From assembly GCA_963674595.2 (NCBI GenBank), contig CAXXFV010000006.1, forward strand, positions 96,001 to 160,000: a stretch of DNA of 64,000 nt, read 5' to 3'. Each line of letters begins with the position of its first letter. Position 1 is the stretch's first letter. The notes beneath the pieces were generated by a model that did no database searches, had not been told where the DNA came from, and worked only from the letters and a program-made list of their open reading frames with translations. The DNA is from a bacterium (GTDB taxonomy: Bacteria; Zhuqueibacterota; Zhuqueibacteria; Residuimicrobiales; Krinioviventaceae). Shown here piece by piece: positions 1-64,000 of the stretch. The position numbers and the translations under genes are program-made.

Positions 1-177
1 TTGCTGAACCAGAAAAGTAAAAGTGCCTATCAACAACAGATGTCCAATTTTATCCCCATGGGGAAACATGTACAATCTGTTTATAAAAAAAGGCAATTCT
101 CCTTTGTCGGCGCTAAAAAAAATCCATACCATGAAAATTGTACATAGCGAAATAAAAATAATGGAAATATTTTTCAT
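1..177 (-). CDS. VanZ-like membrane protein, 5' part only (runs off the window start)
   Basis: Hand translation from ATG at 177: MKNISIIFISLCTIFMVWIFFSADKGELPFFINRLYMFPHGDKIGHLLLIGTFTFLVQQ. TM helix followed by the DKxxH motif typical of VanZ-like proteins. Not in the ORF track. Confidence 0.7.
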   Translation of the reverse strand, partial: MKNISIIFISLCTIFMVWIFFSADKGELPFFINRLYMFPHGDKIGHLLLIGTFTFLVQQ

Positions 178-208
178 AAAATTTTTTATCTATCCCTACT
201 ATTAACTT

Positions 209-3106
209 TTAATAACCATTCAAAATACGTACCGGCCCAATCAAACCGGATGGCATAAGCGGGCTGTCTTTTGTATAGTGCCGGCCTGATGTAAACGTAT
301 AGCGTCCTGCAGGGCTTTTTTGACCGTTTTTGAACCAAGCCGGCCATCTGTAAAGTGTTTCCCAGTCTTTCCAGTCGGCGTCCAGGGGGAGTTGCTCGTC
401 CCCGATCATACGGTTAACCCAGGTATTAACAACAGCTATTTCAAGGTTATTTTTTCCGGGAATCAGCGCGTTGGAAATGTCAACACGATAGGGCGGTTTC
501 CATGTAATACCGCAATCTTTACCATTAAGTGTGACCCGGGCCATGACCTGGACATTTTTGAAATCCAGACAAAATTGAGCGGTGCTGTTTAATTTAACAG
601 TATCAGCAAAATCAAATTCGGTCTTATAATTTGCCGTGCCGGAATAGTATTTTACCAACGGATCAGAAAATTCGGACCAGGATTTCAAATTGTCGAGTGT
701 CAGTGTATCCTGCGTTCCCCAGTTAGGATCGAAACTCAGTTGCCAGGTGCTTTTAATTTCCTGGACCAGTTGCCAGGTAGAAAAAGGATTTTTTTGTGAT
801 TTATTAACAGTCGGTTTTTCCCGAAAAACAACAAACCAGCTCTGTGCAGGATTAAATTGCAGGGGTATTGTTGTATTGTTTTTGTTTTGCTGAACATTCG
901 GCAGATTAAAAATTTCCCCGGTTTCCGCATTCCATAGTTCCGGTTTTCTGCCTGTGATTCGAAAAGTGCATTCACGTTTTACAGGTTCCTGTTTGGTATT
1001 GGCGATGAAATACAGATCCGTTTCTTTTGTATGACGGTGGATCCACATCAAATCGTCACCTTTAAAATCAGGATCAATTTTGTCCCCGGCGAAAACAGTT
1101 TTCCAGCCATCCTTGGGAAGTAAAGGCCAACTATCCGCTAAATTTTTTACCCGAGTGTCGGATTCAGGATACCCTTCCAGACCGGGCGTACCGGTGATGG
1201 GGGATTGTAAATAAATTAAAGCGCCTTGTTCTTTTAACTCCTGGATCTTTAGGGCAGCCGGCAGAGTTAATTTTCCGGAACGGGGGAGAGCAAGGTATTT
1301 GTAACTGACGCCTGTCGGCAGATAAATTCGTCCCTGTTTGACCGACATTTGTTGAATGATTTCGCTTGTGCAAAAATCAAAGTCATAACCGAAAGGAAGT
1401 TCAAATTCCATATCGTTAAAGTTAAGCGGTGCGCCTTCATGATATAAACAGGCTACGTCCACAACCCTGCGGCCTTGCTGCAAAAGAAATTGACAGCGGG
1501 ACACATAATTAAAATAGGGTTTGCTAAATTCCCACCAGGTTTGATGGCGGTTAAAATGCTGTCCCCATTTTCGATGCGTCAGTCCCGGCACCATATTGTC
1601 ATAAGCCTGGTGGGCTGACAGGTGAATGATATAATGGCTGACGCCGTTGCAAAAGGCTTCATCACCCATAGCTTTGATGAGATAAGGGTGGTCTACCCAA
1701 CCCCGGCAGCCGGTAAAAGCTTCGGCGCCGACCCGGTTTTTACCATAGGTATTGGCTATTGATGCCAACCCTTTCATCGATGTATACCAATATTTACTGA
1801 ATGTTGGAAACGGATTAATAATATCTCTTTCCGTCCAAAATTCACAGATGGGAAAATCACTTTTACTTGCATAATCCAGCGTATTGACACACAGACGGCC
1901 ATAGGGTTCACAGGAAAATTGCACGCCATAGGATTTGATCAATTCCTTAAGCCGGTTAATATAGTTTGCCGGAATAACTTTGCTTACTGTCTGACGAAGG
2001 TCCCAAAGAAAACGGTCGGTTTTTTCACGACTTTCAACAGCCTGGCCTGTCAGGACGAGCAGCCAGGGATGTATATCATATCCCCGTCTGGCTTGAAACT
2101 CTTTTTCAAAATCTTTGGTCCAGTTTTGACCATGAGCTTCCCAACTGTCAATGTGAATATATTGCAGTGTACGACCGGCTTTATCTCCGGCCGCCTCAAG
2201 TATAGGTTTAAGTCGGTGTTCGAAATGCGTATCAATGCCGCGTTTATTCAACCGGTCGCATTCCAGGCCCACAGCCGTAATAGGGCAGGGGCGTGTCATT
2301 TTAAAATTACTGGCATATCCCAGCCGAATGATCGTCCAGTTTCCTTTCGGAGCGTTCCATTCTAGCCGGCCATCGTTTTGCATACGATCTGTCAGATCGA
2401 TAATATCTTTACGGTTCACCGGAACCAGATTTGTGTTTTCATCAAGTGACGGCAGATGGGTTTTCCATCCGCGACCATCAAAGTCTATAAGAGGGGCAAT
2501 ACGGGGTGTTTTGTCCAGTGATGAGGGATAGGCAAGTACGGCCACATCCCGGTACGAGTCGATCTCTTTTAGCGCCTTGGTAACCACCGGATTCATCGTT
2601 TGTCCCGGATTCATCCAGGCTGCTTTCAGGTTCGGCCGGTAATCCACAATCGGTTTTTCCAGGAGCGTTGAAATTTGTTTGCCGCCCTTAATTTGAGTTT
2701 CGCTCCATACCAGTTCCTGCATGGACAAATCGGGCGTAATATAGGGGCCTCCGCTGCCGTAACCGAAATCGACACTCAAATCAAAGTCCAGCCCCAAACG
2801 ATCCGCCTCGGAAATGGCCCACTGCATGGCCTCGTTCCATTCCTCTGTTCCCGCTTCAACCTTGCCCTGCGGCGCCCACCAGGGCCCGCTTACTTCCATC
2901 CATAATACACCGCCAATGCCAACGCGTTTCATGGCTTCCAGGTCTTTGGTAATGCCTTCCTTGCTGATATTGCCGTTAATCCAGAACCAAAACACCCAGG
3001 GCTTGACCGAATCAGGCGGATTTTGAAAGGAATGTTCCAGGTTTTGATTGCTGACATTACAGCTTGCAAAAAGAAAAAGTATCAGGGATAAAAGTAGTTT
3101 TTTCAC
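209..3106 (-). CDS. Glycoside hydrolase family 106-like (alpha-L-rhamnosidase-type) lipoprotein
   Basis: 965 aa. Lipobox-like FASC; 'FQNPP..KPWVFWFWINGNISKEGITKDLEAMKRVGIGG', 'HIDSWE', 'GAEAFT' and C-terminal 'GKNNLEIAVVNTWVNR..SGLIGPV' are typical of GH106. Confidence 0.85.
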   Translation of the reverse strand: MKKLLLSLILFLFASCNVSNQNLEHSFQNPPDSVKPWVFWFWINGNISKEGITKDLEAMKRVGIGGVLWMEVSGPWWAPQGKVEAGTEEWNEAMQWAISEADRLGLDFDLSVDFGYGSGGPYITPDLSMQELVWSETQIKGGKQISTLLEKPIVDYRPNLKAAWMNPGQTMNPVVTKALKEIDSYRDVAVLAYPSSLDKTPRIAPLIDFDGRGWKTHLPSLDENTNLVPVNRKDIIDLTDRMQNDGRLEWNAPKGNWTIIRLGYASNFKMTRPCPITAVGLECDRLNKRGIDTHFEHRLKPILEAAGDKAGRTLQYIHIDSWEAHGQNWTKDFEKEFQARRGYDIHPWLLVLTGQAVESREKTDRFLWDLRQTVSKVIPANYINRLKELIKSYGVQFSCEPYGRLCVNTLDYASKSDFPICEFWTERDIINPFPTFSKYWYTSMKGLASIANTYGKNRVGAEAFTGCRGWVDHPYLIKAMGDEAFCNGVSHYIIHLSAHQAYDNMVPGLTHRKWGQHFNRHQTWWEFSKPYFNYVSRCQFLLQQGRRVVDVACLYHEGAPLNFNDMEFELPFGYDFDFCTSEIIQQMSVKQGRIYLPTGVSYKYLALPRSGKLTLPAALKIQELKEQGALIYLQSPITGTPGLEGYPESDTRVKNLADSWPLLPKDGWKTVFAGDKIDPDFKGDDLMWIHRHTKETDLYFIANTKQEPVKRECTFRITGRKPELWNAETGEIFNLPNVQQNKNNTTIPLQFNPAQSWFVVFREKPTVNKSQKNPFSTWQLVQEIKSTWQLSFDPNWGTQDTLTLDNLKSWSEFSDPLVKYYSGTANYKTEFDFADTVKLNSTAQFCLDFKNVQVMARVTLNGKDCGITWKPPYRVDISNALIPGKNNLEIAVVNTWVNRMIGDEQLPLDADWKDWETLYRWPAWFKNGQKSPAGRYTFTSGRHYTKDSPLMPSGLIGPVRILNGY

Positions 3107-3116
3107 TTGACGCCTC

Positions 3117-3917
3117 TTACATATAAATTTCCGGCTCCTTGCGCTGGGAACAATTGCTTTGCAGCCATTCTGTTATTTGGTCCATTCTTGGATGTACAAT
3201 CTCCCGGGCACCGGACGGACAATTTTTAACACATGCACAACAGACGATGCATGATTCCTGATTTGTCATAATAGTGCTGTTTATGCTGATTGCAAAAGTC
3301 GGGCAGACATTAAAACAAATTTCACATTTTGTGCATAGCTCTTCATTTGTCGTCGGAGAAATTGCAAGTTTGGGACTGCGTTCTCTGTATGGATGATTTC
3401 CGGGAATGTTTAATGTGGACGTATTATTGTTTTGATAAAACTGCTCCAATACACTGTTGATGTCCTTCCCAAAGGATTCAGCCTTTTCCAGGTCTATTTC
3501 ATCCGGGCGACCATCAGCAATGGGTGTTTCTTCCGTGGAAAAGGAATGCTCTCCAATAAAAGCTGCTCCGGCGATTGGAATAAATCCATTTTCAGAAACG
3601 AGATCACGCAGCTCGACAAGAGCATCTTCATATTCCCGGTTACCATACACCACAACCAGGACAGCAGGTGTGTGTTCGGCCTTGAGTTGTTTTAACCGTT
3701 CAATAGCAACAAGCGGAACCCTGCCGCCGTACACCGGAACACCGATGATGGCCAATTCTTTTTCTGCCGCATTATCTGTTTCTTTTAGTTTTGACTTTCG
3801 TGTTAAATCCAGATGTTCTATTTTATTAGCCTGAATACCGTTTGCAATACTTTCCAGAACTTTTTTTGTTGTTTCGGTTGGTGAAAAATAGACTAATTTT
3901 ACTGTCGTAAGCGGCAT
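3117..3917 (-). CDS. Flavodoxin-fold / 4Fe-4S dicluster protein (EFR1-type ferredoxin)
   Basis: N-terminal YFSPTETT, PVYGGR and VVYGNR; two CxxCxxCxxxCP motifs at the C-terminus. Confidence 0.85.
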   Translation of the reverse strand: MPLTTVKLVYFSPTETTKKVLESIANGIQANKIEHLDLTRKSKLKETDNAAEKELAIIGVPVYGGRVPLVAIERLKQLKAEHTPAVLVVVYGNREYEDALVELRDLVSENGFIPIAGAAFIGEHSFSTEETPIADGRPDEIDLEKAESFGKDINSVLEQFYQNNNTSTLNIPGNHPYRERSPKLAISPTTNEELCTKCEICFNVCPTFAISINSTIMTNQESCIVCCACVKNCPSGAREIVHPRMDQITEWLQSNCSQRKEPEIYM

Positions 3918-4112
3918 AGTTGGTTCCTTTTCAAAATCGCTTGTTGAATCAAGTGTTTTCTATATGTTCATGTTATTATATTTAAGGCTGGTAATAAACA
4001 AATCGTTTGGATATATAGAGTAGCCAGAATTTTTGGAATAGTCAAGAAATTTTTGTTTGATATGCGGTATGTTTTGTAGATGAAAAATAAAACCTGGAAA
4101 CTGTTTGTCAAA

Positions 4113-4706
4113 TTATTTTGCTTTGCGGGTGCCTAACAGATCAGAAAATTTTCTTTTTAACCAGGACGTATTGTTTGGAAAAATCATCCCGGAAGCGTGA
4201 CGAATGTCTTCAACGGAATAAAAAGCATTTGGATTAAAGTGTTGTATGTTTGTAAGCACATAGGGCAAATAGGAACGTTTGGTTACCGTGAAAATAATTT
4301 GCACAGGTCCGGTTGCGCCGGCTGCATCCACAACTGTTACGCCCAGATCCGAAACTCTTAAAAAGTTTATCAGATCCGATGCATCCTTTCGTGTAATGAC
4401 CTGCACAACGACCATTCCCATTGCCAGCTTTTGTTCGATGAGAATGCCGATAAAATTTCCGATTGCAAATCCCAGGGCATAGGCAAAATAATTAACAATA
4501 TTTGTTAAATTATTCATAACCTGGCCGATTGCCAGCAGCCAGATAAATACCTCAAAAAAGCCAAGAATGGGGGCAATTTTTTTATCCCCTTTGGAGACGA
4601 GGATAATACGCAGCGTACCCAGTGTTACATCCATTATTCGTGCCAGGCATATTAACAATGGAATAACAATATAGGTAAAATAAGAAGAGTTTATAATATC
4701 GTTCAT
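4113..4706 (-). CDS. UPF0316 / DUF2179-DUF5698 family membrane protein
   Basis: 'ARIMDVTLGTLRII', 'GFFEVFIWL' and 'YALGFAIGNFIGILIEQKLAMG' motifs; C-terminal 'NPNAFYSVEDIR'. Confidence 0.85.
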   Translation of the reverse strand: MNDIINSSYFTYIVIPLLICLARIMDVTLGTLRIILVSKGDKKIAPILGFFEVFIWLLAIGQVMNNLTNIVNYFAYALGFAIGNFIGILIEQKLAMGMVVVQVITRKDASDLINFLRVSDLGVTVVDAAGATGPVQIIFTVTKRSYLPYVLTNIQHFNPNAFYSVEDIRHASGMIFPNNTSWLKRKFSDLLGTRKAK

Positions 4707-4786
4707 TTGTTCGGCTCTGTTTTGTTCAGCGGTTTCGGTTTTTTTGGTTATAGAAATTGATATATCAGTCCATATCTGTCAGTGGA

Positions 4787-4815
4787 AGTGTACAAATTTT
4801 ATAAAAGCAGTGCAA
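4787..4815 (-). promoter_or_regulatory. Putative sigma70 promoter of the DUF2179 gene (TTGCAC-17-TACACT)
   Basis: Minus strand aaaaaccacTTGCAC tgcttttataaaatttg TACACT. Flank and spacer resemble the promoter in the triplicated element. Confidence 0.5.
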
Positions 4816-4965
4816 GTGGTTTTTGAAATTTTTGGTTGATTTAGGGAGGGTATGTTTGAATTTTACAAAATTGTTAGGATTGCAGGGAAATATTTTTAGC
4901 ATAAGGCTATATATGAATATTAATTATAGTTTAATGATAGGTGGTTTTAAATTGAAGTTTGATTC

Positions 4966-5026
4966 TGATAATGCATGCATAACTAGAAAGGCGATAATCT
5001 TGTCTGAGTTAATGTGATTGTTGGGC
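4966..5026 (-). mobile_element. Degenerate attC-like integron recombination site
   Basis: Minus strand, 7 nt after the SEC-C stop: R'' GCCCAAC, 5-bp spacer, L'' CATTAACT ... L' AGTTATG (pairs with one extrahelical T), spacer, R' degenerate (ATTATCA). Confidence 0.55.
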
Positions 5027-5033
5027 AATATCT

Positions 5034-6128
5034 CTATGTATATTTTCTGCTTATTATTGACCATGAAGTAAGACGACGTGATAAATTATATTTAGGTGGA
5101 TAATAATACGGATTTTGATTTAACATTAAACTTCTTACAAAAGCTTTACTTGATAAATCGCATTTATTCCACCAAGACTCTGAAAAATAGGTATTCTCAC
5201 AATAAGCAAAAAAGAATTGAGGGATAAAACACTCAAGCTCTTCATTCGAGAGTTTCTGAATGTCATCAATGTATTTACTAGGTGCATCTGATTTTGTCTC
5301 CCAGAGGAATACAATATTTGCGCCATCATATCCTATATCCACACCAAACGAAAGCCACTCTATTTCTGCATTTACATCATGCAATGTTTGTAGATGTTCA
5401 CCTCTCAAAGTTTGGTTTGGTGAAATTCCTCCAGTTGAAGCTATATCAAGCGAGCCAGTTATTTTGATATGAAAAGTATCAAAGCCACTATAGTCATGAC
5501 GTAGATAAGAATCATCCATTATAGTTTTAACTCGCTTTAACTCTTCATATCCCTTCTTGAATCCCGTGTTCAGAATCTCAAGTTTTTCTTGATTTCTTTT
5601 TTGAATATCGATTGTCATTCCTCGATCGATATATTTTTTTATCGTGGGAATTGATAGAATCCCTCGTTTTTTCTGATATAATTCCCAACAAATAGCTCTA
5701 TAACCTATAAGAAAAATTTGTTCTTTAGACCCCGAGAATGGTTTAGATTCAAGCGTCGCAAATGTACTACTATCATGTTTATTGCAGAATGCCTCGAAAG
5801 TAGCTGCCTTACGTAAACCTTTTCGATGTACTTTAAGTTGATCGCTTTCAAGGCTCTTTGGATAGAAAGTTAAAATGTGATGATCAGGACTTTCTATTGC
5901 CTTTAGTACGCGCGATCGCTGTAATGTATGTGCAGAGGATATTTTTCCGCAAACATTGGGAGCAGCTTCTGGGTGAAGGCAAATAGGACACCTTGAATTT
6001 TTCGATGTTTTATCCCTAATTGCCTCAAAAGGTAGTTGGTTTTCTGATTCTCTGTTTAAGTGGCAATTTTTATATTTTAGACCGGACCCACACCAACAAG
6101 GATCATTTCTTCCAATTTTTTTTGACAA
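5034..6128 (-). CDS. SEC-C motif-containing protein (likely former integron cassette gene)
   Basis: N-terminal KIGRNDPCWCGSGLKYKNCH; further Cys/His motifs (CLHP..C, AHT, FCNKHD); TTG start with GGGAG RBS. Confidence 0.85.
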   Translation of the reverse strand: MSKKIGRNDPCWCGSGLKYKNCHLNRESENQLPFEAIRDKTSKNSRCPICLHPEAAPNVCGKISSAHTLQRSRVLKAIESPDHHILTFYPKSLESDQLKVHRKGLRKAATFEAFCNKHDSSTFATLESKPFSGSKEQIFLIGYRAICWELYQKKRGILSIPTIKKYIDRGMTIDIQKRNQEKLEILNTGFKKGYEELKRVKTIMDDSYLRHDYSGFDTFHIKITGSLDIASTGGISPNQTLRGEHLQTLHDVNAEIEWLSFGVDIGYDGANIVFLWETKSDAPSKYIDDIQKLSNEELECFIPQFFFAYCENTYFSESWWNKCDLSSKAFVRSLMLNQNPYYYPPKYNLSRRLTSWSIISRKYT

Positions 6129-6146
6129 ACCTGTCTACTCCCTAGT

Positions 6147-6207
6147 GCCTAACATAGTTATTAGATTCTAATAATTTATTATAAATCGATATTATATGTT
6201 GTTGGAT
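6147..6207 (-). mobile_element. attC-like imperfect palindrome ending in the core site GTTAGGC
   Basis: Minus strand ATCCAAC aacatataatatcgatttataataaattattagaatctaataactat GTTAGGC, immediately before the SEC-C gene RBS. L boxes are poorly conserved. Confidence 0.4.
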
Positions 6208-6259
6208 CAGAAAAACTGACCCTGTTTATCACTGGAAGCAATTGTTCTTTTTATTTATT

Positions 6260-6721
6260 TTATTGATTTTTTAATTGTGCAGCTTTTTTTTCTATCATTT
6301 GTTGTAGCTCTTGAATATTTTCCTCTACTTTTTGAGCACCTAATTGGCCGCCTTTTTCCATTAGTGAAGGCATTAATTTTATTGCTTTTATTCCTGTAGG
6401 TGTTCTATAAAAAGCATTTATCTCTTTTAGTTCGTTTGTAGTGAAAGCATCTGCATAAATATCAATTAAATCTGGTTTAAGATTTTTATAGCTCATATGT
6501 TTATTCAAAAAATCCAACATTACTTGCTTATATGGCTCCAAAGATGGATTTTGCTGTATTTGCAAATTCAACATCTGTGGTATTGTTTGCTCTAGTAACG
6601 TCTCCATTCCAATAGAGTTTAATAATATTTCAGCTTCTTTCCGGGATTCTTTATCTGCTGCAAATGTATATCCTGAAATTAATAGCAAAATAAGAAACAT
6701 TTTTAAATTAAATACTTTCAT
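6260..6721 (-). CDS. DUF2059 family secreted protein
   Basis: Signal peptide; 'IYADAFTTNELKEINAFYRTPTGIKAI' matches the DUF2059 F(Y)xTPxG motif. Confidence 0.85.
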   Translation of the reverse strand: MKVFNLKMFLILLLISGYTFAADKESRKEAEILLNSIGMETLLEQTIPQMLNLQIQQNPSLEPYKQVMLDFLNKHMSYKNLKPDLIDIYADAFTTNELKEINAFYRTPTGIKAIKLMPSLMEKGGQLGAQKVEENIQELQQMIEKKAAQLKNQ

Positions 6722-7009
6722 TTGTTAACTCCTTTACGATTTAGAACACAATGACAATCTTTGGTTTGCTTTATAGAAACAAAAAACTGTTAACTTTTGG
6801 GCATTTCATCAAGTCCGACCTTCAAGTTGGCGACCATTTTTTTAACCACATCGTTGTTTAAAAAAAAGTACTTAAATTTTGAATTTCTATTACCCCAATT
6901 TTCTTAATAACTATTATAGGCGGTTGTCCGAATTGCATTGCTTGGAAGGGCTAATAACCAATTTTTTTATTTATTCATTTATTGAATTCCACCAGAACAA
7001 TTCCTGTAA

Positions 7010-9145
7010 CTATTTGGCACATCGAAAGCCGACTGTATTGTAACAACTGCCCGGACTAAAAGCATATCGATTCTTATAATGTATATCTTCGGATTTATCC
7101 TTCCAGGAAGCGCCGCGCAGCACACGATGGTCACCACTTGAAGGGCCTGTTGGATTATTAATAGGACTCCTTTTATAATAAGACCGGCTATACCAATCAG
7201 AACACCATTCCAATACATTGCCGCTCATATCATAGAGGTCCAGCTCGTTAGGTTGTTTTTTGCCAATCGGGTGTGTTGCCCGTCTGGAATTTTTGTTATA
7301 CCATGCAACATCATTTAAGCGGTCACTGCCGCTATATTTGAAATGTTTGGATTTATTTCCGCCACCGGCGGCATATTCCCACTCTGCTTCGGTGGGTAAC
7401 CGTTTCCCTGCCCACTTTGCATATTCTTTAGCGCCAAACCATGAAACCATTGTAACCGGGTGATTTGCATAGCCCATTTCGGTTACATATTTTTTATCAT
7501 AAATTACAATTTTACTGTCTTTATTTGATATATCAAGCCAAAGAGCATTATTTGTTGCATGCCTTCTTTTAGCATTTAAAAATTCGCAAAATTGCTTATT
7601 GGTAACTTCATATTTATCTATATAAAAAGCATCCAATACTACTCTATGAACCGGGGTTTCATCGTAAAACTCTTTGCTGCCCATTAAAAATGTGCCACCA
7701 GCCACATATACCATATCGCCTAATTTTTCTGAATCATTTATATAACTAGTACGAGAACTTTTTTTTCTATGAGGGATTTTAAATTGTGCTACAACTGTTA
7801 ACACAAAATTATCATTATCGCCGGCAACAGGATACAACCATATTCTTTCTACATCGCGGAAAATATCTTGAGCATTACCTGATATGTCTGAGACAAGAAT
7901 ACTGTTTGAAACTTTTGTTTCGTGAATAAACTGCTCAATTTTAGAGTAACTTTGTTTTATCTGTTTATAAACATTAAATGCTGTTTTTGCAATATCATCA
8001 GCCGGGTTTCCTTCGGTAGTGACATTCACTGCATATTTGGCGACAAGTTCTTTTTCTTTTACATCAAGCAGTTGCTGCTCAAGTTCCTCTACTTAATCAT
8101 CAAAGTATTGCATTGCTTTATTTATACTGCTTTCCATATCATTGTCATCATAAATTACGGTTGTTAATGATTCAATGGTTTGTTTGAGATAGCTGCCTTG
8201 ATTAGCCAGTTTTTCTTCAAGCAATGCAATATCATCATCTATTTTGGCAATATTGGAAAATCCAGTTCTTATTATTTTTTGCTGTCTGCGGCTGGATGTG
8301 CTATTGGTACCGTCTATTGCTATTTTACCTAGATTTACTTCAAACTCTGTAGCTTTAATATCATCATCTGAAATGCCCTGGTTTTGTAATTTTGTTTTGT
8401 AATCATTATCGCTTAATAAATTGATAACAAGATAGTTTTCTGGTAGATCATTTGAATTGTCTTTTAATATATTTGATTTTTTTAGTGAAGCCACATTGAC
8501 CTTTATAAGATAAATAAATTTACTGCGATTGTTAATGGTTTTTGAAATATACTGTTTTTCAATAGTCATTTGACCGCTGACTTGAGAACTTATGTCATCG
8601 GTTAATAATTTTTTATTTTTAATGACAGTTAAACTTGAGATGAATACACCATTCAAGTCTTCTATTGCGATTGGCGCCAGTAACTTTTCTGCCCGGTTTG
8701 ATAATTTCCCTTTAGAGGCCCACATATCTATGTCATTTAACAATACAAGATAAAGACCTTGAAACGTTAAATTGGATAGGTCCTTTTGCATTTGTTGTTC
8801 GATGTCTTTACGACTTTGTTTTTTAATTTCTATTTGTTCCTGCATTTTTTTAATATCTATCAGTTTCAACAATTCCTGTTTGTCCATCATGACATTCGTA
8901 ATACTGTTTTGCAGGATCGCGATCTGATTTTCAACATCAATATTGTTACGTTTAATTTGAATTTTTAATTCATCAATATCGAGTGATTTGAAAATTACCT
9001 GTTCTGTTTTGATTTTCAGACTTATTGATGATTCTTTAATGTTGTTTTTTTCAAGCAACAACGAACTTGTTGGCTGGAAAATTTGAGAGTAAAGAGATGA
9101 ATGGATTAAAAACAAGAATATAATATTTAATGATTTTTTAACCAT
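7010..9145 (-). pseudogene. Secreted coiled-coil + formylglycine-generating-enzyme (SUMF1/FGE-sulfatase) domain protein, interrupted by one in-frame TAA at 8093-8095
   Basis: ORFs 8093..9145 and 7010..8029 share a frame (YFDD*VEELEQQLLDVKEKELVAKYAVNVTT). C-terminal part has GGTFLMGS, YEVTN, RLPTEAEWEYAA, DMSGNVLEW and GFRC. Confidence 0.8.
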
Positions 9146-9301
9146 TATGTTCTCCGGACGTTCAATACTGTGTTTTAGTTTAGTAATCGTTTGTTTTTTA
9201 GAATCAACTAGTTAAGCTTTATGAGAGGAACTGTGATTTTATCAAAATACAATGTGTTTAATCAACCAATAGTTTTCTTTGGGTAAAAAAAATAAAAATT
9301 G

Positions 9302-9470
9302 AACCTGACACAATCTCTTCCTCGTTTGTTCTTTGAATCCCGTATTTTAAGGTGGAAAATCAGCCAGGTTTGTTTCAGAATTATCCTTAAATGACCAACC
9401 CGTCTGAAAAACAAACTTGAACCGACAAAAGAATAATACAAATTCTATAATAACCGCGCAAGTTGTTTTT
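9302..9470 (-). repeat. Triplicated ~170-bp promoter-leader element, copy 1
   Basis: Aligns by eye with 10974-11140 and 17763-17932. TTGCGC (9456-9461)-17-TATTAT (9433-9438), internal hairpin, ends AGGAAGAGATTGTGTCAGGTT. Confidence 0.85.
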
Positions 9471-9516
9471 GGAAAAATTTTGTTAATCGGTGGATCGTAA
9501 AAGCTGACTCGGTCTG

Positions 9517-10980
9517 TTACTTGTTTTGCATTATCCCCATTTTTTCGACGAGATGCATAACATTAATTGTGCGCACGTCGCCCTTTTTTAGAGAAGCTTC
9601 TGCAGCCGCAATCCCGGCGGCATGCCCAAGCGCCATCATTGTGCGCGATAACCGACAACTGGATGCTGCTATGTGGCTAAAGCCCGCCCCTCGACCGGCT
9701 ACCAGCAGATTATCAACTCCTTTCGGAATCAGGCAGCGATAGGGTATTCCATAGCTCTCTTCCACATTGCGCAGCCCGCCGCCGCGCCCGTGAGTATCCA
9801 TTGGATGATCGGCAACCGCGATCATGTCAGGGTGCTTTTGTTTTACCAAACCTGTAACAAGATCGTGTTCCGTCAAGATGTATTCGGTAACGACCCGGTA
9901 GCTCTCCCGGATGCCAAGCATGGGAGCAAAACTATGAAATTTATACCCCTTGAATTCCGGAAATTTTGAAAGCCATTGCCAGTGTACAGTAGTCCGGGAC
10001 TGAGCTAATTCATAAGCCCTGGTGTATCCCGAATCAATCAGGGTATGACCGTCAAGTATCCCCAGAGGATTAACAATTCGATCACCGCCGGGAAGCTGAT
10101 GTACGCTGGCTACCAGCGGCCAACCGTTTGTTTTTGTCTGCGCCGGTATCTCCTGTATTTGTTCTGTGTTACGCATTGTAACTCTGTAACACAGAGATGT
10201 TGCATTTAATGTATTCCCTGGTTTATCGGCCGCATGCGGTTCATTAAACCGTTCCCGACCGTCCTCGCCAAGCATCACCTCACAACCTGCGTCACGACAC
10301 ACATACGCTCCGCCGGTACAGTCGATAAAGACGATACTGCGGATTTCCCGGGTTCCTCCATTTGCGTCTTTTACGATAATGGACTCGATTTGTCGTTTTT
10401 TCATGTTTGCGTGCAGGAAACTGGTGGAGAGCAGGACCCGGCATTTTTCAGTCGATGCGAGAAGGTACCATGCCGCTTTGTGGAAAGCAGCCGGATCAAA
10501 TACCACGGCGTGAAAGTTTTTTTCCGGTACGCCGGCACGCTGCGTGGTGCTGCTATATGTTAGTTTTGGATCCGGTATCAACAACGCACCGAACCGTGTT
10601 GGCGTCCGCACGGTAACGCCGACACTCTGAGGTAGACGGCTCAGTTGTTCATATATCTCCCGGGCGAACGAGCACCCCGGTCCCGGTTCCCAGCGGCAGA
10701 CATAGGCTCCTGTTGATGTTCCTCCCAGTTCCTCTCGTTTTTCCACCAGTATCACATCCGCTCCTGCCCGCGCTGCTGCCAGCGCCGCACCGATACCGGC
10801 ACTCCCGCCCCCAATAACACAAACGTCACAAACGATGTTCTCTTTTTTTGTCTCAGCGGCAGGCAATGCTGAGGACAGAAACAAGATGCACCAGACTAAA
10901 AGAACAAACCACCGACAGTTAATTATTATCCAGCCAAACATTCTAACAACAAAATAATCGGAATATAACCTTGAATCCAA
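9517..10980 (-). CDS. FAD-dependent oxidoreductase (PF12831-type), probably secreted; true start may be ~13 codons downstream
   Basis: DVCVIGGGSAGIGAALAAARAG, 'FIDCTG', 'GIRESYRV', 'YGIPYRCLIP..NLLVAGR' and 'MMALGHAAG'. Confidence 0.85.
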   Translation of the reverse strand: MDSRLYSDYFVVRMFGWIIINCRWFVLLVWCILFLSSALPAAETKKENIVCDVCVIGGGSAGIGAALAAARAGADVILVEKREELGGTSTGAYVCRWEPGPGCSFAREIYEQLSRLPQSVGVTVRTPTRFGALLIPDPKLTYSSTTQRAGVPEKNFHAVVFDPAAFHKAAWYLLASTEKCRVLLSTSFLHANMKKRQIESIIVKDANGGTREIRSIVFIDCTGGAYVCRDAGCEVMLGEDGRERFNEPHAADKPGNTLNATSLCYRVTMRNTEQIQEIPAQTKTNGWPLVASVHQLPGGDRIVNPLGILDGHTLIDSGYTRAYELAQSRTTVHWQWLSKFPEFKGYKFHSFAPMLGIRESYRVVTEYILTEHDLVTGLVKQKHPDMIAVADHPMDTHGRGGGLRNVEESYGIPYRCLIPKGVDNLLVAGRGAGFSHIAASSCRLSRTMMALGHAAGIAAAEASLKKGDVRTINVMHLVEKMGIMQNK

Positions 10981-11140
10981 CTCAATTTCTTCCTTATGTA
11001 TTCTACGAATCCCGTTTCATGATGGAAAATCAGCCAGATTTGTTTTATAATTACTCGTAAATGATCATCCAACCTGAAAAACAAACCTGGACCGGCAAAA
11101 ACATAATACTAATTCTTAAATAACCGCGCAAGTTGTTTTT
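10974..11140 (-). repeat. Triplicated ~170-bp promoter-leader element, copy 2
   Basis: TTGCGC (11126-11131)-17-TATTAT (11103-11108); shares GGAAAATCAGCCAG..TTGTTT, CTGAAAAACAAAC and TAACCGCGCAAGTTGTTTTT with copy 1. Confidence 0.85.
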
Positions 11141-11286
11141 ATATAATTATTTTTTCTAATCTGTTATCAAGATTAAAAATAAAACCCCCTCTGATTAAGA
11201 TGTTGGAAAAATGAGTGTTCTAATAATTAATAGAAACCGAAAAATCTATAAGCTGCTTTTAACGGATTTTAATTGTTGAATATTTT

Positions 11287-11967
11287 TTATTCTATCCGTA
11301 CCTCACTCAGTAAAACACAGGATATTTTATTTGCTTTTGTTCCAAAGGTAAAATTTTGCACCGGTCCTGAAAGCAGCGTGGATTCCTGTGCGATCACGGT
11401 CCCGCCGATATTATCATAGTTATCCGTTGCTGTAACTACCGAAGGAGAATTTGATGTCACGGTAATCCGGGTGTAATACCATGTGTCGTCTGAAATAACG
11501 TTCGACCCATCCGAGGCATAGTTTGTGCTCAAATTCAGCACCCGACAGGATGGAAACCAGTTTGTGGAATCTGAATAAAGGTCTATTGTAATGTTCATCA
11601 TTCTGCCGTCGCTGTTTGTTTTCCACTTGAGAAAAATACTGTTATCTATTGCAGAACTATTTGCAGCAAGATGAACCGCTTTGTTGGTTTGGCTATCGTT
11701 GCCGTAAATTTTTAAACCCTCTGTAACGCATTCAAATACGCCTTTTGCCGGTGTGACGTGCTCAACAACAGGTTCTGTAACGATACATTCCCAGTTTGAT
11801 AAATTCAACACCTGAGCAGGAGGGGTGGTGGAAAATGTTATACTGTCTACCTGCGAAAGATCAAAACTGTCCGAGGTTTGGTCTGTTTTATATATTGTAA
11901 GGGATTGTGAAAAAACGATATTTGACAGCAATAAAAATGTCAGCAGTGTTATTTTTTTCATTTTCAT
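11287..11967 (-). CDS. Hypothetical secreted protein with short N-terminal 'DSITFS' module and beta-rich domain
   Basis: 226 aa; signal peptide MKKITLLTFLLLSNIVFSQ. Confidence 0.75.
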   Translation of the reverse strand: MKMKKITLLTFLLLSNIVFSQSLTIYKTDQTSDSFDLSQVDSITFSTTPPAQVLNLSNWECIVTEPVVEHVTPAKGVFECVTEGLKIYGNDSQTNKAVHLAANSSAIDNSIFLKWKTNSDGRMMNITIDLYSDSTNWFPSCRVLNLSTNYASDGSNVISDDTWYYTRITVTSNSPSVVTATDNYDNIGGTVIAQESTLLSGPVQNFTFGTKANKISCVLLSEVRIE

Positions 11968-11974
11968 ATCTCTT

Positions 11975-12433
11975 TTATTTTACAAACAACATTTTTTTGG
12001 TAATAAGCGAATTTGCAAACGATACCTGATAGATGTACAAACCGGTAGCAACCGGCTGTCCGCTATCGTTATCTCCGTTCGAGGTGATGGTATATGCACC
12101 TTGTGCGGCATGTGTATTTTCAAATGATTTGACTAATTGTCCGTTAATGTTGAAAATTTTTATTTGAACGTTGCCTTTTTCCGGAATCTGGTATTCAATG
12201 GTTGTACTGGGATTAAAGGGATTGGGATAATTTTGCAGCAATTTAAATGTTTTGATAACAGTATTTATTTCTTTGTCTCCGTCCACACTTGAAAAATTCG
12301 AAAAAACCAGTTTTTGTATGTCCGCAACCGGAATGACCGTTGCATTTCCGTTTGACCATACCGTTAAATAATATGTTTGCGAATAAAGAGCGCCTGTGCA
12401 TAACAGAAAAAGTATTAATGTTATTTTTTTCAT
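11975..12433 (-). CDS. Small secreted protein: short N-terminal module + T9SS-type/FlgD-like C-terminal sorting domain
   Basis: Start moved to MKKITL (12433). 'LLQNYPNPFNPSTTIEY...IFNINGQLVK...GLYIY..KKMLFVK'. Confidence 0.8.
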   Translation of the reverse strand: MKKITLILFLLCTGALYSQTYYLTVWSNGNATVIPVADIQKLVFSNFSSVDGDKEINTVIKTFKLLQNYPNPFNPSTTIEYQIPEKGNVQIKIFNINGQLVKSFENTHAAQGAYTITSNGDNDSGQPVATGLYIYQVSFANSLITKKMLFVK

Positions 12434-12474
12434 AATAATTCCTAAATCGTTAATCAACTGCATCTGTTAAACAT

Positions 12475-13873
12475 TTAAAAAGACACATTTGTGACTTTGT
12501 TTGAAAGTGTAAAGGTTTTTTTCAATGTTCCACCCGAATAGGCCCCGCCCACATATAAACCATTTGCGTTGGTGCCGGTTGATGTGCCGCCCGTGTAAAT
12601 AGAATAGGTCGCTCCGTTTTTTAATTCCGGAGAAGAAAAAACCACATAATATACATTTCGGACCGGTTTGAATGTGACCAGGTTGTTACCGCTTGCATCC
12701 TGAATATGGAACAGAGTGGAAGAACCGAACATTGAGTTGGTTGTTGCTTTAATTGCATACTGCTCAGAACTTGTGCTGGTTGCTTCAATCATATTGCCGG
12801 AATTCGGTCCGGTAGCAATCAATAATCCACCGGATACTTTAAAAGTCCCGTTATAATCCAAAGCAACTTCAGGATTTGAAGTTGGGCCGTGGACCACAAC
12901 CGTTCCACCGGTCATCACAATGTTGCCATTGCTGTCCAGTCCGTCACCTTTTGTTGTATTGAGAGATATGTTGCCGCCATTCAGATAGAGATAGCTGACG
13001 TCGTTGGCTTCACCGCCGTTTCCTTTGGTGGCATTAAATCCGTCGTCGCTTGCAAGGATACTGACCTCGCCATTGTTTACCGTAATTTCCGGGGCTTCAA
13101 TTCCTTCAGTTGATTCTGTTATGGCAAGTATACCGTTGTTTATAGTGACTGATGTTTCCGTTCTCTATCCGGATATCATCATCGCTGCAAAGAGCGTGTT
13201 GCTCTGATCCTTTTCCGTTGATTGTTAAACTGCCGGTCCCATTAAAAACAATCGTACCTTCACTAAAAAAAGCGGCGCCCTGTTCTTCTGTTTCACCGGA
13301 ATCGTTGACGATTTCATCACTGTAGGAAGCGCCGTCTGTCAGAATATTGGTGGTACCATCGACCAACGTTACGGTTGCTTTTTTCTTTGACTGACTATTT
13401 ATTGCCGGTCCGTTTGGATTGGTTATGTTTATATTATTAAAAAACAGGTAAAACTTTTTTTCACTGTAAATTTTAAACATACCGCTAGACGTTTCCCCTG
13501 AAAGTTTATAGTTAACACCTTGTGCGTCTTCGGTCGCATTTACCGTAACATTTGCCCCATCCACATCAACCGATACGCCTTCAAAGGCCAGGGGATTGAT
13601 AACCGACACATAAGAACCGTTATAATTGATGTATACGGTGTCGGGATTATCTGTAAATGAAATACTGTCAATTTCTGCCATGGAATATTGTACGATCGTA
13701 TTTCCCATACGAAAATTTATCAGATCACCTTTATTACTAAAGTAGATCTCTTCAATATTTGACAGTGAAGCACCCAACGTCATATGATCAGACTTGTGGA
13801 GATACATTTTCCCTTGAGCAAACAAAATTGTACTAAAAAACAGGCATGCAAATAATAGAATGTTTTTTTTCAT
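12475..13873 (-). pseudogene. Cthe_2159/DUF4353-type beta-helix carbohydrate-binding protein, frameshifted at ~13150
   Basis: 13873-13151 encodes 'NGPAINSQ..LVDGTTNILTDG..GAAFFSEG..GTGSLTI..HALCSDDDIRIENGNI'. Homologous text resumes in the +1 frame from 13149 ('VTINNG..EGIEA..DDGFNA..GDGLDSNG..MTGGTVVVHGP') to the stop at 12475. Confidence 0.8.
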
Positions 13874-14191
13874 GGTATGACTATTCCACTTTAGGTGATG
13901 AATAAGTAAAACTGGTATTTACTTTAGTTGTTCAAATGATTGGTGAAAAAAAAGTTTAATTTCTTTTTAAACACTTTTATTTTTATTTTCTTGCACTTTT
14001 TTGAAAAACAAATGTTTGTAATTTTATTATGATTAATTGGTTTGGCAGGTGTATCGGATTGTAAATATGAAGTTTGTGTTATGAAAGGAGGGAGTATGAT
14101 AGGCAAAACATGTCAGAATTTTTTAGATTTTGTATATTGATATGTTGGGACCGGAAGAAGGACCCAACACATCAATTAATTTCAAACTTTG

Positions 14192-14530
14192 TTATTCTAC
14201 AATACGGACAGCTGTTCCTGAAAGCCCTGTACGTGCAACAGTGGAATTTATTTTGGAGAGTCTTACATTTATAACAGCATCAGCGCCGATTGAAGCTGCT
14301 TCCTCTTTTAAAATTTCCAAAGCAGCATCCCCATCACCGGGCTTATCAACGGCAACACTTCCGATAACGATATATTTGTAATCAAAAATATCTCCCGAAT
14401 AGACTTTAACATCTTCCGGAGAAGTCGGCTCATATGCCTCGGCCCCGTCCTGAATATAGTGGGTACGTACAGCACAACTGCAAATAAATAAAGCAAAGAC
14501 GACCATAACCTGTAGAATTGATTTTTTCAT
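14192..14530 (-). CDS. YbjQ-like (heavy-metal-binding fold) lipoprotein
   Basis: Lipoprotein-like signal peptide with Cys; 'LKEEAASIGADAVINVRL..GTAVRI'. Confidence 0.7.
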   Translation of the reverse strand: MKKSILQVMVVFALFICSCAVRTHYIQDGAEAYEPTSPEDVKVYSGDIFDYKYIVIGSVAVDKPGDGDAALEILKEEAASIGADAVINVRLSKINSTVARTGLSGTAVRIVE

Positions 14531-14542
14531 TAGAGACCTCCT

Positions 14543-14890
14543 TTATTGCAGTTTAACTGCTGTACCATATGCCTTTATTGCGGATTGCCAGTATCCAGAG
14601 TCAATTTCCAGTCTGAGATTGATAATAGCATCCGCACCTAATTGTGCAGCCTGTTTTTTCAAATGCCCTACAGCCGTTTCGGCATTTTCACCTGCATCCG
14701 CATCTGCAACGACCTCTCCGATTACTACATAATCGGCATCGATTTTTGACGTAGAATATACTTTTACGTCAGATGCCGGAACCGGTTCAAAGGAAGAATC
14801 CGGATAATCATCAGTATTTATATGAGCAACTGAAGAACAACCCGCTACAATTAGTACGGCAAACAATCCAGTGACAAGTAATTTGAACAT
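14543..14890 (-). CDS. YbjQ-like lipoprotein, tandem paralog
   Basis: Lipobox VAGC; 'LKKQAAQLGADAIINLRL..YGTAVKL'; AAGGAGG RBS. Confidence 0.75.
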   Translation of the reverse strand: MFKLLVTGLFAVLIVAGCSSVAHINTDDYPDSSFEPVPASDVKVYSTSKIDADYVVIGEVVADADAGENAETAVGHLKKQAAQLGADAIINLRLEIDSGYWQSAIKAYGTAVKLQ

Positions 14891-15096
14891 AGACAGCCTC
14901 CTTATATAGTAATGGGATTAAAAAAGTGAATGATTTTAATTTTACTTTCCCCTAAATCACCAATCAAGGTTGACCCTGTGGATAAATTTAGTATTTTTCC
15001 AATATAAAATTATTAAAACATAAATACAATAAAATAAACAAGTTTTTTTAGTTTTTTTTATTCTCAATAGCTTTAAGTGTTTACCTGATCGCTCAT

Positions 15097-17442
15097 TTAA
15101 ATCCTTGGTTCATACATTTCTTTAGAAAACGACATACGGCAGCACAATCCATTTCCGTTGATGAACTTTATGTTGCCTTCCAGTTGATCTCTAACCAAAT
15201 CAATGACTGTTTGAAGTCCTAGATGAATATCTTTTTCAAAATCAAAATCTTTTGGTAATCCTATCCCGTTATCCGCAATTTCCAGCACGAGAACATTTTT
15301 TGTATTTATATGCATCGATATCTGAATTTTACCACGCCTTTTATCAGGGAAAGCATGTTTAATTGAGTTGGTCAACAATTCATTAATAACAAGCCCGATT
15401 GGAATGGCCGTATCTATCAAAACATCTGCGCCCTTTATGTTAATTTCTATTGTTAAATTTCTCATAATTTCTAAAAAGCATTGTTTTATTAATGAAACCA
15501 GACTCTTGATAAAGTCTTCCAAATTAATATGGGATAAATCTTTGGATTCGTATAGTTTTTGATGGACGAGCGACATACATTGAATTTTGTTCTCAATATC
15601 TGTAAATGCGCTTTCAAGTTCTTTGTTTTTAATCGTCCGTGATTTTAGACGAAGCATAGAGGAAATAATTTGCATGTTGTTTTTAGTTCGATGATAAAGT
15701 TCTCGAAGCAGTATTTCTTTTTCACTCAAGTTTTTTTTGATTTCTTCTTCTGCGCGTTTCCGTTCGGTGATATCCCGAAAAATACCTTGCAGAACCTTTC
15801 TGCCGCCAATTTCCAGTGCTGTTGCGCTGATTCGAACCGGAATAACCTGACCGGACTGGCCAATTACCACTGATTCGATGTCAGAGACCTGACCGATATT
15901 AACATGGTTGATAAATTTGTCTGTATATTGATCTGTATCAGGGTGTAAAATGATACGGTTTTTTCCTTTAATCTCACTCCGGGGCAAACCCAATAGTTTT
16001 TCGGCCATCTTGTTTGCATCAATAATAATCTCAGTTTCAACGTCGGCAATAAAGATGGCATCTCCGGCGTTTTCAAATAGAGCACGATATTTTTCCTCGT
16101 TATCACGTAACGCTTGTTCGATTTTGTTTCGTTCCGTAATATCTCTCATTATACCTACACTAAAAATTTCTTCATTATGCTTATATGTAGAAACTCGCAC
16201 ATCCATGTCAAAAACAGTACCATCTTTTGTTAAACCCTTTGTTTCATAAAGTGTCGGTGTCGGTTTTCCCATGGAACGGTTAATCGCAAGGCTACGAATC
16301 CATGCTCGTTCCGACGGTGCGATTTGGTCAATAAGAGGGCTCCCGATCAATTCCGAATCGTCACGAAAACCAAACAATTTCAGGTAAGCTTGATTGACCA
16401 TATAGGTTCTACCTGATTTGCTTACACCTATGGCATAACCGGCTTCATCAAACAACGCACGAAGTTTTGTTTCGTTCTCTTTTAATCTGTCTTCATTGTG
16501 TTTAAAATCTGTTATATCTACATTTGTACCAATTATACGGACAGGCTCGCCATTATTGTCCAAAAATGTACGGGAAACTGCTTTTATAAAACGGATTGAA
16601 CCATCGGGAAGGATAACGCGGAATTCCGGTGCATATTCTTTTTCGCCCCGAAGAGCTGCCTGGATTTCACCCTTTATTCTCGTTTTATCTTCAGGATGAA
16701 GAATATCTAACCATGCCTTGTAGGCAACTTTAGAATCTTTTTGACTGATACCATATAGACGATACATACTTTCGTCCCAGATCAAGTGGTTGTTGTTGAT
16801 ATTCCAATCCCAGATGCCGATATTGCTTGCAGCGGTGGCTAGCTTCAGGCGTTCGATCGTTTTATCTAGTTCCTGAGTCCGTTTTTTGACCCTTGACTCC
16901 AGAGTTTTGTTAATCCTCTCAAGTTCTTTTTCAACACGTTTTCGTTTTTCAATTTCAAATAGCAGCTTTAACTGGTCTTCGATAATTGTTTTGAAAGACC
17001 AGAGCAGATCTTTGTATACAGGATTATCCTTTTGGGACCGAATCGGTTTTGAATCCAAAACGCAGATCGTACCAAAAGTTTCACCGGTCGGCCAATGGAG
17101 TGGAATGCCCAGATATGAAATCATGTTAAGAGGGACATCTGGATTGTTTTTCCATTTTTCATGTTGAAGTGCGTCATCCACATAAAGCATACTGTCTTCA
17201 TTCATAACTGTTTCACAATAAAGCTTGCCGTGCAGGTGTTCCGAAGCGCCTACTTTGTAGGGGTTACCTTTTGTTTCACTGCTTACAAGGACTTCGATTT
17301 GCTTTTGGCTCACCTTCATTATAAGACCAGCCGGGACCTGGAATATGTCTGCCAAAGAATTGACTATATTCTGCCACTTTTGGACAGTATCATCCGGTAC
17401 TATCCTTTCCAGAACATTGAATTTAATTTTATACCCATCCAT
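15097..17442 (-). CDS. GAF + 3xPAS sensor histidine kinase (HisKA_2 type)
   Basis: GAF ('SYLGIPL..GTICVLD'), PAS/PAC repeats ending DIT(D/E)(F/R), 'ELYHRTKNNMQIISS', 'NELLTNSIKHAF' and 'DNGIG'. Start set at ATG 17442 with GAGGGA RBS (ORF track start is 17520). Confidence 0.9.
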   Translation of the reverse strand: MDGYKIKFNVLERIVPDDTVQKWQNIVNSLADIFQVPAGLIMKVSQKQIEVLVSSETKGNPYKVGASEHLHGKLYCETVMNEDSMLYVDDALQHEKWKNNPDVPLNMISYLGIPLHWPTGETFGTICVLDSKPIRSQKDNPVYKDLLWSFKTIIEDQLKLLFEIEKRKRVEKELERINKTLESRVKKRTQELDKTIERLKLATAASNIGIWDWNINNNHLIWDESMYRLYGISQKDSKVAYKAWLDILHPEDKTRIKGEIQAALRGEKEYAPEFRVILPDGSIRFIKAVSRTFLDNNGEPVRIIGTNVDITDFKHNEDRLKENETKLRALFDEAGYAIGVSKSGRTYMVNQAYLKLFGFRDDSELIGSPLIDQIAPSERAWIRSLAINRSMGKPTPTLYETKGLTKDGTVFDMDVRVSTYKHNEEIFSVGIMRDITERNKIEQALRDNEEKYRALFENAGDAIFIADVETEIIIDANKMAEKLLGLPRSEIKGKNRIILHPDTDQYTDKFINHVNIGQVSDIESVVIGQSGQVIPVRISATALEIGGRKVLQGIFRDITERKRAEEEIKKNLSEKEILLRELYHRTKNNMQIISSMLRLKSRTIKNKELESAFTDIENKIQCMSLVHQKLYESKDLSHINLEDFIKSLVSLIKQCFLEIMRNLTIEINIKGADVLIDTAIPIGLVINELLTNSIKHAFPDKRRGKIQISMHINTKNVLVLEIADNGIGLPKDFDFEKDIHLGLQTVIDLVRDQLEGNIKFINGNGLCCRMSFSKEMYEPRI

Positions 17443-17762
17443 TGTTCTTTTTCCCTCGTATACATTTATCAGATACTTTAACGTTACTGTTTTATCCGGA
17501 TAGTTTAGGTAATTAAACAAGATAATTATGGTATAGCTGTTTGGATATGCGTGTAATGCATCAGGAGAACTAGTCCAAACAGCACCGTTATATTAACTTG
17601 TATCTATGGATATTATCTCCATTCTTTTAAACTAAGAAGATAAATATTTTATCTGGATCCGATTTTACAAAAAGTATCCAGAGTGTAAAGTGTTAAACTT
17701 CAGTTTAGTGATTTTTTTAGATCTAATAATTTTGTCGGCAGGACAACAGGAATATGATTTTA

Positions 17763-17932
17763 AATCCGACACAATCTCTTCCTTGCTTGACCAGTAAACC
17801 CGTGATTATAAATAATAAATCGTTAAGGTCGCTCCATTAACACCCTTGAACGCCCAATTCTACTGAAAAACAAACCTTTACGATTGATATACATATTATA
17901 CAAATTAAATAATACCAGCGCAAGGGGTTTTT
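17763..17932 (-). repeat. Triplicated ~170-bp promoter-leader element, copy 3 (most diverged)
   Basis: TTGCGC (17918-17923)-17-TATAAT (17895-17900); shares GACACAATCTCTTCCT and CTGAAAAACAAAC with copy 1. Confidence 0.8.
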
Positions 17933-17962
17933 GGGAAAATTCACTAATAAATTGAAGAATCA

Positions 17963-17993
17963 TTCATACAGGGATTTACAATCCCTGTATGAA
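17963..17993 (-). terminator. Perfect 14-bp stem hairpin downstream of the sialidase-like gene
   Basis: TTCATACAGGGATT-tac-AATCCCTGTATGAA; U-tract is weak. Confidence 0.55.
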
Positions 17994-18021
17994 CATTAAT
18001 TATTATGATATTTTGAAATCA

Positions 18022-19089
18022 TTAAAACTCGGGTGGGTTGCCGATAATGGCATATTCATCGAACACGCTATGCATAATGGTGGTCCTGTTATTGGTTGTG
18101 TAAACAATATGTATTTTGCCGTCGCTTGTTTGAATGGCATAGGGATAGGCAAAGGTATTGTCGCCGCCGGCAATATTTCGTTGATAGGGGTAGCTTTTAT
18201 CGCCGTCCACTGAAACCGCCACGGTCAGCGGTGTGCGATCATTCATATTGTTATTATAAACAAGCAGCAAATGGCCGTTGTGCAGTTTGATAAAATCGAC
18301 AGCGGAGTTGGGATTAGGGAATTTGGTCTCTACTGCATCCGTCCAGGTATAGCCGCCGTCACGGGACTCGGAACGCAGCGTGTATCCGTGGTCGGTCGGT
18401 AAAAAATCACCGCCACGACGGATATAGGCAACGAGGTAATCATCCGAAAGCTGGACCACCTGGGCCTGAAGGTTGCCCATTAATGACTTGATTCGGTTGG
18501 TTTCCGTCCATTTTTTGGTTTTGGGATTATAATGCATAAAATAAGAACTGGTTGTTGCCGCCGTCATCTCACGGTCTTGTCCGCTTTCATAGTACATGGG
18601 CAGGAGATAATCGCCATTGTTCAGCACGATTGGCTGTCCCCGCACCATGGTGCCCTCTTGAAAATTGAGCATAAAAGAGTCTGACCAGGTTTGTGCACCG
18701 TCATCGGAAATTTTGACTTTGACGCGGGCGTTGGACCAGGTGTCTCCATAACGATTCACATAAAACAGCCACACACGGCCATCCGGGGCCTGCCACACCA
18801 CGGGATTGCCTTCGCCGCGGTCCGGTGTGTTGGCGATGACAACCGGTTCTGACCATTGCACCTCACCGGTTTTAAGACGGGCGCCGTAAACAGCCGTGTC
18901 GTCGCCGTATTCACCGGAACCGCCATAGTATGCGAGATAAAGGTCCCCATTAGCGAGCTGGGTAATAGATGCCGGGTGTTTGTATTGCCCGGGATGCTCC
19001 GGCCCAAAAACACGATAGGTCTCAATGTTATAACTTTGAGCAAATGCCAAAACACTGAACTGCAGGAAAAAGACAAGGAAATATTTCAT
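18022..19089 (-). CDS. BNR-repeat / sialidase-like (BNR_2) secreted protein
   Basis: Asp-boxes SDDGAQTW, SRDGGYTW and SVDGDKSY; 'PNPNSAVD', 'RTPL' and 'AYPYAIQ..DGKIHIVYT'. Confidence 0.85.
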   Translation of the reverse strand: MKYFLVFFLQFSVLAFAQSYNIETYRVFGPEHPGQYKHPASITQLANGDLYLAYYGGSGEYGDDTAVYGARLKTGEVQWSEPVVIANTPDRGEGNPVVWQAPDGRVWLFYVNRYGDTWSNARVKVKISDDGAQTWSDSFMLNFQEGTMVRGQPIVLNNGDYLLPMYYESGQDREMTAATTSSYFMHYNPKTKKWTETNRIKSLMGNLQAQVVQLSDDYLVAYIRRGGDFLPTDHGYTLRSESRDGGYTWTDAVETKFPNPNSAVDFIKLHNGHLLLVYNNNMNDRTPLTVAVSVDGDKSYPYQRNIAGGDNTFAYPYAIQTSDGKIHIVYTTNNRTTIMHSVFDEYAIIGNPPEF

Positions 19090-19238
19090 GGTCAGTTTCT
19101 CCGTTTTAGGGAATTGTTTTATTCTGTTTGAGGCTGTGCGGGATTATTTTCAATTAAAAAATTGTGTTATAATCTTTAGAATAATTAACAGAAGGGAGGT
19201 GCTGAATTATTTCAGGTTTTGGTGAGGGTTGTTGGTTG
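19055..19238 (-). repeat. ~184-bp direct repeat, copy A (upstream region + first ~12 codons of the sialidase-like gene)
   Basis: Colinear, high similarity with 23374-23556 (e.g. GTCAGTTTCTCCGTTTTA, ATTCTGTTTGAGGCTGTG, GGGATTATTTTCAATTAAAA, GGTGCTGAATTATTTCA). Confidence 0.9.
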
Positions 19239-19518
19239 CAGATGTCAGGCTTTTGTTTTGTAAAAATAAAAAACAGGTTTTAATTGAAAGACAGGCTGTT
19301 GGCTCATCAACAAATTTAGTACCATTAACCATGTCTGTAGAGTATGAATGAAGAGTTCTTTAGGGTGATTTTTTGCCGGATTCCTGCTGGGAACCCGGCA
19401 TTCAGTTCAAACCTGTTAGACCATATCAGAATACATGACAGTCATTTAAAGAGAATTTGAGACTCTGAGCGATTACAGGTGTTTTTATTCTAAAGTAACC
19501 ACAGTAGTTAAAGCTCTT

Positions 19519-20040
19519 TTACTTGCCCTGTTCGTCTACCCATGATTCATGGGAATGTATAATCTGCCAGTCCTCCGAACTATTTTTCCAGATCATAGTA
19601 AAAACATGCTTGTATTGAGCCGTTTCACCACTTTTTAACTTCATATCAACCTGCTCTTGACTGGTGAGTAGTGCCGTGTCCGCTCCAAGCGGGACGACTT
19701 GTACATCACGCAATTCCAAGTGCTGGCTTTCTCTCATGGCAAAGTTGGATGTGATCGCCTGTATCCAGTCATTTCGTTGGGCAAAAAAGACTGCCCCTGC
19801 GACGCTGGACGCAAACTCGTCTTTGCTGTAAAACTTTTCCCAGGCGGCGACATCATTTTTATTGATTGCGGCAATAAGCTGAGTGAACCTATCAGTTATT
19901 TTTTTTACGATGTCCGTTTTATCAAGGTCGGTAGATGTTTTCATGATAATCTCCTTTCCTGTGTTCTGGGGCGTTTCAGCATACACGGAAAGCCCGCAAA
20001 CCACTGTTGTTATTAAAGTCATCAGCATTATCTTTTTCAT
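19519..20040 (-). CDS. NTF2-like / SnoaL-DUF4440 family secreted protein
   Basis: Start set at MKKIM (20040, AGGAG RBS). 'VQVVPLGADTALLT...FTMIWK...WQIIHSHES'. Confidence 0.8.
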   Translation of the reverse strand: MKKIMLMTLITTVVCGLSVYAETPQNTGKEIIMKTSTDLDKTDIVKKITDRFTQLIAAINKNDVAAWEKFYSKDEFASSVAGAVFFAQRNDWIQAITSNFAMRESQHLELRDVQVVPLGADTALLTSQEQVDMKLKSGETAQYKHVFTMIWKNSSEDWQIIHSHESWVDEQGK

Positions 20041-20405
20041 AACATTAACTCCTTTCTCATCAACAGTACGTCTGTGATTTTTTTGTTTTAATGGTACATC
20101 TTTACAAGGTGATACGGGATTGTCTCTCGGGAGAACCATCAAACCGTTTAATTCTTTACCAACTGTACATCTCAAATATCATTATTTTTAAGTAATATAG
20201 ATACTACCAAAACGAGCTGTTTATAAATAAATTGAATTTAATTGTCCTTCTGATCAGTCATTCATGTCGTCGGTTTCAAGCGTGTTAAAGCGAGTATTCA
20301 GCTCGACAGTCACAAAGTATGCCAGTAGCCATTCTCGCCGTATGATTTTATTTGATGCCGCCAGGTCCGAAAGAAAGAGTGTCCGCTGGAGAGATGTATT
20401 CGCCG

Positions 20406-21524
20406 TTATTTTATATAAAGCACTTTTTGTACCTGGTTTGTTTCACTGGTTTGCAAATGTATTAAATAGAGGCCGGCCGAGACCTCGTTTCCTTCATTAT
20501 CGCGGCCATTCCAAGAAAGCCCATAATTCCCTGCATTTTGCACACCGCCGGCCAGGGTCTTGACCTTCCGCCCAAGAATGTCAAAAACAGCTATCTCTGC
20601 ATATGCGGTTTTATGTAAATTATAACTAATGTTTGTTTGCGGATTAAACGGATTTGGATAGGCTTGCTCCAGGTGTGTTGTGGCTGGCATTACATCTTGA
20701 TTCATCTCCAAAGACAAAGAAGATAAAACCGTCACTTTTCCATCCATACTAACATCTGAAAGGCGATAAGAATACAATTGGTTCATGGTCACATTTACAT
20801 CGGAAAAAGAATACTTTTTCCTTGTTGAAGCTGAACCTCTTCCCTTTAAATCCTTGCATGTTTCATACGAAGCAATGGTCACCCAATCCGAATGGCTGTT
20901 ACATCGTTCCAGGATAAAACCCAGGTTATTGGTTTCACTTTCCGTGATCCATTCCAAAGAGATAGCCAGATTTTCAATAAAAGCATTAAATGAAGTCAGG
21001 CTAACAGGCAGCGAAGCATCGTTAAAGGTTATTGTATCAAATCCAAATCCAGATAATGACTCATATTTGGTTACAGTGAATGATGTCACACCTGTCCAGT
21101 TCAGTGTCACGGTTTTGCCTTCCCCTGCATCAAAATTATCGTATACAATTGAATTTGATCCTCCCGTAGGCGTATAAACCCATAGTAGTGAGCCACCCGA
21201 AAAATAGCCTTCAACCGCATAAATTGTAGAAATGTCGACTGCATCGCTAAAAGTAAATGTTATTTCCAAAACATTATATGAAGCCGCAACAATAATTCCA
21301 CTGGATCCCTTAGCTCCGCCTGCATTCATTATGCCAATACCGCCTTCACCTTCTGTGGGTTCACCTGACACAGTAACTGTAATAAGATCAACTGTTTCTT
21401 GAACAGTTTCACCAACCATTTCTGCTGTTTCCCACGTAAAATAACTTTGGGCATTCAAATTTTGTACAGCACTCTGGGTAATGACAGAACATAAAACCAG
21501 TAAAATTTTAACAGTCTTTTGCAC
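20406..21524 (-). CDS. Secreted protein with 'LPVSLTSF' Ig-like domain and T9SS-type C-terminal sorting domain
   Basis: Signal peptide; 'LPVSLTSF..LEWITESETNNLGFILER'; 'QAYPNPFNPQT..FDILGRKVKTL..SAGLYL'. Confidence 0.8.
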   Translation of the reverse strand: MQKTVKILLVLCSVITQSAVQNLNAQSYFTWETAEMVGETVQETVDLITVTVSGEPTEGEGGIGIMNAGGAKGSSGIIVAASYNVLEITFTFSDAVDISTIYAVEGYFSGGSLLWVYTPTGGSNSIVYDNFDAGEGKTVTLNWTGVTSFTVTKYESLSGFGFDTITFNDASLPVSLTSFNAFIENLAISLEWITESETNNLGFILERCNSHSDWVTIASYETCKDLKGRGSASTRKKYSFSDVNVTMNQLYSYRLSDVSMDGKVTVLSSLSLEMNQDVMPATTHLEQAYPNPFNPQTNISYNLHKTAYAEIAVFDILGRKVKTLAGGVQNAGNYGLSWNGRDNEGNEVSAGLYLIHLQTSETNQVQKVLYIK

Positions 21525-21899
21525 AGATTTCTCCTTCTCCTTGTTGAGCAGGATTAATTTATTATGATGAGATTGGCTATAGCTTGCCGTTAATTGATAG
21601 TATGGTGCTCTGAAGGGTGAAGTGACATATATTCCCGATTCCGGCTTTGAGAATTTATTCGAGATTGATCAGTATTATTTTGATAATGGTTTGCTAAATG
21701 AATCAGGTAAAGAACATTTTTGATAGATTTTTGTGTCGCCATTTTCCTGTCATTTTATAATTTATCATATCATTCATTGACAGATAGTCGGATGCGCCTG
21801 CATAACGTTTTCGTATGACTTGCCGGCTCTATTGCTTAAGTTTGATTAGCATGAGGTTGATAAATGTAAAAAATAAAGGGATAAATAAAAAATTATGGT

Positions 21900-21923
21900 T
21901 GTCTCATTTTTAAAAATGGAACA
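21900..21923. promoter_or_regulatory. Imperfect 24-bp palindrome, candidate operator for the adjacent AraC regulator
   Basis: TGTCTCATTTTTAAAAATGGAACA (dyad with 2 mismatched pairs), 7 bp past the AraC stop and upstream of the 20406..21524 gene. Confidence 0.45.
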
Positions 21924-21930
21924 TTTTGAT

Positions 21931-23139
21931 CTACAATAGGGTGTGTTTTGTCATATAGTTGCGTGGAGAGATACCTTCGAATTTTTTAAAGGCGTTATAA
22001 AAAGTGCTGCGGCTGGAAAAACCTGAGGACTTGCCAATCCCCTCGAGAGAGAGTTCAGATCCTTTACCGATGGCAATCATTTTTTTTGCATGTTCAATCC
22101 GCCATTGATTGCGGTAATCATTAAAGGATTGTTTTTTTATGTACCTGAAATAGTAGGACAAGTGGTGCGTTGGTATATTACAAATTTTTGATAAAAGGTT
22201 CAGATTGCAGTCCGGCTGCAGGTAGGATTTATGTGTTTCCATACAGGATTCGGCATTCTGTCCTATCCGGTTCAGATAATCGGATTCAAATGCCGGACTT
22301 TTATTTTCATCAACCGGACTAGACGCCAAAGCCTCAGTACTGACACTGACGGTATGCAATGGCTCTGCGGTGACAGGATATCGTGGCAGACCGTAGAGTA
22401 CAGCCGGAAAAAAAAAGGGTGAGATCAATAATCCTGCCAGTCCGATTCCTGATAACAATTGCAGGAGGTTGAGACTGTAAAAAAGAACAGTATTTTTAAT
22501 GATAAAGCTTTGCGCAAGATGCAGGGTATGGCAAATAGTCAGGATGAATATAAATCCCAGCAAAAGTGTAAGCCATTTGATCATGAAACGCTGACAGGAC
22601 AATATGGTGGAAGAATTTTTTCGGTTCAAGTTTTTGCTCAATAATACAACAGCCCCAACAGTATACGCTAAAACCAGTACAGGCCGGCTCAGGTATATAA
22701 TTGGTTTGGGAATGGCATGAAATAAAAAATAGGAATCAAAAAGTTTCACGAATTGCCTGCTTTCAATTAATCGATAAGCTATTTCTTTTTTGAATGCCCA
22801 TGGCGTGAGCATATAGGAAAGTGTTCCGATAAAAAATATCATCATGGGGAGCAGATGCAGCAGGTCGCTTTTTTTCAAACGAAGTGAATCCGTTAACAGA
22901 CTGCGTACATACAGAAACAAAACCGGACCGATCAAATAGGTCAGAAAACCGACATTGATGAAAACAATGCTGACAAGCCATATTGATTTTGAATAGAAAA
23001 CGGCATATTCTATCAGAGCATAAAGACCCACCAGAAAAAAGAAAGCACCCAGAAAGATAGAAAAATAGGATTTCCGTGCATTGAAAGAGACAAGAATGAC
23101 AGACAGGATGATTCCAAGTAGTGAAAATGATAACAGCAT
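21931..23139 (-). CDS. Membrane-anchored (multi-TM) AraC-family transcriptional regulator
   Basis: About 6-7 hydrophobic segments, then 'SFNDYRNQWRIEHAK..SLEGIGKSSGFSSRSTFYNAFKKFEGISP' HTH. Confidence 0.9.
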   Translation of the reverse strand: MLLSFSLLGIILSVILVSFNARKSYFSIFLGAFFFLVGLYALIEYAVFYSKSIWLVSIVFINVGFLTYLIGPVLFLYVRSLLTDSLRLKKSDLLHLLPMMIFFIGTLSYMLTPWAFKKEIAYRLIESRQFVKLFDSYFLFHAIPKPIIYLSRPVLVLAYTVGAVVLLSKNLNRKNSSTILSCQRFMIKWLTLLLGFIFILTICHTLHLAQSFIIKNTVLFYSLNLLQLLSGIGLAGLLISPFFFPAVLYGLPRYPVTAEPLHTVSVSTEALASSPVDENKSPAFESDYLNRIGQNAESCMETHKSYLQPDCNLNLLSKICNIPTHHLSYYFRYIKKQSFNDYRNQWRIEHAKKMIAIGKGSELSLEGIGKSSGFSSRSTFYNAFKKFEGISPRNYMTKHTLL

Positions 23140-23373
23140 ATATATTTACAAGTGTTAATGCATTTGAAAATTTATCGAGAATTTGACAAATACAGATTAG
23201 TAAAACTTTCTTTTAAAAGCAAGAGACAATATTATTATAAAAAAGACAGGCATTTAGCAACCTGTTCTATTCTTATTCACTTTACCCATTAAAGAATCAA
23301 CGAAAAAATATATTTTCTTACAAGTTTTTCAGTGTTGATAATGGAGCGGCTCGGTATAATCGGCACCCTGCAT

Positions 23374-23556
23374 CTGAATTATAGGAAAAAGACAAGGATA
23401 TATTTCATAGTCAGTTTCTCCGTTTTAAGGGAATTATTATATTCTGTTTGAGGCTGTGTGGGATTATTTTCAATTAAAAGATTGTGTTAATAACTTTTAA
23501 AATTAATAAAAAGGCGGTGCTGAATTATTTCAAGTTTTGGTGTGGTTGGTTGGTTG
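23374..23556 (-). repeat. ~183-bp direct repeat, copy B (contains a truncated copy of the sialidase start, MKYILVFFL*)
   Basis: ATG at 23408 followed by AAA TAT ATC CTT GTC TTT TTC CTA TAA, versus MKYFLVFFLQ in copy A. Confidence 0.9.
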
Positions 23557-23562
23557 TTAAAA

Positions 23563-24561
23563 CTAGAATTTTTGTTTAGATAACTTTTCAAGCTCAGCGA
23601 GTATACAATAAAACTTAAATTCACCAAGTGACAAGTCTTCAATGCAGATATTTTTTTTGGGTTTATACCAGCTCTTGTTCAAATATTCATTTAACAATTT
23701 TTCATTTTGAAAAATGTAACCTTTGCGTGCAAGTATTTCATTTTTCATATCATAAAGTTGTTCTTTAGTTTGTTTTTGACACTTTAATAAGGATGTAATG
23801 TATTCCTTGAACTTGTCAATATATGCTGAATTATAATCTATAAATGAAATGGATAACATTTCATCTTTTTTCGGCAGGTAATTCTGAAATGAGTATATGG
23901 TCGTATTTTCATTGTATTGTACATTAATACCCGGACGTGAAATTTTTTGAAAAAAACGTCTGCTATCCCAGTCAGGAGATAATTCATAATAACATTTGGT
24001 TACAAAATTTGTGGATAAATAGTTTGTGTGATCAAATATAATTTTGCCGTAACCAATAGAATCTGCCCACGTATTTCCTGTTCCAATTAAATAGGTAAAA
24101 TATAGTGTCGGTGAAAATCCATCCTCACCCCAATAACCGGTATAACCCACTTCAACTATTGTTGTGTCATTCGCCGCAAAGTCCATTTCCCAGTAGTACC
24201 AGGGTCTTTTAAAAGTACGAGATACTATCTTTTTTTTTATTGTTTTTGTCTTGACCTTAATCTTTTGACTATTAACTTTGCACCAAAAGTTACTGATCTC
24301 AAGACTAGAATTTAGCCCACAATTACTGTCTGCGGGAAAACCAACTTTTTCTCTGGATTTTTTGTCGTTGTTATACATCCAAAATTTGGCATACACATTT
24401 ATTTCATTTTCTTTTAATGTGATATATACATATTCTCGGCTCATACTAATATTAGTATTTTTGGTCGGATATATGTTGCCCTGCCTGGAATCTAAATTAC
24501 CAATATCGCCGTAAGCTGTCTTAAAAATCAGGAAAATTGTTAAAATGAAATATGGTTTCAA
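23563..24561 (-). CDS. Secreted DUF4424-like protein with C-terminal YARHG-like domain
   Basis: 'NISMSREYVYI', 'YLIGTGNTWADSIG' and 'MKNEILARKGYIF..KSWYKP'. Confidence 0.65.
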   Translation of the reverse strand: MKPYFILTIFLIFKTAYGDIGNLDSRQGNIYPTKNTNISMSREYVYITLKENEINVYAKFWMYNNDKKSREKVGFPADSNCGLNSSLEISNFWCKVNSQKIKVKTKTIKKKIVSRTFKRPWYYWEMDFAANDTTIVEVGYTGYWGEDGFSPTLYFTYLIGTGNTWADSIGYGKIIFDHTNYLSTNFVTKCYYELSPDWDSRRFFQKISRPGINVQYNENTTIYSFQNYLPKKDEMLSISFIDYNSAYIDKFKEYITSLLKCQKQTKEQLYDMKNEILARKGYIFQNEKLLNEYLNKSWYKPKKNICIEDLSLGEFKFYCILAELEKLSKQKF

Positions 24562-24656
24562 AATACTTTCATGTGGTTGATTGGATAATTAGTCGGATAA
24601 TCCATCGATCTAAATTATTTCAAGTTCTTTTTGAAACCTGGATTATACAATTCTTA

Positions 24657-25019
24657 CTACTTGAAAATATATTCCACTTCTGTTGCATTATATTTTCTAA
24701 ATAGACTAATAATATTTACTACATAAAATACATCAGAATTGTTATCTACTTTGAATTTAATTTTTTTTCCATGAAAAATATCAGATAATTCTTCTAATTC
24801 TCTTTCCGTACCATTTAAAAATATATTGTTATTTTTAAGCTCCAGATAAATATCAGGGGCACTTGTTCTAATATTTTTATAAGGAAAATTAAGCCCTAAC
24901 TGATACGGTTTTATCTTCATATCAATTTCAGGCCGTGCAATGAAAAATAGTGTTAGATGTTTTTGATGTTTTTCCGAAATTTTATAAGTTGGACCAATAA
25001 TATTCCATAAATTTTTCAC
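24657..25019 (-). CDS. Hypothetical protein with weak ExbD/TolR-like C-terminal region
   Basis: 120 aa; 'IYLELKNNNIFLNG..LEEL..KFKVD..VVNIISLFRK'; start overlaps the upstream stop (ATGA). Confidence 0.5.
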   Translation of the reverse strand: MKNLWNIIGPTYKISEKHQKHLTLFFIARPEIDMKIKPYQLGLNFPYKNIRTSAPDIYLELKNNNIFLNGTERELEELSDIFHGKKIKFKVDNNSDVFYVVNIISLFRKYNATEVEYIFK

Positions 25020-25735
25020 AAAAGTTCTTGATCAGCTTCTATAAACAGGCAAATACTAACATTGTTAATAAATAACGAATCAATTGTATTGTATAAATCC
25101 TCCGCTACTATTAATTTGTCCCTTAATGCAAGTCTATGTTCGATATCAATATCTATAGTGAGATATTTATCTGCCTCTATAGGACGCTCTAAATAAGGTA
25201 AAGTTAATGTTCTAATTGTTAGTCCAAAATATTTTAATAAACCATACTGATTTTGGTGGAATTTTTTTTCTATTCTTGGTAATGTATAATATAGCATTAG
25301 TTCAATATATTTATCAGAATTCATTTTTGCGATTTGTGAAATGATATGAACATCTTGTGTATCCGGAATTAATACAAACAGACCTGAACCTATTATTACA
25401 TTTCGGATGTCTGTACTTTTAATTTTTTCGTATAGTATTTTTTTTGCACACTTTATTTCATCTGAATTGATGAAATCCGGATCAGAATATAATTTTTGAA
25501 TTAATTCCGACCAAACAGGCAATTCTCCTTCAATCATAATATATCGAAGTTCGGAAATGATCACATCTAATAAAGTGTAGGGACTTGTATGATACTTGTC
25601 ATCTTTTGGTTTATCTTTTATATAATTTTCAAATTCGACTGATAATGATTTTTTTAAATTTTGAGCTTCAGAAGCACTATTTAACAGAATTAAACAAATA
25701 ATGGTCAGGATTATAGAATTATGATATGTTTTCAT
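25016..25735 (-). CDS. Hypothetical secreted protein
   Basis: 239-aa AT-rich ORF with a signal peptide ending SEAQ. Confidence 0.65.
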   Translation of the reverse strand: MKTYHNSIILTIICLILLNSASEAQNLKKSLSVEFENYIKDKPKDDKYHTSPYTLLDVIISELRYIMIEGELPVWSELIQKLYSDPDFINSDEIKCAKKILYEKIKSTDIRNVIIGSGLFVLIPDTQDVHIISQIAKMNSDKYIELMLYYTLPRIEKKFHQNQYGLLKYFGLTIRTLTLPYLERPIEADKYLTIDIDIEHRLALRDKLIVAEDLYNTIDSLFINNVSICLFIEADQELL

Positions 25736-25905
25736 GTTTTATGCCTTTGGTATAGCATTTAGTTCAGTTATAAGCAGGTTATTTGCCCACCATTTAATTG
25801 TTATTAATCTTTAAGGATAATCAAAACCAAAGATTGATAGAATACTTTTTGCAGAGTATTCTTTTTATACAACATAGTTATTAACTCAGCCCTAAAATTC
25901 TCCCA

Positions 25906-27492
25906 TTAATTGCCCTGGTATTCAAAATAATCGAACCTGGCCGGTTCCTGACAATCCTTGCCTTTGCCTGTGGCGTAAAGTCCGACATATACGCCTGTGA
26001 ATCCGCCGACTGTTTCCGTACTCAGGAACCTGGAATCAACCTGTTCGATATGAACATAATCTCCTCCCTGGGAACAGGAGAAGGTAAAAGAGGTCGTTTC
26101 GCCTGTAATCCTCAGGTTAACGGGTCCGGGTTTGAGTATAAACTCTTTGGACCGGTAGGTAATTGAACCAAAATGCAGCTCAGCGTAGATTATCCGCTCT
26201 TTGCCTGATTTTTTAACAAACAAATCGAAATGCTGACCGTTATTCAGTAATATCAATCCGGCCTGTTCATTATCATTTTTCGGATTAAATTCAAGACTTG
26301 TCGTCGCTGTAAAATTCATGTGCTGTAATCTTTTGCCGATAAACGCCGGTGTTCCTTTATCGCCGATTTGTTGTGCCAATCCATTTAGATATAAAACACC
26401 GTCTTTAATATGATAAAATAACTGTTCTTTTTTCAGGGGCTGGATAATGTTCCAGTCCAATGCCAGCTTTTGATTATCAAACTCATCTCTTGCCGGTTTT
26501 TGGGGAAAGGGTTGTAACGGCAGTGTCGGACAGGTCATATCAATTGTTACGGTACCGTTGCCGTTAACAACGGGCCAGCCGTTTTTTGGCCAGGTTACCG
26601 GTGCCAGACAGGTTTCGCGGCCTAAAATATGGTGAAAAGGGTATCCAAGCGATTTTCGGTAACCATGAAAAATCATCCACCATGAGCCGTCATGCGCCTG
26701 AACCAGGTCGGCATGTCCGACCCCTTGAATAGGATTATTTTGTCCGGCTGCATTGGCATGTGCCAAAATCGGATTCGAAGGATTTTTCGTATAGGGTCCC
26801 CAAATTGTATTACTTTTAGCAATGGTTTCACAATGCGCTTCTTCGGTACCGCCTTCGGCCGCCATGAGGTAGTAATAGCCGTCTTTTTTATAAATGCGGG
26901 GACCTTCGGCGTATCGTCCGCCTGTTCCGAACCATAATTTCCGTCCTTCAGTCAGCAATTCGCCGGTTTGTAAATTGATTTCATATAATATAAATTTGGA
27001 AGAGATCACATAGGTTTTTCCATCCTCATCAAAAAACAATTCCGGATCAATACCGGGAATATCAATCCATACCGGATTTGACCAGGGCCCGGCCGGATCG
27101 GTCGCTGTGATATAAAAATTGCCGCCTTTGCCGACATTGGTTGTGATCATGTAATAAATGCCGTTATGATAACGGATTGTAGCGGCATAAATATTTAATC
27201 CATCCGGCATTTGTTCGGCACGGTCAATACAATAACCGATTTGCTGCCAGTTTACCAGGTCTTTACTGTGAAAAACCGGCACACCGGGAAAATATTCAAA
27301 GGTACTGGTAACCAGATAATAGTCATCTCCAACCCGGCATACGCTAGGATCAGAATAAAAGCCGGGTATGACCGGATTATGAAAAGTGATTTTTTCATTG
27401 GGGGCCGTTTTAACGGCAAAAGGATTGTTATGAACTTGAGCATGAATCGTCATGTTAAAAACCAGTAATAATATTAATATGTTATTTTTCAT
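25906..27492 (-). CDS. Glycoside hydrolase family 43 (beta-xylosidase/arabinofuranosidase) with C-terminal concanavalin-like domain
   Basis: 'NPVIPGFYSDPSVCRVGDDYYLVTSTFEYFPGVP', 'GIDP', 'AEGP', 'AEGGT', 'GHADLV', 'LGRET' and 'GGFTG'. Confidence 0.93.
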   Translation of the reverse strand: MKNNILILLLVFNMTIHAQVHNNPFAVKTAPNEKITFHNPVIPGFYSDPSVCRVGDDYYLVTSTFEYFPGVPVFHSKDLVNWQQIGYCIDRAEQMPDGLNIYAATIRYHNGIYYMITTNVGKGGNFYITATDPAGPWSNPVWIDIPGIDPELFFDEDGKTYVISSKFILYEINLQTGELLTEGRKLWFGTGGRYAEGPRIYKKDGYYYLMAAEGGTEEAHCETIAKSNTIWGPYTKNPSNPILAHANAAGQNNPIQGVGHADLVQAHDGSWWMIFHGYRKSLGYPFHHILGRETCLAPVTWPKNGWPVVNGNGTVTIDMTCPTLPLQPFPQKPARDEFDNQKLALDWNIIQPLKKEQLFYHIKDGVLYLNGLAQQIGDKGTPAFIGKRLQHMNFTATTSLEFNPKNDNEQAGLILLNNGQHFDLFVKKSGKERIIYAELHFGSITYRSKEFILKPGPVNLRITGETTSFTFSCSQGGDYVHIEQVDSRFLSTETVGGFTGVYVGLYATGKGKDCQEPARFDYFEYQGN

Positions 27493-27661
27493 TATTTACT
27501 TTTTTCTCATTTGTGATAATAATACCCGTGTTTTAAGTTTTGGCCATTCTGAATGCAAATCTAGAATAATGTCAAATAAATAGTACGAACTATGAGAAAA
27601 CATAGCAAGAGATTTTTGTAAAATAGTTGTGCAAAAGGAGGGAGGCCCCCATTGACAATTT

Positions 27662-29666
27662 TTATTTTAAAAGTAAACATTTTTTAGTAAACGTGTAATC
27701 AGAACTGGTGAAATGGATCAGATACAATCCGGACTGAACAGATTCACCCGCATTGTCCATTCCATCCCATTGAATTTTATGCGAACCGGCGTTAAAATGA
27801 TTTTCCGCCAGGCTGCGGATTTCCTGACCCAGCACATTATAAATGCTGATGTGCACCAGGTTGTCTGCTGGAATTTTAAATACAATAAAAGTTGATGAAT
27901 TGAATGGATTGGGATAGTTTTGTTCCAGTTCGCAGGAGGAGGATAATGATATTGGAGAACTGTTTGAAACGTCCGTTGTTATGGGTATAATATCTCCTTC
28001 TATTAAAACCGGTTCATATCCCAATTGTATTGTGAATTCGCCGTTCACTCCGGTAATCGTTTTTTCTTGTGGAACCGTGTTTAACGTGTCTGTAATAATA
28101 TGTATTAATTTTAAAGAATCAATATTATCTAAATTTTTAAATGTGACATATTCTCCGGTGGGATTGTTTCTATAGTCAAAGTCTGGCGGCGGTTCTCCGG
28201 TTTCACTCCATAATACGGAAAGGGGACCGGAAAGACGCTGGAATTTATAAAACCGGGTTCGCGGATCATCGCTTATTTTAAATTTTTCAACAGTTGTAAA
28301 ATCGCCCAGCATTTCAACAAGCAGTTTATAGGTATAGTAGCTTGGTTTTTCCGGATACCCTTGAGACCGCACGCCAATAAAATTGACCCAGCCGATACTA
28401 CCCAACAAATAGTTTCGAAATTCAGGAACATCATTCGTGCCGGATAAACATGCCCGTTCGGCACCTTCACCAAATGCCGTAACAAAAGATTTGACGACCT
28501 CTCTGGCATGGCGCGCATAATACCAGTTGGTTATTTCAGAATTTTCGTTGATCAATTCTGTTAATAACATGGCATGGGGATCATTACCCGTAAACAATGA
28601 ATTTGGAAAATCTCCATATATTTTTTTTGCCCAGTCGCTGCTTGAAGGCTGGTAGGCAGGTGCATTGAACTGGCAAAAACCGGGTATAGTCAGTCCAAAA
28701 TTATACCCTACACTGCTGATCGTCGTCCACATATCGTCTACATATATGGGTTTATCTCCTGCATGGTCATGAATAAAAGCAAACTCCTGGTCGATAATAC
28801 GCCAACCGAAATGAGGATGCCAACCGATATAATCACACTCGATGCCGTCTTCGTCGTTGCCAAAACTATCCAGCATTTTTTTAAGACTGTCCCAACCGGC
28901 CGTATAGGTGCTGCTGCGATAGTTTTCGCCATTCAATCGTTTTTTGGACTAAACTGTTTGGGTCCTGAGGATCAAATTCAGGATAATCGGGGAAATCTGC
29001 AAACAGATCAAACAAAATTGCCCCGGCAGACACAACCTTTGTATTGCCCGTGGGGTCTGCTTCTTGAATAGCCGTATAGGTAATCCGGTGAAGATGTAAA
29101 AGATTATCGATGGTGTCATACCAGTAGGGGCCCCACTCGGCGTCGCCTTTGCCGGAACCGCTGTACCGGATTTCACCCGAATATACATAAAACCGGATTG
29201 GATGGGTCAATCCTTCCATGTCATTGATTCCGTCGCCATCGTATCTTTCCACAACCGCTTTTATAAAATCTATCCAGTATTGTTCAAACGCAGAATCCGG
29301 GGCTGCTTCACCCACCTGAGGAATATCTTTATCGGGAAACGCCCATTGCGCATCGCAATTTAAATAGGGTGTAAGGGTAAAACCGTGTTTTTGAAACACC
29401 GTTACAATATCGTCCATCTTTTTAAAATTAATGGGATCAGAAGCGCCGGTTTGCATGTCGTTCCAGCTTGCCACACCATTTACGTTAATTCCGCCAGGTG
29501 TCCCCAGTTTTTCAAGTTTAGTGAGAAGGTGCTCTATGTGCGGATCATACCATGATAATCCGGCCTCATTCCATTCCAGCCCAAATCGCCAACTGACCTG
29601 AGCTTTGGCTGCCGGTAAAGCGATGAGCATTAAAGCCGTAAAAAGTAAAAATGCAGATTTTTTCAT
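27662..29666 (-). pseudogene. Secreted putative GH-A-clan hydrolase with T9SS-type C-terminal domain, split by a +1 frameshift in an A6 run (28940-28945)
   Basis: Removing one A joins 28881..29666 to 27662..28936 (LVQK|RLNGENY). 'VVERYDGDG..DM' N-terminal motif; C-terminal 'QNYPNPFN'. Confidence 0.75.
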
Positions 29667-30018
29667 ATTCGTCTCTCCAGAAATTTTGTTGTTCTACTTT
29701 TGAAGAGTCTGTCATATGAATTAGGCTAATAGTTTTAATAATAAAACATCAGGACGAAAACGTTTAATCCAAAACAATATCTTTACGAATGAGATCACAA
29801 CGCCCATGATAAGGATAAAGATACGGCTGCTGTTTCAAGTAATAGTCGAGATGTAATTATTATAAAAGAATTTTTTTTAAAGCTAAAAATTAATATAAAT
29901 GGGACAAATTGTTGACTTTTTCAAACCTGTTATCTTAACTATTTGCGTTGAGGTTGACTTTTTATTTATCCAAATTTTGTATTTTTTTTGCAACTCGGAA
30001 TTTTATCGAATAATTGAT

Positions 30019-31953
30019 CTAGCTGTTCCACAGATCGTTTAGTGACACGTTTAACGGTTCCGGTTTTGAACTGCTGATAAAAATGCGGAACCACAGATCA
30101 AAAGCCAGTATCATATATAATAACCGGCCCCAGTTTTGTTGCCCGGAGCGGTGTTCATTAATAGTTTGTTCGATAAAATTAAGGTTAAAATAATCGGCAT
30201 CGCACAAATCGGGGCTTAATATATTGTTCACAGATCGGTTGCCAATGGCTTTACGTAACCATACGCCTGTTGGGGGTGCAAAACCGCCTTTTTGTTTTTC
30301 CAGATTTTCATGCGGAAGGACTTTTGCGGCAATAAAATCATATTGTGCTTTTTTAAGCCAGCCATTACTTCTCATTAATTGTATTGTATTACCGCCGACT
30401 TTATGAGATTGGGGCAGACGACAGATCACATCGCACACGTCCCGGTCGAAAAAGGGTTCCCGGACCATAATATTATGGGCGTCGGCCATTCTACCGATTT
30501 TTTGAAATACGCCAAAGCTGCCGTCAACATAAAAGTCCTGAATGGCCAACCGGTCATATTCATTGGCATGATCAGCAACCGGCACATCAAGACTGACATC
30601 CAAATTAACCAGTTCCTGCATGCGTGGATTGAAAAGTTTTTTTATCGGTTCCAGTCCCATTGTATGCCATAACGGACGGGCCAGACGATCAAAATAAGCC
30701 TGTTCCAAACTAAACAGGGAACACCGCAAAATTCTCTGAACAGCCGACAACATTTGGTTGTTTGACAATCCGTTCTGGCATGTTTTCCTGAGAACGGATG
30801 ATAAACCGGTGGGTTTGATTAATGCCTGTACATATTTCCTGCGGACAGCCAGCGGGTAATGACGGCCAAATAAATGGTCCGGACCGTCACCGGAAATAAC
30901 GCCTTGTACAAGTCCTTTGGCATATTCAAGAACATGATATACCGGAACTGCCGAGGAATCGGCTAACGGCTCCTCAGTCCACCAGGCAATTTGCGGCAGG
31001 ATTTGAATTGCCTGTTCCATATTAGGTATCATTTCGTGGTGTTTTGTTTTAAAATGATCTGCAATAATTTGTGCAAATCCCGATTCGTCGAGACGTCCGT
31101 GAGGTATTTTTGCTGAAATCGTTGTAACCGGTTGTGAAGAAACTGAACTTGCTATGGCCACGTTGGTGCTGGAATCCAGTCCGCCGCTTAAAAGTAAACC
31201 GATATTTTTATCTGTCTGTAGTCTTTTTTCTATGGAGTGCTGAAAATAGTGATACATCTCATCAGCCGGCGTGTTATTGCCATCGGTAAAACTTTCAAAC
31301 CAATCCACCCTACTTACCGTCACCTTGTTATTTTCATAAACGACCACACACCCGGGGGCCAGTTTGTTTACACCCTGAAAAAGACTTGAGGGAGGTAAAA
31401 TATGTCCGGTTGTGAAAAATTGCGCCAGTACGGTTTCATTGACGTTGCGTTTAAAATTGGGTATGTGCAATAGCGGTTTAAGGGTTGTTGAAAAGGCAAA
31501 AAAGGAAGAATTTGCTATATAAAATAATCTGTAAATTCCGCCATACCGGTCCAGACCTGCGGTGAGCCTTTGATGCTGTTCGTCCCAAACGGCAAAGGCA
31601 TGCAATCCGTCCAGCCGGCGCAGCAATTCTGCACCTTCCTCTTCATACAGGTGCGCAACCAGTTCGGCATCGCAGGATGTTTTAATCTCATGTCCTTTTA
31701 AAAGCAGCCAATCGCGTATTTCACGAGTGTTGTGTATTTCACCAGCTACAACAGCCCGGATTTTTCCGGATTCATTAGATGCGATAACGGCTTTTTGTGT
31801 TTCTTTGAGTATGGGGTGTCGGTTAACACCCAGTGCTGCTATTGATTTATAATAATTATCATGATTTTGTTGTGCTAATCCCTGCTCCATATATTCGAGT
31901 ATGTTTTTAACCTGTCCCTTTACCGGATCGATGCATCCATAGATAGCGTGCAT
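30019..31953 (-). CDS. Asparagine synthetase B-like protein lacking the catalytic Cys2
   Basis: 'GEIHN', 'DAELVAHLYEE', 'LDGLHAFAVWD', 'LLSGGLDSS', 'EPLADSS', 'REPFFD' and 'KGGF'. N-terminus is MHAIYG instead of MCGI. Confidence 0.85.
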   Translation of the reverse strand: MHAIYGCIDPVKGQVKNILEYMEQGLAQQNHDNYYKSIAALGVNRHPILKETQKAVIASNESGKIRAVVAGEIHNTREIRDWLLLKGHEIKTSCDAELVAHLYEEEGAELLRRLDGLHAFAVWDEQHQRLTAGLDRYGGIYRLFYIANSSFFAFSTTLKPLLHIPNFKRNVNETVLAQFFTTGHILPPSSLFQGVNKLAPGCVVVYENNKVTVSRVDWFESFTDGNNTPADEMYHYFQHSIEKRLQTDKNIGLLLSGGLDSSTNVAIASSVSSQPVTTISAKIPHGRLDESGFAQIIADHFKTKHHEMIPNMEQAIQILPQIAWWTEEPLADSSAVPVYHVLEYAKGLVQGVISGDGPDHLFGRHYPLAVRRKYVQALIKPTGLSSVLRKTCQNGLSNNQMLSAVQRILRCSLFSLEQAYFDRLARPLWHTMGLEPIKKLFNPRMQELVNLDVSLDVPVADHANEYDRLAIQDFYVDGSFGVFQKIGRMADAHNIMVREPFFDRDVCDVICRLPQSHKVGGNTIQLMRSNGWLKKAQYDFIAAKVLPHENLEKQKGGFAPPTGVWLRKAIGNRSVNNILSPDLCDADYFNLNFIEQTINEHRSGQQNWGRLLYMILAFDLWFRIFISSSKPEPLNVSLNDLWNS

Positions 31954-32285
31954 GAATAATATGCTCCTTTCAGATATAAAGAGTGGTTTTAATTTTAGTA
32001 AAATGCAATTCCTGAATTTTATTAATATAGCATTTTATGTTCAGAATTCTGAACAGTAAACTTGAAAAAATTAAACCTCTGTCGGATTTTGTCCTGTCTA
32101 TTGGAATAATGTAAGTGGATTATCACCCTGTTGTTTAAAATGTAATGAAATGTAAAAATATATTTTGTCTGGTATATAACCGAATAAAATACTATTTTTA
32201 TACAAAATTTATATTTATGTTAGTTTTCTTAAATTCATAATATCAACATAAAATTTTACAATAGAAACTCTAGGAATAACAAAAA

Positions 32286-33446
32286 ATGAAAAAAAGGCAG
32301 TTGTTCATTATTGGTTTAATGGCAGTCATTATCTTATTCAGTTACCTGACAATGAAGTTCCTCATAGCACAAAAACCGGCTATACCCAAACGACCTCCCA
32401 AAATAACCGAAAGATGGGTTGAGGCTGTTCCTGTCAAGTATGATGATATAAAGTCTTCTGTGGTTGCTGAAGGACGTGTTATGAGCACTTCAGAGGTTGA
32501 AATTGTTGCCGAGGCGTCCGGGCGGATTGAATCGGGAGATGTACCTTTGAAAAAAGGACAATCCTTTTCAAAAGGGCAGGTCTTGTTAACAATTTATCGT
32601 GATGAAGTTGAACTGGAGCTTAAAGCACAAAAAAGTCAGTTTTTAAACACAATTGTTAATTTACTACCGGATATAAAAATAGATTTTCCTGAAAGATATG
32701 CAGATTTTCAACAGTTTTTAGAAGAAATAAAACTTGACGGCACAGTTCCTCCTCTTCCGCATATTCAATCAGAAAAGCTGAAAATATTTTTAGCCAGCCG
32801 AAATGTTTTAGCAGACTATTTTTCTTTAAAACAATCGGAATTAAAAGTCAGCAGACATACAATTCTGGCTCCCTTTAACGGCACCTTTCTCGATATTTAC
32901 ATTCAAGCAGGCGCTTATACCAGTACAGGTGGTCGTATTGGAAAAATGATCTCAACAGATGATTTGGAAGTGGAAATACCCGTGCCGACAAAAAATGCTG
33001 AATGGATAAACATTGGTGATCCGGTCCAGCTTCAGTCTGTTGATCGTCAAACGCAGTGGACTGCTAAAGTTGTAAGAATTTCCGATTTTATTGATGTTTC
33101 AACTCAATCCCGCAGTATTTTTGTCCGCGTGCCATTTGAAAAAAATCATCCACTTTATAGCGGTGAGTTTTTACGGGCCACTTTTAAAGGTGGAATTGTT
33201 CCACAGGTTATGGAGATTCCACGAAATGCTGTTTTTAATTATGATCAGGTTTTTGTTGTAAATGACAGATTATTAAAAATAAAAACAGCCGAGGTGGTTA
33301 AACTAAATGAAACAACAGCTTTGATTAAGGGACTTGATGAGGGAATCATTATTGTGGTGCAACCTTTAATAAACGTTGCTGAAAACACCCCTGTAAAAAT
33401 ACTTGGCATCGATAAAAATACTGATGAATCCAAAGAGGGGAATTAA
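32286..33446 (+). CDS. RND efflux periplasmic adaptor (membrane fusion protein)
   Basis: N-terminal TM; 'AEASGRI..KGQVLL', 'ILAPFNG' and 'IPRNAV'. Confidence 0.9.
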   Translation: MKKRQLFIIGLMAVIILFSYLTMKFLIAQKPAIPKRPPKITERWVEAVPVKYDDIKSSVVAEGRVMSTSEVEIVAEASGRIESGDVPLKKGQSFSKGQVLLTIYRDEVELELKAQKSQFLNTIVNLLPDIKIDFPERYADFQQFLEEIKLDGTVPPLPHIQSEKLKIFLASRNVLADYFSLKQSELKVSRHTILAPFNGTFLDIYIQAGAYTSTGGRIGKMISTDDLEVEIPVPTKNAEWINIGDPVQLQSVDRQTQWTAKVVRISDFIDVSTQSRSIFVRVPFEKNHPLYSGEFLRATFKGGIVPQVMEIPRNAVFNYDQVFVVNDRLLKIKTAEVVKLNETTALIKGLDEGIIIVVQPLINVAENTPVKILGIDKNTDESKEGN

Positions 33447-33447
33447 T

Positions 33448-36400
33448 ATGCGGAAAATTGTCAGCACTTTTGTTAAATTCCCGTTTTATGCAAACCTTGT
33501 TATTGCATTTGTCCTTATTGCCGGTTTTATATCCCTGGGCAATATGAAAAAAGCATTTTTCCCCGAAATTAAAACCAGATTTATTAGTGTTTCTGTTTAT
33601 TATCCGGGGGCATCTCCGGTAGAGATGGAAGAAGGTGTAACCAGTCGTATTGAAGAAGCCGTGAGAGGCATTGTGGGGATCAAAGAGATTACCAGTACAT
33701 CCAGAGAAAATTCTTCTTATATATCGATAGAAACCACAGGCCGATATGATATTGACGAAATACTTATGGAGGTTAAAAATGCTGTTGATGGTATAAGCTC
33801 TTTCCCTTCAGCCGCAGAACGACCTATTGTCTATAAACAGCGCAATACTTCACGGGCGCTTTTCTTTACACTTTCCGGAACGGATGATATTTTTACTTTA
33901 AAAGAGTATGCATACCGTATTGAGGATGAATTTTTAAATTCAGGTTATATAACACAAATGACGCTTCGCGGCGCTCCAACTCCTGAAATTAGCGTTGAAG
34001 TACGTGAGGCTGATTTATTGCGATATAATTTGACCATCTCTGAAGTAGCACAGGCCATTTGGAATAACAATCGTGATATATCCGGCGGTCAAATTAAATC
34101 CAGTGATGAAGAAATTATGATACGTTTGCGTTCCCGTAGTGCCGATCCGGATGTTATAGCAAATATACATCTTCGCGGCACTCTTGAGGGAGGGTCTCTT
34201 CGTATCAGAGATATTGCAACCGTTAAGAAAAAAGCCCCGGAGACTTTTTATCCGGCTTTTCGTGCACGTAAACCTTCAGTCACGTTTGCTGTTGATAAGC
34301 TGCCGGAAGAAGACCTTGAGGCTATTGATAAATATGTTTCAGAATACGTTGAAAGATTTAACCAGGAACACTCTGGTGTTGAACTGCGCATCAATTTCAG
34401 CTTTTTATCTATTCTTAACAGTCGTCTTCAGGTTTTGATCAATAACGGACTGATCGGTTTTGTACTGGTTGTTATATCATTAACACTTTTTCTCTCGTTT
34501 GGTGTCAGTATCTGGGTTGCATGGGGTATACCGGCATCGTTTCTTTCCATGTTTATAGTTGCCAATCTATATGGAATAACCATCAATATGGTCTCGTTAT
34601 TTGGAATGATTTTGGTTATTGGGATACTTGTTGATGACGGCATTGTTATTGGTGAAAACATATTTTCTCATTTTGAAGAGGGCAAGGGACATATGCTGGC
34701 GGCCGTGGATGGAACGCTTGAAGTAATGCCGGCAGTTTTTACATCAATTGCTACAACGGTTGTTGCTTTTATGCCTTTGCTTTTTCTACAGGGCACAAAT
34801 ATGGAAAGCCAAAAGGAAACAGCTTTTGTTGTTATTGTTTCCTTGCTGCTTTCACTGGCCGAAGCTTTTTTTGTTCTTCCCGCTCATTTGGGAAATAAAC
34901 ATATTTTAAATCGGGACCGTATGTCTCATCGTAAACACACGGTTAAAAAGGTTATTGAAGATTCCATTGTATGGTTTCGTGAACATGCTTACGGTCCGTA
35001 TATTGAATGGGCCCTCAAGTGGCGTTATGTGATGGTCGTGGTTCCTGTTGCGCTTATCATGATAACCATGGGATTCTTTTTAGGCGGATTTATTAAAAAG
35101 ACCTATTTTCCTGTTGTCGATTTTGATAGTTTTGAAATAAATATTGCTTTTGTTCCTGGTTCAGGCAGTGAACAGACCTACAAATACTTGCACAAATTTG
35201 AATCAGTTGTCTGGCAGGTGAATGATGATCTGAAAAAAAGTATGAACAGAACAGAAGATATTATTCGTGATACCCGGCTTCAGGTTGGTAGTGCATTTAC
35301 CGGTCAGGAAGACGGTGCTCATGCCGGACGTTTGGTTGTTTATCCTGTGGATTTAACCAACATGGAATTAACAGGATTAAAGATAGCTGAAATGGTTCGT
35401 GACAAAATTGGTCCGGTTCCTGAAGCTGAAAAATATACAGTGGGCGGACGAAACCGGTGGGGTTCACCTGTGGCAATCAGCTTAATGAGCCGTAACCTGG
35501 AAGAACTGGAAGCAGCGAAAAACCAGTTGTACCAGGAACTTGGCGACATCCCAGCTTTGAAGGATATTATTGATAACAATGCCCAGGGAAAACAGGAAGT
35601 TTTGTTGAAATTAAAACCAAGGGCTTATTACCTGGGGTTGGATGAGGCTTCTATTGCCAATCAGGTTCGGCAGGGATTTTATGGCGACCAGGTACAACGA
35701 CTTCAGCACGGCAGGGATGAAATCCGTGTTTGGGTTCGTTTACCGCAAAGTGATCGCAGCGCCATTGGTAAGCTTGAACGGCTGAAAATTAAAACAAGCC
35801 AGGGTAATTTTCCTTTGACTGAACTGGTGGACTATGAAATTAAACGCGGGCCCGTAGGTATTCGTCGATTCAACGGGCAGCGAGAGATGCGTATTGAGGC
35901 TGATCTGGTAGATCCTTATGATTCTGTACCGGATATTCTTGCCGCTATTAATTCTAATATAATTCCCAAAATTAAGGCACATTATCCGTCTATACAGGTG
36001 CTTTATCAGGGCCAGCAGCGTGAAAGTATGCAAACCGTTAATAAATTGCAGCTTTACTTTGTATTGGCTTTTGCCGTTATCGTACTTATATTAATGATCC
36101 ATTTTAAAAGTGTGGAACAATCTATTATTATCCTGGCCATGATACCTCTATCTTTGGTAGGTGCGTTTTGGGGCCACTGGATACATGGCAAACCCATTTC
36201 ACTACTTTCAGCGATGGGAATGATAGCCTTGTCCGGAGTTATTATTAATGATGCGGTTATCTTTTTGTCAAAATACAACCAGGTTGTGGCAGAAGGGAAT
36301 AAGGTTAATTGGTCTATTATTAAAGCCGGAAAATCTCGTCTGCGGCCAATTATTTTAACAACGCTGACAACAGCCATCGGGTTGTTTCCGTTAATACTTG

Positions 36401-36615
36401 AATCCAGTCATCAGGCACAGTTTCTTATTCCAATGGCTATCAGTTTGGCCTATGGTGTTGCTTTTGGTACTTTATTTATCCTGTTGTTTTTCCCAGTTTT
36501 AATATTGATTTTGAATGATTTCCGCAGAGTGATGCATAAAATTTGGTCTGGTGAAGATTCAGCGCCGGAGGATGTAGAAATTGCGGTAATTTATAAAAAA
36601 CGGAAAATACAATAA
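33448..36615 (+). CDS. RND efflux permease (AcrB/AcrD/AcrF family)
   Basis: 'YPGASPVEMEEGV..IEEAV', 'GILVDDGIVIGEN', 'GVIINDA' and 'RLRPIILTTLTT..GLFP'. Start set at ATG 33448. Confidence 0.95.
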   Translation: MRKIVSTFVKFPFYANLVIAFVLIAGFISLGNMKKAFFPEIKTRFISVSVYYPGASPVEMEEGVTSRIEEAVRGIVGIKEITSTSRENSSYISIETTGRYDIDEILMEVKNAVDGISSFPSAAERPIVYKQRNTSRALFFTLSGTDDIFTLKEYAYRIEDEFLNSGYITQMTLRGAPTPEISVEVREADLLRYNLTISEVAQAIWNNNRDISGGQIKSSDEEIMIRLRSRSADPDVIANIHLRGTLEGGSLRIRDIATVKKKAPETFYPAFRARKPSVTFAVDKLPEEDLEAIDKYVSEYVERFNQEHSGVELRINFSFLSILNSRLQVLINNGLIGFVLVVISLTLFLSFGVSIWVAWGIPASFLSMFIVANLYGITINMVSLFGMILVIGILVDDGIVIGENIFSHFEEGKGHMLAAVDGTLEVMPAVFTSIATTVVAFMPLLFLQGTNMESQKETAFVVIVSLLLSLAEAFFVLPAHLGNKHILNRDRMSHRKHTVKKVIEDSIVWFREHAYGPYIEWALKWRYVMVVVPVALIMITMGFFLGGFIKKTYFPVVDFDSFEINIAFVPGSGSEQTYKYLHKFESVVWQVNDDLKKSMNRTEDIIRDTRLQVGSAFTGQEDGAHAGRLVVYPVDLTNMELTGLKIAEMVRDKIGPVPEAEKYTVGGRNRWGSPVAISLMSRNLEELEAAKNQLYQELGDIPALKDIIDNNAQGKQEVLLKLKPRAYYLGLDEASIANQVRQGFYGDQVQRLQHGRDEIRVWVRLPQSDRSAIGKLERLKIKTSQGNFPLTELVDYEIKRGPVGIRRFNGQREMRIEADLVDPYDSVPDILAAINSNIIPKIKAHYPSIQVLYQGQQRESMQTVNKLQLYFVLAFAVIVLILMIHFKSVEQSIIILAMIPLSLVGAFWGHWIHGKPISLLSAMGMIALSGVIINDAVIFLSKYNQVVAEGNKVNWSIIKAGKSRLRPIILTTLTTAIGLFPLILESSHQAQFLIPMAISLAYGVAFGTLFILLFFPVLILILNDFRRVMHKIWSGEDSAPEDVEIAVIYKKRKIQ

Positions 36616-36658
36616 ATGTGACTTGACAATAAAGTTAAGATTTTTAGGAGTTTTGTTA

Positions 36659-37954
36659 ATGATAAACAGGCACTTTATATATATATTGCTGATTTTTGTT
36701 TTAGCTTTTTCAGTTTTTGCGCAGGAACCGCTTTCCTTGTCGGAATCCTTACGTCTTGCACTGGAAAAAAACTATGATATCCGTGTCGGTAATATAGACG
36801 AAACAATAGCGAAAACGAATAACAGTTGGGGCAAGGCCGGGTTACTGCCTACAGTAGATTTTACCCTGTCCGGATCGCATCTGTTGGATTTGGACAATAG
36901 CGACTGGCAGCAGCAATCCGCAACCGGAGGTGTAACCTTAAACTGGCTTCTTTTTAATGGATTTTCAGTCCATATTCAAAAACAAAAGCTGGAACAACTG
37001 GAAGACCTTTCAAATGGAAATTCATCTCTTTTAATAGAACAGACTATTCAGGCTGTAATTTTGTCTTATTATAATGTATTATTACAGCAGCAACAAAAAG
37101 ATGCTTTTAATAATATCAGATCGCTTTCATTGGACCGTTATAAACAAGTCCAGGAACGTAAAAATTTAGGGGCCCTGGTAACCTATGATGTTTTGCAGGC
37201 AAAAAATGCCTGGCTTGAGGATGAAGCCAGGTTTTTACAGCAGGAGGCTACCTGCCATAACGCCATGCGGACTTTGGATTATTTAATGGGATTCCCTGAA
37301 GACAATATATTCAATCTTGTGGATTCTTTGAGAATAGACTGGAAACAGTATGATTATTCAACACTGAAGGACCAGATGTTGAGTGATAACAGAATGCTTA
37401 GAAACAAGTATATACAGCAATATATATTAAACTCAAATGTGAAAATTGCCCGAACTGATATGTGGCCAACAATTTCCTTACGAACCGGTTTTGATGGCGA
37501 CAGGATCAGAACAGATTCAAACGGTGCCTGGGCTTACAGTGATTCCAAAGGATTTTTTGGTACTCTTTCGCTTACCTGGAACCTTTTTAGCGGAGGCAAT
37601 AAAAACCGTGCCGTAAAAATTGCCAAGATGGACCGTGAGATAGGACAGATTGAATTGGAAGCATTACAGCACAGTTTGGCCATTCAATTGACAACCCATT
37701 TGGAGCAATATAACGTTAATAAAAAATTGCTGGACGTGGAAACAGAAGCATTACAAACGGCCGAATTAAATTTGCAAATTTCAAAAGAAAAATTTCGATC
37801 AGGCGCGATCAGTTCATTTAATTACAGGGACGTTCAACTTATTTACCTGAATGCTGTTCTTGGCCGTTTACAATCAATCTATAGTTTGATTGAATCTCAT
37901 TTGGAGCTTTTACGCTTAACCGGCGGTATTGTATCAAGTCGTTATTCGAACTGA
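36659..37954 (+). CDS. TolC-family outer membrane efflux protein
   Basis: 'LSLSESLRLALEKN', 'LLPTV' and 'EKFRSGAIS'. Start set at ATG 36659 (AGGAG RBS). Confidence 0.9.
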   Translation: MINRHFIYILLIFVLAFSVFAQEPLSLSESLRLALEKNYDIRVGNIDETIAKTNNSWGKAGLLPTVDFTLSGSHLLDLDNSDWQQQSATGGVTLNWLLFNGFSVHIQKQKLEQLEDLSNGNSSLLIEQTIQAVILSYYNVLLQQQQKDAFNNIRSLSLDRYKQVQERKNLGALVTYDVLQAKNAWLEDEARFLQQEATCHNAMRTLDYLMGFPEDNIFNLVDSLRIDWKQYDYSTLKDQMLSDNRMLRNKYIQQYILNSNVKIARTDMWPTISLRTGFDGDRIRTDSNGAWAYSDSKGFFGTLSLTWNLFSGGNKNRAVKIAKMDREIGQIELEALQHSLAIQLTTHLEQYNVNKKLLDVETEALQTAELNLQISKEKFRSGAISSFNYRDVQLIYLNAVLGRLQSIYSLIESHLELLRLTGGIVSSRYSN

Positions 37955-38032
37955 TAAACCGTTTATTCTTTGGCAATATTTTTAAAATTAAAATCCATTA
38001 AAAACCGTAAAAAACCTTTAAGGAGGTTGATT

Positions 38033-40081
38033 ATGAAAAGATATTTAGCCCTTTTCATCCTGATTTTTTCAAACATGGCCTTTTCCGGTGGTGATCCGGC
38101 ATTTAACAATGTTTGGAAAATAATTCCAACAATGAGTTCTGATGATACCCGCTATAATCGTAATCTTGAAATGGATATTCGTGTAAATGGAGATGAGGTT
38201 ACAATTATTAGCGGTAGCGGCCGAAGATATGCAGATACTTTGACTGTTGTAACAGATGGAAAATTTATTAATAAACCAATTACACAGATGTTTAATGCTA
38301 CAACCATTTACCAGGGATTACATCCGGTCCGTGATGGCGGGTATAAAATATCAGCAGCCTGGCAAAATGAAGGCCGAACACTGTTAATTAAAAAACATTA
38401 TGATGTGGAAGTGGCCCAGGGAAAAACAACGCTTAAAGAATCACATGTTTTTGAGTTGAATAAAAACCATGAATTTTTAAAATATGAGATCAACCGTGAG
38501 TCCCGAACCGATAATCCAATGATCAGTTATACGTTTAAAGTAAAAGACAGCATGAACGCTTTTGTTACTTTTTTAGACAATGACTGGGACGTACAAGGTG
38601 GTTTGGACAGACAAGCCATGATGATTGGATTGGAAGGTCTGGTTAACCGTAATGCCCCTAATTTTTATTGTGTTTATCCGGAAGAGTGGCAATTTACTTA
38701 TACAAAACGGTTATACGAGTGGTATGGCGAAAAGCGCGGATATACTTTTACTACAATCGAAACTCCCAAACAAGCTGTTGAAACTTTTCGTGATTATATT
38801 AAAGGATACGTCGTTTGGGATAAAAACGTTCGCACGTCACTCATCGTTGCTTTTACGATAGCCGGTTTGAATGACGCTGTTGTCGCCAGTGAAGATCAAA
38901 TTCCGATGCTGGATTCGCTTGGCTTTTCAATGGTTAAGGATTTGAGAGGTCTTTTTACGGATAAAAATGATGCGGAAATTTATCAGTGGGCAAAGGATAA
39001 ATATTGGGACCAGTGCAGCCGAAAATACATTATCTGGTTGGGCGGGCATTCCGGCAAAGTATTGCTTCCGGGTGTTGCTGACTGGGGTGTTGCACAACGT
39101 GCTTTTATGCAAGACCTTTCAACAGACCCCAAAGATACGGATGAGTATAATTTAGCAAAACAACTTTTAGGTGATATGGACAGTGACGCACTTGTTATGG
39201 GCTGGCATTCTTATGGAAAAGACAGCGAGGGACAGCATGTTACATTGTGTTCCGGTTTTGGTTTACCTGTTGAAGGCCTTCACAGTCTGCCAAATGTCAG
39301 TTTTGAACATCAGATTGGTTTTTCAGAGGGATTTGAATTTAAAAACAATCATAATATTGAACCTGGTAAAAAGTATATACCTGAAAACAAAGTTTATATA
39401 GCCTGTGTTCAGACAGATGGTATCGGTATCGGCGCGTGGTTGAAACCAGGCCGTGGCGAAATCCCTTATGCCTGGGAAACTTTGATGAATTACAGTTGGT
39501 TAATGCCCAGTTTACTGGAATTTTTCTACAGTACTTCAACACCCAATGATTATTTTATCGGCTGTCTATCCGGCCCTGGTTATATGTACCCCAAATCTGT
39601 TCCGCCGGATAAATTACCCGGTCTTTTGAAAAAGGCAAATGGTTTGATGGAAAAACTGGATTTACGTGTTTTTGATATTATGGACCATTCCAGAGGCGTT
39701 CCAAGATATGAATATGCCAACCTGACAAAGTCAGTTGTAGATGCCTATTATGAAGCCATGCCGAATGCTATCGGGTTCGTAAATGGCTACCGACCCGCCA
39801 ATACTTATGATATTCGAAATGGTGTTCCCATGATTTCATTTGAATATTATTTATCTCCAACTGTGTCGGAGGAAAAAGCAGCCGCTGATTTGATCGAATT
39901 AGGCAGTTTGAATAAAAAACGTCCTTATTTTCTGTTGTTGCATATTCGTGAAACAAGTGCTGTTGCTCGTGTAAAATCCATCTTGAACAGACTTCCCGAA
40001 GATTATGAACTGGTCCCTCTTGATATTTTTCTAAAAATGGCTGGTGAAAAACCCGGATTTGAAAAACGTTATATCGAATAA
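38033..40081 (+). CDS. GxGYxYP-family putative glycoside hydrolase, secreted
   Basis: 'LSGPGYMYP' signature; 'GLEGLVNR..P', 'GYVVWD' and 'VMGWH'. AGGAGG RBS before ATG 38033. Confidence 0.85.
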   Translation: MKRYLALFILIFSNMAFSGGDPAFNNVWKIIPTMSSDDTRYNRNLEMDIRVNGDEVTIISGSGRRYADTLTVVTDGKFINKPITQMFNATTIYQGLHPVRDGGYKISAAWQNEGRTLLIKKHYDVEVAQGKTTLKESHVFELNKNHEFLKYEINRESRTDNPMISYTFKVKDSMNAFVTFLDNDWDVQGGLDRQAMMIGLEGLVNRNAPNFYCVYPEEWQFTYTKRLYEWYGEKRGYTFTTIETPKQAVETFRDYIKGYVVWDKNVRTSLIVAFTIAGLNDAVVASEDQIPMLDSLGFSMVKDLRGLFTDKNDAEIYQWAKDKYWDQCSRKYIIWLGGHSGKVLLPGVADWGVAQRAFMQDLSTDPKDTDEYNLAKQLLGDMDSDALVMGWHSYGKDSEGQHVTLCSGFGLPVEGLHSLPNVSFEHQIGFSEGFEFKNNHNIEPGKKYIPENKVYIACVQTDGIGIGAWLKPGRGEIPYAWETLMNYSWLMPSLLEFFYSTSTPNDYFIGCLSGPGYMYPKSVPPDKLPGLLKKANGLMEKLDLRVFDIMDHSRGVPRYEYANLTKSVVDAYYEAMPNAIGFVNGYRPANTYDIRNGVPMISFEYYLSPTVSEEKAAADLIELGSLNKKRPYFLLLHIRETSAVARVKSILNRLPEDYELVPLDIFLKMAGEKPGFEKRYIE

Positions 40082-40082
40082 T

Positions 40083-40119
40083 AAAAAAAGACCGGAAAAA
40101 TTTTCCGGTCTTTTTTTTT
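40083..40119. terminator. Bidirectional intrinsic terminator between convergent genes
   Basis: AAAAAAAGACCGGAAAA-A-TTTTCCGGTCTTTTTTTTT. Confidence 0.85.
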
Positions 40120-40203
40120 AATTTGGTAGGAAGCATCAAAATATTTAATAAAAGCAGAGTTTTATAAATCATCAATGAGATCGATTTTTCGATCTCATTT
40201 TTT

Positions 40204-42953
40204 TTATGAACATCCGCTTGTTTCACCACAATTTAAACATTTGTAACAGGCCCCGTTTCTTACCATAATGCTGCCACAGGCATGGCAGGGGGGAGCGTCG
40301 TCCTGGTCCTGAAACGTATTTTCCTTTTTATTTATAAATGTGGATTGTTTATCCAGTTCAGCTTTTTCAAACTCTGTCATATCCGAAACATCTACTTCCG
40401 GTTCACTTTTAGGAGCAAGATATTTCTTTTCCAGCCATCTGAAAATATAATCACTAATAGATTTTGCAATAGGTATTTCGTTATTATTTGTGAATCCATA
40501 GGGTTCAAATCGTGTGTGCGTGTATTTGTTTATAAATGTTTCCAGGGGCACACCATGTTGTAAGCCTATGGAAACCGCAGTAGCAAAAGAGTCCATAAGG
40601 CCGGAAACGACAGATCCTTCCTTGGCCATAACAACAAAAATTTCTCCGGGTGTTCCGTCATCATATTCACCCACAGTTACATAACCTTCATGGCCGGCAA
40701 TGTTAAATTTGTGTGTCATTGCCCGGCGTTCATCCGGTAAACGGCGCCGTTGGCCGATAACATGTTCGTCTTTTGTCTCATTAGACTTACTGGTCATAAG
40801 AGGTTGGGTTCTTTTTGAACCGTCCCTGTAAATGGCAACCGATTTTAATCCCAGTTTCCATGATTCCTGATATACATTTGCAATATCATCCGGTGTGGAT
40901 TCATTCGGCATATTAACCGTTTTGGATATGGCGCCGGACAAGAATGGCTGAACCGCTGCCATCATTTTTATGTGCCCCATGTGCTGGATGAATCGTTTTC
41001 CTTGAGCCGGTTTAAAGGCACAGTCAAAAATTTCCAGGTCTTTTTCATCAAGATGCGGGGCGTTTCAATTGTATCGTTCTTTTTTATGTATTCCAGAATG
41101 TCGTTAATCTGGTTTTTAGCATAGCCTCTGCGTTTAAGTGCCGGTCCAATGGTGCTGTTTACAAGTTTAACCATGCCGCCGCCAACCATATTTTTGTATT
41201 TAATAAGGGCGATGTCCGGTTCAATGCCTGTGGTGTCACAGTCCATCATAAAACCAATTGTTCCTGTTGGTGCTAAAACCGTTACCTGTGCGTTCCGGTA
41301 GCCATATCTTTCTCCAAGTTCAATGGCATCGTTCCAGGACTCTTTGACAGCTTCATATATTTTAGGCGGAACATGGGATGAGTCTATGTTTTGTATGGCT
41401 TTTTTATGTTTATTCATAACGCGCATCATGGCAGATTTGTTTTTTTCAAATTCTGTGAATGTGCCAACTGAGCTTGACAGAATTGCTGATGTTAAATAGG
41501 ATTGTCCTGTAAGCAATGCTGTGAGTGATGCTGCCATGGCTCGTCCGGCATCACTGTCATAAGGAAATCCATAATACATTAATAATGCACCCAGGTTGGC
41601 ATAACCCAAGCCAAGTGGACGAAAAAGATGACTGTTGCCTTCTATTTTTTCGTTCGGGTAACTGGAGTTGGAAACGATAATTTCCTGGGATATAATTAAT
41701 ATATGTATGGCCCGGCGATAAGCTTCAATGTTGAAATTACCATTTTGATCGATAAATTTCATCAGGTTAAGAGATGCCAGGTTACAGGCCGAATTATCAA
41801 CAAACATGTATTCACTGCACGGATTTGAAGCATTAATGGGGGCAGATTCGGGGCAGGTATGCCAATCGTTTATTATGGAATCAAACTGAATACCCGGATC
41901 GCCACAAACATGAGCGGCTTCACACATCTTTTTCATTAAATCACGTGCTTTAAATTTATCTATTTTTTCTTTAGTTTTTACAGCACGGGTGTAAAAATTA
42001 TTATCATCCGCAACGGCACGCATAAATTCATCCGAAACCCGAACACTGTTGTTTGAATTTTGAAAGAAAACAGAATTATAGGCTTCTCCGCCAAAGGAAC
42101 CATCGTATCCGGCATCAATCAATGCCCAGGCTTTTTTCTCTTCTTCAACTTTACAATTGATAAATTCATTTATATCCGGGTGATCAACGTTTAATATAAC
42201 CATTTTTGCGGCGCGACGGGTTTTTCCGCCGGATTTAATAACACCGGCAAACGCATCATATCCTTTCATAAATGAAACAGGACCTGAAGCCTGGCCGCCT
42301 GTGGAGAGTTTTTCTTTTGAAGATCGAAGTGGTGACAGGTTGGTACCGGTCCCGGAACCCCATTTAAAAAGTAAACCTTCTGTTTTTGCCAAATCGAGAA
42401 TGGATTCCATTGTGTCTGTAACGGAATTTATAAAACACGCAGAACATTGCGGTCTCTCTTCTACGCCCATGTTAAACCATACCGGGCTGTTAAAGGCAGC
42501 TTTTTGGTTTACCAGTAAATGTGTTAGTTCCGCTTCATATGTTTCAACATCATTATCACTTTCAAAATATCCATCCTTTTTAGCCCACGAGGCCAGTGTT
42601 TTGGCAACACGGTCAATAAGATGTTTAACACTAGTTTCGACATTATTTGTTGATTTATAAGTGTGGAAATATTTTGAGGCAACTATATTTATAGCCGTTT
42701 GTGACCATGGCTTGGGTACTTCGATATCATCCCGTTGAAAAATGACTTTACCTTTGTCATTTGTAATTGCTGCTGAACGGGTTTCCCATTCAATCTCATC
42801 ATAGGGATGCACATTTTTCTGGGTAAAAAATCGCTGGATTTTTATTTTTTTACTTTCTTTTATATCATTACCGGATTCGATAATTTCCGTTTCAGGGTTT
42901 TTGGGATAAAAATTGTCAAAATCAAGCTGTGATTCAGAATTATTATCTTTCAT
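40204..42953 (-). CDS. nrdJ: Class II (adenosylcobalamin-dependent) ribonucleotide reductase with C-terminal TSCPD/zinc-ribbon region; one-base frameshift at ~41063-41065
   Basis: 'FNSPVWFN', 'QCSACFI', 'SGGKTRRAAKM', 'SNPCSEY', 'ACNLAS', 'APTGTI', 'SGAISKTVN', 'IYRDGSK' and 'CYKCLNCG..SGCS'. Adding one A (GAA AAC GCC) joins ORFs 40968..42998 and 40204..40980. Confidence 0.93.
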
Positions 42954-43145
42954 GAGATTGCCTCTTTTATTTAAGAAAACGTGATGAATCTCATTCAAAT
43001 ATGAGAAAATATATTATTACTTTAGTTTTATATATGAAACTGAATGTGTGTCTGAGGAAATTGAGTTATTTTAAGTAGATTAATAATAATTTAGAATGTT
43101 TAAATCCATATTATCCCACAATCCTTACCACTACCACCGTTGGAC

Positions 43146-43174
43146 AATATATAAAACTGCATTTCAAATGTCAA
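43146..43174 (-). promoter_or_regulatory. sigma70 promoter of nrdJ (TTGACA-17-TATATT)
   Basis: Minus strand TTGACA tttgaaatgcagtttta TATATT. Confidence 0.7.
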
Positions 43175-43179
43175 GCAAA

Positions 43180-43226
43180 AAGTCTATATTTTGTATAATT
43201 TTTTTTATTAACGTCAAGTTGTTGTG
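43180..43226. promoter_or_regulatory. Tandem NrdR-box-like sites
   Basis: aagtCTATATTTTGta (43180-43195) and acgtCAAGTTGTTGtg (43211-43226) resemble CwAtATaTwG, are 31 bp apart and lie next to the nrdJ -35. Confidence 0.6.
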
Positions 43227-43299
43227 ATTTTATGTGATTTAGCTCACATGTTTATAATTTTTGTTATATGTCTGAGATCGTTAAAAATGGAAAATGTTC

Positions 43300-43328
43300 T
43301 TGACTACTTTTTCATTTATGTTTATATT
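43300..43328 (+). promoter_or_regulatory. sigma70 promoter (TTGACT-17-TATATT) upstream of the rib operon leader
   Basis: TTGACT actttttcatttatgtt TATATT. Confidence 0.6.
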
Positions 43329-43397
43329 GACTCGTTAATTGATTGTCAACAATGTTTTACAATTATGTAACAGTCAATAATTCAGTATAAATATTTT

Positions 43398-43432
43398 AGC
43401 CCTGAAAATTGCTTTCAGGGCTGTTTTGTGTT
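43398..43432 (+). terminator. Terminator-like hairpin upstream of ribD
   Basis: AGCCCTGAAA-attgc-TTTCAGGGCT followed by GTTTTGTGTT. Confidence 0.65.
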
Positions 43433-43487
43433 AAACTTGCTTTCATATTACAAAATGTCTGGTATAATATACTAAGGTGTAATTCCT

Positions 43488-44606
43488 TTGTCTGATCAAA
43501 AGGAGCAGGATGTTGCCTTTATAAAAAAGGCATTATCTCTTGCAAAAAAAGGCCAGGGGACTGTTAGTCCGAACCCGATGGTTGGCGCGATTGTCGTTAA
43601 GAACGGTGAGGTCGTTGGAGAGAATTATCACAGAAATTTTGGTGGTCCTCATGCAGAAGTTTTAGCTTTAGAGGAAGCTGGTGATCTATCTGTTGGCGCC
43701 ACTTTATATGTTACATTAGAACCATGTGCGCATCATGGAAAGACCGGACCTTGTGTAGAAGCAATATATGATGCCGGTATTTCCCGCGTGGTTGTTGGTT
43801 GTATCGATCCAAATCCCATCGTTAACGGAAAAGGAATAAAATTTTTACGCTCAAAGGGAATATCCGTTACCCAGGATGTGTTATGTGAATCGTGTCAGGA
43901 ATTAAACCAGAGTTATATAAAGTATATAACCACATCCATACCGCTTATCACATTAAAACTGGCTCAAACACTTGATGGCCGCATCGCTACCAGCACGGGC
44001 CATTCAAAGTGGATAACAACTGAGGAGTCAAGAGCTCAGGCACATAAATTACGTGCTCAGCATGATGCAATTCTCGTTGGGATAAGGACAGTATTGTCCG
44101 ATGATCCTAATTTAACCGTTAGAATGGCCAAAGGAATTACGCCAAAAAGAGTTGTTTTGGATAGTAAATTGCGTGTTCCTCTGGACGCCAAAATTTTATC
44201 TGACGAGTTTGTCGGCCGCACCATACTTATTACGACCGAAGCTGCTTCCAAGGAAAAGATAGCACGCATCAAGGAAAAAGGAGCAATCGTACTGAGCCTG
44301 GAGTCTGATGATAGAGGTTGGGTCCTGCAGAACATCCTGTGGAAAAAATTGGGCGAGTTAGGTATTACCAGTGTGCTTGTTGAAGGCGGCAGTGTTGTTC
44401 AGACAGAATGTTTAAAAAATGGTTTTGCCGATCAATTAGTTATTTTTATTGCCACCAAATTACTTGGCAGCGGTATTGATGCCATAGGTGATTTGGGAAT
44501 AAGAAATATTAATTCGGCTATTGAACTGACTGATGTTTCGATTAAAAAAATCCAATCTGATTTTATGATCTCCGGGAAACTGAGTCTTATAAACAGTGGA
44601 GTTTAA
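43488..44606 (+). CDS. ribD: Riboflavin biosynthesis deaminase/reductase
   Basis: 'PNPMVGA', 'HAE', 'TLEPCAHHGKTGPC', 'TLDGRIA..SKWIT' and 'LVEGG'. Confidence 0.96.
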   Translation: MSDQKEQDVAFIKKALSLAKKGQGTVSPNPMVGAIVVKNGEVVGENYHRNFGGPHAEVLALEEAGDLSVGATLYVTLEPCAHHGKTGPCVEAIYDAGISRVVVGCIDPNPIVNGKGIKFLRSKGISVTQDVLCESCQELNQSYIKYITTSIPLITLKLAQTLDGRIATSTGHSKWITTEESRAQAHKLRAQHDAILVGIRTVLSDDPNLTVRMAKGITPKRVVLDSKLRVPLDAKILSDEFVGRTILITTEAASKEKIARIKEKGAIVLSLESDDRGWVLQNILWKKLGELGITSVLVEGGSVVQTECLKNGFADQLVIFIATKLLGSGIDAIGDLGIRNINSAIELTDVSIKKIQSDFMISGKLSLINSGV

Positions 44607-44611
44607 GCAGC

Positions 44612-45253
44612 ATGTTTACCGGTCTTGTCGAAGAAGTTGGGCAAATTAACAGCATTACAAAAAGTGGTTCAGGTGCACAGTTTTCAATATCCGCACATTC
44701 AATATTGCAGGATATTAAAAAAGGTGACAGTATAGCTGTTGATGGAATCTGCCTGACAGTAGTGGATTATACCTCGAATCGTTTTACCGTTGATGCTGTT
44801 GGCGAAACCCTAAACAAGACAACACTTTCCACAATTAAAATTAAGGACCATGTCAATTTAGAACGTGCCATGAAAGCAGAAAGCCGCTTTGGCGGTCATT
44901 TTGTACAAGGTCATGTTGATGGTATTGGAAAAGTTTCCAGTTTACAGAAGAGATATCCCGGTTACTGGCTGGATATCTCCGCTGCCCCGGAAATTGTTGA
45001 TCTGTGTGTTAAGAAAGGTTCCATAACAATCAACGGAATCAGTTTAACTATTGCCGACCTGAAAGAACAGCAAATATCCATTGCTGTTATACCCCATACA
45101 TTTAGTGAAACAAGTTTGAAATATTTATCCAAAGGCAGTTCTGTTAATATTGAGGCAGATGTTTTAGGGAAATATGTACAGAAATTTTTACATCCTTATA
45201 ATAATAAAAATAATGATATTAGTATTGAAAAATTAAATAGTTTAGGTTTTTAA
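44612..45253 (+). CDS. ribE: Riboflavin synthase (alpha chain)
   Basis: MFTGLVEE, 'GDSIAVDGICLTV' and 'VNLERA..GGHFVQGHVDG'. Confidence 0.96.
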   Translation: MFTGLVEEVGQINSITKSGSGAQFSISAHSILQDIKKGDSIAVDGICLTVVDYTSNRFTVDAVGETLNKTTLSTIKIKDHVNLERAMKAESRFGGHFVQGHVDGIGKVSSLQKRYPGYWLDISAAPEIVDLCVKKGSITINGISLTIADLKEQQISIAVIPHTFSETSLKYLSKGSSVNIEADVLGKYVQKFLHPYNNKNNDISIEKLNSLGF

Positions 45254-45273
45254 GAATTTAGTGAGAAAAAAAG

Positions 45274-46533
45274 TTGAGCTCAAAATATAAATTTGATACA
45301 ATACCCGACGCAGTAAATGATTTGCGTTTGGGTAAAATGATTATAGTCATTGATGATGAAGACCGTGAAAACGAAGGTGATTTTATCATGCTTGCCGATA
45401 AAATTACGCCTGAAAGTGTAAATTTTATGGCAAAATATGGCCGGGGACTTATTTGTGTGCCTTTAACTCGTCAACGTTTGGAAGAATTAAATATTTATCA
45501 AATGGTTGTAGATAATTCTGCCCTGCTGGGAACCGCTTTTTCAGTATCTGTTGATTATAAAATCGGTGTCAGTACGGGAATTTCTGCAGCAGATCGCGCT
45601 AAAACAATTAAAGGGCTGGTAGATCCCGATGCAAAGGGATCTGATTTTGCTCGTCCCGGGCATGTTTTTCCCATCGCTGCCGCTGAAGGTGGTGTGTTGA
45701 GAAGGGCAGGGCATACGGAAACTGTTGTTGATTTGGCAAAACTTGCCGGTAGTGCTCATGGCGGTGTTTTATGCGAAATTATGGATGATGATGGTGAAAT
45801 GGCCCGCCTTCCTGCTTTGCAAAAAGTTGCTAAAAAATTTGATATGAAAATTATCACGGTTCGTGATTTGATCGAATATCGTCATAAAAATGAGATACTG
45901 GTTGAAAAAGTTGCAAAAGCTGATTTTCCAACAATATTTGGGCATTTTCAGTTACATTCTTATAAAAGCCAGTTGGATCCTGCTTCACACATGGCGATTA
46001 TAAAAGGTGATATAACCACAGATGAGCCTGTTTTGGTTCGAGTGCATTCACAATGTTTAACCGGTGACATTTTTGGTTCATTAAGATGCGATTGTGGGGA
46101 ACAACTTCACTATGCCCTGAGTATGATAGAAAGGGAAGGACGTGGTGTTGTTTTATATATGCGCCAGGAAGGCCGGGGAATTGGCCTTGCTAATAAAATA
46201 AAAGCCTATTCTCTTCAGGACCACGGAAGAGATACTGTGGAAGCAAATGAGGAACTTGGCTTTAAGGCGGATTTGCGGGAATATGGTATTGGTGCTCAGA
46301 TTTTATCTGATTTAGGTATTAAAAAAATACGCCTGCTTACCAATAATCCCAAAAAAATCGTTGGACTCGAAGGTTATGGTTTGGAAATTGTTGAACGATT
46401 ACCGGTTGAAATAAAACCGAATGAAATTAATGTTAACTATTTAGCAACTAAACGTGATAAATTAGGACATCTCATTTTGCAAAATGATCTAAATGAGAAT
46501 TCAATGTTTATTGATAAAATTGAAGAAAAATAG
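45274..46533 (+). CDS. ribBA: Bifunctional DHBP synthase / GTP cyclohydrolase II
   Basis: '[10 protein letters not shown]', 'RPGHVFP', 'RAGHTE', '[17 protein letters not shown]' and 'QEGRGIGL'. Confidence 0.97.
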
Positions 46534-46542
46534 GTGTAGGAT

Positions 46543-47010
46543 ATGCCAAACGTATTTGAAGGTCAACTAACAGCTAAAAATAAAAAATTTGCCATCATAG
46601 TCAGCCGTTTTAATGAACTTATTTGTAGAAAGCTGCTTGAAGGATCATTGGACTGTCTTGCAAGGCACGGCGCTGATATGAATAACGTTGATATTGCATG
46701 GGTACCGGGTTCATTTGAAATTCCTGTTGCTGCCCAGCGATTTGCAAAAACAAAATCCTATGATGCCATTATTTGTTTAGGTGCTGTTATCCGGGGTGCA
46801 ACCCCTCACTTTGAGTATATTTCAGCCGAAGTGACCAAAGGCGTTGCCCAGGTTGGAATGGAATTTCAGGTTCCTGTGTCCTATGGTATTATAACACCGG
46901 ATACTCTTGAGCAGGCTCTTGAGAGGGCCGGCACAAAATCCGGTAATAAAGGATGGGATGCTGCGTTAGGTGCTATAGAAATGGCAGATTTGTTTACTAA
47001 AATCAAATAA
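46543..47010 (+). CDS. ribH: 6,7-dimethyl-8-ribityllumazine synthase
   Basis: 'SRFN', 'VPGSFEIP', '[14 protein letters not shown]' and '[11 protein letters not shown]'. Confidence 0.97.
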
Positions 47011-47042
47011 GACTATTCATTAATCTTATCAAAGACCGGTTT

Positions 47043-49208
47043 ATGAAAAAAGCTTTCCTTTTATTCGGGTTTTGTTTCTTATTGAATATACAGCAGGGTT
47101 TGGCGGATGTAGGCGACTGGAAGACATTTACAAGCTCTAAAGATATCAGACAAATTGTTGTTGTTGACTCTTTTTTGTGGTGCGCCACTAACGGTGGTGT
47201 TGTACGCTTGAACGCAACAGATAATTCTATTGTCAAGTATACAAACACTGAGGGCCTGACTGATAATAATGTTGTTGCCATTGAAAAAGATAATATGGAA
47301 AACATTTGGGCGGCCATGTCTAACGGTGATGTTCATGTAATTGATCCGGTTTCTGATGATGTGAGAACAATTACAGATTATCATAATAACACCATAACAG
47401 ACATGTTTGCATTGGGCGACTCTGTGTTTATAGCCCTTGATCTTGGATTAAGCCTCTACGACAAAAAACGATGGGAAGTTAAAGAAACCTATCGCAGTAT
47501 CGGTTCTGTAAATTCGGTTTTTATTGATGGATTGGATATTTGGGCGGCTACGGAAACCGGTATTAAAAAAGCCCGTCTTGATTTTCCGAATTTAATGGCT
47601 CCGGCTGCGTGGACCAGTTTTACTGTCCAGCATGGCTTGCCGGACAATAGTGTTTTGACCATTACCCGGTTTAATGATAAAATAATTGCCGGTACGGCAG
47701 CAGGTGTCGTTGTTTATGAAGATGGTGTTTGGAATTCAGTCGCGCTGCAAGGGACCTATATTTGTGATTTTGCATTTTATAACGGCGATTTAATTGCCAC
47801 CTCAAGATGGGGAGTATACAAAACATCCGACCTTTATTCCTGGACCGGAATCGGATCCGGAATTCTTAATATTGCAGATATTGATGTTGCAGGTGAGACA
47901 ATCTGGGTAGGTCATAACAATGACGCAGGGTTATCGAAATGGGATGACCTGAAAAAGCAATGGATCTCTGTCATACCTGACGGACCCAGTGATAATAAAT
48001 TTAGTGCCTTATTATTCGATGCTGATGGAGATTTATGGACGGCTTCAAATAGCGGCGGAATATCCTACTATAACGGAGCCAAGTGGCAGGTTTTTTCCAC
48101 AGCCAATGGAAAATTAACCAGAGATGATTGGAGAGACCTGGAGCTTGATCCATTTAACCGAATATGGGCCGGCAGTTGGGGCGGCGGTGTTGTTGTTTTT
48201 GAAAAAGTAACTCAGGATTCTATCTCCATTTCACAAAGTGTGAATGATAACCTCACAGGAATTAGTAGTAATCCGAATTATATTGTTGTCACTGATCTTT
48301 TACTGGATAATAATAATTTAATGTGGATTGTAAACAGTCAGGCCTCTAATAAACGCGTTCTGGCTGTTACTGATTTTGATCAGTGGAATTATTTTTCCGT
48401 TTTAGATGGAATTAATTCCGATCATGTTTCCGTAATAGATGTTGACGCCTCCGGACGAAAATGGATCGGCACTGAGTCAATCGGGCTTCGTGTTTTGGAT
48501 GATAATAATACGCCTTTCGATAAATCAGATGATAATTTGAACCAGGGTTTATCGACAAGTGATGGTTTGGAAAGTAATGACATAACATCATTGGCAGGGG
48601 ATTATGATAATATAATGTGGATTGGAACACCGCAGGGATTAAGTTATTGGTTTGATGGAACGGTTACACCTCAATATAATGTTATAAATGATGATATTAC
48701 CTGTGTTAAAGTGGATGTTCGCAATAACAAATGGGTTGGTACAAATGGCGGATTGAGTATGTTGTCCGCTGATGGTTATACGTGGACACACTATTCCACT
48801 TCCAACAGCCCTATTGTTTCAGATAATATTGTTTGTTTCGCGTTTAATGAAAATAATGGGCAGGTATTCATCGGCACTACCAATGGTTTATCCAGTTTGG
48901 AGACTCCATATACGAAACCATCTGAAAGTTTGGATAATCTTGTCGGATATCCAAATCCTTTTATTTTAGACGGATCATTAGGAAAATTTTATATAGATCA
49001 ATTGGCAAAAAATTCCACGGTAAGGATTTACACGCCGGAGGGTTATTTGGTTAAAAATATTCCTTCCTCCCAAGTTTTAGGGGCCAGGGCTATTTGGGAT
49101 GGCACAAATGATAGCGGAGAATTGGTTGCCAGTGGTGTTTATGTTTATGTGGTCGTTGCAGATGGCGGTCTTGCTAAAACCGGGAAAGTTGCTGTCATTA
49201 AACATTAA
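47043..49208 (+). CDS. PorZ-like two-beta-propeller protein with C-terminal sorting domain
   Basis: Signal peptide, 'VGDWKTF', repeated 'WxGTxxGL' blades, 'VLDDNNTP..DD' and 'YPNPF..WDGTN..VASGVY..KVAVIK'. Confidence 0.75.
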   Translation: MKKAFLLFGFCFLLNIQQGLADVGDWKTFTSSKDIRQIVVVDSFLWCATNGGVVRLNATDNSIVKYTNTEGLTDNNVVAIEKDNMENIWAAMSNGDVHVIDPVSDDVRTITDYHNNTITDMFALGDSVFIALDLGLSLYDKKRWEVKETYRSIGSVNSVFIDGLDIWAATETGIKKARLDFPNLMAPAAWTSFTVQHGLPDNSVLTITRFNDKIIAGTAAGVVVYEDGVWNSVALQGTYICDFAFYNGDLIATSRWGVYKTSDLYSWTGIGSGILNIADIDVAGETIWVGHNNDAGLSKWDDLKKQWISVIPDGPSDNKFSALLFDADGDLWTASNSGGISYYNGAKWQVFSTANGKLTRDDWRDLELDPFNRIWAGSWGGGVVVFEKVTQDSISISQSVNDNLTGISSNPNYIVVTDLLLDNNNLMWIVNSQASNKRVLAVTDFDQWNYFSVLDGINSDHVSVIDVDASGRKWIGTESIGLRVLDDNNTPFDKSDDNLNQGLSTSDGLESNDITSLAGDYDNIMWIGTPQGLSYWFDGTVTPQYNVINDDITCVKVDVRNNKWVGTNGGLSMLSADGYTWTHYSTSNSPIVSDNIVCFAFNENNGQVFIGTTNGLSSLETPYTKPSESLDNLVGYPNPFILDGSLGKFYIDQLAKNSTVRIYTPEGYLVKNIPSSQVLGARAIWDGTNDSGELVASGVYVYVVVADGGLAKTGKVAVIKH

Positions 49209-49311
49209 TCTATCCTTTCATGTAATCAACGAACAAAATTACTCTTGTTTATCTTGAGGAAATTATTATATTGTATCGGTATTTTATAATTATATCCTGT
49301 CAAATATTATT

Positions 49312-51027
49312 ATGATAAAAGAACTGTACGCTAAAAATTTTGCCTTAATCGACGAGATTCGTGTCTCTTTTCAGTCCGGTCTTAATATTATCACCGGTGA
49401 AACAGGCGCCGGAAAATCGATCCTGATGGGTGCATTAAATGCTCTGCTTGGTGACCGAATCGGAAAAGACATTATTCGACACGATGCAGATAAAGCAATT
49501 GTTGAAGGGATTTTCGAACTTGCTCAAAATCAGCAAGTTAATACTTTTTTGCATGAAAATGATATTGAAGCTGATGATTCTTTATTAATAATAAGACGGG
49601 AAGTTTTAGAAAATGGCCGTACCCGTTGTTTTGTTAACGACAGCCCGGTTACATTGACTGTGCTGGCATCACTTGGTGATTTGCTTGTTGATCTGCACGG
49701 TCAGCATGAACATCAACTTTTGCTCAAAGTTGATAAACACATTGAATATCTTGATGCTTTCGGGCACAATGATTCTTTATTATCTCAACAAGATGAGATT
49801 TTTACAAATTTTGTTTCGGCTATCAACAAACTACATAATTTGCTGCAGCATCGCCATGAAATAGTTCAAACAAAAGACATCCATAAATTTCAGTTAAAAG
49901 AGATTAAAGCTGTTTCACCATTGCCTAATGAAGATCAGGAACTTGAAGATAGAGAACATGTTTTACGCAATGCAGAAGTATTATATGAAACCTGTAACAG
50001 TTTATTTCAAAAACTGTATGAAAATGATGGCTCTGTAATTGAAATTCTCGATTCTTCTTTACATTCTTTAAAAAATATGGAAACAATCGACAAAAATTTT
50101 AACTCTCTTGTTACAGAATGCGAAAATGCCAAAATTTTAATCGACGATCTTTCAAACGCACTTCAGGAATATAGCAGTAATCTCACTTTTGATCCTCAGG
50201 AGATTGAAGAGTTGAGAAACCGGCTCGCTGCCTTAAACGGTCTTAAAAAGAAATATGGTGGCACGATAGATGCAGTTATAGAGCACCAGCATAAATTAGA
50301 GGAACTTTTATCGGTATCTGAAAACGTTGATGCAAGTATTGACAAACTGTCCGGAGAGATTGATTTATTGCGTAATAAATTGAAAAATATATCGTTAAGG
50401 CTCTCTGAAAAAAGACAAGAAACCGGTTTGTTTTTATCTGAAAAAGTGGCTGATGAATTGAAAAATTTGGGAATGCCAAATGTGAAATACACTGTTTCAC
50501 AAAGGTACAAAGAAACGGATTCGGATCGTCATATCGATATTGATGGAAAAAAAATTAAAGTAACTTTTAAAGGTATTGATCAAGTAGAGTTTTTTATTTC
50601 AACAAATAGCGGTGAAAAGTTGAAACCACTTGCACAAGTTGTATCCGGTGGTGAAGTTTCAAGAATAATGCTGGCACTTAAAACTTTACTGGCAGAAGCA
50701 GACCAGGTTCCGGTCCTTGTCTTTGACGAAATTGATAATGGAATTTCCGGTAGAATTGCTCAATCTGTTGGTTATAGTTTGAAAAAGCTGGCGCATTCGC
50801 ACCAGGTTATTTGTATCACCCATTTGCCACAAATTGCAAGTATGGCTGACCATCATTATCTTGTTGAAAAACTGGAGGGAGAACGTGTTCACACCTCCAT
50901 ACGAAAATTAGATGATGAACAACGTATTAATCAAATAGCCAGTTTGTTAAGTGGGCATACTATAACAGATTCCCATTTAAACAGTGCAAAGGACCTGTTA
51001 CAAGCGGCAAATGAGTTTAATAATTAA
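49312..51027 (+). CDS. recN: DNA repair protein RecN
   Basis: 'NFALID', 'ITGETGAGKS', 'LHGQHEHQ', 'SGGEVSR', 'FDEID' and 'ITHLPQIA'. Confidence 0.97.
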   Translation: MIKELYAKNFALIDEIRVSFQSGLNIITGETGAGKSILMGALNALLGDRIGKDIIRHDADKAIVEGIFELAQNQQVNTFLHENDIEADDSLLIIRREVLENGRTRCFVNDSPVTLTVLASLGDLLVDLHGQHEHQLLLKVDKHIEYLDAFGHNDSLLSQQDEIFTNFVSAINKLHNLLQHRHEIVQTKDIHKFQLKEIKAVSPLPNEDQELEDREHVLRNAEVLYETCNSLFQKLYENDGSVIEILDSSLHSLKNMETIDKNFNSLVTECENAKILIDDLSNALQEYSSNLTFDPQEIEELRNRLAALNGLKKKYGGTIDAVIEHQHKLEELLSVSENVDASIDKLSGEIDLLRNKLKNISLRLSEKRQETGLFLSEKVADELKNLGMPNVKYTVSQRYKETDSDRHIDIDGKKIKVTFKGIDQVEFFISTNSGEKLKPLAQVVSGGEVSRIMLALKTLLAEADQVPVLVFDEIDNGISGRIAQSVGYSLKKLAHSHQVICITHLPQIASMADHHYLVEKLEGERVHTSIRKLDDEQRINQIASLLSGHTITDSHLNSAKDLLQAANEFNN

Positions 51028-51138
51028 TTTAATAAAATTTTTTTATAGACAATTTTGGTTTATTTTTATACTTTATAAATAGCAATCGTTTAAACAATTA
51101 AACTTGTGTGTGGACAAGTTTTCAAGTGTGAGGGTATC

Positions 51139-52074
51139 ATGTTACAACAAAAACGTTCTCTAGTTTCAATGACTATTGCGCTAGTCATTATTATGGTTGG
51201 ATTGTTACTCGTCTGTGCTCAGCAACGCAGCAATGTTGCACCCGGTGAAGACCTTTCGATGGACGATGAACAATTTCGACAGGAACTACTTGACATGCTG
51301 GACCTGGTTGATGAACCTCAGGATACGACATCATTTGATGAATTGGGTTTAACAGATGATAATCAGTCGGATGAGGTGTTGTCATTATTAGTTCCGGATC
51401 GAGAAGAAACACCAGAGGTTATTGACACAACACCAAGAGCAAGTGCATCTACAATGGGTCTTTCGGAAGAAATGTTTGTAAATGTTCAGAATGATATAAG
51501 TCGTCTGGAAAATTTGCTTGAAGAAAGAAGTGCTTCGGTTGACAGCCTGAAAAGGATCATCGAAAACAGAAATGTACGTCTTCAAAAAATTGAAAACCAG
51601 GTAACACAAAACAGAGAGCATCATATCGGAATGCCTTCAAAAACGACTGTATCACAACGTCCGAAAACAACGATAACACAAAAATCTACCACGAACAGTT
51701 CTTCAAGTCCGTTTATGGCAGAATATAAAAGTGCCCGTTCCTATTTTGAACGATTCGAATATCAAAATGCCATTCAGGAATTTAAAGATTTATTAAGCAG
51801 ATATCCGAATCACAAAATGGCAGATAATTGTCAATATTGGATAGGTGAGTGTTATTATGGAATGAAAGACTATAACACGGCTGTTATTGAATTACAAAAG
51901 GTATTTGCATATTCTGAAACTGATAAACATGATGATGCACAACTTATGATTGCCTTGTCTTATGTAAAATCCGGACAAAAAGACCGGGCCCAGGTAGAAT
52001 TTGAAAATTTTCTTAACAATTATTCAGGAAGTGAATATACCGCCATCGCACAAAAGTATCATAAAAATATCTAG
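51139..52074 (+). CDS. CpoB/YbgF-like coiled-coil + TPR envelope protein
   Basis: N-terminal hydrophobic segment with Cys, coiled coil, TPRs 'YPNHKMADNCQYWIGECYY' and 'KHDDAQLMIA'. Confidence 0.75.
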   Translation: MLQQKRSLVSMTIALVIIMVGLLLVCAQQRSNVAPGEDLSMDDEQFRQELLDMLDLVDEPQDTTSFDELGLTDDNQSDEVLSLLVPDREETPEVIDTTPRASASTMGLSEEMFVNVQNDISRLENLLEERSASVDSLKRIIENRNVRLQKIENQVTQNREHHIGMPSKTTVSQRPKTTITQKSTTNSSSSPFMAEYKSARSYFERFEYQNAIQEFKDLLSRYPNHKMADNCQYWIGECYYGMKDYNTAVIELQKVFAYSETDKHDDAQLMIALSYVKSGQKDRAQVEFENFLNNYSGSEYTAIAQKYHKNI

Positions 52075-52091
52075 ACCATTTTTCAAAGAGC

Positions 52092-55000
52092 ATGAATAAA
52101 TTGACCGAGTTTGTACACCTTCATAATCACTCACACTATAGTTTGTTAGACGGCGCATGCCGAATCAATGATCTTGTGTCCATGGCAGCAAAACATAAAA
52201 TGAAAGCATTGGCTTTAACTGACCATGGTAATATGTTTGGGGCTGCTGAATTTTATCAAAAATGTTTAAAAACCGGTATAAAACCAATTATTGGCAGTGA
52301 AGTTTATGTAGCGCCAAGAAGCCGGCTTGAAAAAAAAACTCGACCAGGTGACACGGCTACTGCCTATCATCTGGTTTTGTTATGTAAAAATGAAATCGGC
52401 TATAAAAACCTTATGAAGCTCGTTTCTCAGGGGTATATAGACGGGTTTTATTACAGGCCACGAATTGATAAAGAGCTGCTTAAACAGCATTCTAAAGGGC
52501 TTATTGCCCTCAGCGCTTGTCTTAAAGGTGAAGTTGCTCACAAATATTTAAAGCTTAATATTGACAGCGCTCGTGAAGCTTTGGATGAGTATAAGCAAAT
52601 TTTTGGTGATGATTTTTACCTTGAAGTGCAGGACCATGGTATCCCTGAAGAAGATCATGTTCGAAAAGGTATTTTTGAGCTGGCAAAAGAAAGCGGAACC
52701 AAGGTTGTTGCTACAAATGACATCCATTACCTTGAAAAATCACATCATGAAGCCCATGATGTTTTAATTTGTCTGCAAACCGGTAAAGATTATGACGATC
52801 CCAACCGAATGCGGTATACAACCCAGGAACTATATTTTAAAAGCGCTCAGGAAATGCTTGAGCTTTTCAGCGAAACTCCGGAAGTGCTTGAAAATACACT
52901 GGAAGTAGCGGACAAGTGTAATCTGTTAATGGATTTTGATACATATCATTTGCCGCATTTCAAAATTCCGGATGAAGACAATTCCAAAACGCTTGATGAA
53001 TATTTAAGAAAGCTGTCCTATCAGGGATTAGCAGAACGTTACCCGGAAATAACTCCCTATTTAAGAGAGCGGCTGGAATATGAATTAAAAATTATAAAAC
53101 AAATGGGGTATCCTGGTTATTTTTTAATTGTTTATGATTTTATTAATTATGCCAGACAGAATAACATTCCTGTAGGTCCCGGAAGAGGATCTGCCGCCGG
53201 AAGTTTGGTAGCTTATTGTCTTTATATTACCAACCTGGATCCAATTCAATATAATCTCATTTTTGAGCGTTTTTTAAATCCCGAACGTGTCAGCATGCCT
53301 GATATTGATATTGATTTTTGCTATGAACGCCGGGAAGAAGTGATTGATTATGTAAAACGTGAATACGGTTATGCAAATGTTTGTCAAATTATAACCTTTG
53401 GTACAATGGCCGCCAGGGGCGTCATTAGAGATGTTGGCCGTGTTTTGAAAATGAGTTACAGTGAAGTTGACCGAATTGCAAAATTAATTCCGGCACAGTT
53501 AAATATCAAGCTCGACGATGCAATTAAAAGTGTACCGGAACTAAAAGAGCTTGGGGAATTGGATGAACAGCACCGTAAACTTTTAACCTATTCCCGTGTT
53601 TTGGAAGGTTTGGCTCGACATGCTTCCACACATGCTGCCGGTGTTGTTATTACCCCTGAAGAGTTGACCAATTATGTTCCTCTTTATAAAACCAAAGATG
53701 ATGATATTACAACTCAATATGATATGAAAGTCCTGGAAGACGTTGGTCTTTTAAAGATGGACTTTTTGGGTTTACGGACTTTGACAGTTATTCAAAAAAC
53801 TGTTGATGCTATCCGGGCCAGAAATATTGACTTTAATATTGAAACGATTCCCCTTGACGACGCCAAAACTTTTGATCTTTTTGCAAACGCCAGAACAATC
53901 GGCGTTTTTCAGTTTGAAAGTTCGGGAATGCGTGAATACCTGAAAAAACTTGGACCAACATGTCTTGAAGATTTGATCGCTATGAATGCCCTTTATCGGC
54001 CTGGTCCGATGGATATGATTGATGATTTTATCAATCGTAAAAAAGGGCGAACGCCTATTGAATATCTGCATCCTCTTTTGGAAGATATTCTGAAAGAGAC
54101 CTATGGTATTGCGATCTATCAGGAACAGGTTATGAAAATGGCCAGCGATGTGGGCGGATTTACTCTTGGCGGCGCTGATCTTTTGCGGCGAGCTATGGGT
54201 AAGAAAAAGATCGAAATAATGATCGAGCAACGGACCATCTTTATCGAAGGTGCTGCGAAGAAAAATGTTAAAAAAGAAACCGCCAGCGCCATTTTTGACA
54301 TGATGGAAAAGTTTGCCGGATACGGTTTTAACAAATCTCATGCGGCTTGTTATTCTCTTGTCGCTTATCAAACCGGTTATTTAAAAGCCCACTATCCTGC
54401 TGAATTTATGGCGGCAACAATAAGCAGTGAAATGGGAAGCTCTAACCGGGTTACGATCCTTCTTGAAGAATGTAACCAACTGGGAATCAAAGTATTCCCG
54501 CCTGATGTCAACGAAAGTTTTGCTGATTTTATTGTTCATAACGACGGTATTCGTTTCGGACTTGGAGCCGTTAAAAATGTAGGTCGCGGTGCTATTGAAG
54601 CAATTGTTAAAGCACGCAAGAATTTTGGTAAATTTAAAACTATTTATGAACTTTGCAATGAAGTAGAGCTATCATCTGTAAATAAAAAAGTGTTTGAAAG
54701 TTTGACCGAAGCCGGTGCCATGGATAGTCTTGAAGGCACACGGGCTCAGCTTTTTAATACTGTTGAAACAGCTGTTGAATTTTCACAACGTTCAAAAGCA
54801 CATAACGCCCACGGACAAACAAGTATTTTTGACATGCAGGAAGAGACGGCCGCTATTGCAGCCCCGCCGTTGCCCGAGATTGAAGATTGGGACCAGACCG
54901 ACAAACTAAACCGTGAAAAAAATATTCTGGGTTTTTATCTTTCAGGACACCCACTTGATGATTTTCGGAACGAAATTCAAACTTTTTCAACCGTTACCCT

Positions 55001-55526
55001 GGACCATGTCAACGAATTGACGGATGGAACCGGTGTTCGAATTTGCGGTATTATTTCCGAGTTGAAAACTCATCTTGATCGAAAAAATCGGCCCATGGCC
55101 TTTTTTAAAATTGAAGATTTTACCGGGAACATTGAAGGTATTGCTTTTTCAGACGCCTATGAAAAATGCCGTGAATTATTAAAAGTTGAAGCGATGATTG
55201 TTGCATTGGGTAAAATTAATATTAAAGAAGCGGATTCTGCTAAAATCCTTGTAGACGAAATAATTTCACTGGAAGATGCACGAAACAGATTTACCAAAAG
55301 TTTATGTATAGCCCTTAATGTTTCCGTATTAACAGAAGATGTTGTTGCCCAAACAAAACAACTATTGGGTAATTTTAACGGTAATGTGCCTGTATATTTG
55401 AATATTAAAACAGGTGTTAACGGTAATTATATATTACGGGCTGATAATATTAAAGTTGATCCCTGCGTTGAACTGCTGGATCAGCTTCGTTCAAATATTG
55501 GACGAGAAAATGTTTGGGTTGGATAG
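52092..55526 (+). CDS. dnaE: DNA polymerase III alpha subunit
   Basis: 'FVHLHNHSHYSLLDGA', 'GPGRGSAAGS', 'FERFLNPERVSMPDIDIDF' and 'YGFNKSHAA'. Confidence 0.98.
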   Translation: MNKLTEFVHLHNHSHYSLLDGACRINDLVSMAAKHKMKALALTDHGNMFGAAEFYQKCLKTGIKPIIGSEVYVAPRSRLEKKTRPGDTATAYHLVLLCKNEIGYKNLMKLVSQGYIDGFYYRPRIDKELLKQHSKGLIALSACLKGEVAHKYLKLNIDSAREALDEYKQIFGDDFYLEVQDHGIPEEDHVRKGIFELAKESGTKVVATNDIHYLEKSHHEAHDVLICLQTGKDYDDPNRMRYTTQELYFKSAQEMLELFSETPEVLENTLEVADKCNLLMDFDTYHLPHFKIPDEDNSKTLDEYLRKLSYQGLAERYPEITPYLRERLEYELKIIKQMGYPGYFLIVYDFINYARQNNIPVGPGRGSAAGSLVAYCLYITNLDPIQYNLIFERFLNPERVSMPDIDIDFCYERREEVIDYVKREYGYANVCQIITFGTMAARGVIRDVGRVLKMSYSEVDRIAKLIPAQLNIKLDDAIKSVPELKELGELDEQHRKLLTYSRVLEGLARHASTHAAGVVITPEELTNYVPLYKTKDDDITTQYDMKVLEDVGLLKMDFLGLRTLTVIQKTVDAIRARNIDFNIETIPLDDAKTFDLFANARTIGVFQFESSGMREYLKKLGPTCLEDLIAMNALYRPGPMDMIDDFINRKKGRTPIEYLHPLLEDILKETYGIAIYQEQVMKMASDVGGFTLGGADLLRRAMGKKKIEIMIEQRTIFIEGAAKKNVKKETASAIFDMMEKFAGYGFNKSHAACYSLVAYQTGYLKAHYPAEFMAATISSEMGSSNRVTILLEECNQLGIKVFPPDVNESFADFIVHNDGIRFGLGAVKNVGRGAIEAIVKARKNFGKFKTIYELCNEVELSSVNKKVFESLTEAGAMDSLEGTRAQLFNTVETAVEFSQRSKAHNAHGQTSIFDMQEETAAIAAPPLPEIEDWDQTDKLNREKNILGFYLSGHPLDDFRNEIQTFSTVTLDHVNELTDGTGVRICGIISELKTHLDRKNRPMAFFKIEDFTGNIEGIAFSDAYEKCRELLKVEAMIVALGKINIKEADSAKILVDEIISLEDARNRFTKSLCIALNVSVLTEDVVAQTKQLLGNFNGNVPVYLNIKTGVNGNYILRADNIKVDPCVELLDQLRSNIGRENVWVG

Positions 55527-55599
55527 TTTATTTGCATTAGACAATTTAATATATCATTCAGATAAACAAATTTGAAATTTAATCCCTTGGGAGGGAAAG

Positions 55600-56199
55600 A
55601 TGATTGAAAAACTGATTGAACGCATCAAACTCATTCTAACCACACCTAAAGAAGCGTGGCTGGAAATTTCAGCAGAGGAAAAGACCCCCAAAGATATCGT
55701 TAAAGAATATCTGATTTACATTGCCGCTATTCCTGCTGTTGCTCAATTTATTGGTTTTAGTATTATTGGAACAAATTATCCTCTTGTAGGGCATATCCGA
55801 ACTCCTTTTTTCAGTGGGCTCTTATGGGCTGTCTTTTCATATCTGCTTACATTTGTTGGTATATATCTTATTGTTTATATTATTAATGCACTTGCGCCCA
55901 GCTTTCAGGCAGAAAAAGACGATAAACAAATTTTCAAATTAATTGCTTATAGTTATACTCCTTTTGCCGTTACCGGTATTTTCAATATCATTCCTTCATT
56001 AACTATTATACATGTGTTAGGTTTTTTATATGGTCTTTATGTTTTTTATATCGGCATGCCGACTTTATTAAAATACCCTGAAGATAAAAAGCTTTCTTAT
56101 ACAATAATGTGCGGTATTATCATTATTGTTGTAACTGTGATTATGAGAGGTATTGCCAATTTTGCCTTGGGTACTGATACTCCTCACCCAATGTTTTAA
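55600..56199 (+). CDS. Yip1 (DUF1282) family membrane protein
   Basis: 'ILTTPKEAW..I', about 5 TM segments, 'LAPSF', 'AYSYTP' and 'LYGLYVFYIG'. Confidence 0.85.
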   Translation: MIEKLIERIKLILTTPKEAWLEISAEEKTPKDIVKEYLIYIAAIPAVAQFIGFSIIGTNYPLVGHIRTPFFSGLLWAVFSYLLTFVGIYLIVYIINALAPSFQAEKDDKQIFKLIAYSYTPFAVTGIFNIIPSLTIIHVLGFLYGLYVFYIGMPTLLKYPEDKKLSYTIMCGIIIIVVTVIMRGIANFALGTDTPHPMF

Positions 56200-56217
56200 T
56201 TAAAGTTAAATTTTAGC

Positions 56218-56251
56218 GGGACATGTATAAATAAAACATGTCCCTTTATTT
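56218..56251 (+). terminator. Intrinsic terminator after the Yip1 gene
   Basis: GGGACATGT-9 nt-ACATGTCCC followed by TTTATTT. Confidence 0.65.
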
Positions 56252-56266
56252 AATGACTCATTTAAC

Positions 56267-56557
56267 ATGCCGTTATCTTTTTTTGAATCCTATCTTATCC
56301 TGATTATAGCTTTTGTTGTCGTATTTTTTATTACCAGAGCTATAAAAAAACGGATTGAAAAATACTATTCTGAAAATGCGGGATTTTATGTATACCTGCT
56401 TCCTGCGTTATTATCAATATATTATTTTTTAGCGCTGTTAAAATCATCAAATTATCAGATTTTATATCTGATATTTTGGTCGGTAATGGGCATTTTTTAT
56501 GGGATTTTATTTTGCCGGGATTTGAGCAAAATAAAAACCACAAAAAGACATGAATAA
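56267..56557 (+). CDS. Hypothetical small membrane protein (3 TM)
   Basis: 96-aa hydrophobic ORF filling the intergenic gap; no clear RBS. Confidence 0.45.
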   Translation: MPLSFFESYLILIIAFVVVFFITRAIKKRIEKYYSENAGFYVYLLPALLSIYYFLALLKSSNYQILYLIFWSVMGIFYGILFCRDLSKIKTTKRHE

Positions 56558-56634
56558 ACAGAAATATTTTAATTATTGGGTCAATGGATGTGTTGTGAAG
56601 GTGTTTGAAAGGAGACCTAATCCTCTTTTTCTCC

Positions 56635-56663
56635 TTGCATTTAAGAGAAATTTTTAATATAAT
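56635..56663 (+). promoter_or_regulatory. sigma70 promoter upstream of sppA (TTGCAT-17-TATAAT)
   Basis: TTGCAT ttaagagaaatttttaa TATAAT. Confidence 0.65.
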
Positions 56664-56742
56664 GAGGGTCGTATTTTAAATGAATTGTTATGCAGAGTAT
56701 CCTCTGTATTTATCGTTTCATTTTCTTTGGAATGAGAAGTAA

Positions 56743-57633
56743 ATGGCTCGAAAGAGAGACTGGATAATAGGCGGCGTTATACTCGCCGCAATTGGTGGTT
56801 TTTTTATACTTTTTGTTGTGCTTATTTTTAGCCTGGGTTCGTCCACAGATGTCTCCATTGGCGGCTCAGGAGGAAAAATTGCCGTTATAGAACTTGATGG
56901 AGTTATTACTTCTTCAAAAAAAATTGTTCGACAGTTTATTCGGTTTAATAAAAACGATCAGGTTAAAGCCATTGTTTTTCGCATTAACAGCCCTGGCGGC
57001 GGTGTTGCAGCTTCTCAGGAAATTTATGAACATGTTAAACGGGTCCGTGACGGCGGTAAACCTGTTATTGCGTCATTAGGGACTGTCGCTGCATCAGGCG
57101 GCTATTATGTGGCACTCGGTGCAGACTCTATTATGGCGAATCCCGGGACTACCACCGGAAGTATCGGTGTTATTGCTGAAATACCCAACCTGCGCCGTTT
57201 AATGGACAAGATAGGAATATCGTTTACAATTATAAAAAGCGGAAAATTTAAAGATACGGGTTCACCCTATCGTGACATTTCCGCTGAAGAATATCAATAT
57301 TTGCAACAATGGATCGATAGCGGTTATGAGCAGTTTATAGCTGCTGTTGCCAATGAACGTCACATGGACATCAAGAGTGTTAAAAAACTTGCTGACGGAA
57401 GAGTTTATTCTGGTGAGCAGGCTTTTCAACATGGTCTTATTGACACATTAGGAACTTTTCAGGACGCCATTGACCTGGCCGCACAGGTTGCCGGAATTTC
57501 CGGTGAACCCAGAATTATCCGTGAAAGACAGGAAAAGTTGACCATTATCGATTTATTAGGAAGCGATCTGAATAAATCTTTTAACGAATTTTTGGGAACC
57601 TGGCCGCGTGTCAAGTATCAATTATCGTTTTAA
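56743..57633 (+). CDS. sppA: Signal peptide peptidase SppA (36K type, S49)
   Basis: 'RINSPGG', 'AASGGYYVA', 'TGSIGV', 'KSGKFKD' and 'ADGRVY'. Confidence 0.95.
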   Translation: MARKRDWIIGGVILAAIGGFFILFVVLIFSLGSSTDVSIGGSGGKIAVIELDGVITSSKKIVRQFIRFNKNDQVKAIVFRINSPGGGVAASQEIYEHVKRVRDGGKPVIASLGTVAASGGYYVALGADSIMANPGTTTGSIGVIAEIPNLRRLMDKIGISFTIIKSGKFKDTGSPYRDISAEEYQYLQQWIDSGYEQFIAAVANERHMDIKSVKKLADGRVYSGEQAFQHGLIDTLGTFQDAIDLAAQVAGISGEPRIIRERQEKLTIIDLLGSDLNKSFNEFLGTWPRVKYQLSF

Positions 57634-57643
57634 AGAGTGATCT

Positions 57644-57880
57644 ATGCCGATTTATGAATATAATTGTTTGCAATGTAACAAGCGGTTTGAGGAACTGGTC
57701 CGAACAAAGGCTGATGAAATGAATATGGCATGTAATACATGCGGCAGTCAACAAATAGAACGCGCTGTTTCTGTTTGCGGTTTCTCATCCAAAGACAGCC
57801 ATGGACATGTTACTGCTTCATCACATTCAGGCAATAATTGCTCGGATTGTCATTCCCATTGTTGTGAAAATTGTCACTGA
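57644..57880 (+). CDS. FmdB-family zinc-ribbon protein
   Basis: MPIYEYNCLQC..FE..CNTCGS and a Cys-rich tail. Confidence 0.9.
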   Translation: MPIYEYNCLQCNKRFEELVRTKADEMNMACNTCGSQQIERAVSVCGFSSKDSHGHVTASSHSGNNCSDCHSHCCENCH

Positions 57881-57906
57881 GTTAAAAAAATAGCAAGGTA
57901 TTTATC

Positions 57907-58191
57907 GTGACCAAATCCGATATTATACAAATTGTTTCTGAAGGAACAGGTCTTTCAAAAGTTGAAACGCAAACGGTTTTAGAAGGTTTTTTTGCCACCG
58001 TTCGATATGCTATGAAACAAAATGATCGAGTGGAAATACGTGGTTTTGGCAGTTTTAAAAAAGTCAAAAGGAATGCACGAACAGCCCGCAATCCAAAGAC
58101 CAATGAATCTGTAGAGGTGCCCGAACATGATACTGTTGTGTTTCGACCGGCAAAAACCTTAAAGGCCTTTATCAATGAAAAAAATGATTAA
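57907..58191 (+). CDS. HU/IHF family DNA-binding protein
   Basis: 'MTKSDII', 'VEIRGFGSF', 'ARNPKT' and 'FRPAK'. Confidence 0.93.
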   Translation: MTKSDIIQIVSEGTGLSKVETQTVLEGFFATVRYAMKQNDRVEIRGFGSFKKVKRNARTARNPKTNESVEVPEHDTVVFRPAKTLKAFINEKND

Positions 58192-58228
58192 ATTTTATAA
58201 TAATTATTAAAGATAGGAGGTGATTGCT

Positions 58229-58321
58229 TTGCCAAGTGGGAAAAAACGTAAAAGACATAAAATAGCAACTCATAAGCGCAAAAAAAGACTGAGAAAAGAC
58301 AGACATAAAAAGAAAAAGTAA
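58229..58321 (+). CDS. 30-aa basic protein, AURKAIP1/COX24 (mS38/bS22-like) small ribosomal protein family
   Basis: AGGAGG RBS, TTG start, MPSGKKRKRHKIATHKRKKRLRKDRHKKKK*. Below the ORF-track length cutoff. Confidence 0.85.
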   Translation: MPSGKKRKRHKIATHKRKKRLRKDRHKKKK

Positions 58322-58330
58322 ATAGATTTT

Positions 58331-58359
58331 AGGGCTAAGACGAAACTCTTGGCCCTTTT
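58331..58359 (+). terminator. Intrinsic terminator after the small basic protein gene
   Basis: AGGGCTAAGA-cgaaac-TCTTGGCCCT followed by TTT. Confidence 0.65.
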
Positions 58360-58389
58360 AAGTTTGCAACAATTAAATTGGGCTGGTAG

Positions 58390-59634
58390 ATGGACTTTGG
58401 TTCCCTGATACATCAAGAAGACATTTATAGTGTTTCTGAGTTAACAAATGAAATTAAAATACTGCTTGAGACAGGTATTCCTCCAGTCTGGGTCCAGGGC
58501 GAATTGTCCAACTTTGTTCATCATTCGTCCGGGCACATGTACTTTTCCTTAAAAGACCGCGATTCTCAGATAAGTTGTGTTATGTGGCGAAGCCGAAATG
58601 CCGCCATGTTTTTTACGCCCCAGGATGGGATGAAAGTAAATGCTTTGGGACAGGTACGTGTATATGAAAAACGGGGAAACTACCAACTCGATATCGTAAA
58701 AATGATGCCTTCCGGTGTGGGAGAATTACAGCTTGCTTTTGATCAGTTGAAATCCAGATTACAGGAAGAGGGACTTTTTGATCAGCAGTATAAAAAAGCA
58801 ATACCGGAATTTCCCGAAAAAATTGGTGTTATTACATCACCGACCGGCGCCGTTATTCGCGATATCGTGAATGTTGTTAACAGACGTTTTCCCGCTGTTG
58901 AGTTGATTTTAAGACCTGTTCGGGTACAGGGTGAAGGCGCCTCTTTGGAAATTGCCGAGGCTGTTCGGGAAATGAATGAATACAATAAAGTTGATGTTAT
59001 CATTATTGCCCGTGGCGGGGGATCTTTGGAGGACCTTTGGGCATTTAATGAAGAAGTAACGGCGAGAGCAGTTTTTCAATCAGAGATTCCGGTTGTGTCT
59101 GCTGTTGGCCATGAAATTGATTTTACTATTTGCGATTTTGTTGCCGACCTCAGAGCTCCAACCCCCTCTGCTGCTGCTGAACTTGTTGTGCCGGATAAAC
59201 AGGAACTACTCCAGCGAATACAGGCCATACAGGAAGGTCATTATCAAATTTTGAACAATCGTCTTGCTGCCTATGGAAAACAGCTAGAGTATTTGAATGA
59301 ACATTATGGATTCAAACGAATCAGCGACAGAATTCGGCAATATAACCAGCAAATTGATGAACTTTTATATAAAATAAACACAATAATTGTAAATAGATTG
59401 AACAATAAGCAGGAAAAGATTGTTCAACTTTTTAAAAGGCTGCAAGGTCTTCATCCTCAATCCATTTTAAAACGTGGTTTCAGCATCTGTTTTTCAGAAA
59501 AGGACGGGACAATTATTCGTGATGCATCTGATTTGGCCCCGAATGATAAAATTTCTATTGATTTTTCATCCGGTCACGCCAAAGCACAGGTTAGTGAAAT
59601 TTCAACAAAACATTTTTCAATTTTGAAAAAATAA
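58390..59634 (+). CDS. xseA: Exodeoxyribonuclease VII large subunit
   Basis: 'VQGELSN..SGHMYFSLKD', 'ARGGGSLEDLWAFNEE' and 'AVGHEID..ADLRAPTPSAAAE'. Confidence 0.97.
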   Translation: MDFGSLIHQEDIYSVSELTNEIKILLETGIPPVWVQGELSNFVHHSSGHMYFSLKDRDSQISCVMWRSRNAAMFFTPQDGMKVNALGQVRVYEKRGNYQLDIVKMMPSGVGELQLAFDQLKSRLQEEGLFDQQYKKAIPEFPEKIGVITSPTGAVIRDIVNVVNRRFPAVELILRPVRVQGEGASLEIAEAVREMNEYNKVDVIIIARGGGSLEDLWAFNEEVTARAVFQSEIPVVSAVGHEIDFTICDFVADLRAPTPSAAAELVVPDKQELLQRIQAIQEGHYQILNNRLAAYGKQLEYLNEHYGFKRISDRIRQYNQQIDELLYKINTIIVNRLNNKQEKIVQLFKRLQGLHPQSILKRGFSICFSEKDGTIIRDASDLAPNDKISIDFSSGHAKAQVSEISTKHFSILKK

Positions 59635-59646
59635 GGTATAATATAT

Positions 59647-59871
59647 ATGAATAAAAAAAGTTTTGAATATGCCATGAATCGTCTTGAAGAAATTGCCGAG
59701 CAGCTCGAACAGGAAAACACCAGTCTTGAAGATTCACTTAGCTTGTTCGAAGAGGGAGCAGAACTTTACAAATTTTGCCATGAAAAACTTGAACAGGCGC
59801 AGGTAAATATAAAAACTTTGATTAAAGAGAATAATGGTTTTTCTGTTAAAGAAAGGTCATCCGAACTTTAA
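59647..59871 (+). CDS. xseB: Exodeoxyribonuclease VII small subunit
   Basis: 'SFEYAMNRLEEI..LE..SLEDSLSLFEEG'. Confidence 0.95.
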   Translation: MNKKSFEYAMNRLEEIAEQLEQENTSLEDSLSLFEEGAELYKFCHEKLEQAQVNIKTLIKENNGFSVKERSSEL

Positions 59872-59898
59872 AATTTCGCTAGAAACGAGAATGATAGA

Positions 59899-61818
59899 AT
59901 GAGTGATTTATTATCGCATATTAATTCCCCTAAAGATATAAAATCGTTTGACATACCGACACTGGCACAATTATCAAAAGAACTTCGAGAATATATTATA
60001 ACAAGCATAGCCAATACCGGTGGTCATTTGGCTCCTTCTCTAGGTGTGGTGGAACTGACATTGGTTTTACACCAAATTTTTAACACACCGGAAGATAAAA
60101 TTGTGTGGGATGTTGGGCATCAGGCCTATGCTCATAAAATATTAACCGGACGGCGTGATGAGTTTAAAAACATCCGCCAAAGCGGTGGAATAAGCGGGTT
60201 CCCCAAAATTAGTGAAAGTCCCTATGATGCTTTTGGTGTCGGGCATGCCAGCACAGCCATATCCGCTGCTTTTGGCTTGGCCTGCGGCAGAGACCTGTGC
60301 GGGGAAGACCATAAAGTGATTGCCGTGGTTGGCGACGGTGCGCTTACCGGTGGACTGGCATTTGAAGGTTTGAATAATGCCGGTGCTTCTCAAAGAGATA
60401 TGATTGTTATTTTAAACGATAACAGCATGTCTATTTCACCCAATGTTGGTGCCATTTCAAAATATCTTACCAATCTTATCTCAACTCCTTTATATAACCG
60501 GATAAAAACCGAAGTATGGCAGTTGACCGGCAAGTTTTCTCACATGGGACCGCGTATTCGCTGGGCGGCCCGACGTATTGAAGAAGGATTAAAAGGATTT
60601 TTAATTCCCGGACTTATATTTGAACGTCTCGGCTTCCGTTATTTTGGTCCTGTTGACGGACACAATATTGCCGGCTTGATACATTTATTTCGGGAGGTTA
60701 AAAAATTCCATGGACCTATTCTTGTCCATGTTTTGACCAAAAAGGGTAAAGGATTTAAACCGGCGGAAAAAAATGCGTCCGTTTTTCATGGACTTGGACG
60801 GTTTGATCCCAAGACCGGTAAAGTTGTTAAAAGTACGGCTGTTCCGACCTATACCAGTTTGTTCGGCAAAACCTTTGTAGATTTGGCTACAAAAAATGAA
60901 AAACTGGTCGGTATTACGGCCGCTATGGCGCTGGGGACCGGTTTGAGTGATTTTGCTGAAAAATTTCCATCACGATTTTTTGACGTCGGTATTGCTGAAG
61001 AACATGCTGTTACTTTTGCTGCCGGCCTGGCCACCAAAGGTCTTCATCCTGTTGTTGCCGTCTATTCCAGCTTTTTGCAACGCAGTTATGATCAAATTAT
61101 TCATGATGTCGCATTACAAAAATTACCTGTAATTTTTTCTATTGATCGGGCCGGTATCGTTGGTGACGATGGCCCCACGCATCATGGCTTGTTTGATTTG
61201 GCCTATCTTAGAACCGTTCCGGATATTGTTGTGATGGCGCCAAAAGATGAAAATGAGCTTGGACAAATGCTTTGGACGGCAACGCAATATCACGATGGTC
61301 CCGTTGCCCTTCGTTATCCCAGAGGGTGTGGTGAAAATGTTGATATTTCTTCTGAATATTCGACCATCCCTATAGGAACCAGTGAGGTCCTTAGACAGGG
61401 TTCGGAAGTTGCTATTATTGCTTTGGGACCTTTGGTTTACAAAGCATTGGAAGCTGCTCAAATTTTAGCTGATATGGACGGCCTTTCTGTAAAAGTTGTT
61501 AATGCTCGTTTTTTAAAACCTGTTGATGCCGAAATGCTGCAACGGATTGCCTCACGTTTTAAAATGGTCATTACTATTGAAGAAGGTATATTAAAAGGCG
61601 GTTTTGGAAGTCAAGTCGCTGAATTTTTCTCGGATCACAATATTAACCACATTGAACTGATTAGAATGGGCATTCCGGATGAGTTTGTGGAACAGGGTGA
61701 TCGTAAATTATTGCTGGAAAAATATGGATTATGCACACAGGGAATTTTGGAAACTGTCAGAAATTCCATGTTTTATAATCAAAGAATAAAAGCCAATGTT
61801 GTTTCAATTCATAAATAA
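59899..61818 (+). CDS. dxs: 1-deoxy-D-xylulose-5-phosphate synthase
   Basis: 'GGHLAPSLGVVELT', 'WDVGHQAY', 'GDGALTGG..EGLNN', 'DVGIAEEHAV' and 'DGPTHHG'. Confidence 0.98.
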   Translation: MSDLLSHINSPKDIKSFDIPTLAQLSKELREYIITSIANTGGHLAPSLGVVELTLVLHQIFNTPEDKIVWDVGHQAYAHKILTGRRDEFKNIRQSGGISGFPKISESPYDAFGVGHASTAISAAFGLACGRDLCGEDHKVIAVVGDGALTGGLAFEGLNNAGASQRDMIVILNDNSMSISPNVGAISKYLTNLISTPLYNRIKTEVWQLTGKFSHMGPRIRWAARRIEEGLKGFLIPGLIFERLGFRYFGPVDGHNIAGLIHLFREVKKFHGPILVHVLTKKGKGFKPAEKNASVFHGLGRFDPKTGKVVKSTAVPTYTSLFGKTFVDLATKNEKLVGITAAMALGTGLSDFAEKFPSRFFDVGIAEEHAVTFAAGLATKGLHPVVAVYSSFLQRSYDQIIHDVALQKLPVIFSIDRAGIVGDDGPTHHGLFDLAYLRTVPDIVVMAPKDENELGQMLWTATQYHDGPVALRYPRGCGENVDISSEYSTIPIGTSEVLRQGSEVAIIALGPLVYKALEAAQILADMDGLSVKVVNARFLKPVDAEMLQRIASRFKMVITIEEGILKGGFGSQVAEFFSDHNINHIELIRMGIPDEFVEQGDRKLLLEKYGLCTQGILETVRNSMFYNQRIKANVVSIHK

Positions 61819-61821
61819 ATT

Positions 61822-62700
61822 TTGTCTATGAAAATAGGAATTGTCGGAAATACTAACAAGCCTCCGGTTAAGAGTGTTATTAAAGAGTTTGTTAAATATT
61901 TGAAACAATCTCAGACCTCTGTTATTTATGACCGGGCTTTGGTTGAATTTTTGGATTTTGTAAAGCCTGATCAGACAATCGACATTAAACAATTAGGTTG
62001 TCATTGTGATATGGTCGTTACCTTTGGAGGCGATGGTACGATTTTATCAACAGCGCAGCATGTCGGAAAAGCAGATGTACCCATATTAGGCGTTAATATA
62101 GGAGGTTTAGGGTTTTTAGCTGAAGTATTGGTTGAAGAGCTTGAAGAAACTGTTGCGTTGCTGTTGCAGCAAAAATACTCGATTATTAATCGAATGGTTT
62201 TGCAAATTGAGTTGGAAAAGAAAGACAAACGTAATTTAACCTTTCACGCCTTTAATGACCTGGTTGTGGATAAAGGACCAAAACCAAGATTAATATATAT
62301 TAAAACATTTGTAAACAATACTTTTTTAAATACTTATAGAAGTGACGGCATTATTGTGGCTACGCCGACCGGTTCAACGGCCTATTCGTTATCTGCCGGC
62401 GGACCTCTGCTTATGCCTGATATGCAGGCTATTTTGGTCACACCGATATGCCCGCATTCGCTGACTGTCCGGCCGGTCATACTTTCGGAGGACAGTGAAA
62501 TTAAAGTGACTATTTTACCGGACCAGGATCCCGCACTGATTAATATTGACGGCCAGCGGACTGAAACGTTAGAGCCTGGAGAATCTGTTATCATTCGTAA
62601 AGCCGGCTATAAAATAAAATGGATATCAACGGGGAAACGTGACTTTTTTGAAATTTTGCGAACCAAATTACATTGGGGAGTAGGACAGCCAAATCAATAA
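61822..62700 (+). CDS. nadK: NAD+ kinase (start may be ATG 61828)
   Basis: 'GGDGTIL', 'GVNIGGLGFL', 'FND', 'DGIIVATPTGSTAYSLSAGGP' and 'PICPH'. Confidence 0.96.
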   Translation: MSMKIGIVGNTNKPPVKSVIKEFVKYLKQSQTSVIYDRALVEFLDFVKPDQTIDIKQLGCHCDMVVTFGGDGTILSTAQHVGKADVPILGVNIGGLGFLAEVLVEELEETVALLLQQKYSIINRMVLQIELEKKDKRNLTFHAFNDLVVDKGPKPRLIYIKTFVNNTFLNTYRSDGIIVATPTGSTAYSLSAGGPLLMPDMQAILVTPICPHSLTVRPVILSEDSEIKVTILPDQDPALINIDGQRTETLEPGESVIIRKAGYKIKWISTGKRDFFEILRTKLHWGVGQPNQ

Positions 62701-62736
62701 AGATTTTGCACAATTGTTAGGAGATAAGAGTTATTC

Positions 62737-64000
62737 GTGGCTGAAAAACAATCGACAACCCCTTTGATGGAACAATATCTATCTATTAAAAACAAACATA
62801 AAGATTCCATCCTTTTTTTTCGAATGGGTGATTTTTATGAAATGTTTTACGAAGATGCCAAGACCGGGTCCAAAGTGCTTGGTATAACATTAACTTCCCG
62901 TTCACATGGAAAATCGGCACATGTGCCGCTGGCAGGTTTTCCGCACCATGCTCTTGACGGATACCTGGCAAAAATGATCAAAGCGGGTTATCGCGTTGCA
63001 ATTTGCGAACAGATTGAAGACCCCAAGTTAACCAAAACAATTGTTAAACGTGAAGTTCAGGAAATTATAACTCCCGGAACAGCCGTTTCTGATGATTTAC
63101 TTGAAACAAAGAAAAATAATTACCTGGCCAGTTTGTTTTTTAATAAAAATATGTGCGGATTTTCCGTTATCGATGTTTCAACCGGAGAATATCAATTAAC
63201 CGAGATTGATATAAAATATGTTAAAGAAACTGTTTTAAATTTTAGTCCGGCTGAAGTTCTTGTCGGAGAAAATCAATATTCCCAGTTTTTGGATTTGTTT
63301 CCAACCCATGTGCCTTTTACCATCACAAAACGTGATGACTGGACCTTTAATTATGATTATGCCTACGAATCTTTGACCAAACATTTTTCTACTTTAACAT
63401 TAAAGGGATTCGGCGTAGAAGATTTTACCAATGGTATATCTGCTGCCGGGGCAATTCTGACCTATTTAAATGAAAACCAAAAACAAAAACTGGTCCACAT
63501 TAATCAACTTTCCCGGATGTCGGATTCGGATTATTTAATTATAGATTATACCACACGACGCAACCTGGAACTCATCCAGGCCATGAATACGGCCGGGCAC
63601 AAAGGGACGTTGTTATCAGTTTTGGATCAAACCCATACACCAATGGGCGCCAGGCTTTTGGTAAACTGGCTGCTTTCACCTTTAAAAGACCTTGAAAAAA
63701 TTAATAACCGGCTGGATAGTGTTGAAGAATTGTATAACAACGCAGACTTGCGCAAAGATTTAGAGGTTTTAAAAAAGGCCGGTGATTTGGAACGTTTGCT
63801 GGCAAAATTTGCCACCGGTCGGGCCAATGCCAGAGACGCCAAGGCGATTCAAAATACTTTGACGGTCATTGCAACGGTTAAGGAAACATTAACTAATGTT
63901 AAATCGAACCTGCTTGCTGAGTTGAATAGTCAGCTTGATGCCCTCACAAAGCTTAAAGACCGGATTGATTCCTGCATCGTTGACAATCCGCCTCTTTCCA
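62737..64000 (+). CDS. mutS: DNA mismatch repair protein MutS, 5' part (runs off the window end)
   Basis: GTG start; MAEKQSTTPLMEQY..FFRMGDFYEMFYEDA..ITLTSR, 'VAICEQIEDP', 'ITPGT', 'RRNLEL', 'TPMGARLL' and 'DLERL'. Not in the ORF track because there is no stop in the window. Confidence 0.96.
   Translation, partial: MAEKQSTTPLMEQYLSIKNKHKDSILFFRMGDFYEMFYEDAKTGSKVLGITLTSRSHGKSAHVPLAGFPHHALDGYLAKMIKAGYRVAICEQIEDPKLTKTIVKREVQEIITPGTAVSDDLLETKKNNYLASLFFNKNMCGFSVIDVSTGEYQLTEIDIKYVKETVLNFSPAEVLVGENQYSQFLDLFPTHVPFTITKRDDWTFNYDYAYESLTKHFSTLTLKGFGVEDFTNGISAAGAILTYLNENQKQKLVHINQLSRMSDSDYLIIDYTTRRNLELIQAMNTAGHKGTLLSVLDQTHTPMGARLLVNWLLSPLKDLEKINNRLDSVEELYNNADLRKDLEVLKKAGDLERLLAKFATGRANARDAKAIQNTLTVIATVKETLTNVKSNLLAELNSQLDALTKLKDRIDSCIVDNPPLS

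Follow-up and report, generated by a model that had tools for sequence, protein, structure and literature searches.

The window analysed here, a 64-kb stretch of DNA, comes from a KSB1-related lineage without close relatives and holds three colinear copies of an element of about 175 bp, all on the minus strand. The copies share one orientation and are spread over 8.6 kb in a same-strand gene array of mixed GC content. Each comprises a promoter, a predicted hairpin (P1) with a 13-nt word, and a 3' tail, as listed here with the genes that lie downstream.

9299..9474, minus strand: copy 1, with an A-tract, -35 at 9461-9456, -10 at 9438-9433 and a predicted +1 near 9426
Inside copy 1, minus strand: P1 hairpin 9426-9359, 13-mer 9416-9404, tail 9322-9299
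10960..11143, minus strand: copy 2, with -35 at 11131, -10 at 11108 and a predicted +1 near 11096
Inside copy 2, minus strand: P1 11096-11029, 13-mer 11086-11074, tail 10994-10971
17749..17936, minus strand: copy 3, the most diverged, with -35 at 17923, -10 at 17900 and a predicted +1 near 17888
Inside copy 3, minus strand: P1 17885-17818, 13-mer 17875-17863, tail 17783-17760
7010..9145, minus strand: FGE-sulfatase-domain gene downstream of copy 1, 711 codons with an in-frame TAA after codon 350
9517..10980, minus strand: FAD-dependent oxidoreductase gene (PF12831), 51% GC, the sole gene fused in frame to a tail, with an alternative ATG at 10941
15097..17520, minus strand: GAF/PAS histidine kinase gene downstream of copy 3, with a likely ATG at 17442 that has its own GAGGG

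The preliminary description of this DNA had reported three colinear minus-strand copies, and these were borne out by nhmmer (spans 9474-9292, 11143-10961, and 17936-17750 for copies 1, 2, and 3), by self-BLAST (E=1.5e-36 for copies 1 and 2; 2.5e-8 for copies 1 and 3), and by a two-motif pattern built from the copies, which had three matches in the window but none in 100 shuffles. Pairwise identities are 80, 62, and 58%: copies 1 and 2 share 80% over 140 nt, and copy 3 reaches only 62% and 58%. There is no fourth full copy within the 64-kb window, and a match at 27544-27621 (E=0.07) was rejected as a further copy. Invariant columns (90 of 175) are concentrated in the promoter, in the 13-nt GTTTGTTTTTCAG, which is unchanged across the three copies, and in the tail (longest run 13, p=0.01; window variance p=0.002), although a runs test for their clustering was not significant (p=0.086). 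The three copies are old and diverged, and lie among unrelated accessory genes of an uncultured bacterium. The genes behind them are non-paralogous (FGE-domain protein, FAD oxidoreductase, PAS kinase), have no pathway in common, and show no coding-region self-BLAST match at E<0.01. GC content in the cluster ranges from 0.25 to 0.51 (23 genes) versus 0.34 to 0.42 for 13 core genes, and the cluster contains broken genes, namely the FGE gene with its in-frame stop and two frameshifted genes. The FGE domain named earlier behind copy 1 is present; the ORF, however, is only the 350-codon first half of the TAA-broken gene. For the ORF at 8093-9145, the ESM Atlas gave no usable match, and NCBIfam named 0 of 6 unassigned ORFs above its cut-offs.

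As described earlier, TTGCGC-17 bp-TATTAT/TATAAT is present in each copy, at 9461, 11131, and 17923. A broader promoter shape (A-tract, CTTG, 19-20 nt, TAnnnT) occurs at nine sites in the window, all nine of them intergenic, where non-coding DNA makes up 14.6% of the sequence; three are the copies, and the other six include sites upstream of ribD and recN. The copies' promoter fits the general promoter shape of the host genome. A generic promoter scan was uninformative (65 found versus 65.2 expected in the window), and none of the three copy promoters was among the 60 of its 65 predictions that were listed. Two further features bear on the promoters:

4783..4834, minus strand: resemblance to copy 1 limited to the promoter (80% over 46 bp), upstream of a DUF5698/DUF2179 gene
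17963..17993, no strand assigned: 14-bp perfect palindrome after a BNR gene, 27 bp upstream of copy 3

The first, which lacks both leader and tail, is a truncated copy or else simply an ordinary promoter with this shape; the second is probably a terminator that insulates copy 3.

The stems and strand-favouring G-U pairs given in the preliminary description are present, and RNAalifold favours the minus strand (-18.3 versus -5.1 kcal/mol), as do the G-U pairs. P1 arms outpair shuffled arms, with only 0, 0, and 6 of 1000 shuffles as good for copies 1, 2, and 3, and 92.4% of the 66 cells in the P1 alignment are paired, a level reached by 6 of 500 shuffles. The outer stem had been said to change sequence while still pairing. 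This holds for copy 3, where the sequence differs yet pairs and A-to-G changes lie opposite U; a check of covariation on the aligned copies, however, found two-sided changes at only 3 of 22 P1 pairs, all of them copy 3 versus copies 1 and 2, and 52 of 500 shuffles match that number. Differences between copies 1 and 2 are one-sided, there is no significant covariation with three sequences, and whole-RNA stability is not unusual against shuffles (z +1.10, +0.23, and -0.04). The 5' arms of copies 2 and 3 bind the 3' arm of copy 1 better than their own (-24.9 versus -19.7 kcal/mol for copy 2; -17.5 versus -15.4 kcal/mol for copy 3), which looks like erosion rather than co-adaptation. Taken together, the folding predictions give moderate support to a 5' hairpin P1 on the minus strand. 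A possible pseudoknot joining the P1 loop to the tail was rejected as a chance-level set of four wobble-rich pairs, judged by eye, and no terminator is conserved among the copies.

Could the hairpin be part of a switch? In a ligand- or protein-responsive element, the invariant U-rich arm would alternate between P1 and the pre-RBS region, consistent with a 5' arm that stays constant while its partner varies and with the alternative pairing adopted by centroid or MFE structures of copies 1 and 3. We regard this as quite unlikely: against shuffles the alternative duplex is marginal in copy 1 only (p=0.081, 0.904, and 0.258), 1, 32, and 10 of 40 control gene starts pair equally well, the pairing registers differ among copies, and neither a common downstream pathway nor an Rfam family was found.

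The tail, 18 of whose 24 bases are invariant, had been likened to an RBS and start. That description fits copy 2, where AGGAAG stands 8 nt ahead of TTG 10980, a start in frame with the FAD oxidoreductase gene, but not copies 1 and 3. The next ATG after copy 1 (9145, with its own GGAG) is 154 bp off, across a T-rich tract and then unrelated DNA, and the kinase ORF starts between 240 bp (TTG 17520) and 318 bp (ATG 17442) beyond copy 3, so that one copy in three has a fused in-frame gene. AGGAAG precedes 1 of 36 gene starts in the window, GGAG 10 of 36. Even the copy 2 fusion can be read in two ways. Translation from TTG 10980 places 56 residues ahead of the GxG motif, against a median of 37 in homologues (10-90%: 32-45; 108 of 120 homologues), which fits an added junction segment; ATG 10941 places 43 residues there, a normal N-terminal length, so the fusion may be incidental. 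The gene is intact, and a 97% identical relative has the same N-terminus. Similarity does not end abruptly after the tail, as had been stated, since copies 2 and 3 still agree at 8 of the next 12 nt (p about 0.004); the 3' junction of copy 1 is unlike theirs. Type I toxin-antitoxin repeats (SIB/Ibs-like) carry a conserved short hydrophobic peptide on either strand. This class was rejected, as no conserved peptide was found in six frames, synonymous changes never outnumbering replacements in any block.

Conserved as DNA but not as protein, the tail is kept beyond the needs of an RBS. It might instead be an attachment site, at which integrative elements enter the 5' end of a host gene with a replacement promoter, or a recombinase adds circular promoter-gene cassettes; repeated events at the tail would produce tandem accretion that leaves one copy per event. 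The single orientation of the copies in their 8.6-kb mixed-GC array would suit such a process, as would a weak TTG-N9-YAA dyad in the tail and the ending of both repeat families of this cluster near RTTYAR, a likeness noticed post hoc. In the dusA-associated islands, as outlined in PMC4482086, insertion similarly swaps the 5' end and promoter, leaving two versions around the foreign DNA; no integrase, restored host gene, or common junction was seen in the window. No transposase or integrase was found in 45 Pfam-scanned ORFs of the 62 listed for the window, the 17 left out all overlapping scanned ones. Moreover, no conserved host gene stands behind the last copy, although the array runs past window base 1. 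The 3' junction of copy 1 differs from those of copies 2 and 3, and the copies disagree with one another at as many as 3 of the 7 bases in the putative overlap. An integron attC site has a RYYYAAC ... GTTRRRY core pair closing its hairpin. We rejected that class as well, as RYYYAAC occurs in 0 of 3 copies and GTTRRRY inside copy 2 only. Overall, an attachment site is unlikely.

A mobile-element end is the least probable reading and, within the window, largely refuted. By this account each copy would be an insertion-sequence end or MITE with an outward promoter (Correia-like, ISEcp1-like, an IS200/IS605 right end, or an IS110 circle junction), as might be expected of repeated intergenic DNA that carries a promoter. 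The earlier statement that there are no transposases or terminal inverted repeats stands: the longest terminal inverted word is 6 nt, and flanking direct repeats are 4-6 nt and A/T-rich, so a MITE was rejected; no transposase was found in the 45 scanned ORFs, and there was no plasmid match. IS200/IS605 right ends have a subterminal DNA hairpin just before a TCAA/TCAC end. The tails of copies 1 and 2 do end in TCAA like the annotated IS609 end, where such a hairpin was seen, but the copies gave 0 to -0.6 kcal/mol against a window background median of -1.35 (n=898), and this candidate was rejected. The order of sigma70 promoter and then structured RNA with a 5' stem-loop recalls the IS110 bridge RNA as outlined in PMC11208160. 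Unlike that RNA, the element has 128 rather than about 177 nt, one clear stem rather than three, no conserved donor match, and no recombinase; the longest words common to RNA and -35/-10 junction are 5-6 nt in copies 1 and 2 and 9 nt in copy 3 only, so this candidate was likewise rejected.

Alternatively, each copy might be a stand-alone ncRNA gene of about 128 nt, possibly a guide scaffold with a variable 3' guide, serving a TnpB-derived or dead Cas12f protein whose gene lies elsewhere. At two of the three tails there is no gene, and the predicted +1 lies 126-129 nt from the tail end, near the 116-nt ISDra2 scaffold, with which the copy 1 tail shares G, U, C, and A at -6, -5, -3, and -2 (PMC10097598, in outline). 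A length of about 120-130 nt, a TCAA-like end in 2 of 3 copies, and variable sequence beyond it resemble the TnpB omega-RNA and dCas12f guides outlined in PMC10097598 and PMC13472631, and dCas12f loci with tandem similar guide RNAs are known (PMC13472631, in outline). However, the window contains no tnpA, tnpB, or derived effector gene by Pfam and tblastn (best TnpB tblastn E=0.5). The right-end hairpin is missing: the copies give 0 to -0.6 kcal/mol, whereas 10 of 11 tnpB loci give -4.1 to -8.4, a comparison that favours these controls, since their best candidate end was chosen. The element models match none of the 11 tnpB loci. Of the putative guides, the one in copy 1 is poly-T and neither of the other two finds a convincing target within the 64 kb; the RNA also lacks a conserved terminator. 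We give the ncRNA gene a slim chance, a little below that of an attachment site.

Rfam, the check proposed earlier, returned 0 window matches at the gathering score, and hence no family for the element; the best sub-threshold scores were 24.2 bits versus 52 (outside the element) and 21.7 versus 60. A pattern scan of GTDB, which demanded both motifs exact and so could miss diverged relatives, gave 107 matches, the window's own genome not among them; none was backed by a profile HMM (best E=0.083), and a covariance model on them reached at best E=0.44 (100 loci) and 0.85 (the remaining 7 together with 11 control loci). Copy 1 had no plasmid match by blastn. Phage blastn with copy 3 returned 92 records, none covering 80%, and the 20 of these 92 that were listed are 33-nt matches confined to the promoter stretch. 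The leader RNA is a candidate uncatalogued RNA. The claim of an undescribed cis-regulatory or small RNA keeps its one conserved hairpin and its lack of an Rfam family, but is left weak by the lack of a conserved switch, terminator, or relative.

The most likely explanation, in our view, is that a gene front end has been reused; a new mobile or regulatory system is less likely. Specifically, we put at about even the chance that the promoter, leader, and start region come from a gene of this KSB1-related lineage and have been put to repeated use as an expression module in the accessory cluster. The ancestral front end would have had a sigma70-type promoter, a leader of about 115 nt opening with the long hairpin, and a ribosome-binding and start region; its source gene is absent from the window. 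Copies may have arisen by duplication, or by integration of DNA bearing a homologous leader, with new junctions forming a few codons downstream of the start (promoter capture). In copy 2 the original gene body would have been replaced, and in copies 1 and 3 lost; these two would supply at most transcription through a long leader. The 5'-terminal hairpin would most likely stabilise the mRNA, and recognition by a host factor or the ribosome may account for the conservation of the 13-mer and tail. Of the expression module proposed earlier, reuse is upheld by the promoter, the copy 2 fusion, and the second repeat family; copying with each inserted gene block is plausible, but the 3' junctions differ and the window has no mobilising enzyme.

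The same relics could be neutral, the remains of an old tandem gene family with deleted bodies and no specific function now. Broken genes in the cluster and the one-sided P1 differences between copies 1 and 2 agree with this; against it, the -35, 17-bp spacer, -10, 13-mer, and tail outlast about 40% divergence and are clustered, and the copy 2 start is in frame with an intact gene whose 97% identical relative has the same N-terminus. We think neutrality very unlikely.

The reused front end has several known counterparts. [quoted passage not shown] With that phenomenon described, the element is not the undescribed kind of system that had been proposed. It shares the homologous promoters before non-paralogous genes and the lack of an Rfam match, but 80% is reached by copies 1 and 2 only, copy 2 alone lies within -150 to -50 (copy 1 stops 154 bp short of the next gene, copy 3 240-318 bp short), and the element includes the -10, hairpin leader, and start region. 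Gene activation through tandem duplication has also been described (PMC11111574, in outline). Like such promoter capture, as far as PMC3575422 and PMC11111574 outline it, the locus has close copies in the same orientation and a foreign gene behind a resident promoter, with no transposase needed; unlike it, the copies are 20-42% diverged and no duplicated gene bodies are left. Such divergence points either to old events or to copies acquired from relatives. The E. coli ompA leader is a stabilising 5' stem-loop leader. Leaders of this type also stabilise the recA and vacA mRNAs (PMC7509114, in outline); the element resembles them in its long hairpin within a few bases of the predicted +1, linker, and RBS region, but they are single-copy, and the likeness is one of architecture.

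If the front-end reading is true, the locus would be a clear natural case of promoter and leader reuse in an uncultured phylum, useful but unsurprising, as over 4,000 families of putative mobile promoters have been reported, many without an Rfam match (PMC3575422). Far weightier would be a tail that is a recombination site or an RNA that is a guide, that is, an integron-like or RNA-guided system without a described counterpart. There is a similarly slim chance that the element is the unit site of an undescribed KSB1-type cassette system, in which every accessory gene block would bring a promoter, a conserved structured RNA, and a recombination core in the tail, and would be joined on in tandem by an enzyme encoded beyond the window, or, in a variant, a set of stand-alone guide RNA genes.

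A second family of leader plus first codons lies nearby.

19055..19238, minus strand: intact-gene copy, the upstream region and first 11-12 codons of a BNR-repeat gene
23374..23556, minus strand: orphan copy, the same leader and MKYILVFFL, then a stop

The two are 86% identical over 185 bp, and the orphan is followed by about 235 bp and then an AraC gene. Two independent families in one cluster would, on the front-end reading, record how foreign genes gain expression. The relic anatomy is that of the main family, here with one copy on an intact gene, which suggests a general local process.

The element, a promoter and leader unit present in three copies, is a real repeat. Its homologous stretches are as follows (coordinates are window positions):

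about 9474-9299, minus strand, copy 1
about 11143-10960, minus strand, copy 2
about 17936-17749, minus strand, copy 3

Across 175 aligned columns, 90 are invariant in all three copies, and pairwise identity is 80% (copies 1 and 2), 62% (copies 1 and 3), and 58% (copies 2 and 3), falling to 30-50% in the 30 columns upstream of the element. The two-best-motif pattern matched the window three times, versus no match in 100 shuffles, and an unfiltered covariance model search of the window returned the three copies only (next match E=0.12). The preliminary description was therefore right to report three colinear minus-strand copies. It had also reported that similarity stops abruptly past the tail (the conserved 24-nt 3' end), but 8 of the 12 nucleotides directly beyond it are the same in copies 2 and 3 (p about 0.004). 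The copy number of three applies to the window. A promoter-only likeness to copy 1 at 4783-4834 (minus strand; 80% over 46 bp, spacer bases included; BLAST E=0.002) may be a truncated fourth copy.

All three copies carry an A-tract followed by TTGCGC, 17 bp, and TATTAT or TATAAT, the boxes and spacing first described. A generic promoter scan was uninformative for the element (65 sites found versus 65.2 expected). The copies' promoter shape, written as A-tract, CTTG, 19-20 nt, TAnnnT, is present at 9 window sites, all intergenic, of which the 6 outside the copies include sites upstream of ribD and recN; non-coding DNA makes up 14.6% of the window, and its A+T richness favors such matches. We read the predicted element promoter as an ordinary strong promoter of this organism. 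A weak match before a GH43 gene (27544-27621, minus strand; E=0.07) shares the promoter shape and an ACGGG motif, and was rejected as a copy; the covariance model gave it no support.

The consensus fold reaches -18.3 kcal/mol on the minus strand versus -5.1 kcal/mol on the plus strand. For an 18-pair 5' stem plus a 4-pair inner stem, 92.4% of 66 cells are paired, a level reached by 6 of 500 shuffles and to be compared with 32-56% in slid controls, and the stem arms pair better than shuffled arms in every copy (0, 0, and 6 of 1,000 shuffles for copies 1-3). Whole-RNA stability is no better than that of shuffles (z = +1.10, +0.23, and -0.04 for copies 1-3), and the first 70-80 nt give z of only +0.6 to -2.3. 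Two-sided changes affect 3 pairs, all involving copy 3, a count that 52 of 500 shuffles reach and that varies with gap placement in the alignment. In copies 2 and 3, the 5' arm finds a stronger partner in copy 1's 3' arm than in the 3' arm of the same copy; the best partner of copy 3's 3' arm is its own 5' arm. Together, the arm-pairing and shuffle results point to one conserved hairpin with some erosion. Of the long hairpin originally proposed, the pairing and the minus-strand bias hold up; the two-sided changes in the stems all involve copy 3. A regulatory switch, with the invariant arm pairing before the RBS, is improbable: this alternative pairing is not conserved across copies (p=0.081, 0.904, and 0.258), and 1, 32, and 10 of 40 control genes pair equally well. 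No terminator common to the three copies was found.

The tail, invariant across copies at 18 of 24 bases, adjoins a gene in copy 2 only: there the FAD oxidoreductase gene has an in-frame TTG at 10980, and AGGAAG is found 8 nt upstream of that codon. The FAD protein, of which another strain encodes a 97% identical version, has 56 residues before its GxG motif when counted from TTG and 43 from ATG 10941, and homologue N-termini have a median of 37 (10-90%: 32-45; the N-terminus could be measured in 108 of 120 homologues); either codon is a possible start. Copies 1 and 3, read in that frame, open with GTG and encode unrelated peptides that end after 17 and 35 codons, and the next genes lie 154 and 240-318 bp away, each with its own RBS-like motif. 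Hence, the proposal that the tail serves as RBS and start suits copy 2 but not copies 1 and 3. An excess of synonymous change was absent from every frame of the element tested. Among window genes, AGGAAG precedes 1 of 36 starts versus 10 of 36 for GGAG, a rarity suggesting that the tail may have a role beyond that of an RBS.

A second duplicated family (19055-19238 and 23374-23556; 86% over 185 bp) covers the first 11-12 codons of a BNR-repeat gene together with the region upstream. The copy at 19055-19238 heads the intact BNR gene, and the orphan copy at 23374-23556 leads into a stop codon, then unrelated DNA, then an AraC gene. This family shows that duplicates of a leader plus first codons arise in this cluster without a special RNA, which is the main reason that we prefer a reused leader for the element too. 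We infer, at about even confidence, that a gene lying beyond the window supplied the element as its front end, comprising promoter, hairpin leader, and start region; the copies would have arisen through duplication or through integration of relatives' DNA, with new junctions shortly past the start. Copy 2 would drive the FAD gene, copies 1 and 3 would have lost their own gene and may supply transcription only, and the hairpin's probable role is to protect the 5' end. The earlier suggestion of an expression module placed before unrelated genes is thus the most likely reading, favored by the in-frame copy 2 and the second family; the missing gene at the tails of copies 1 and 3 speaks against it. 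That the element is a neutral relic seems highly doubtful.

The orphan copy begins right after the stop of a YARHG gene. Beyond the copy's junction, a different frame encodes MQGADYTEPLHYQH and then a stop, which may be the terminal part of a gene since deleted. On the opposite strand of the second family, 19158-19200 (plus strand) carries an extended -10, TGTGTTATAAT, together with a GGAGGTG that no long ORF follows; both motifs are degraded in the orphan copy. A perfect 14-bp palindrome with a 3-nt loop at 17963-17993, after the BNR gene, occurs once in the window; it is terminator-like and REP-like. The ends of both repeat families fall at or near RTTYAR, a likeness noticed after the fact that could be chance or a junction preference common to both:

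9299, minus strand, GTTCAA
10971, minus strand, ATTCAA
17760, minus strand, ATTTAA
19055, minus strand, GTTCAG
23374, minus strand, ATTCAG

The element appears to work like a putative mobile promoter (PMC3575422), although two copies fall outside the position criterion and one outside the identity criterion of that class; we regard it as a real feature and a variant of these already described promoters. A stand-alone or guide RNA is rather unlikely. With transcription starts predicted near 9426, 11096, and 17888, the element spans 126-129 nt from +1 to the tail end, near the 116 nt of the TnpB scaffold (PMC10097598), and TCAA closes the tail in copies 1 and 2, as it does the annotated IS609 end. 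However, there is no TnpB in the window and no convincing guide target of the putative RNA in the 64 kb, and an IS200/IS605 end was not supported, the subterminal DNA hairpin being absent (0 to -0.6 kcal/mol versus -4.1 to -8.4 at 10 of 11 tnpB loci, with the best candidate end picked per locus and 1 locus without any). An IS or MITE end in general is very improbable: no terminal inverted repeats or target duplications were found around the element, and a Pfam scan of 45 of the 62 ORFs (the remaining 17 overlap these) showed no transposase or integrase, in agreement with the first inspection, which saw neither inverted repeats nor a transposase. An attachment site or cassette unit is unlikely; the element showed neither attC cores nor a bridge-RNA-type donor match. 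The tests used the usual definitions of attC, IS200/IS605 ends, and SIB. A dusA-type attachment site (PMC4482086) may still apply, because the gene array runs off the window. A novel cassette or guide system is, like the guide RNA itself, rather unlikely.

Rfam gave nothing at gathering score and weak sub-threshold matches, so the check proposed at the outset brought no known family against the element. A plasmid search returned no match and a phage search, among the matches listed, short ones only. A GTDB pattern scan gave 107 matches, the source genome not among them; neither the HMM (best E=0.083) nor the covariance model (best E=0.44) supported these as relatives. No prior description was found in the literature, weak evidence of absence, with the term KSB1 absent from the papers listed in part of the searches. 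The best non-self matches of the window's RecN are at 55-56%, and its lineage-bearing named matches are all candidate division KSB1; the host is therefore KSB1-related, and that set contains no close sequenced relative.

The copies sit within a 32-kb run in which the genes share a strand and are mixed in function, with a GC content of 0.25-0.51 (23 genes) versus 0.34-0.42 in 13 core genes. Several genes are broken, and some breaks may be assembly errors because a core gene, that for ribonucleotide reductase, is split too. Three frameshift splits reflect either real decay or assembly errors:

12475-13873, minus strand, Cthe_2159-domain protein gene
27662-29666, minus strand, FlgD/Por-tail protein gene
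40204-42998, minus strand, class II ribonucleotide reductase gene

At 7010-9145 (minus strand), a 711-codon FGE-sulfatase-domain gene has a single in-frame TAA after codon 350, and its N-terminal half has no match in Pfam, NCBIfam, or Atlas. A riboflavin operon (ribD, synthase, ribBA, ribH; 43280-47010, plus strand) has a 190-nt leader, yet Rfam reports no FMN riboswitch there at gathering score. Finally, a 28-bp inverted repeat at 40072-40128, between the converging GxGYxYP and ribonucleotide reductase genes, is probably a bidirectional terminator.
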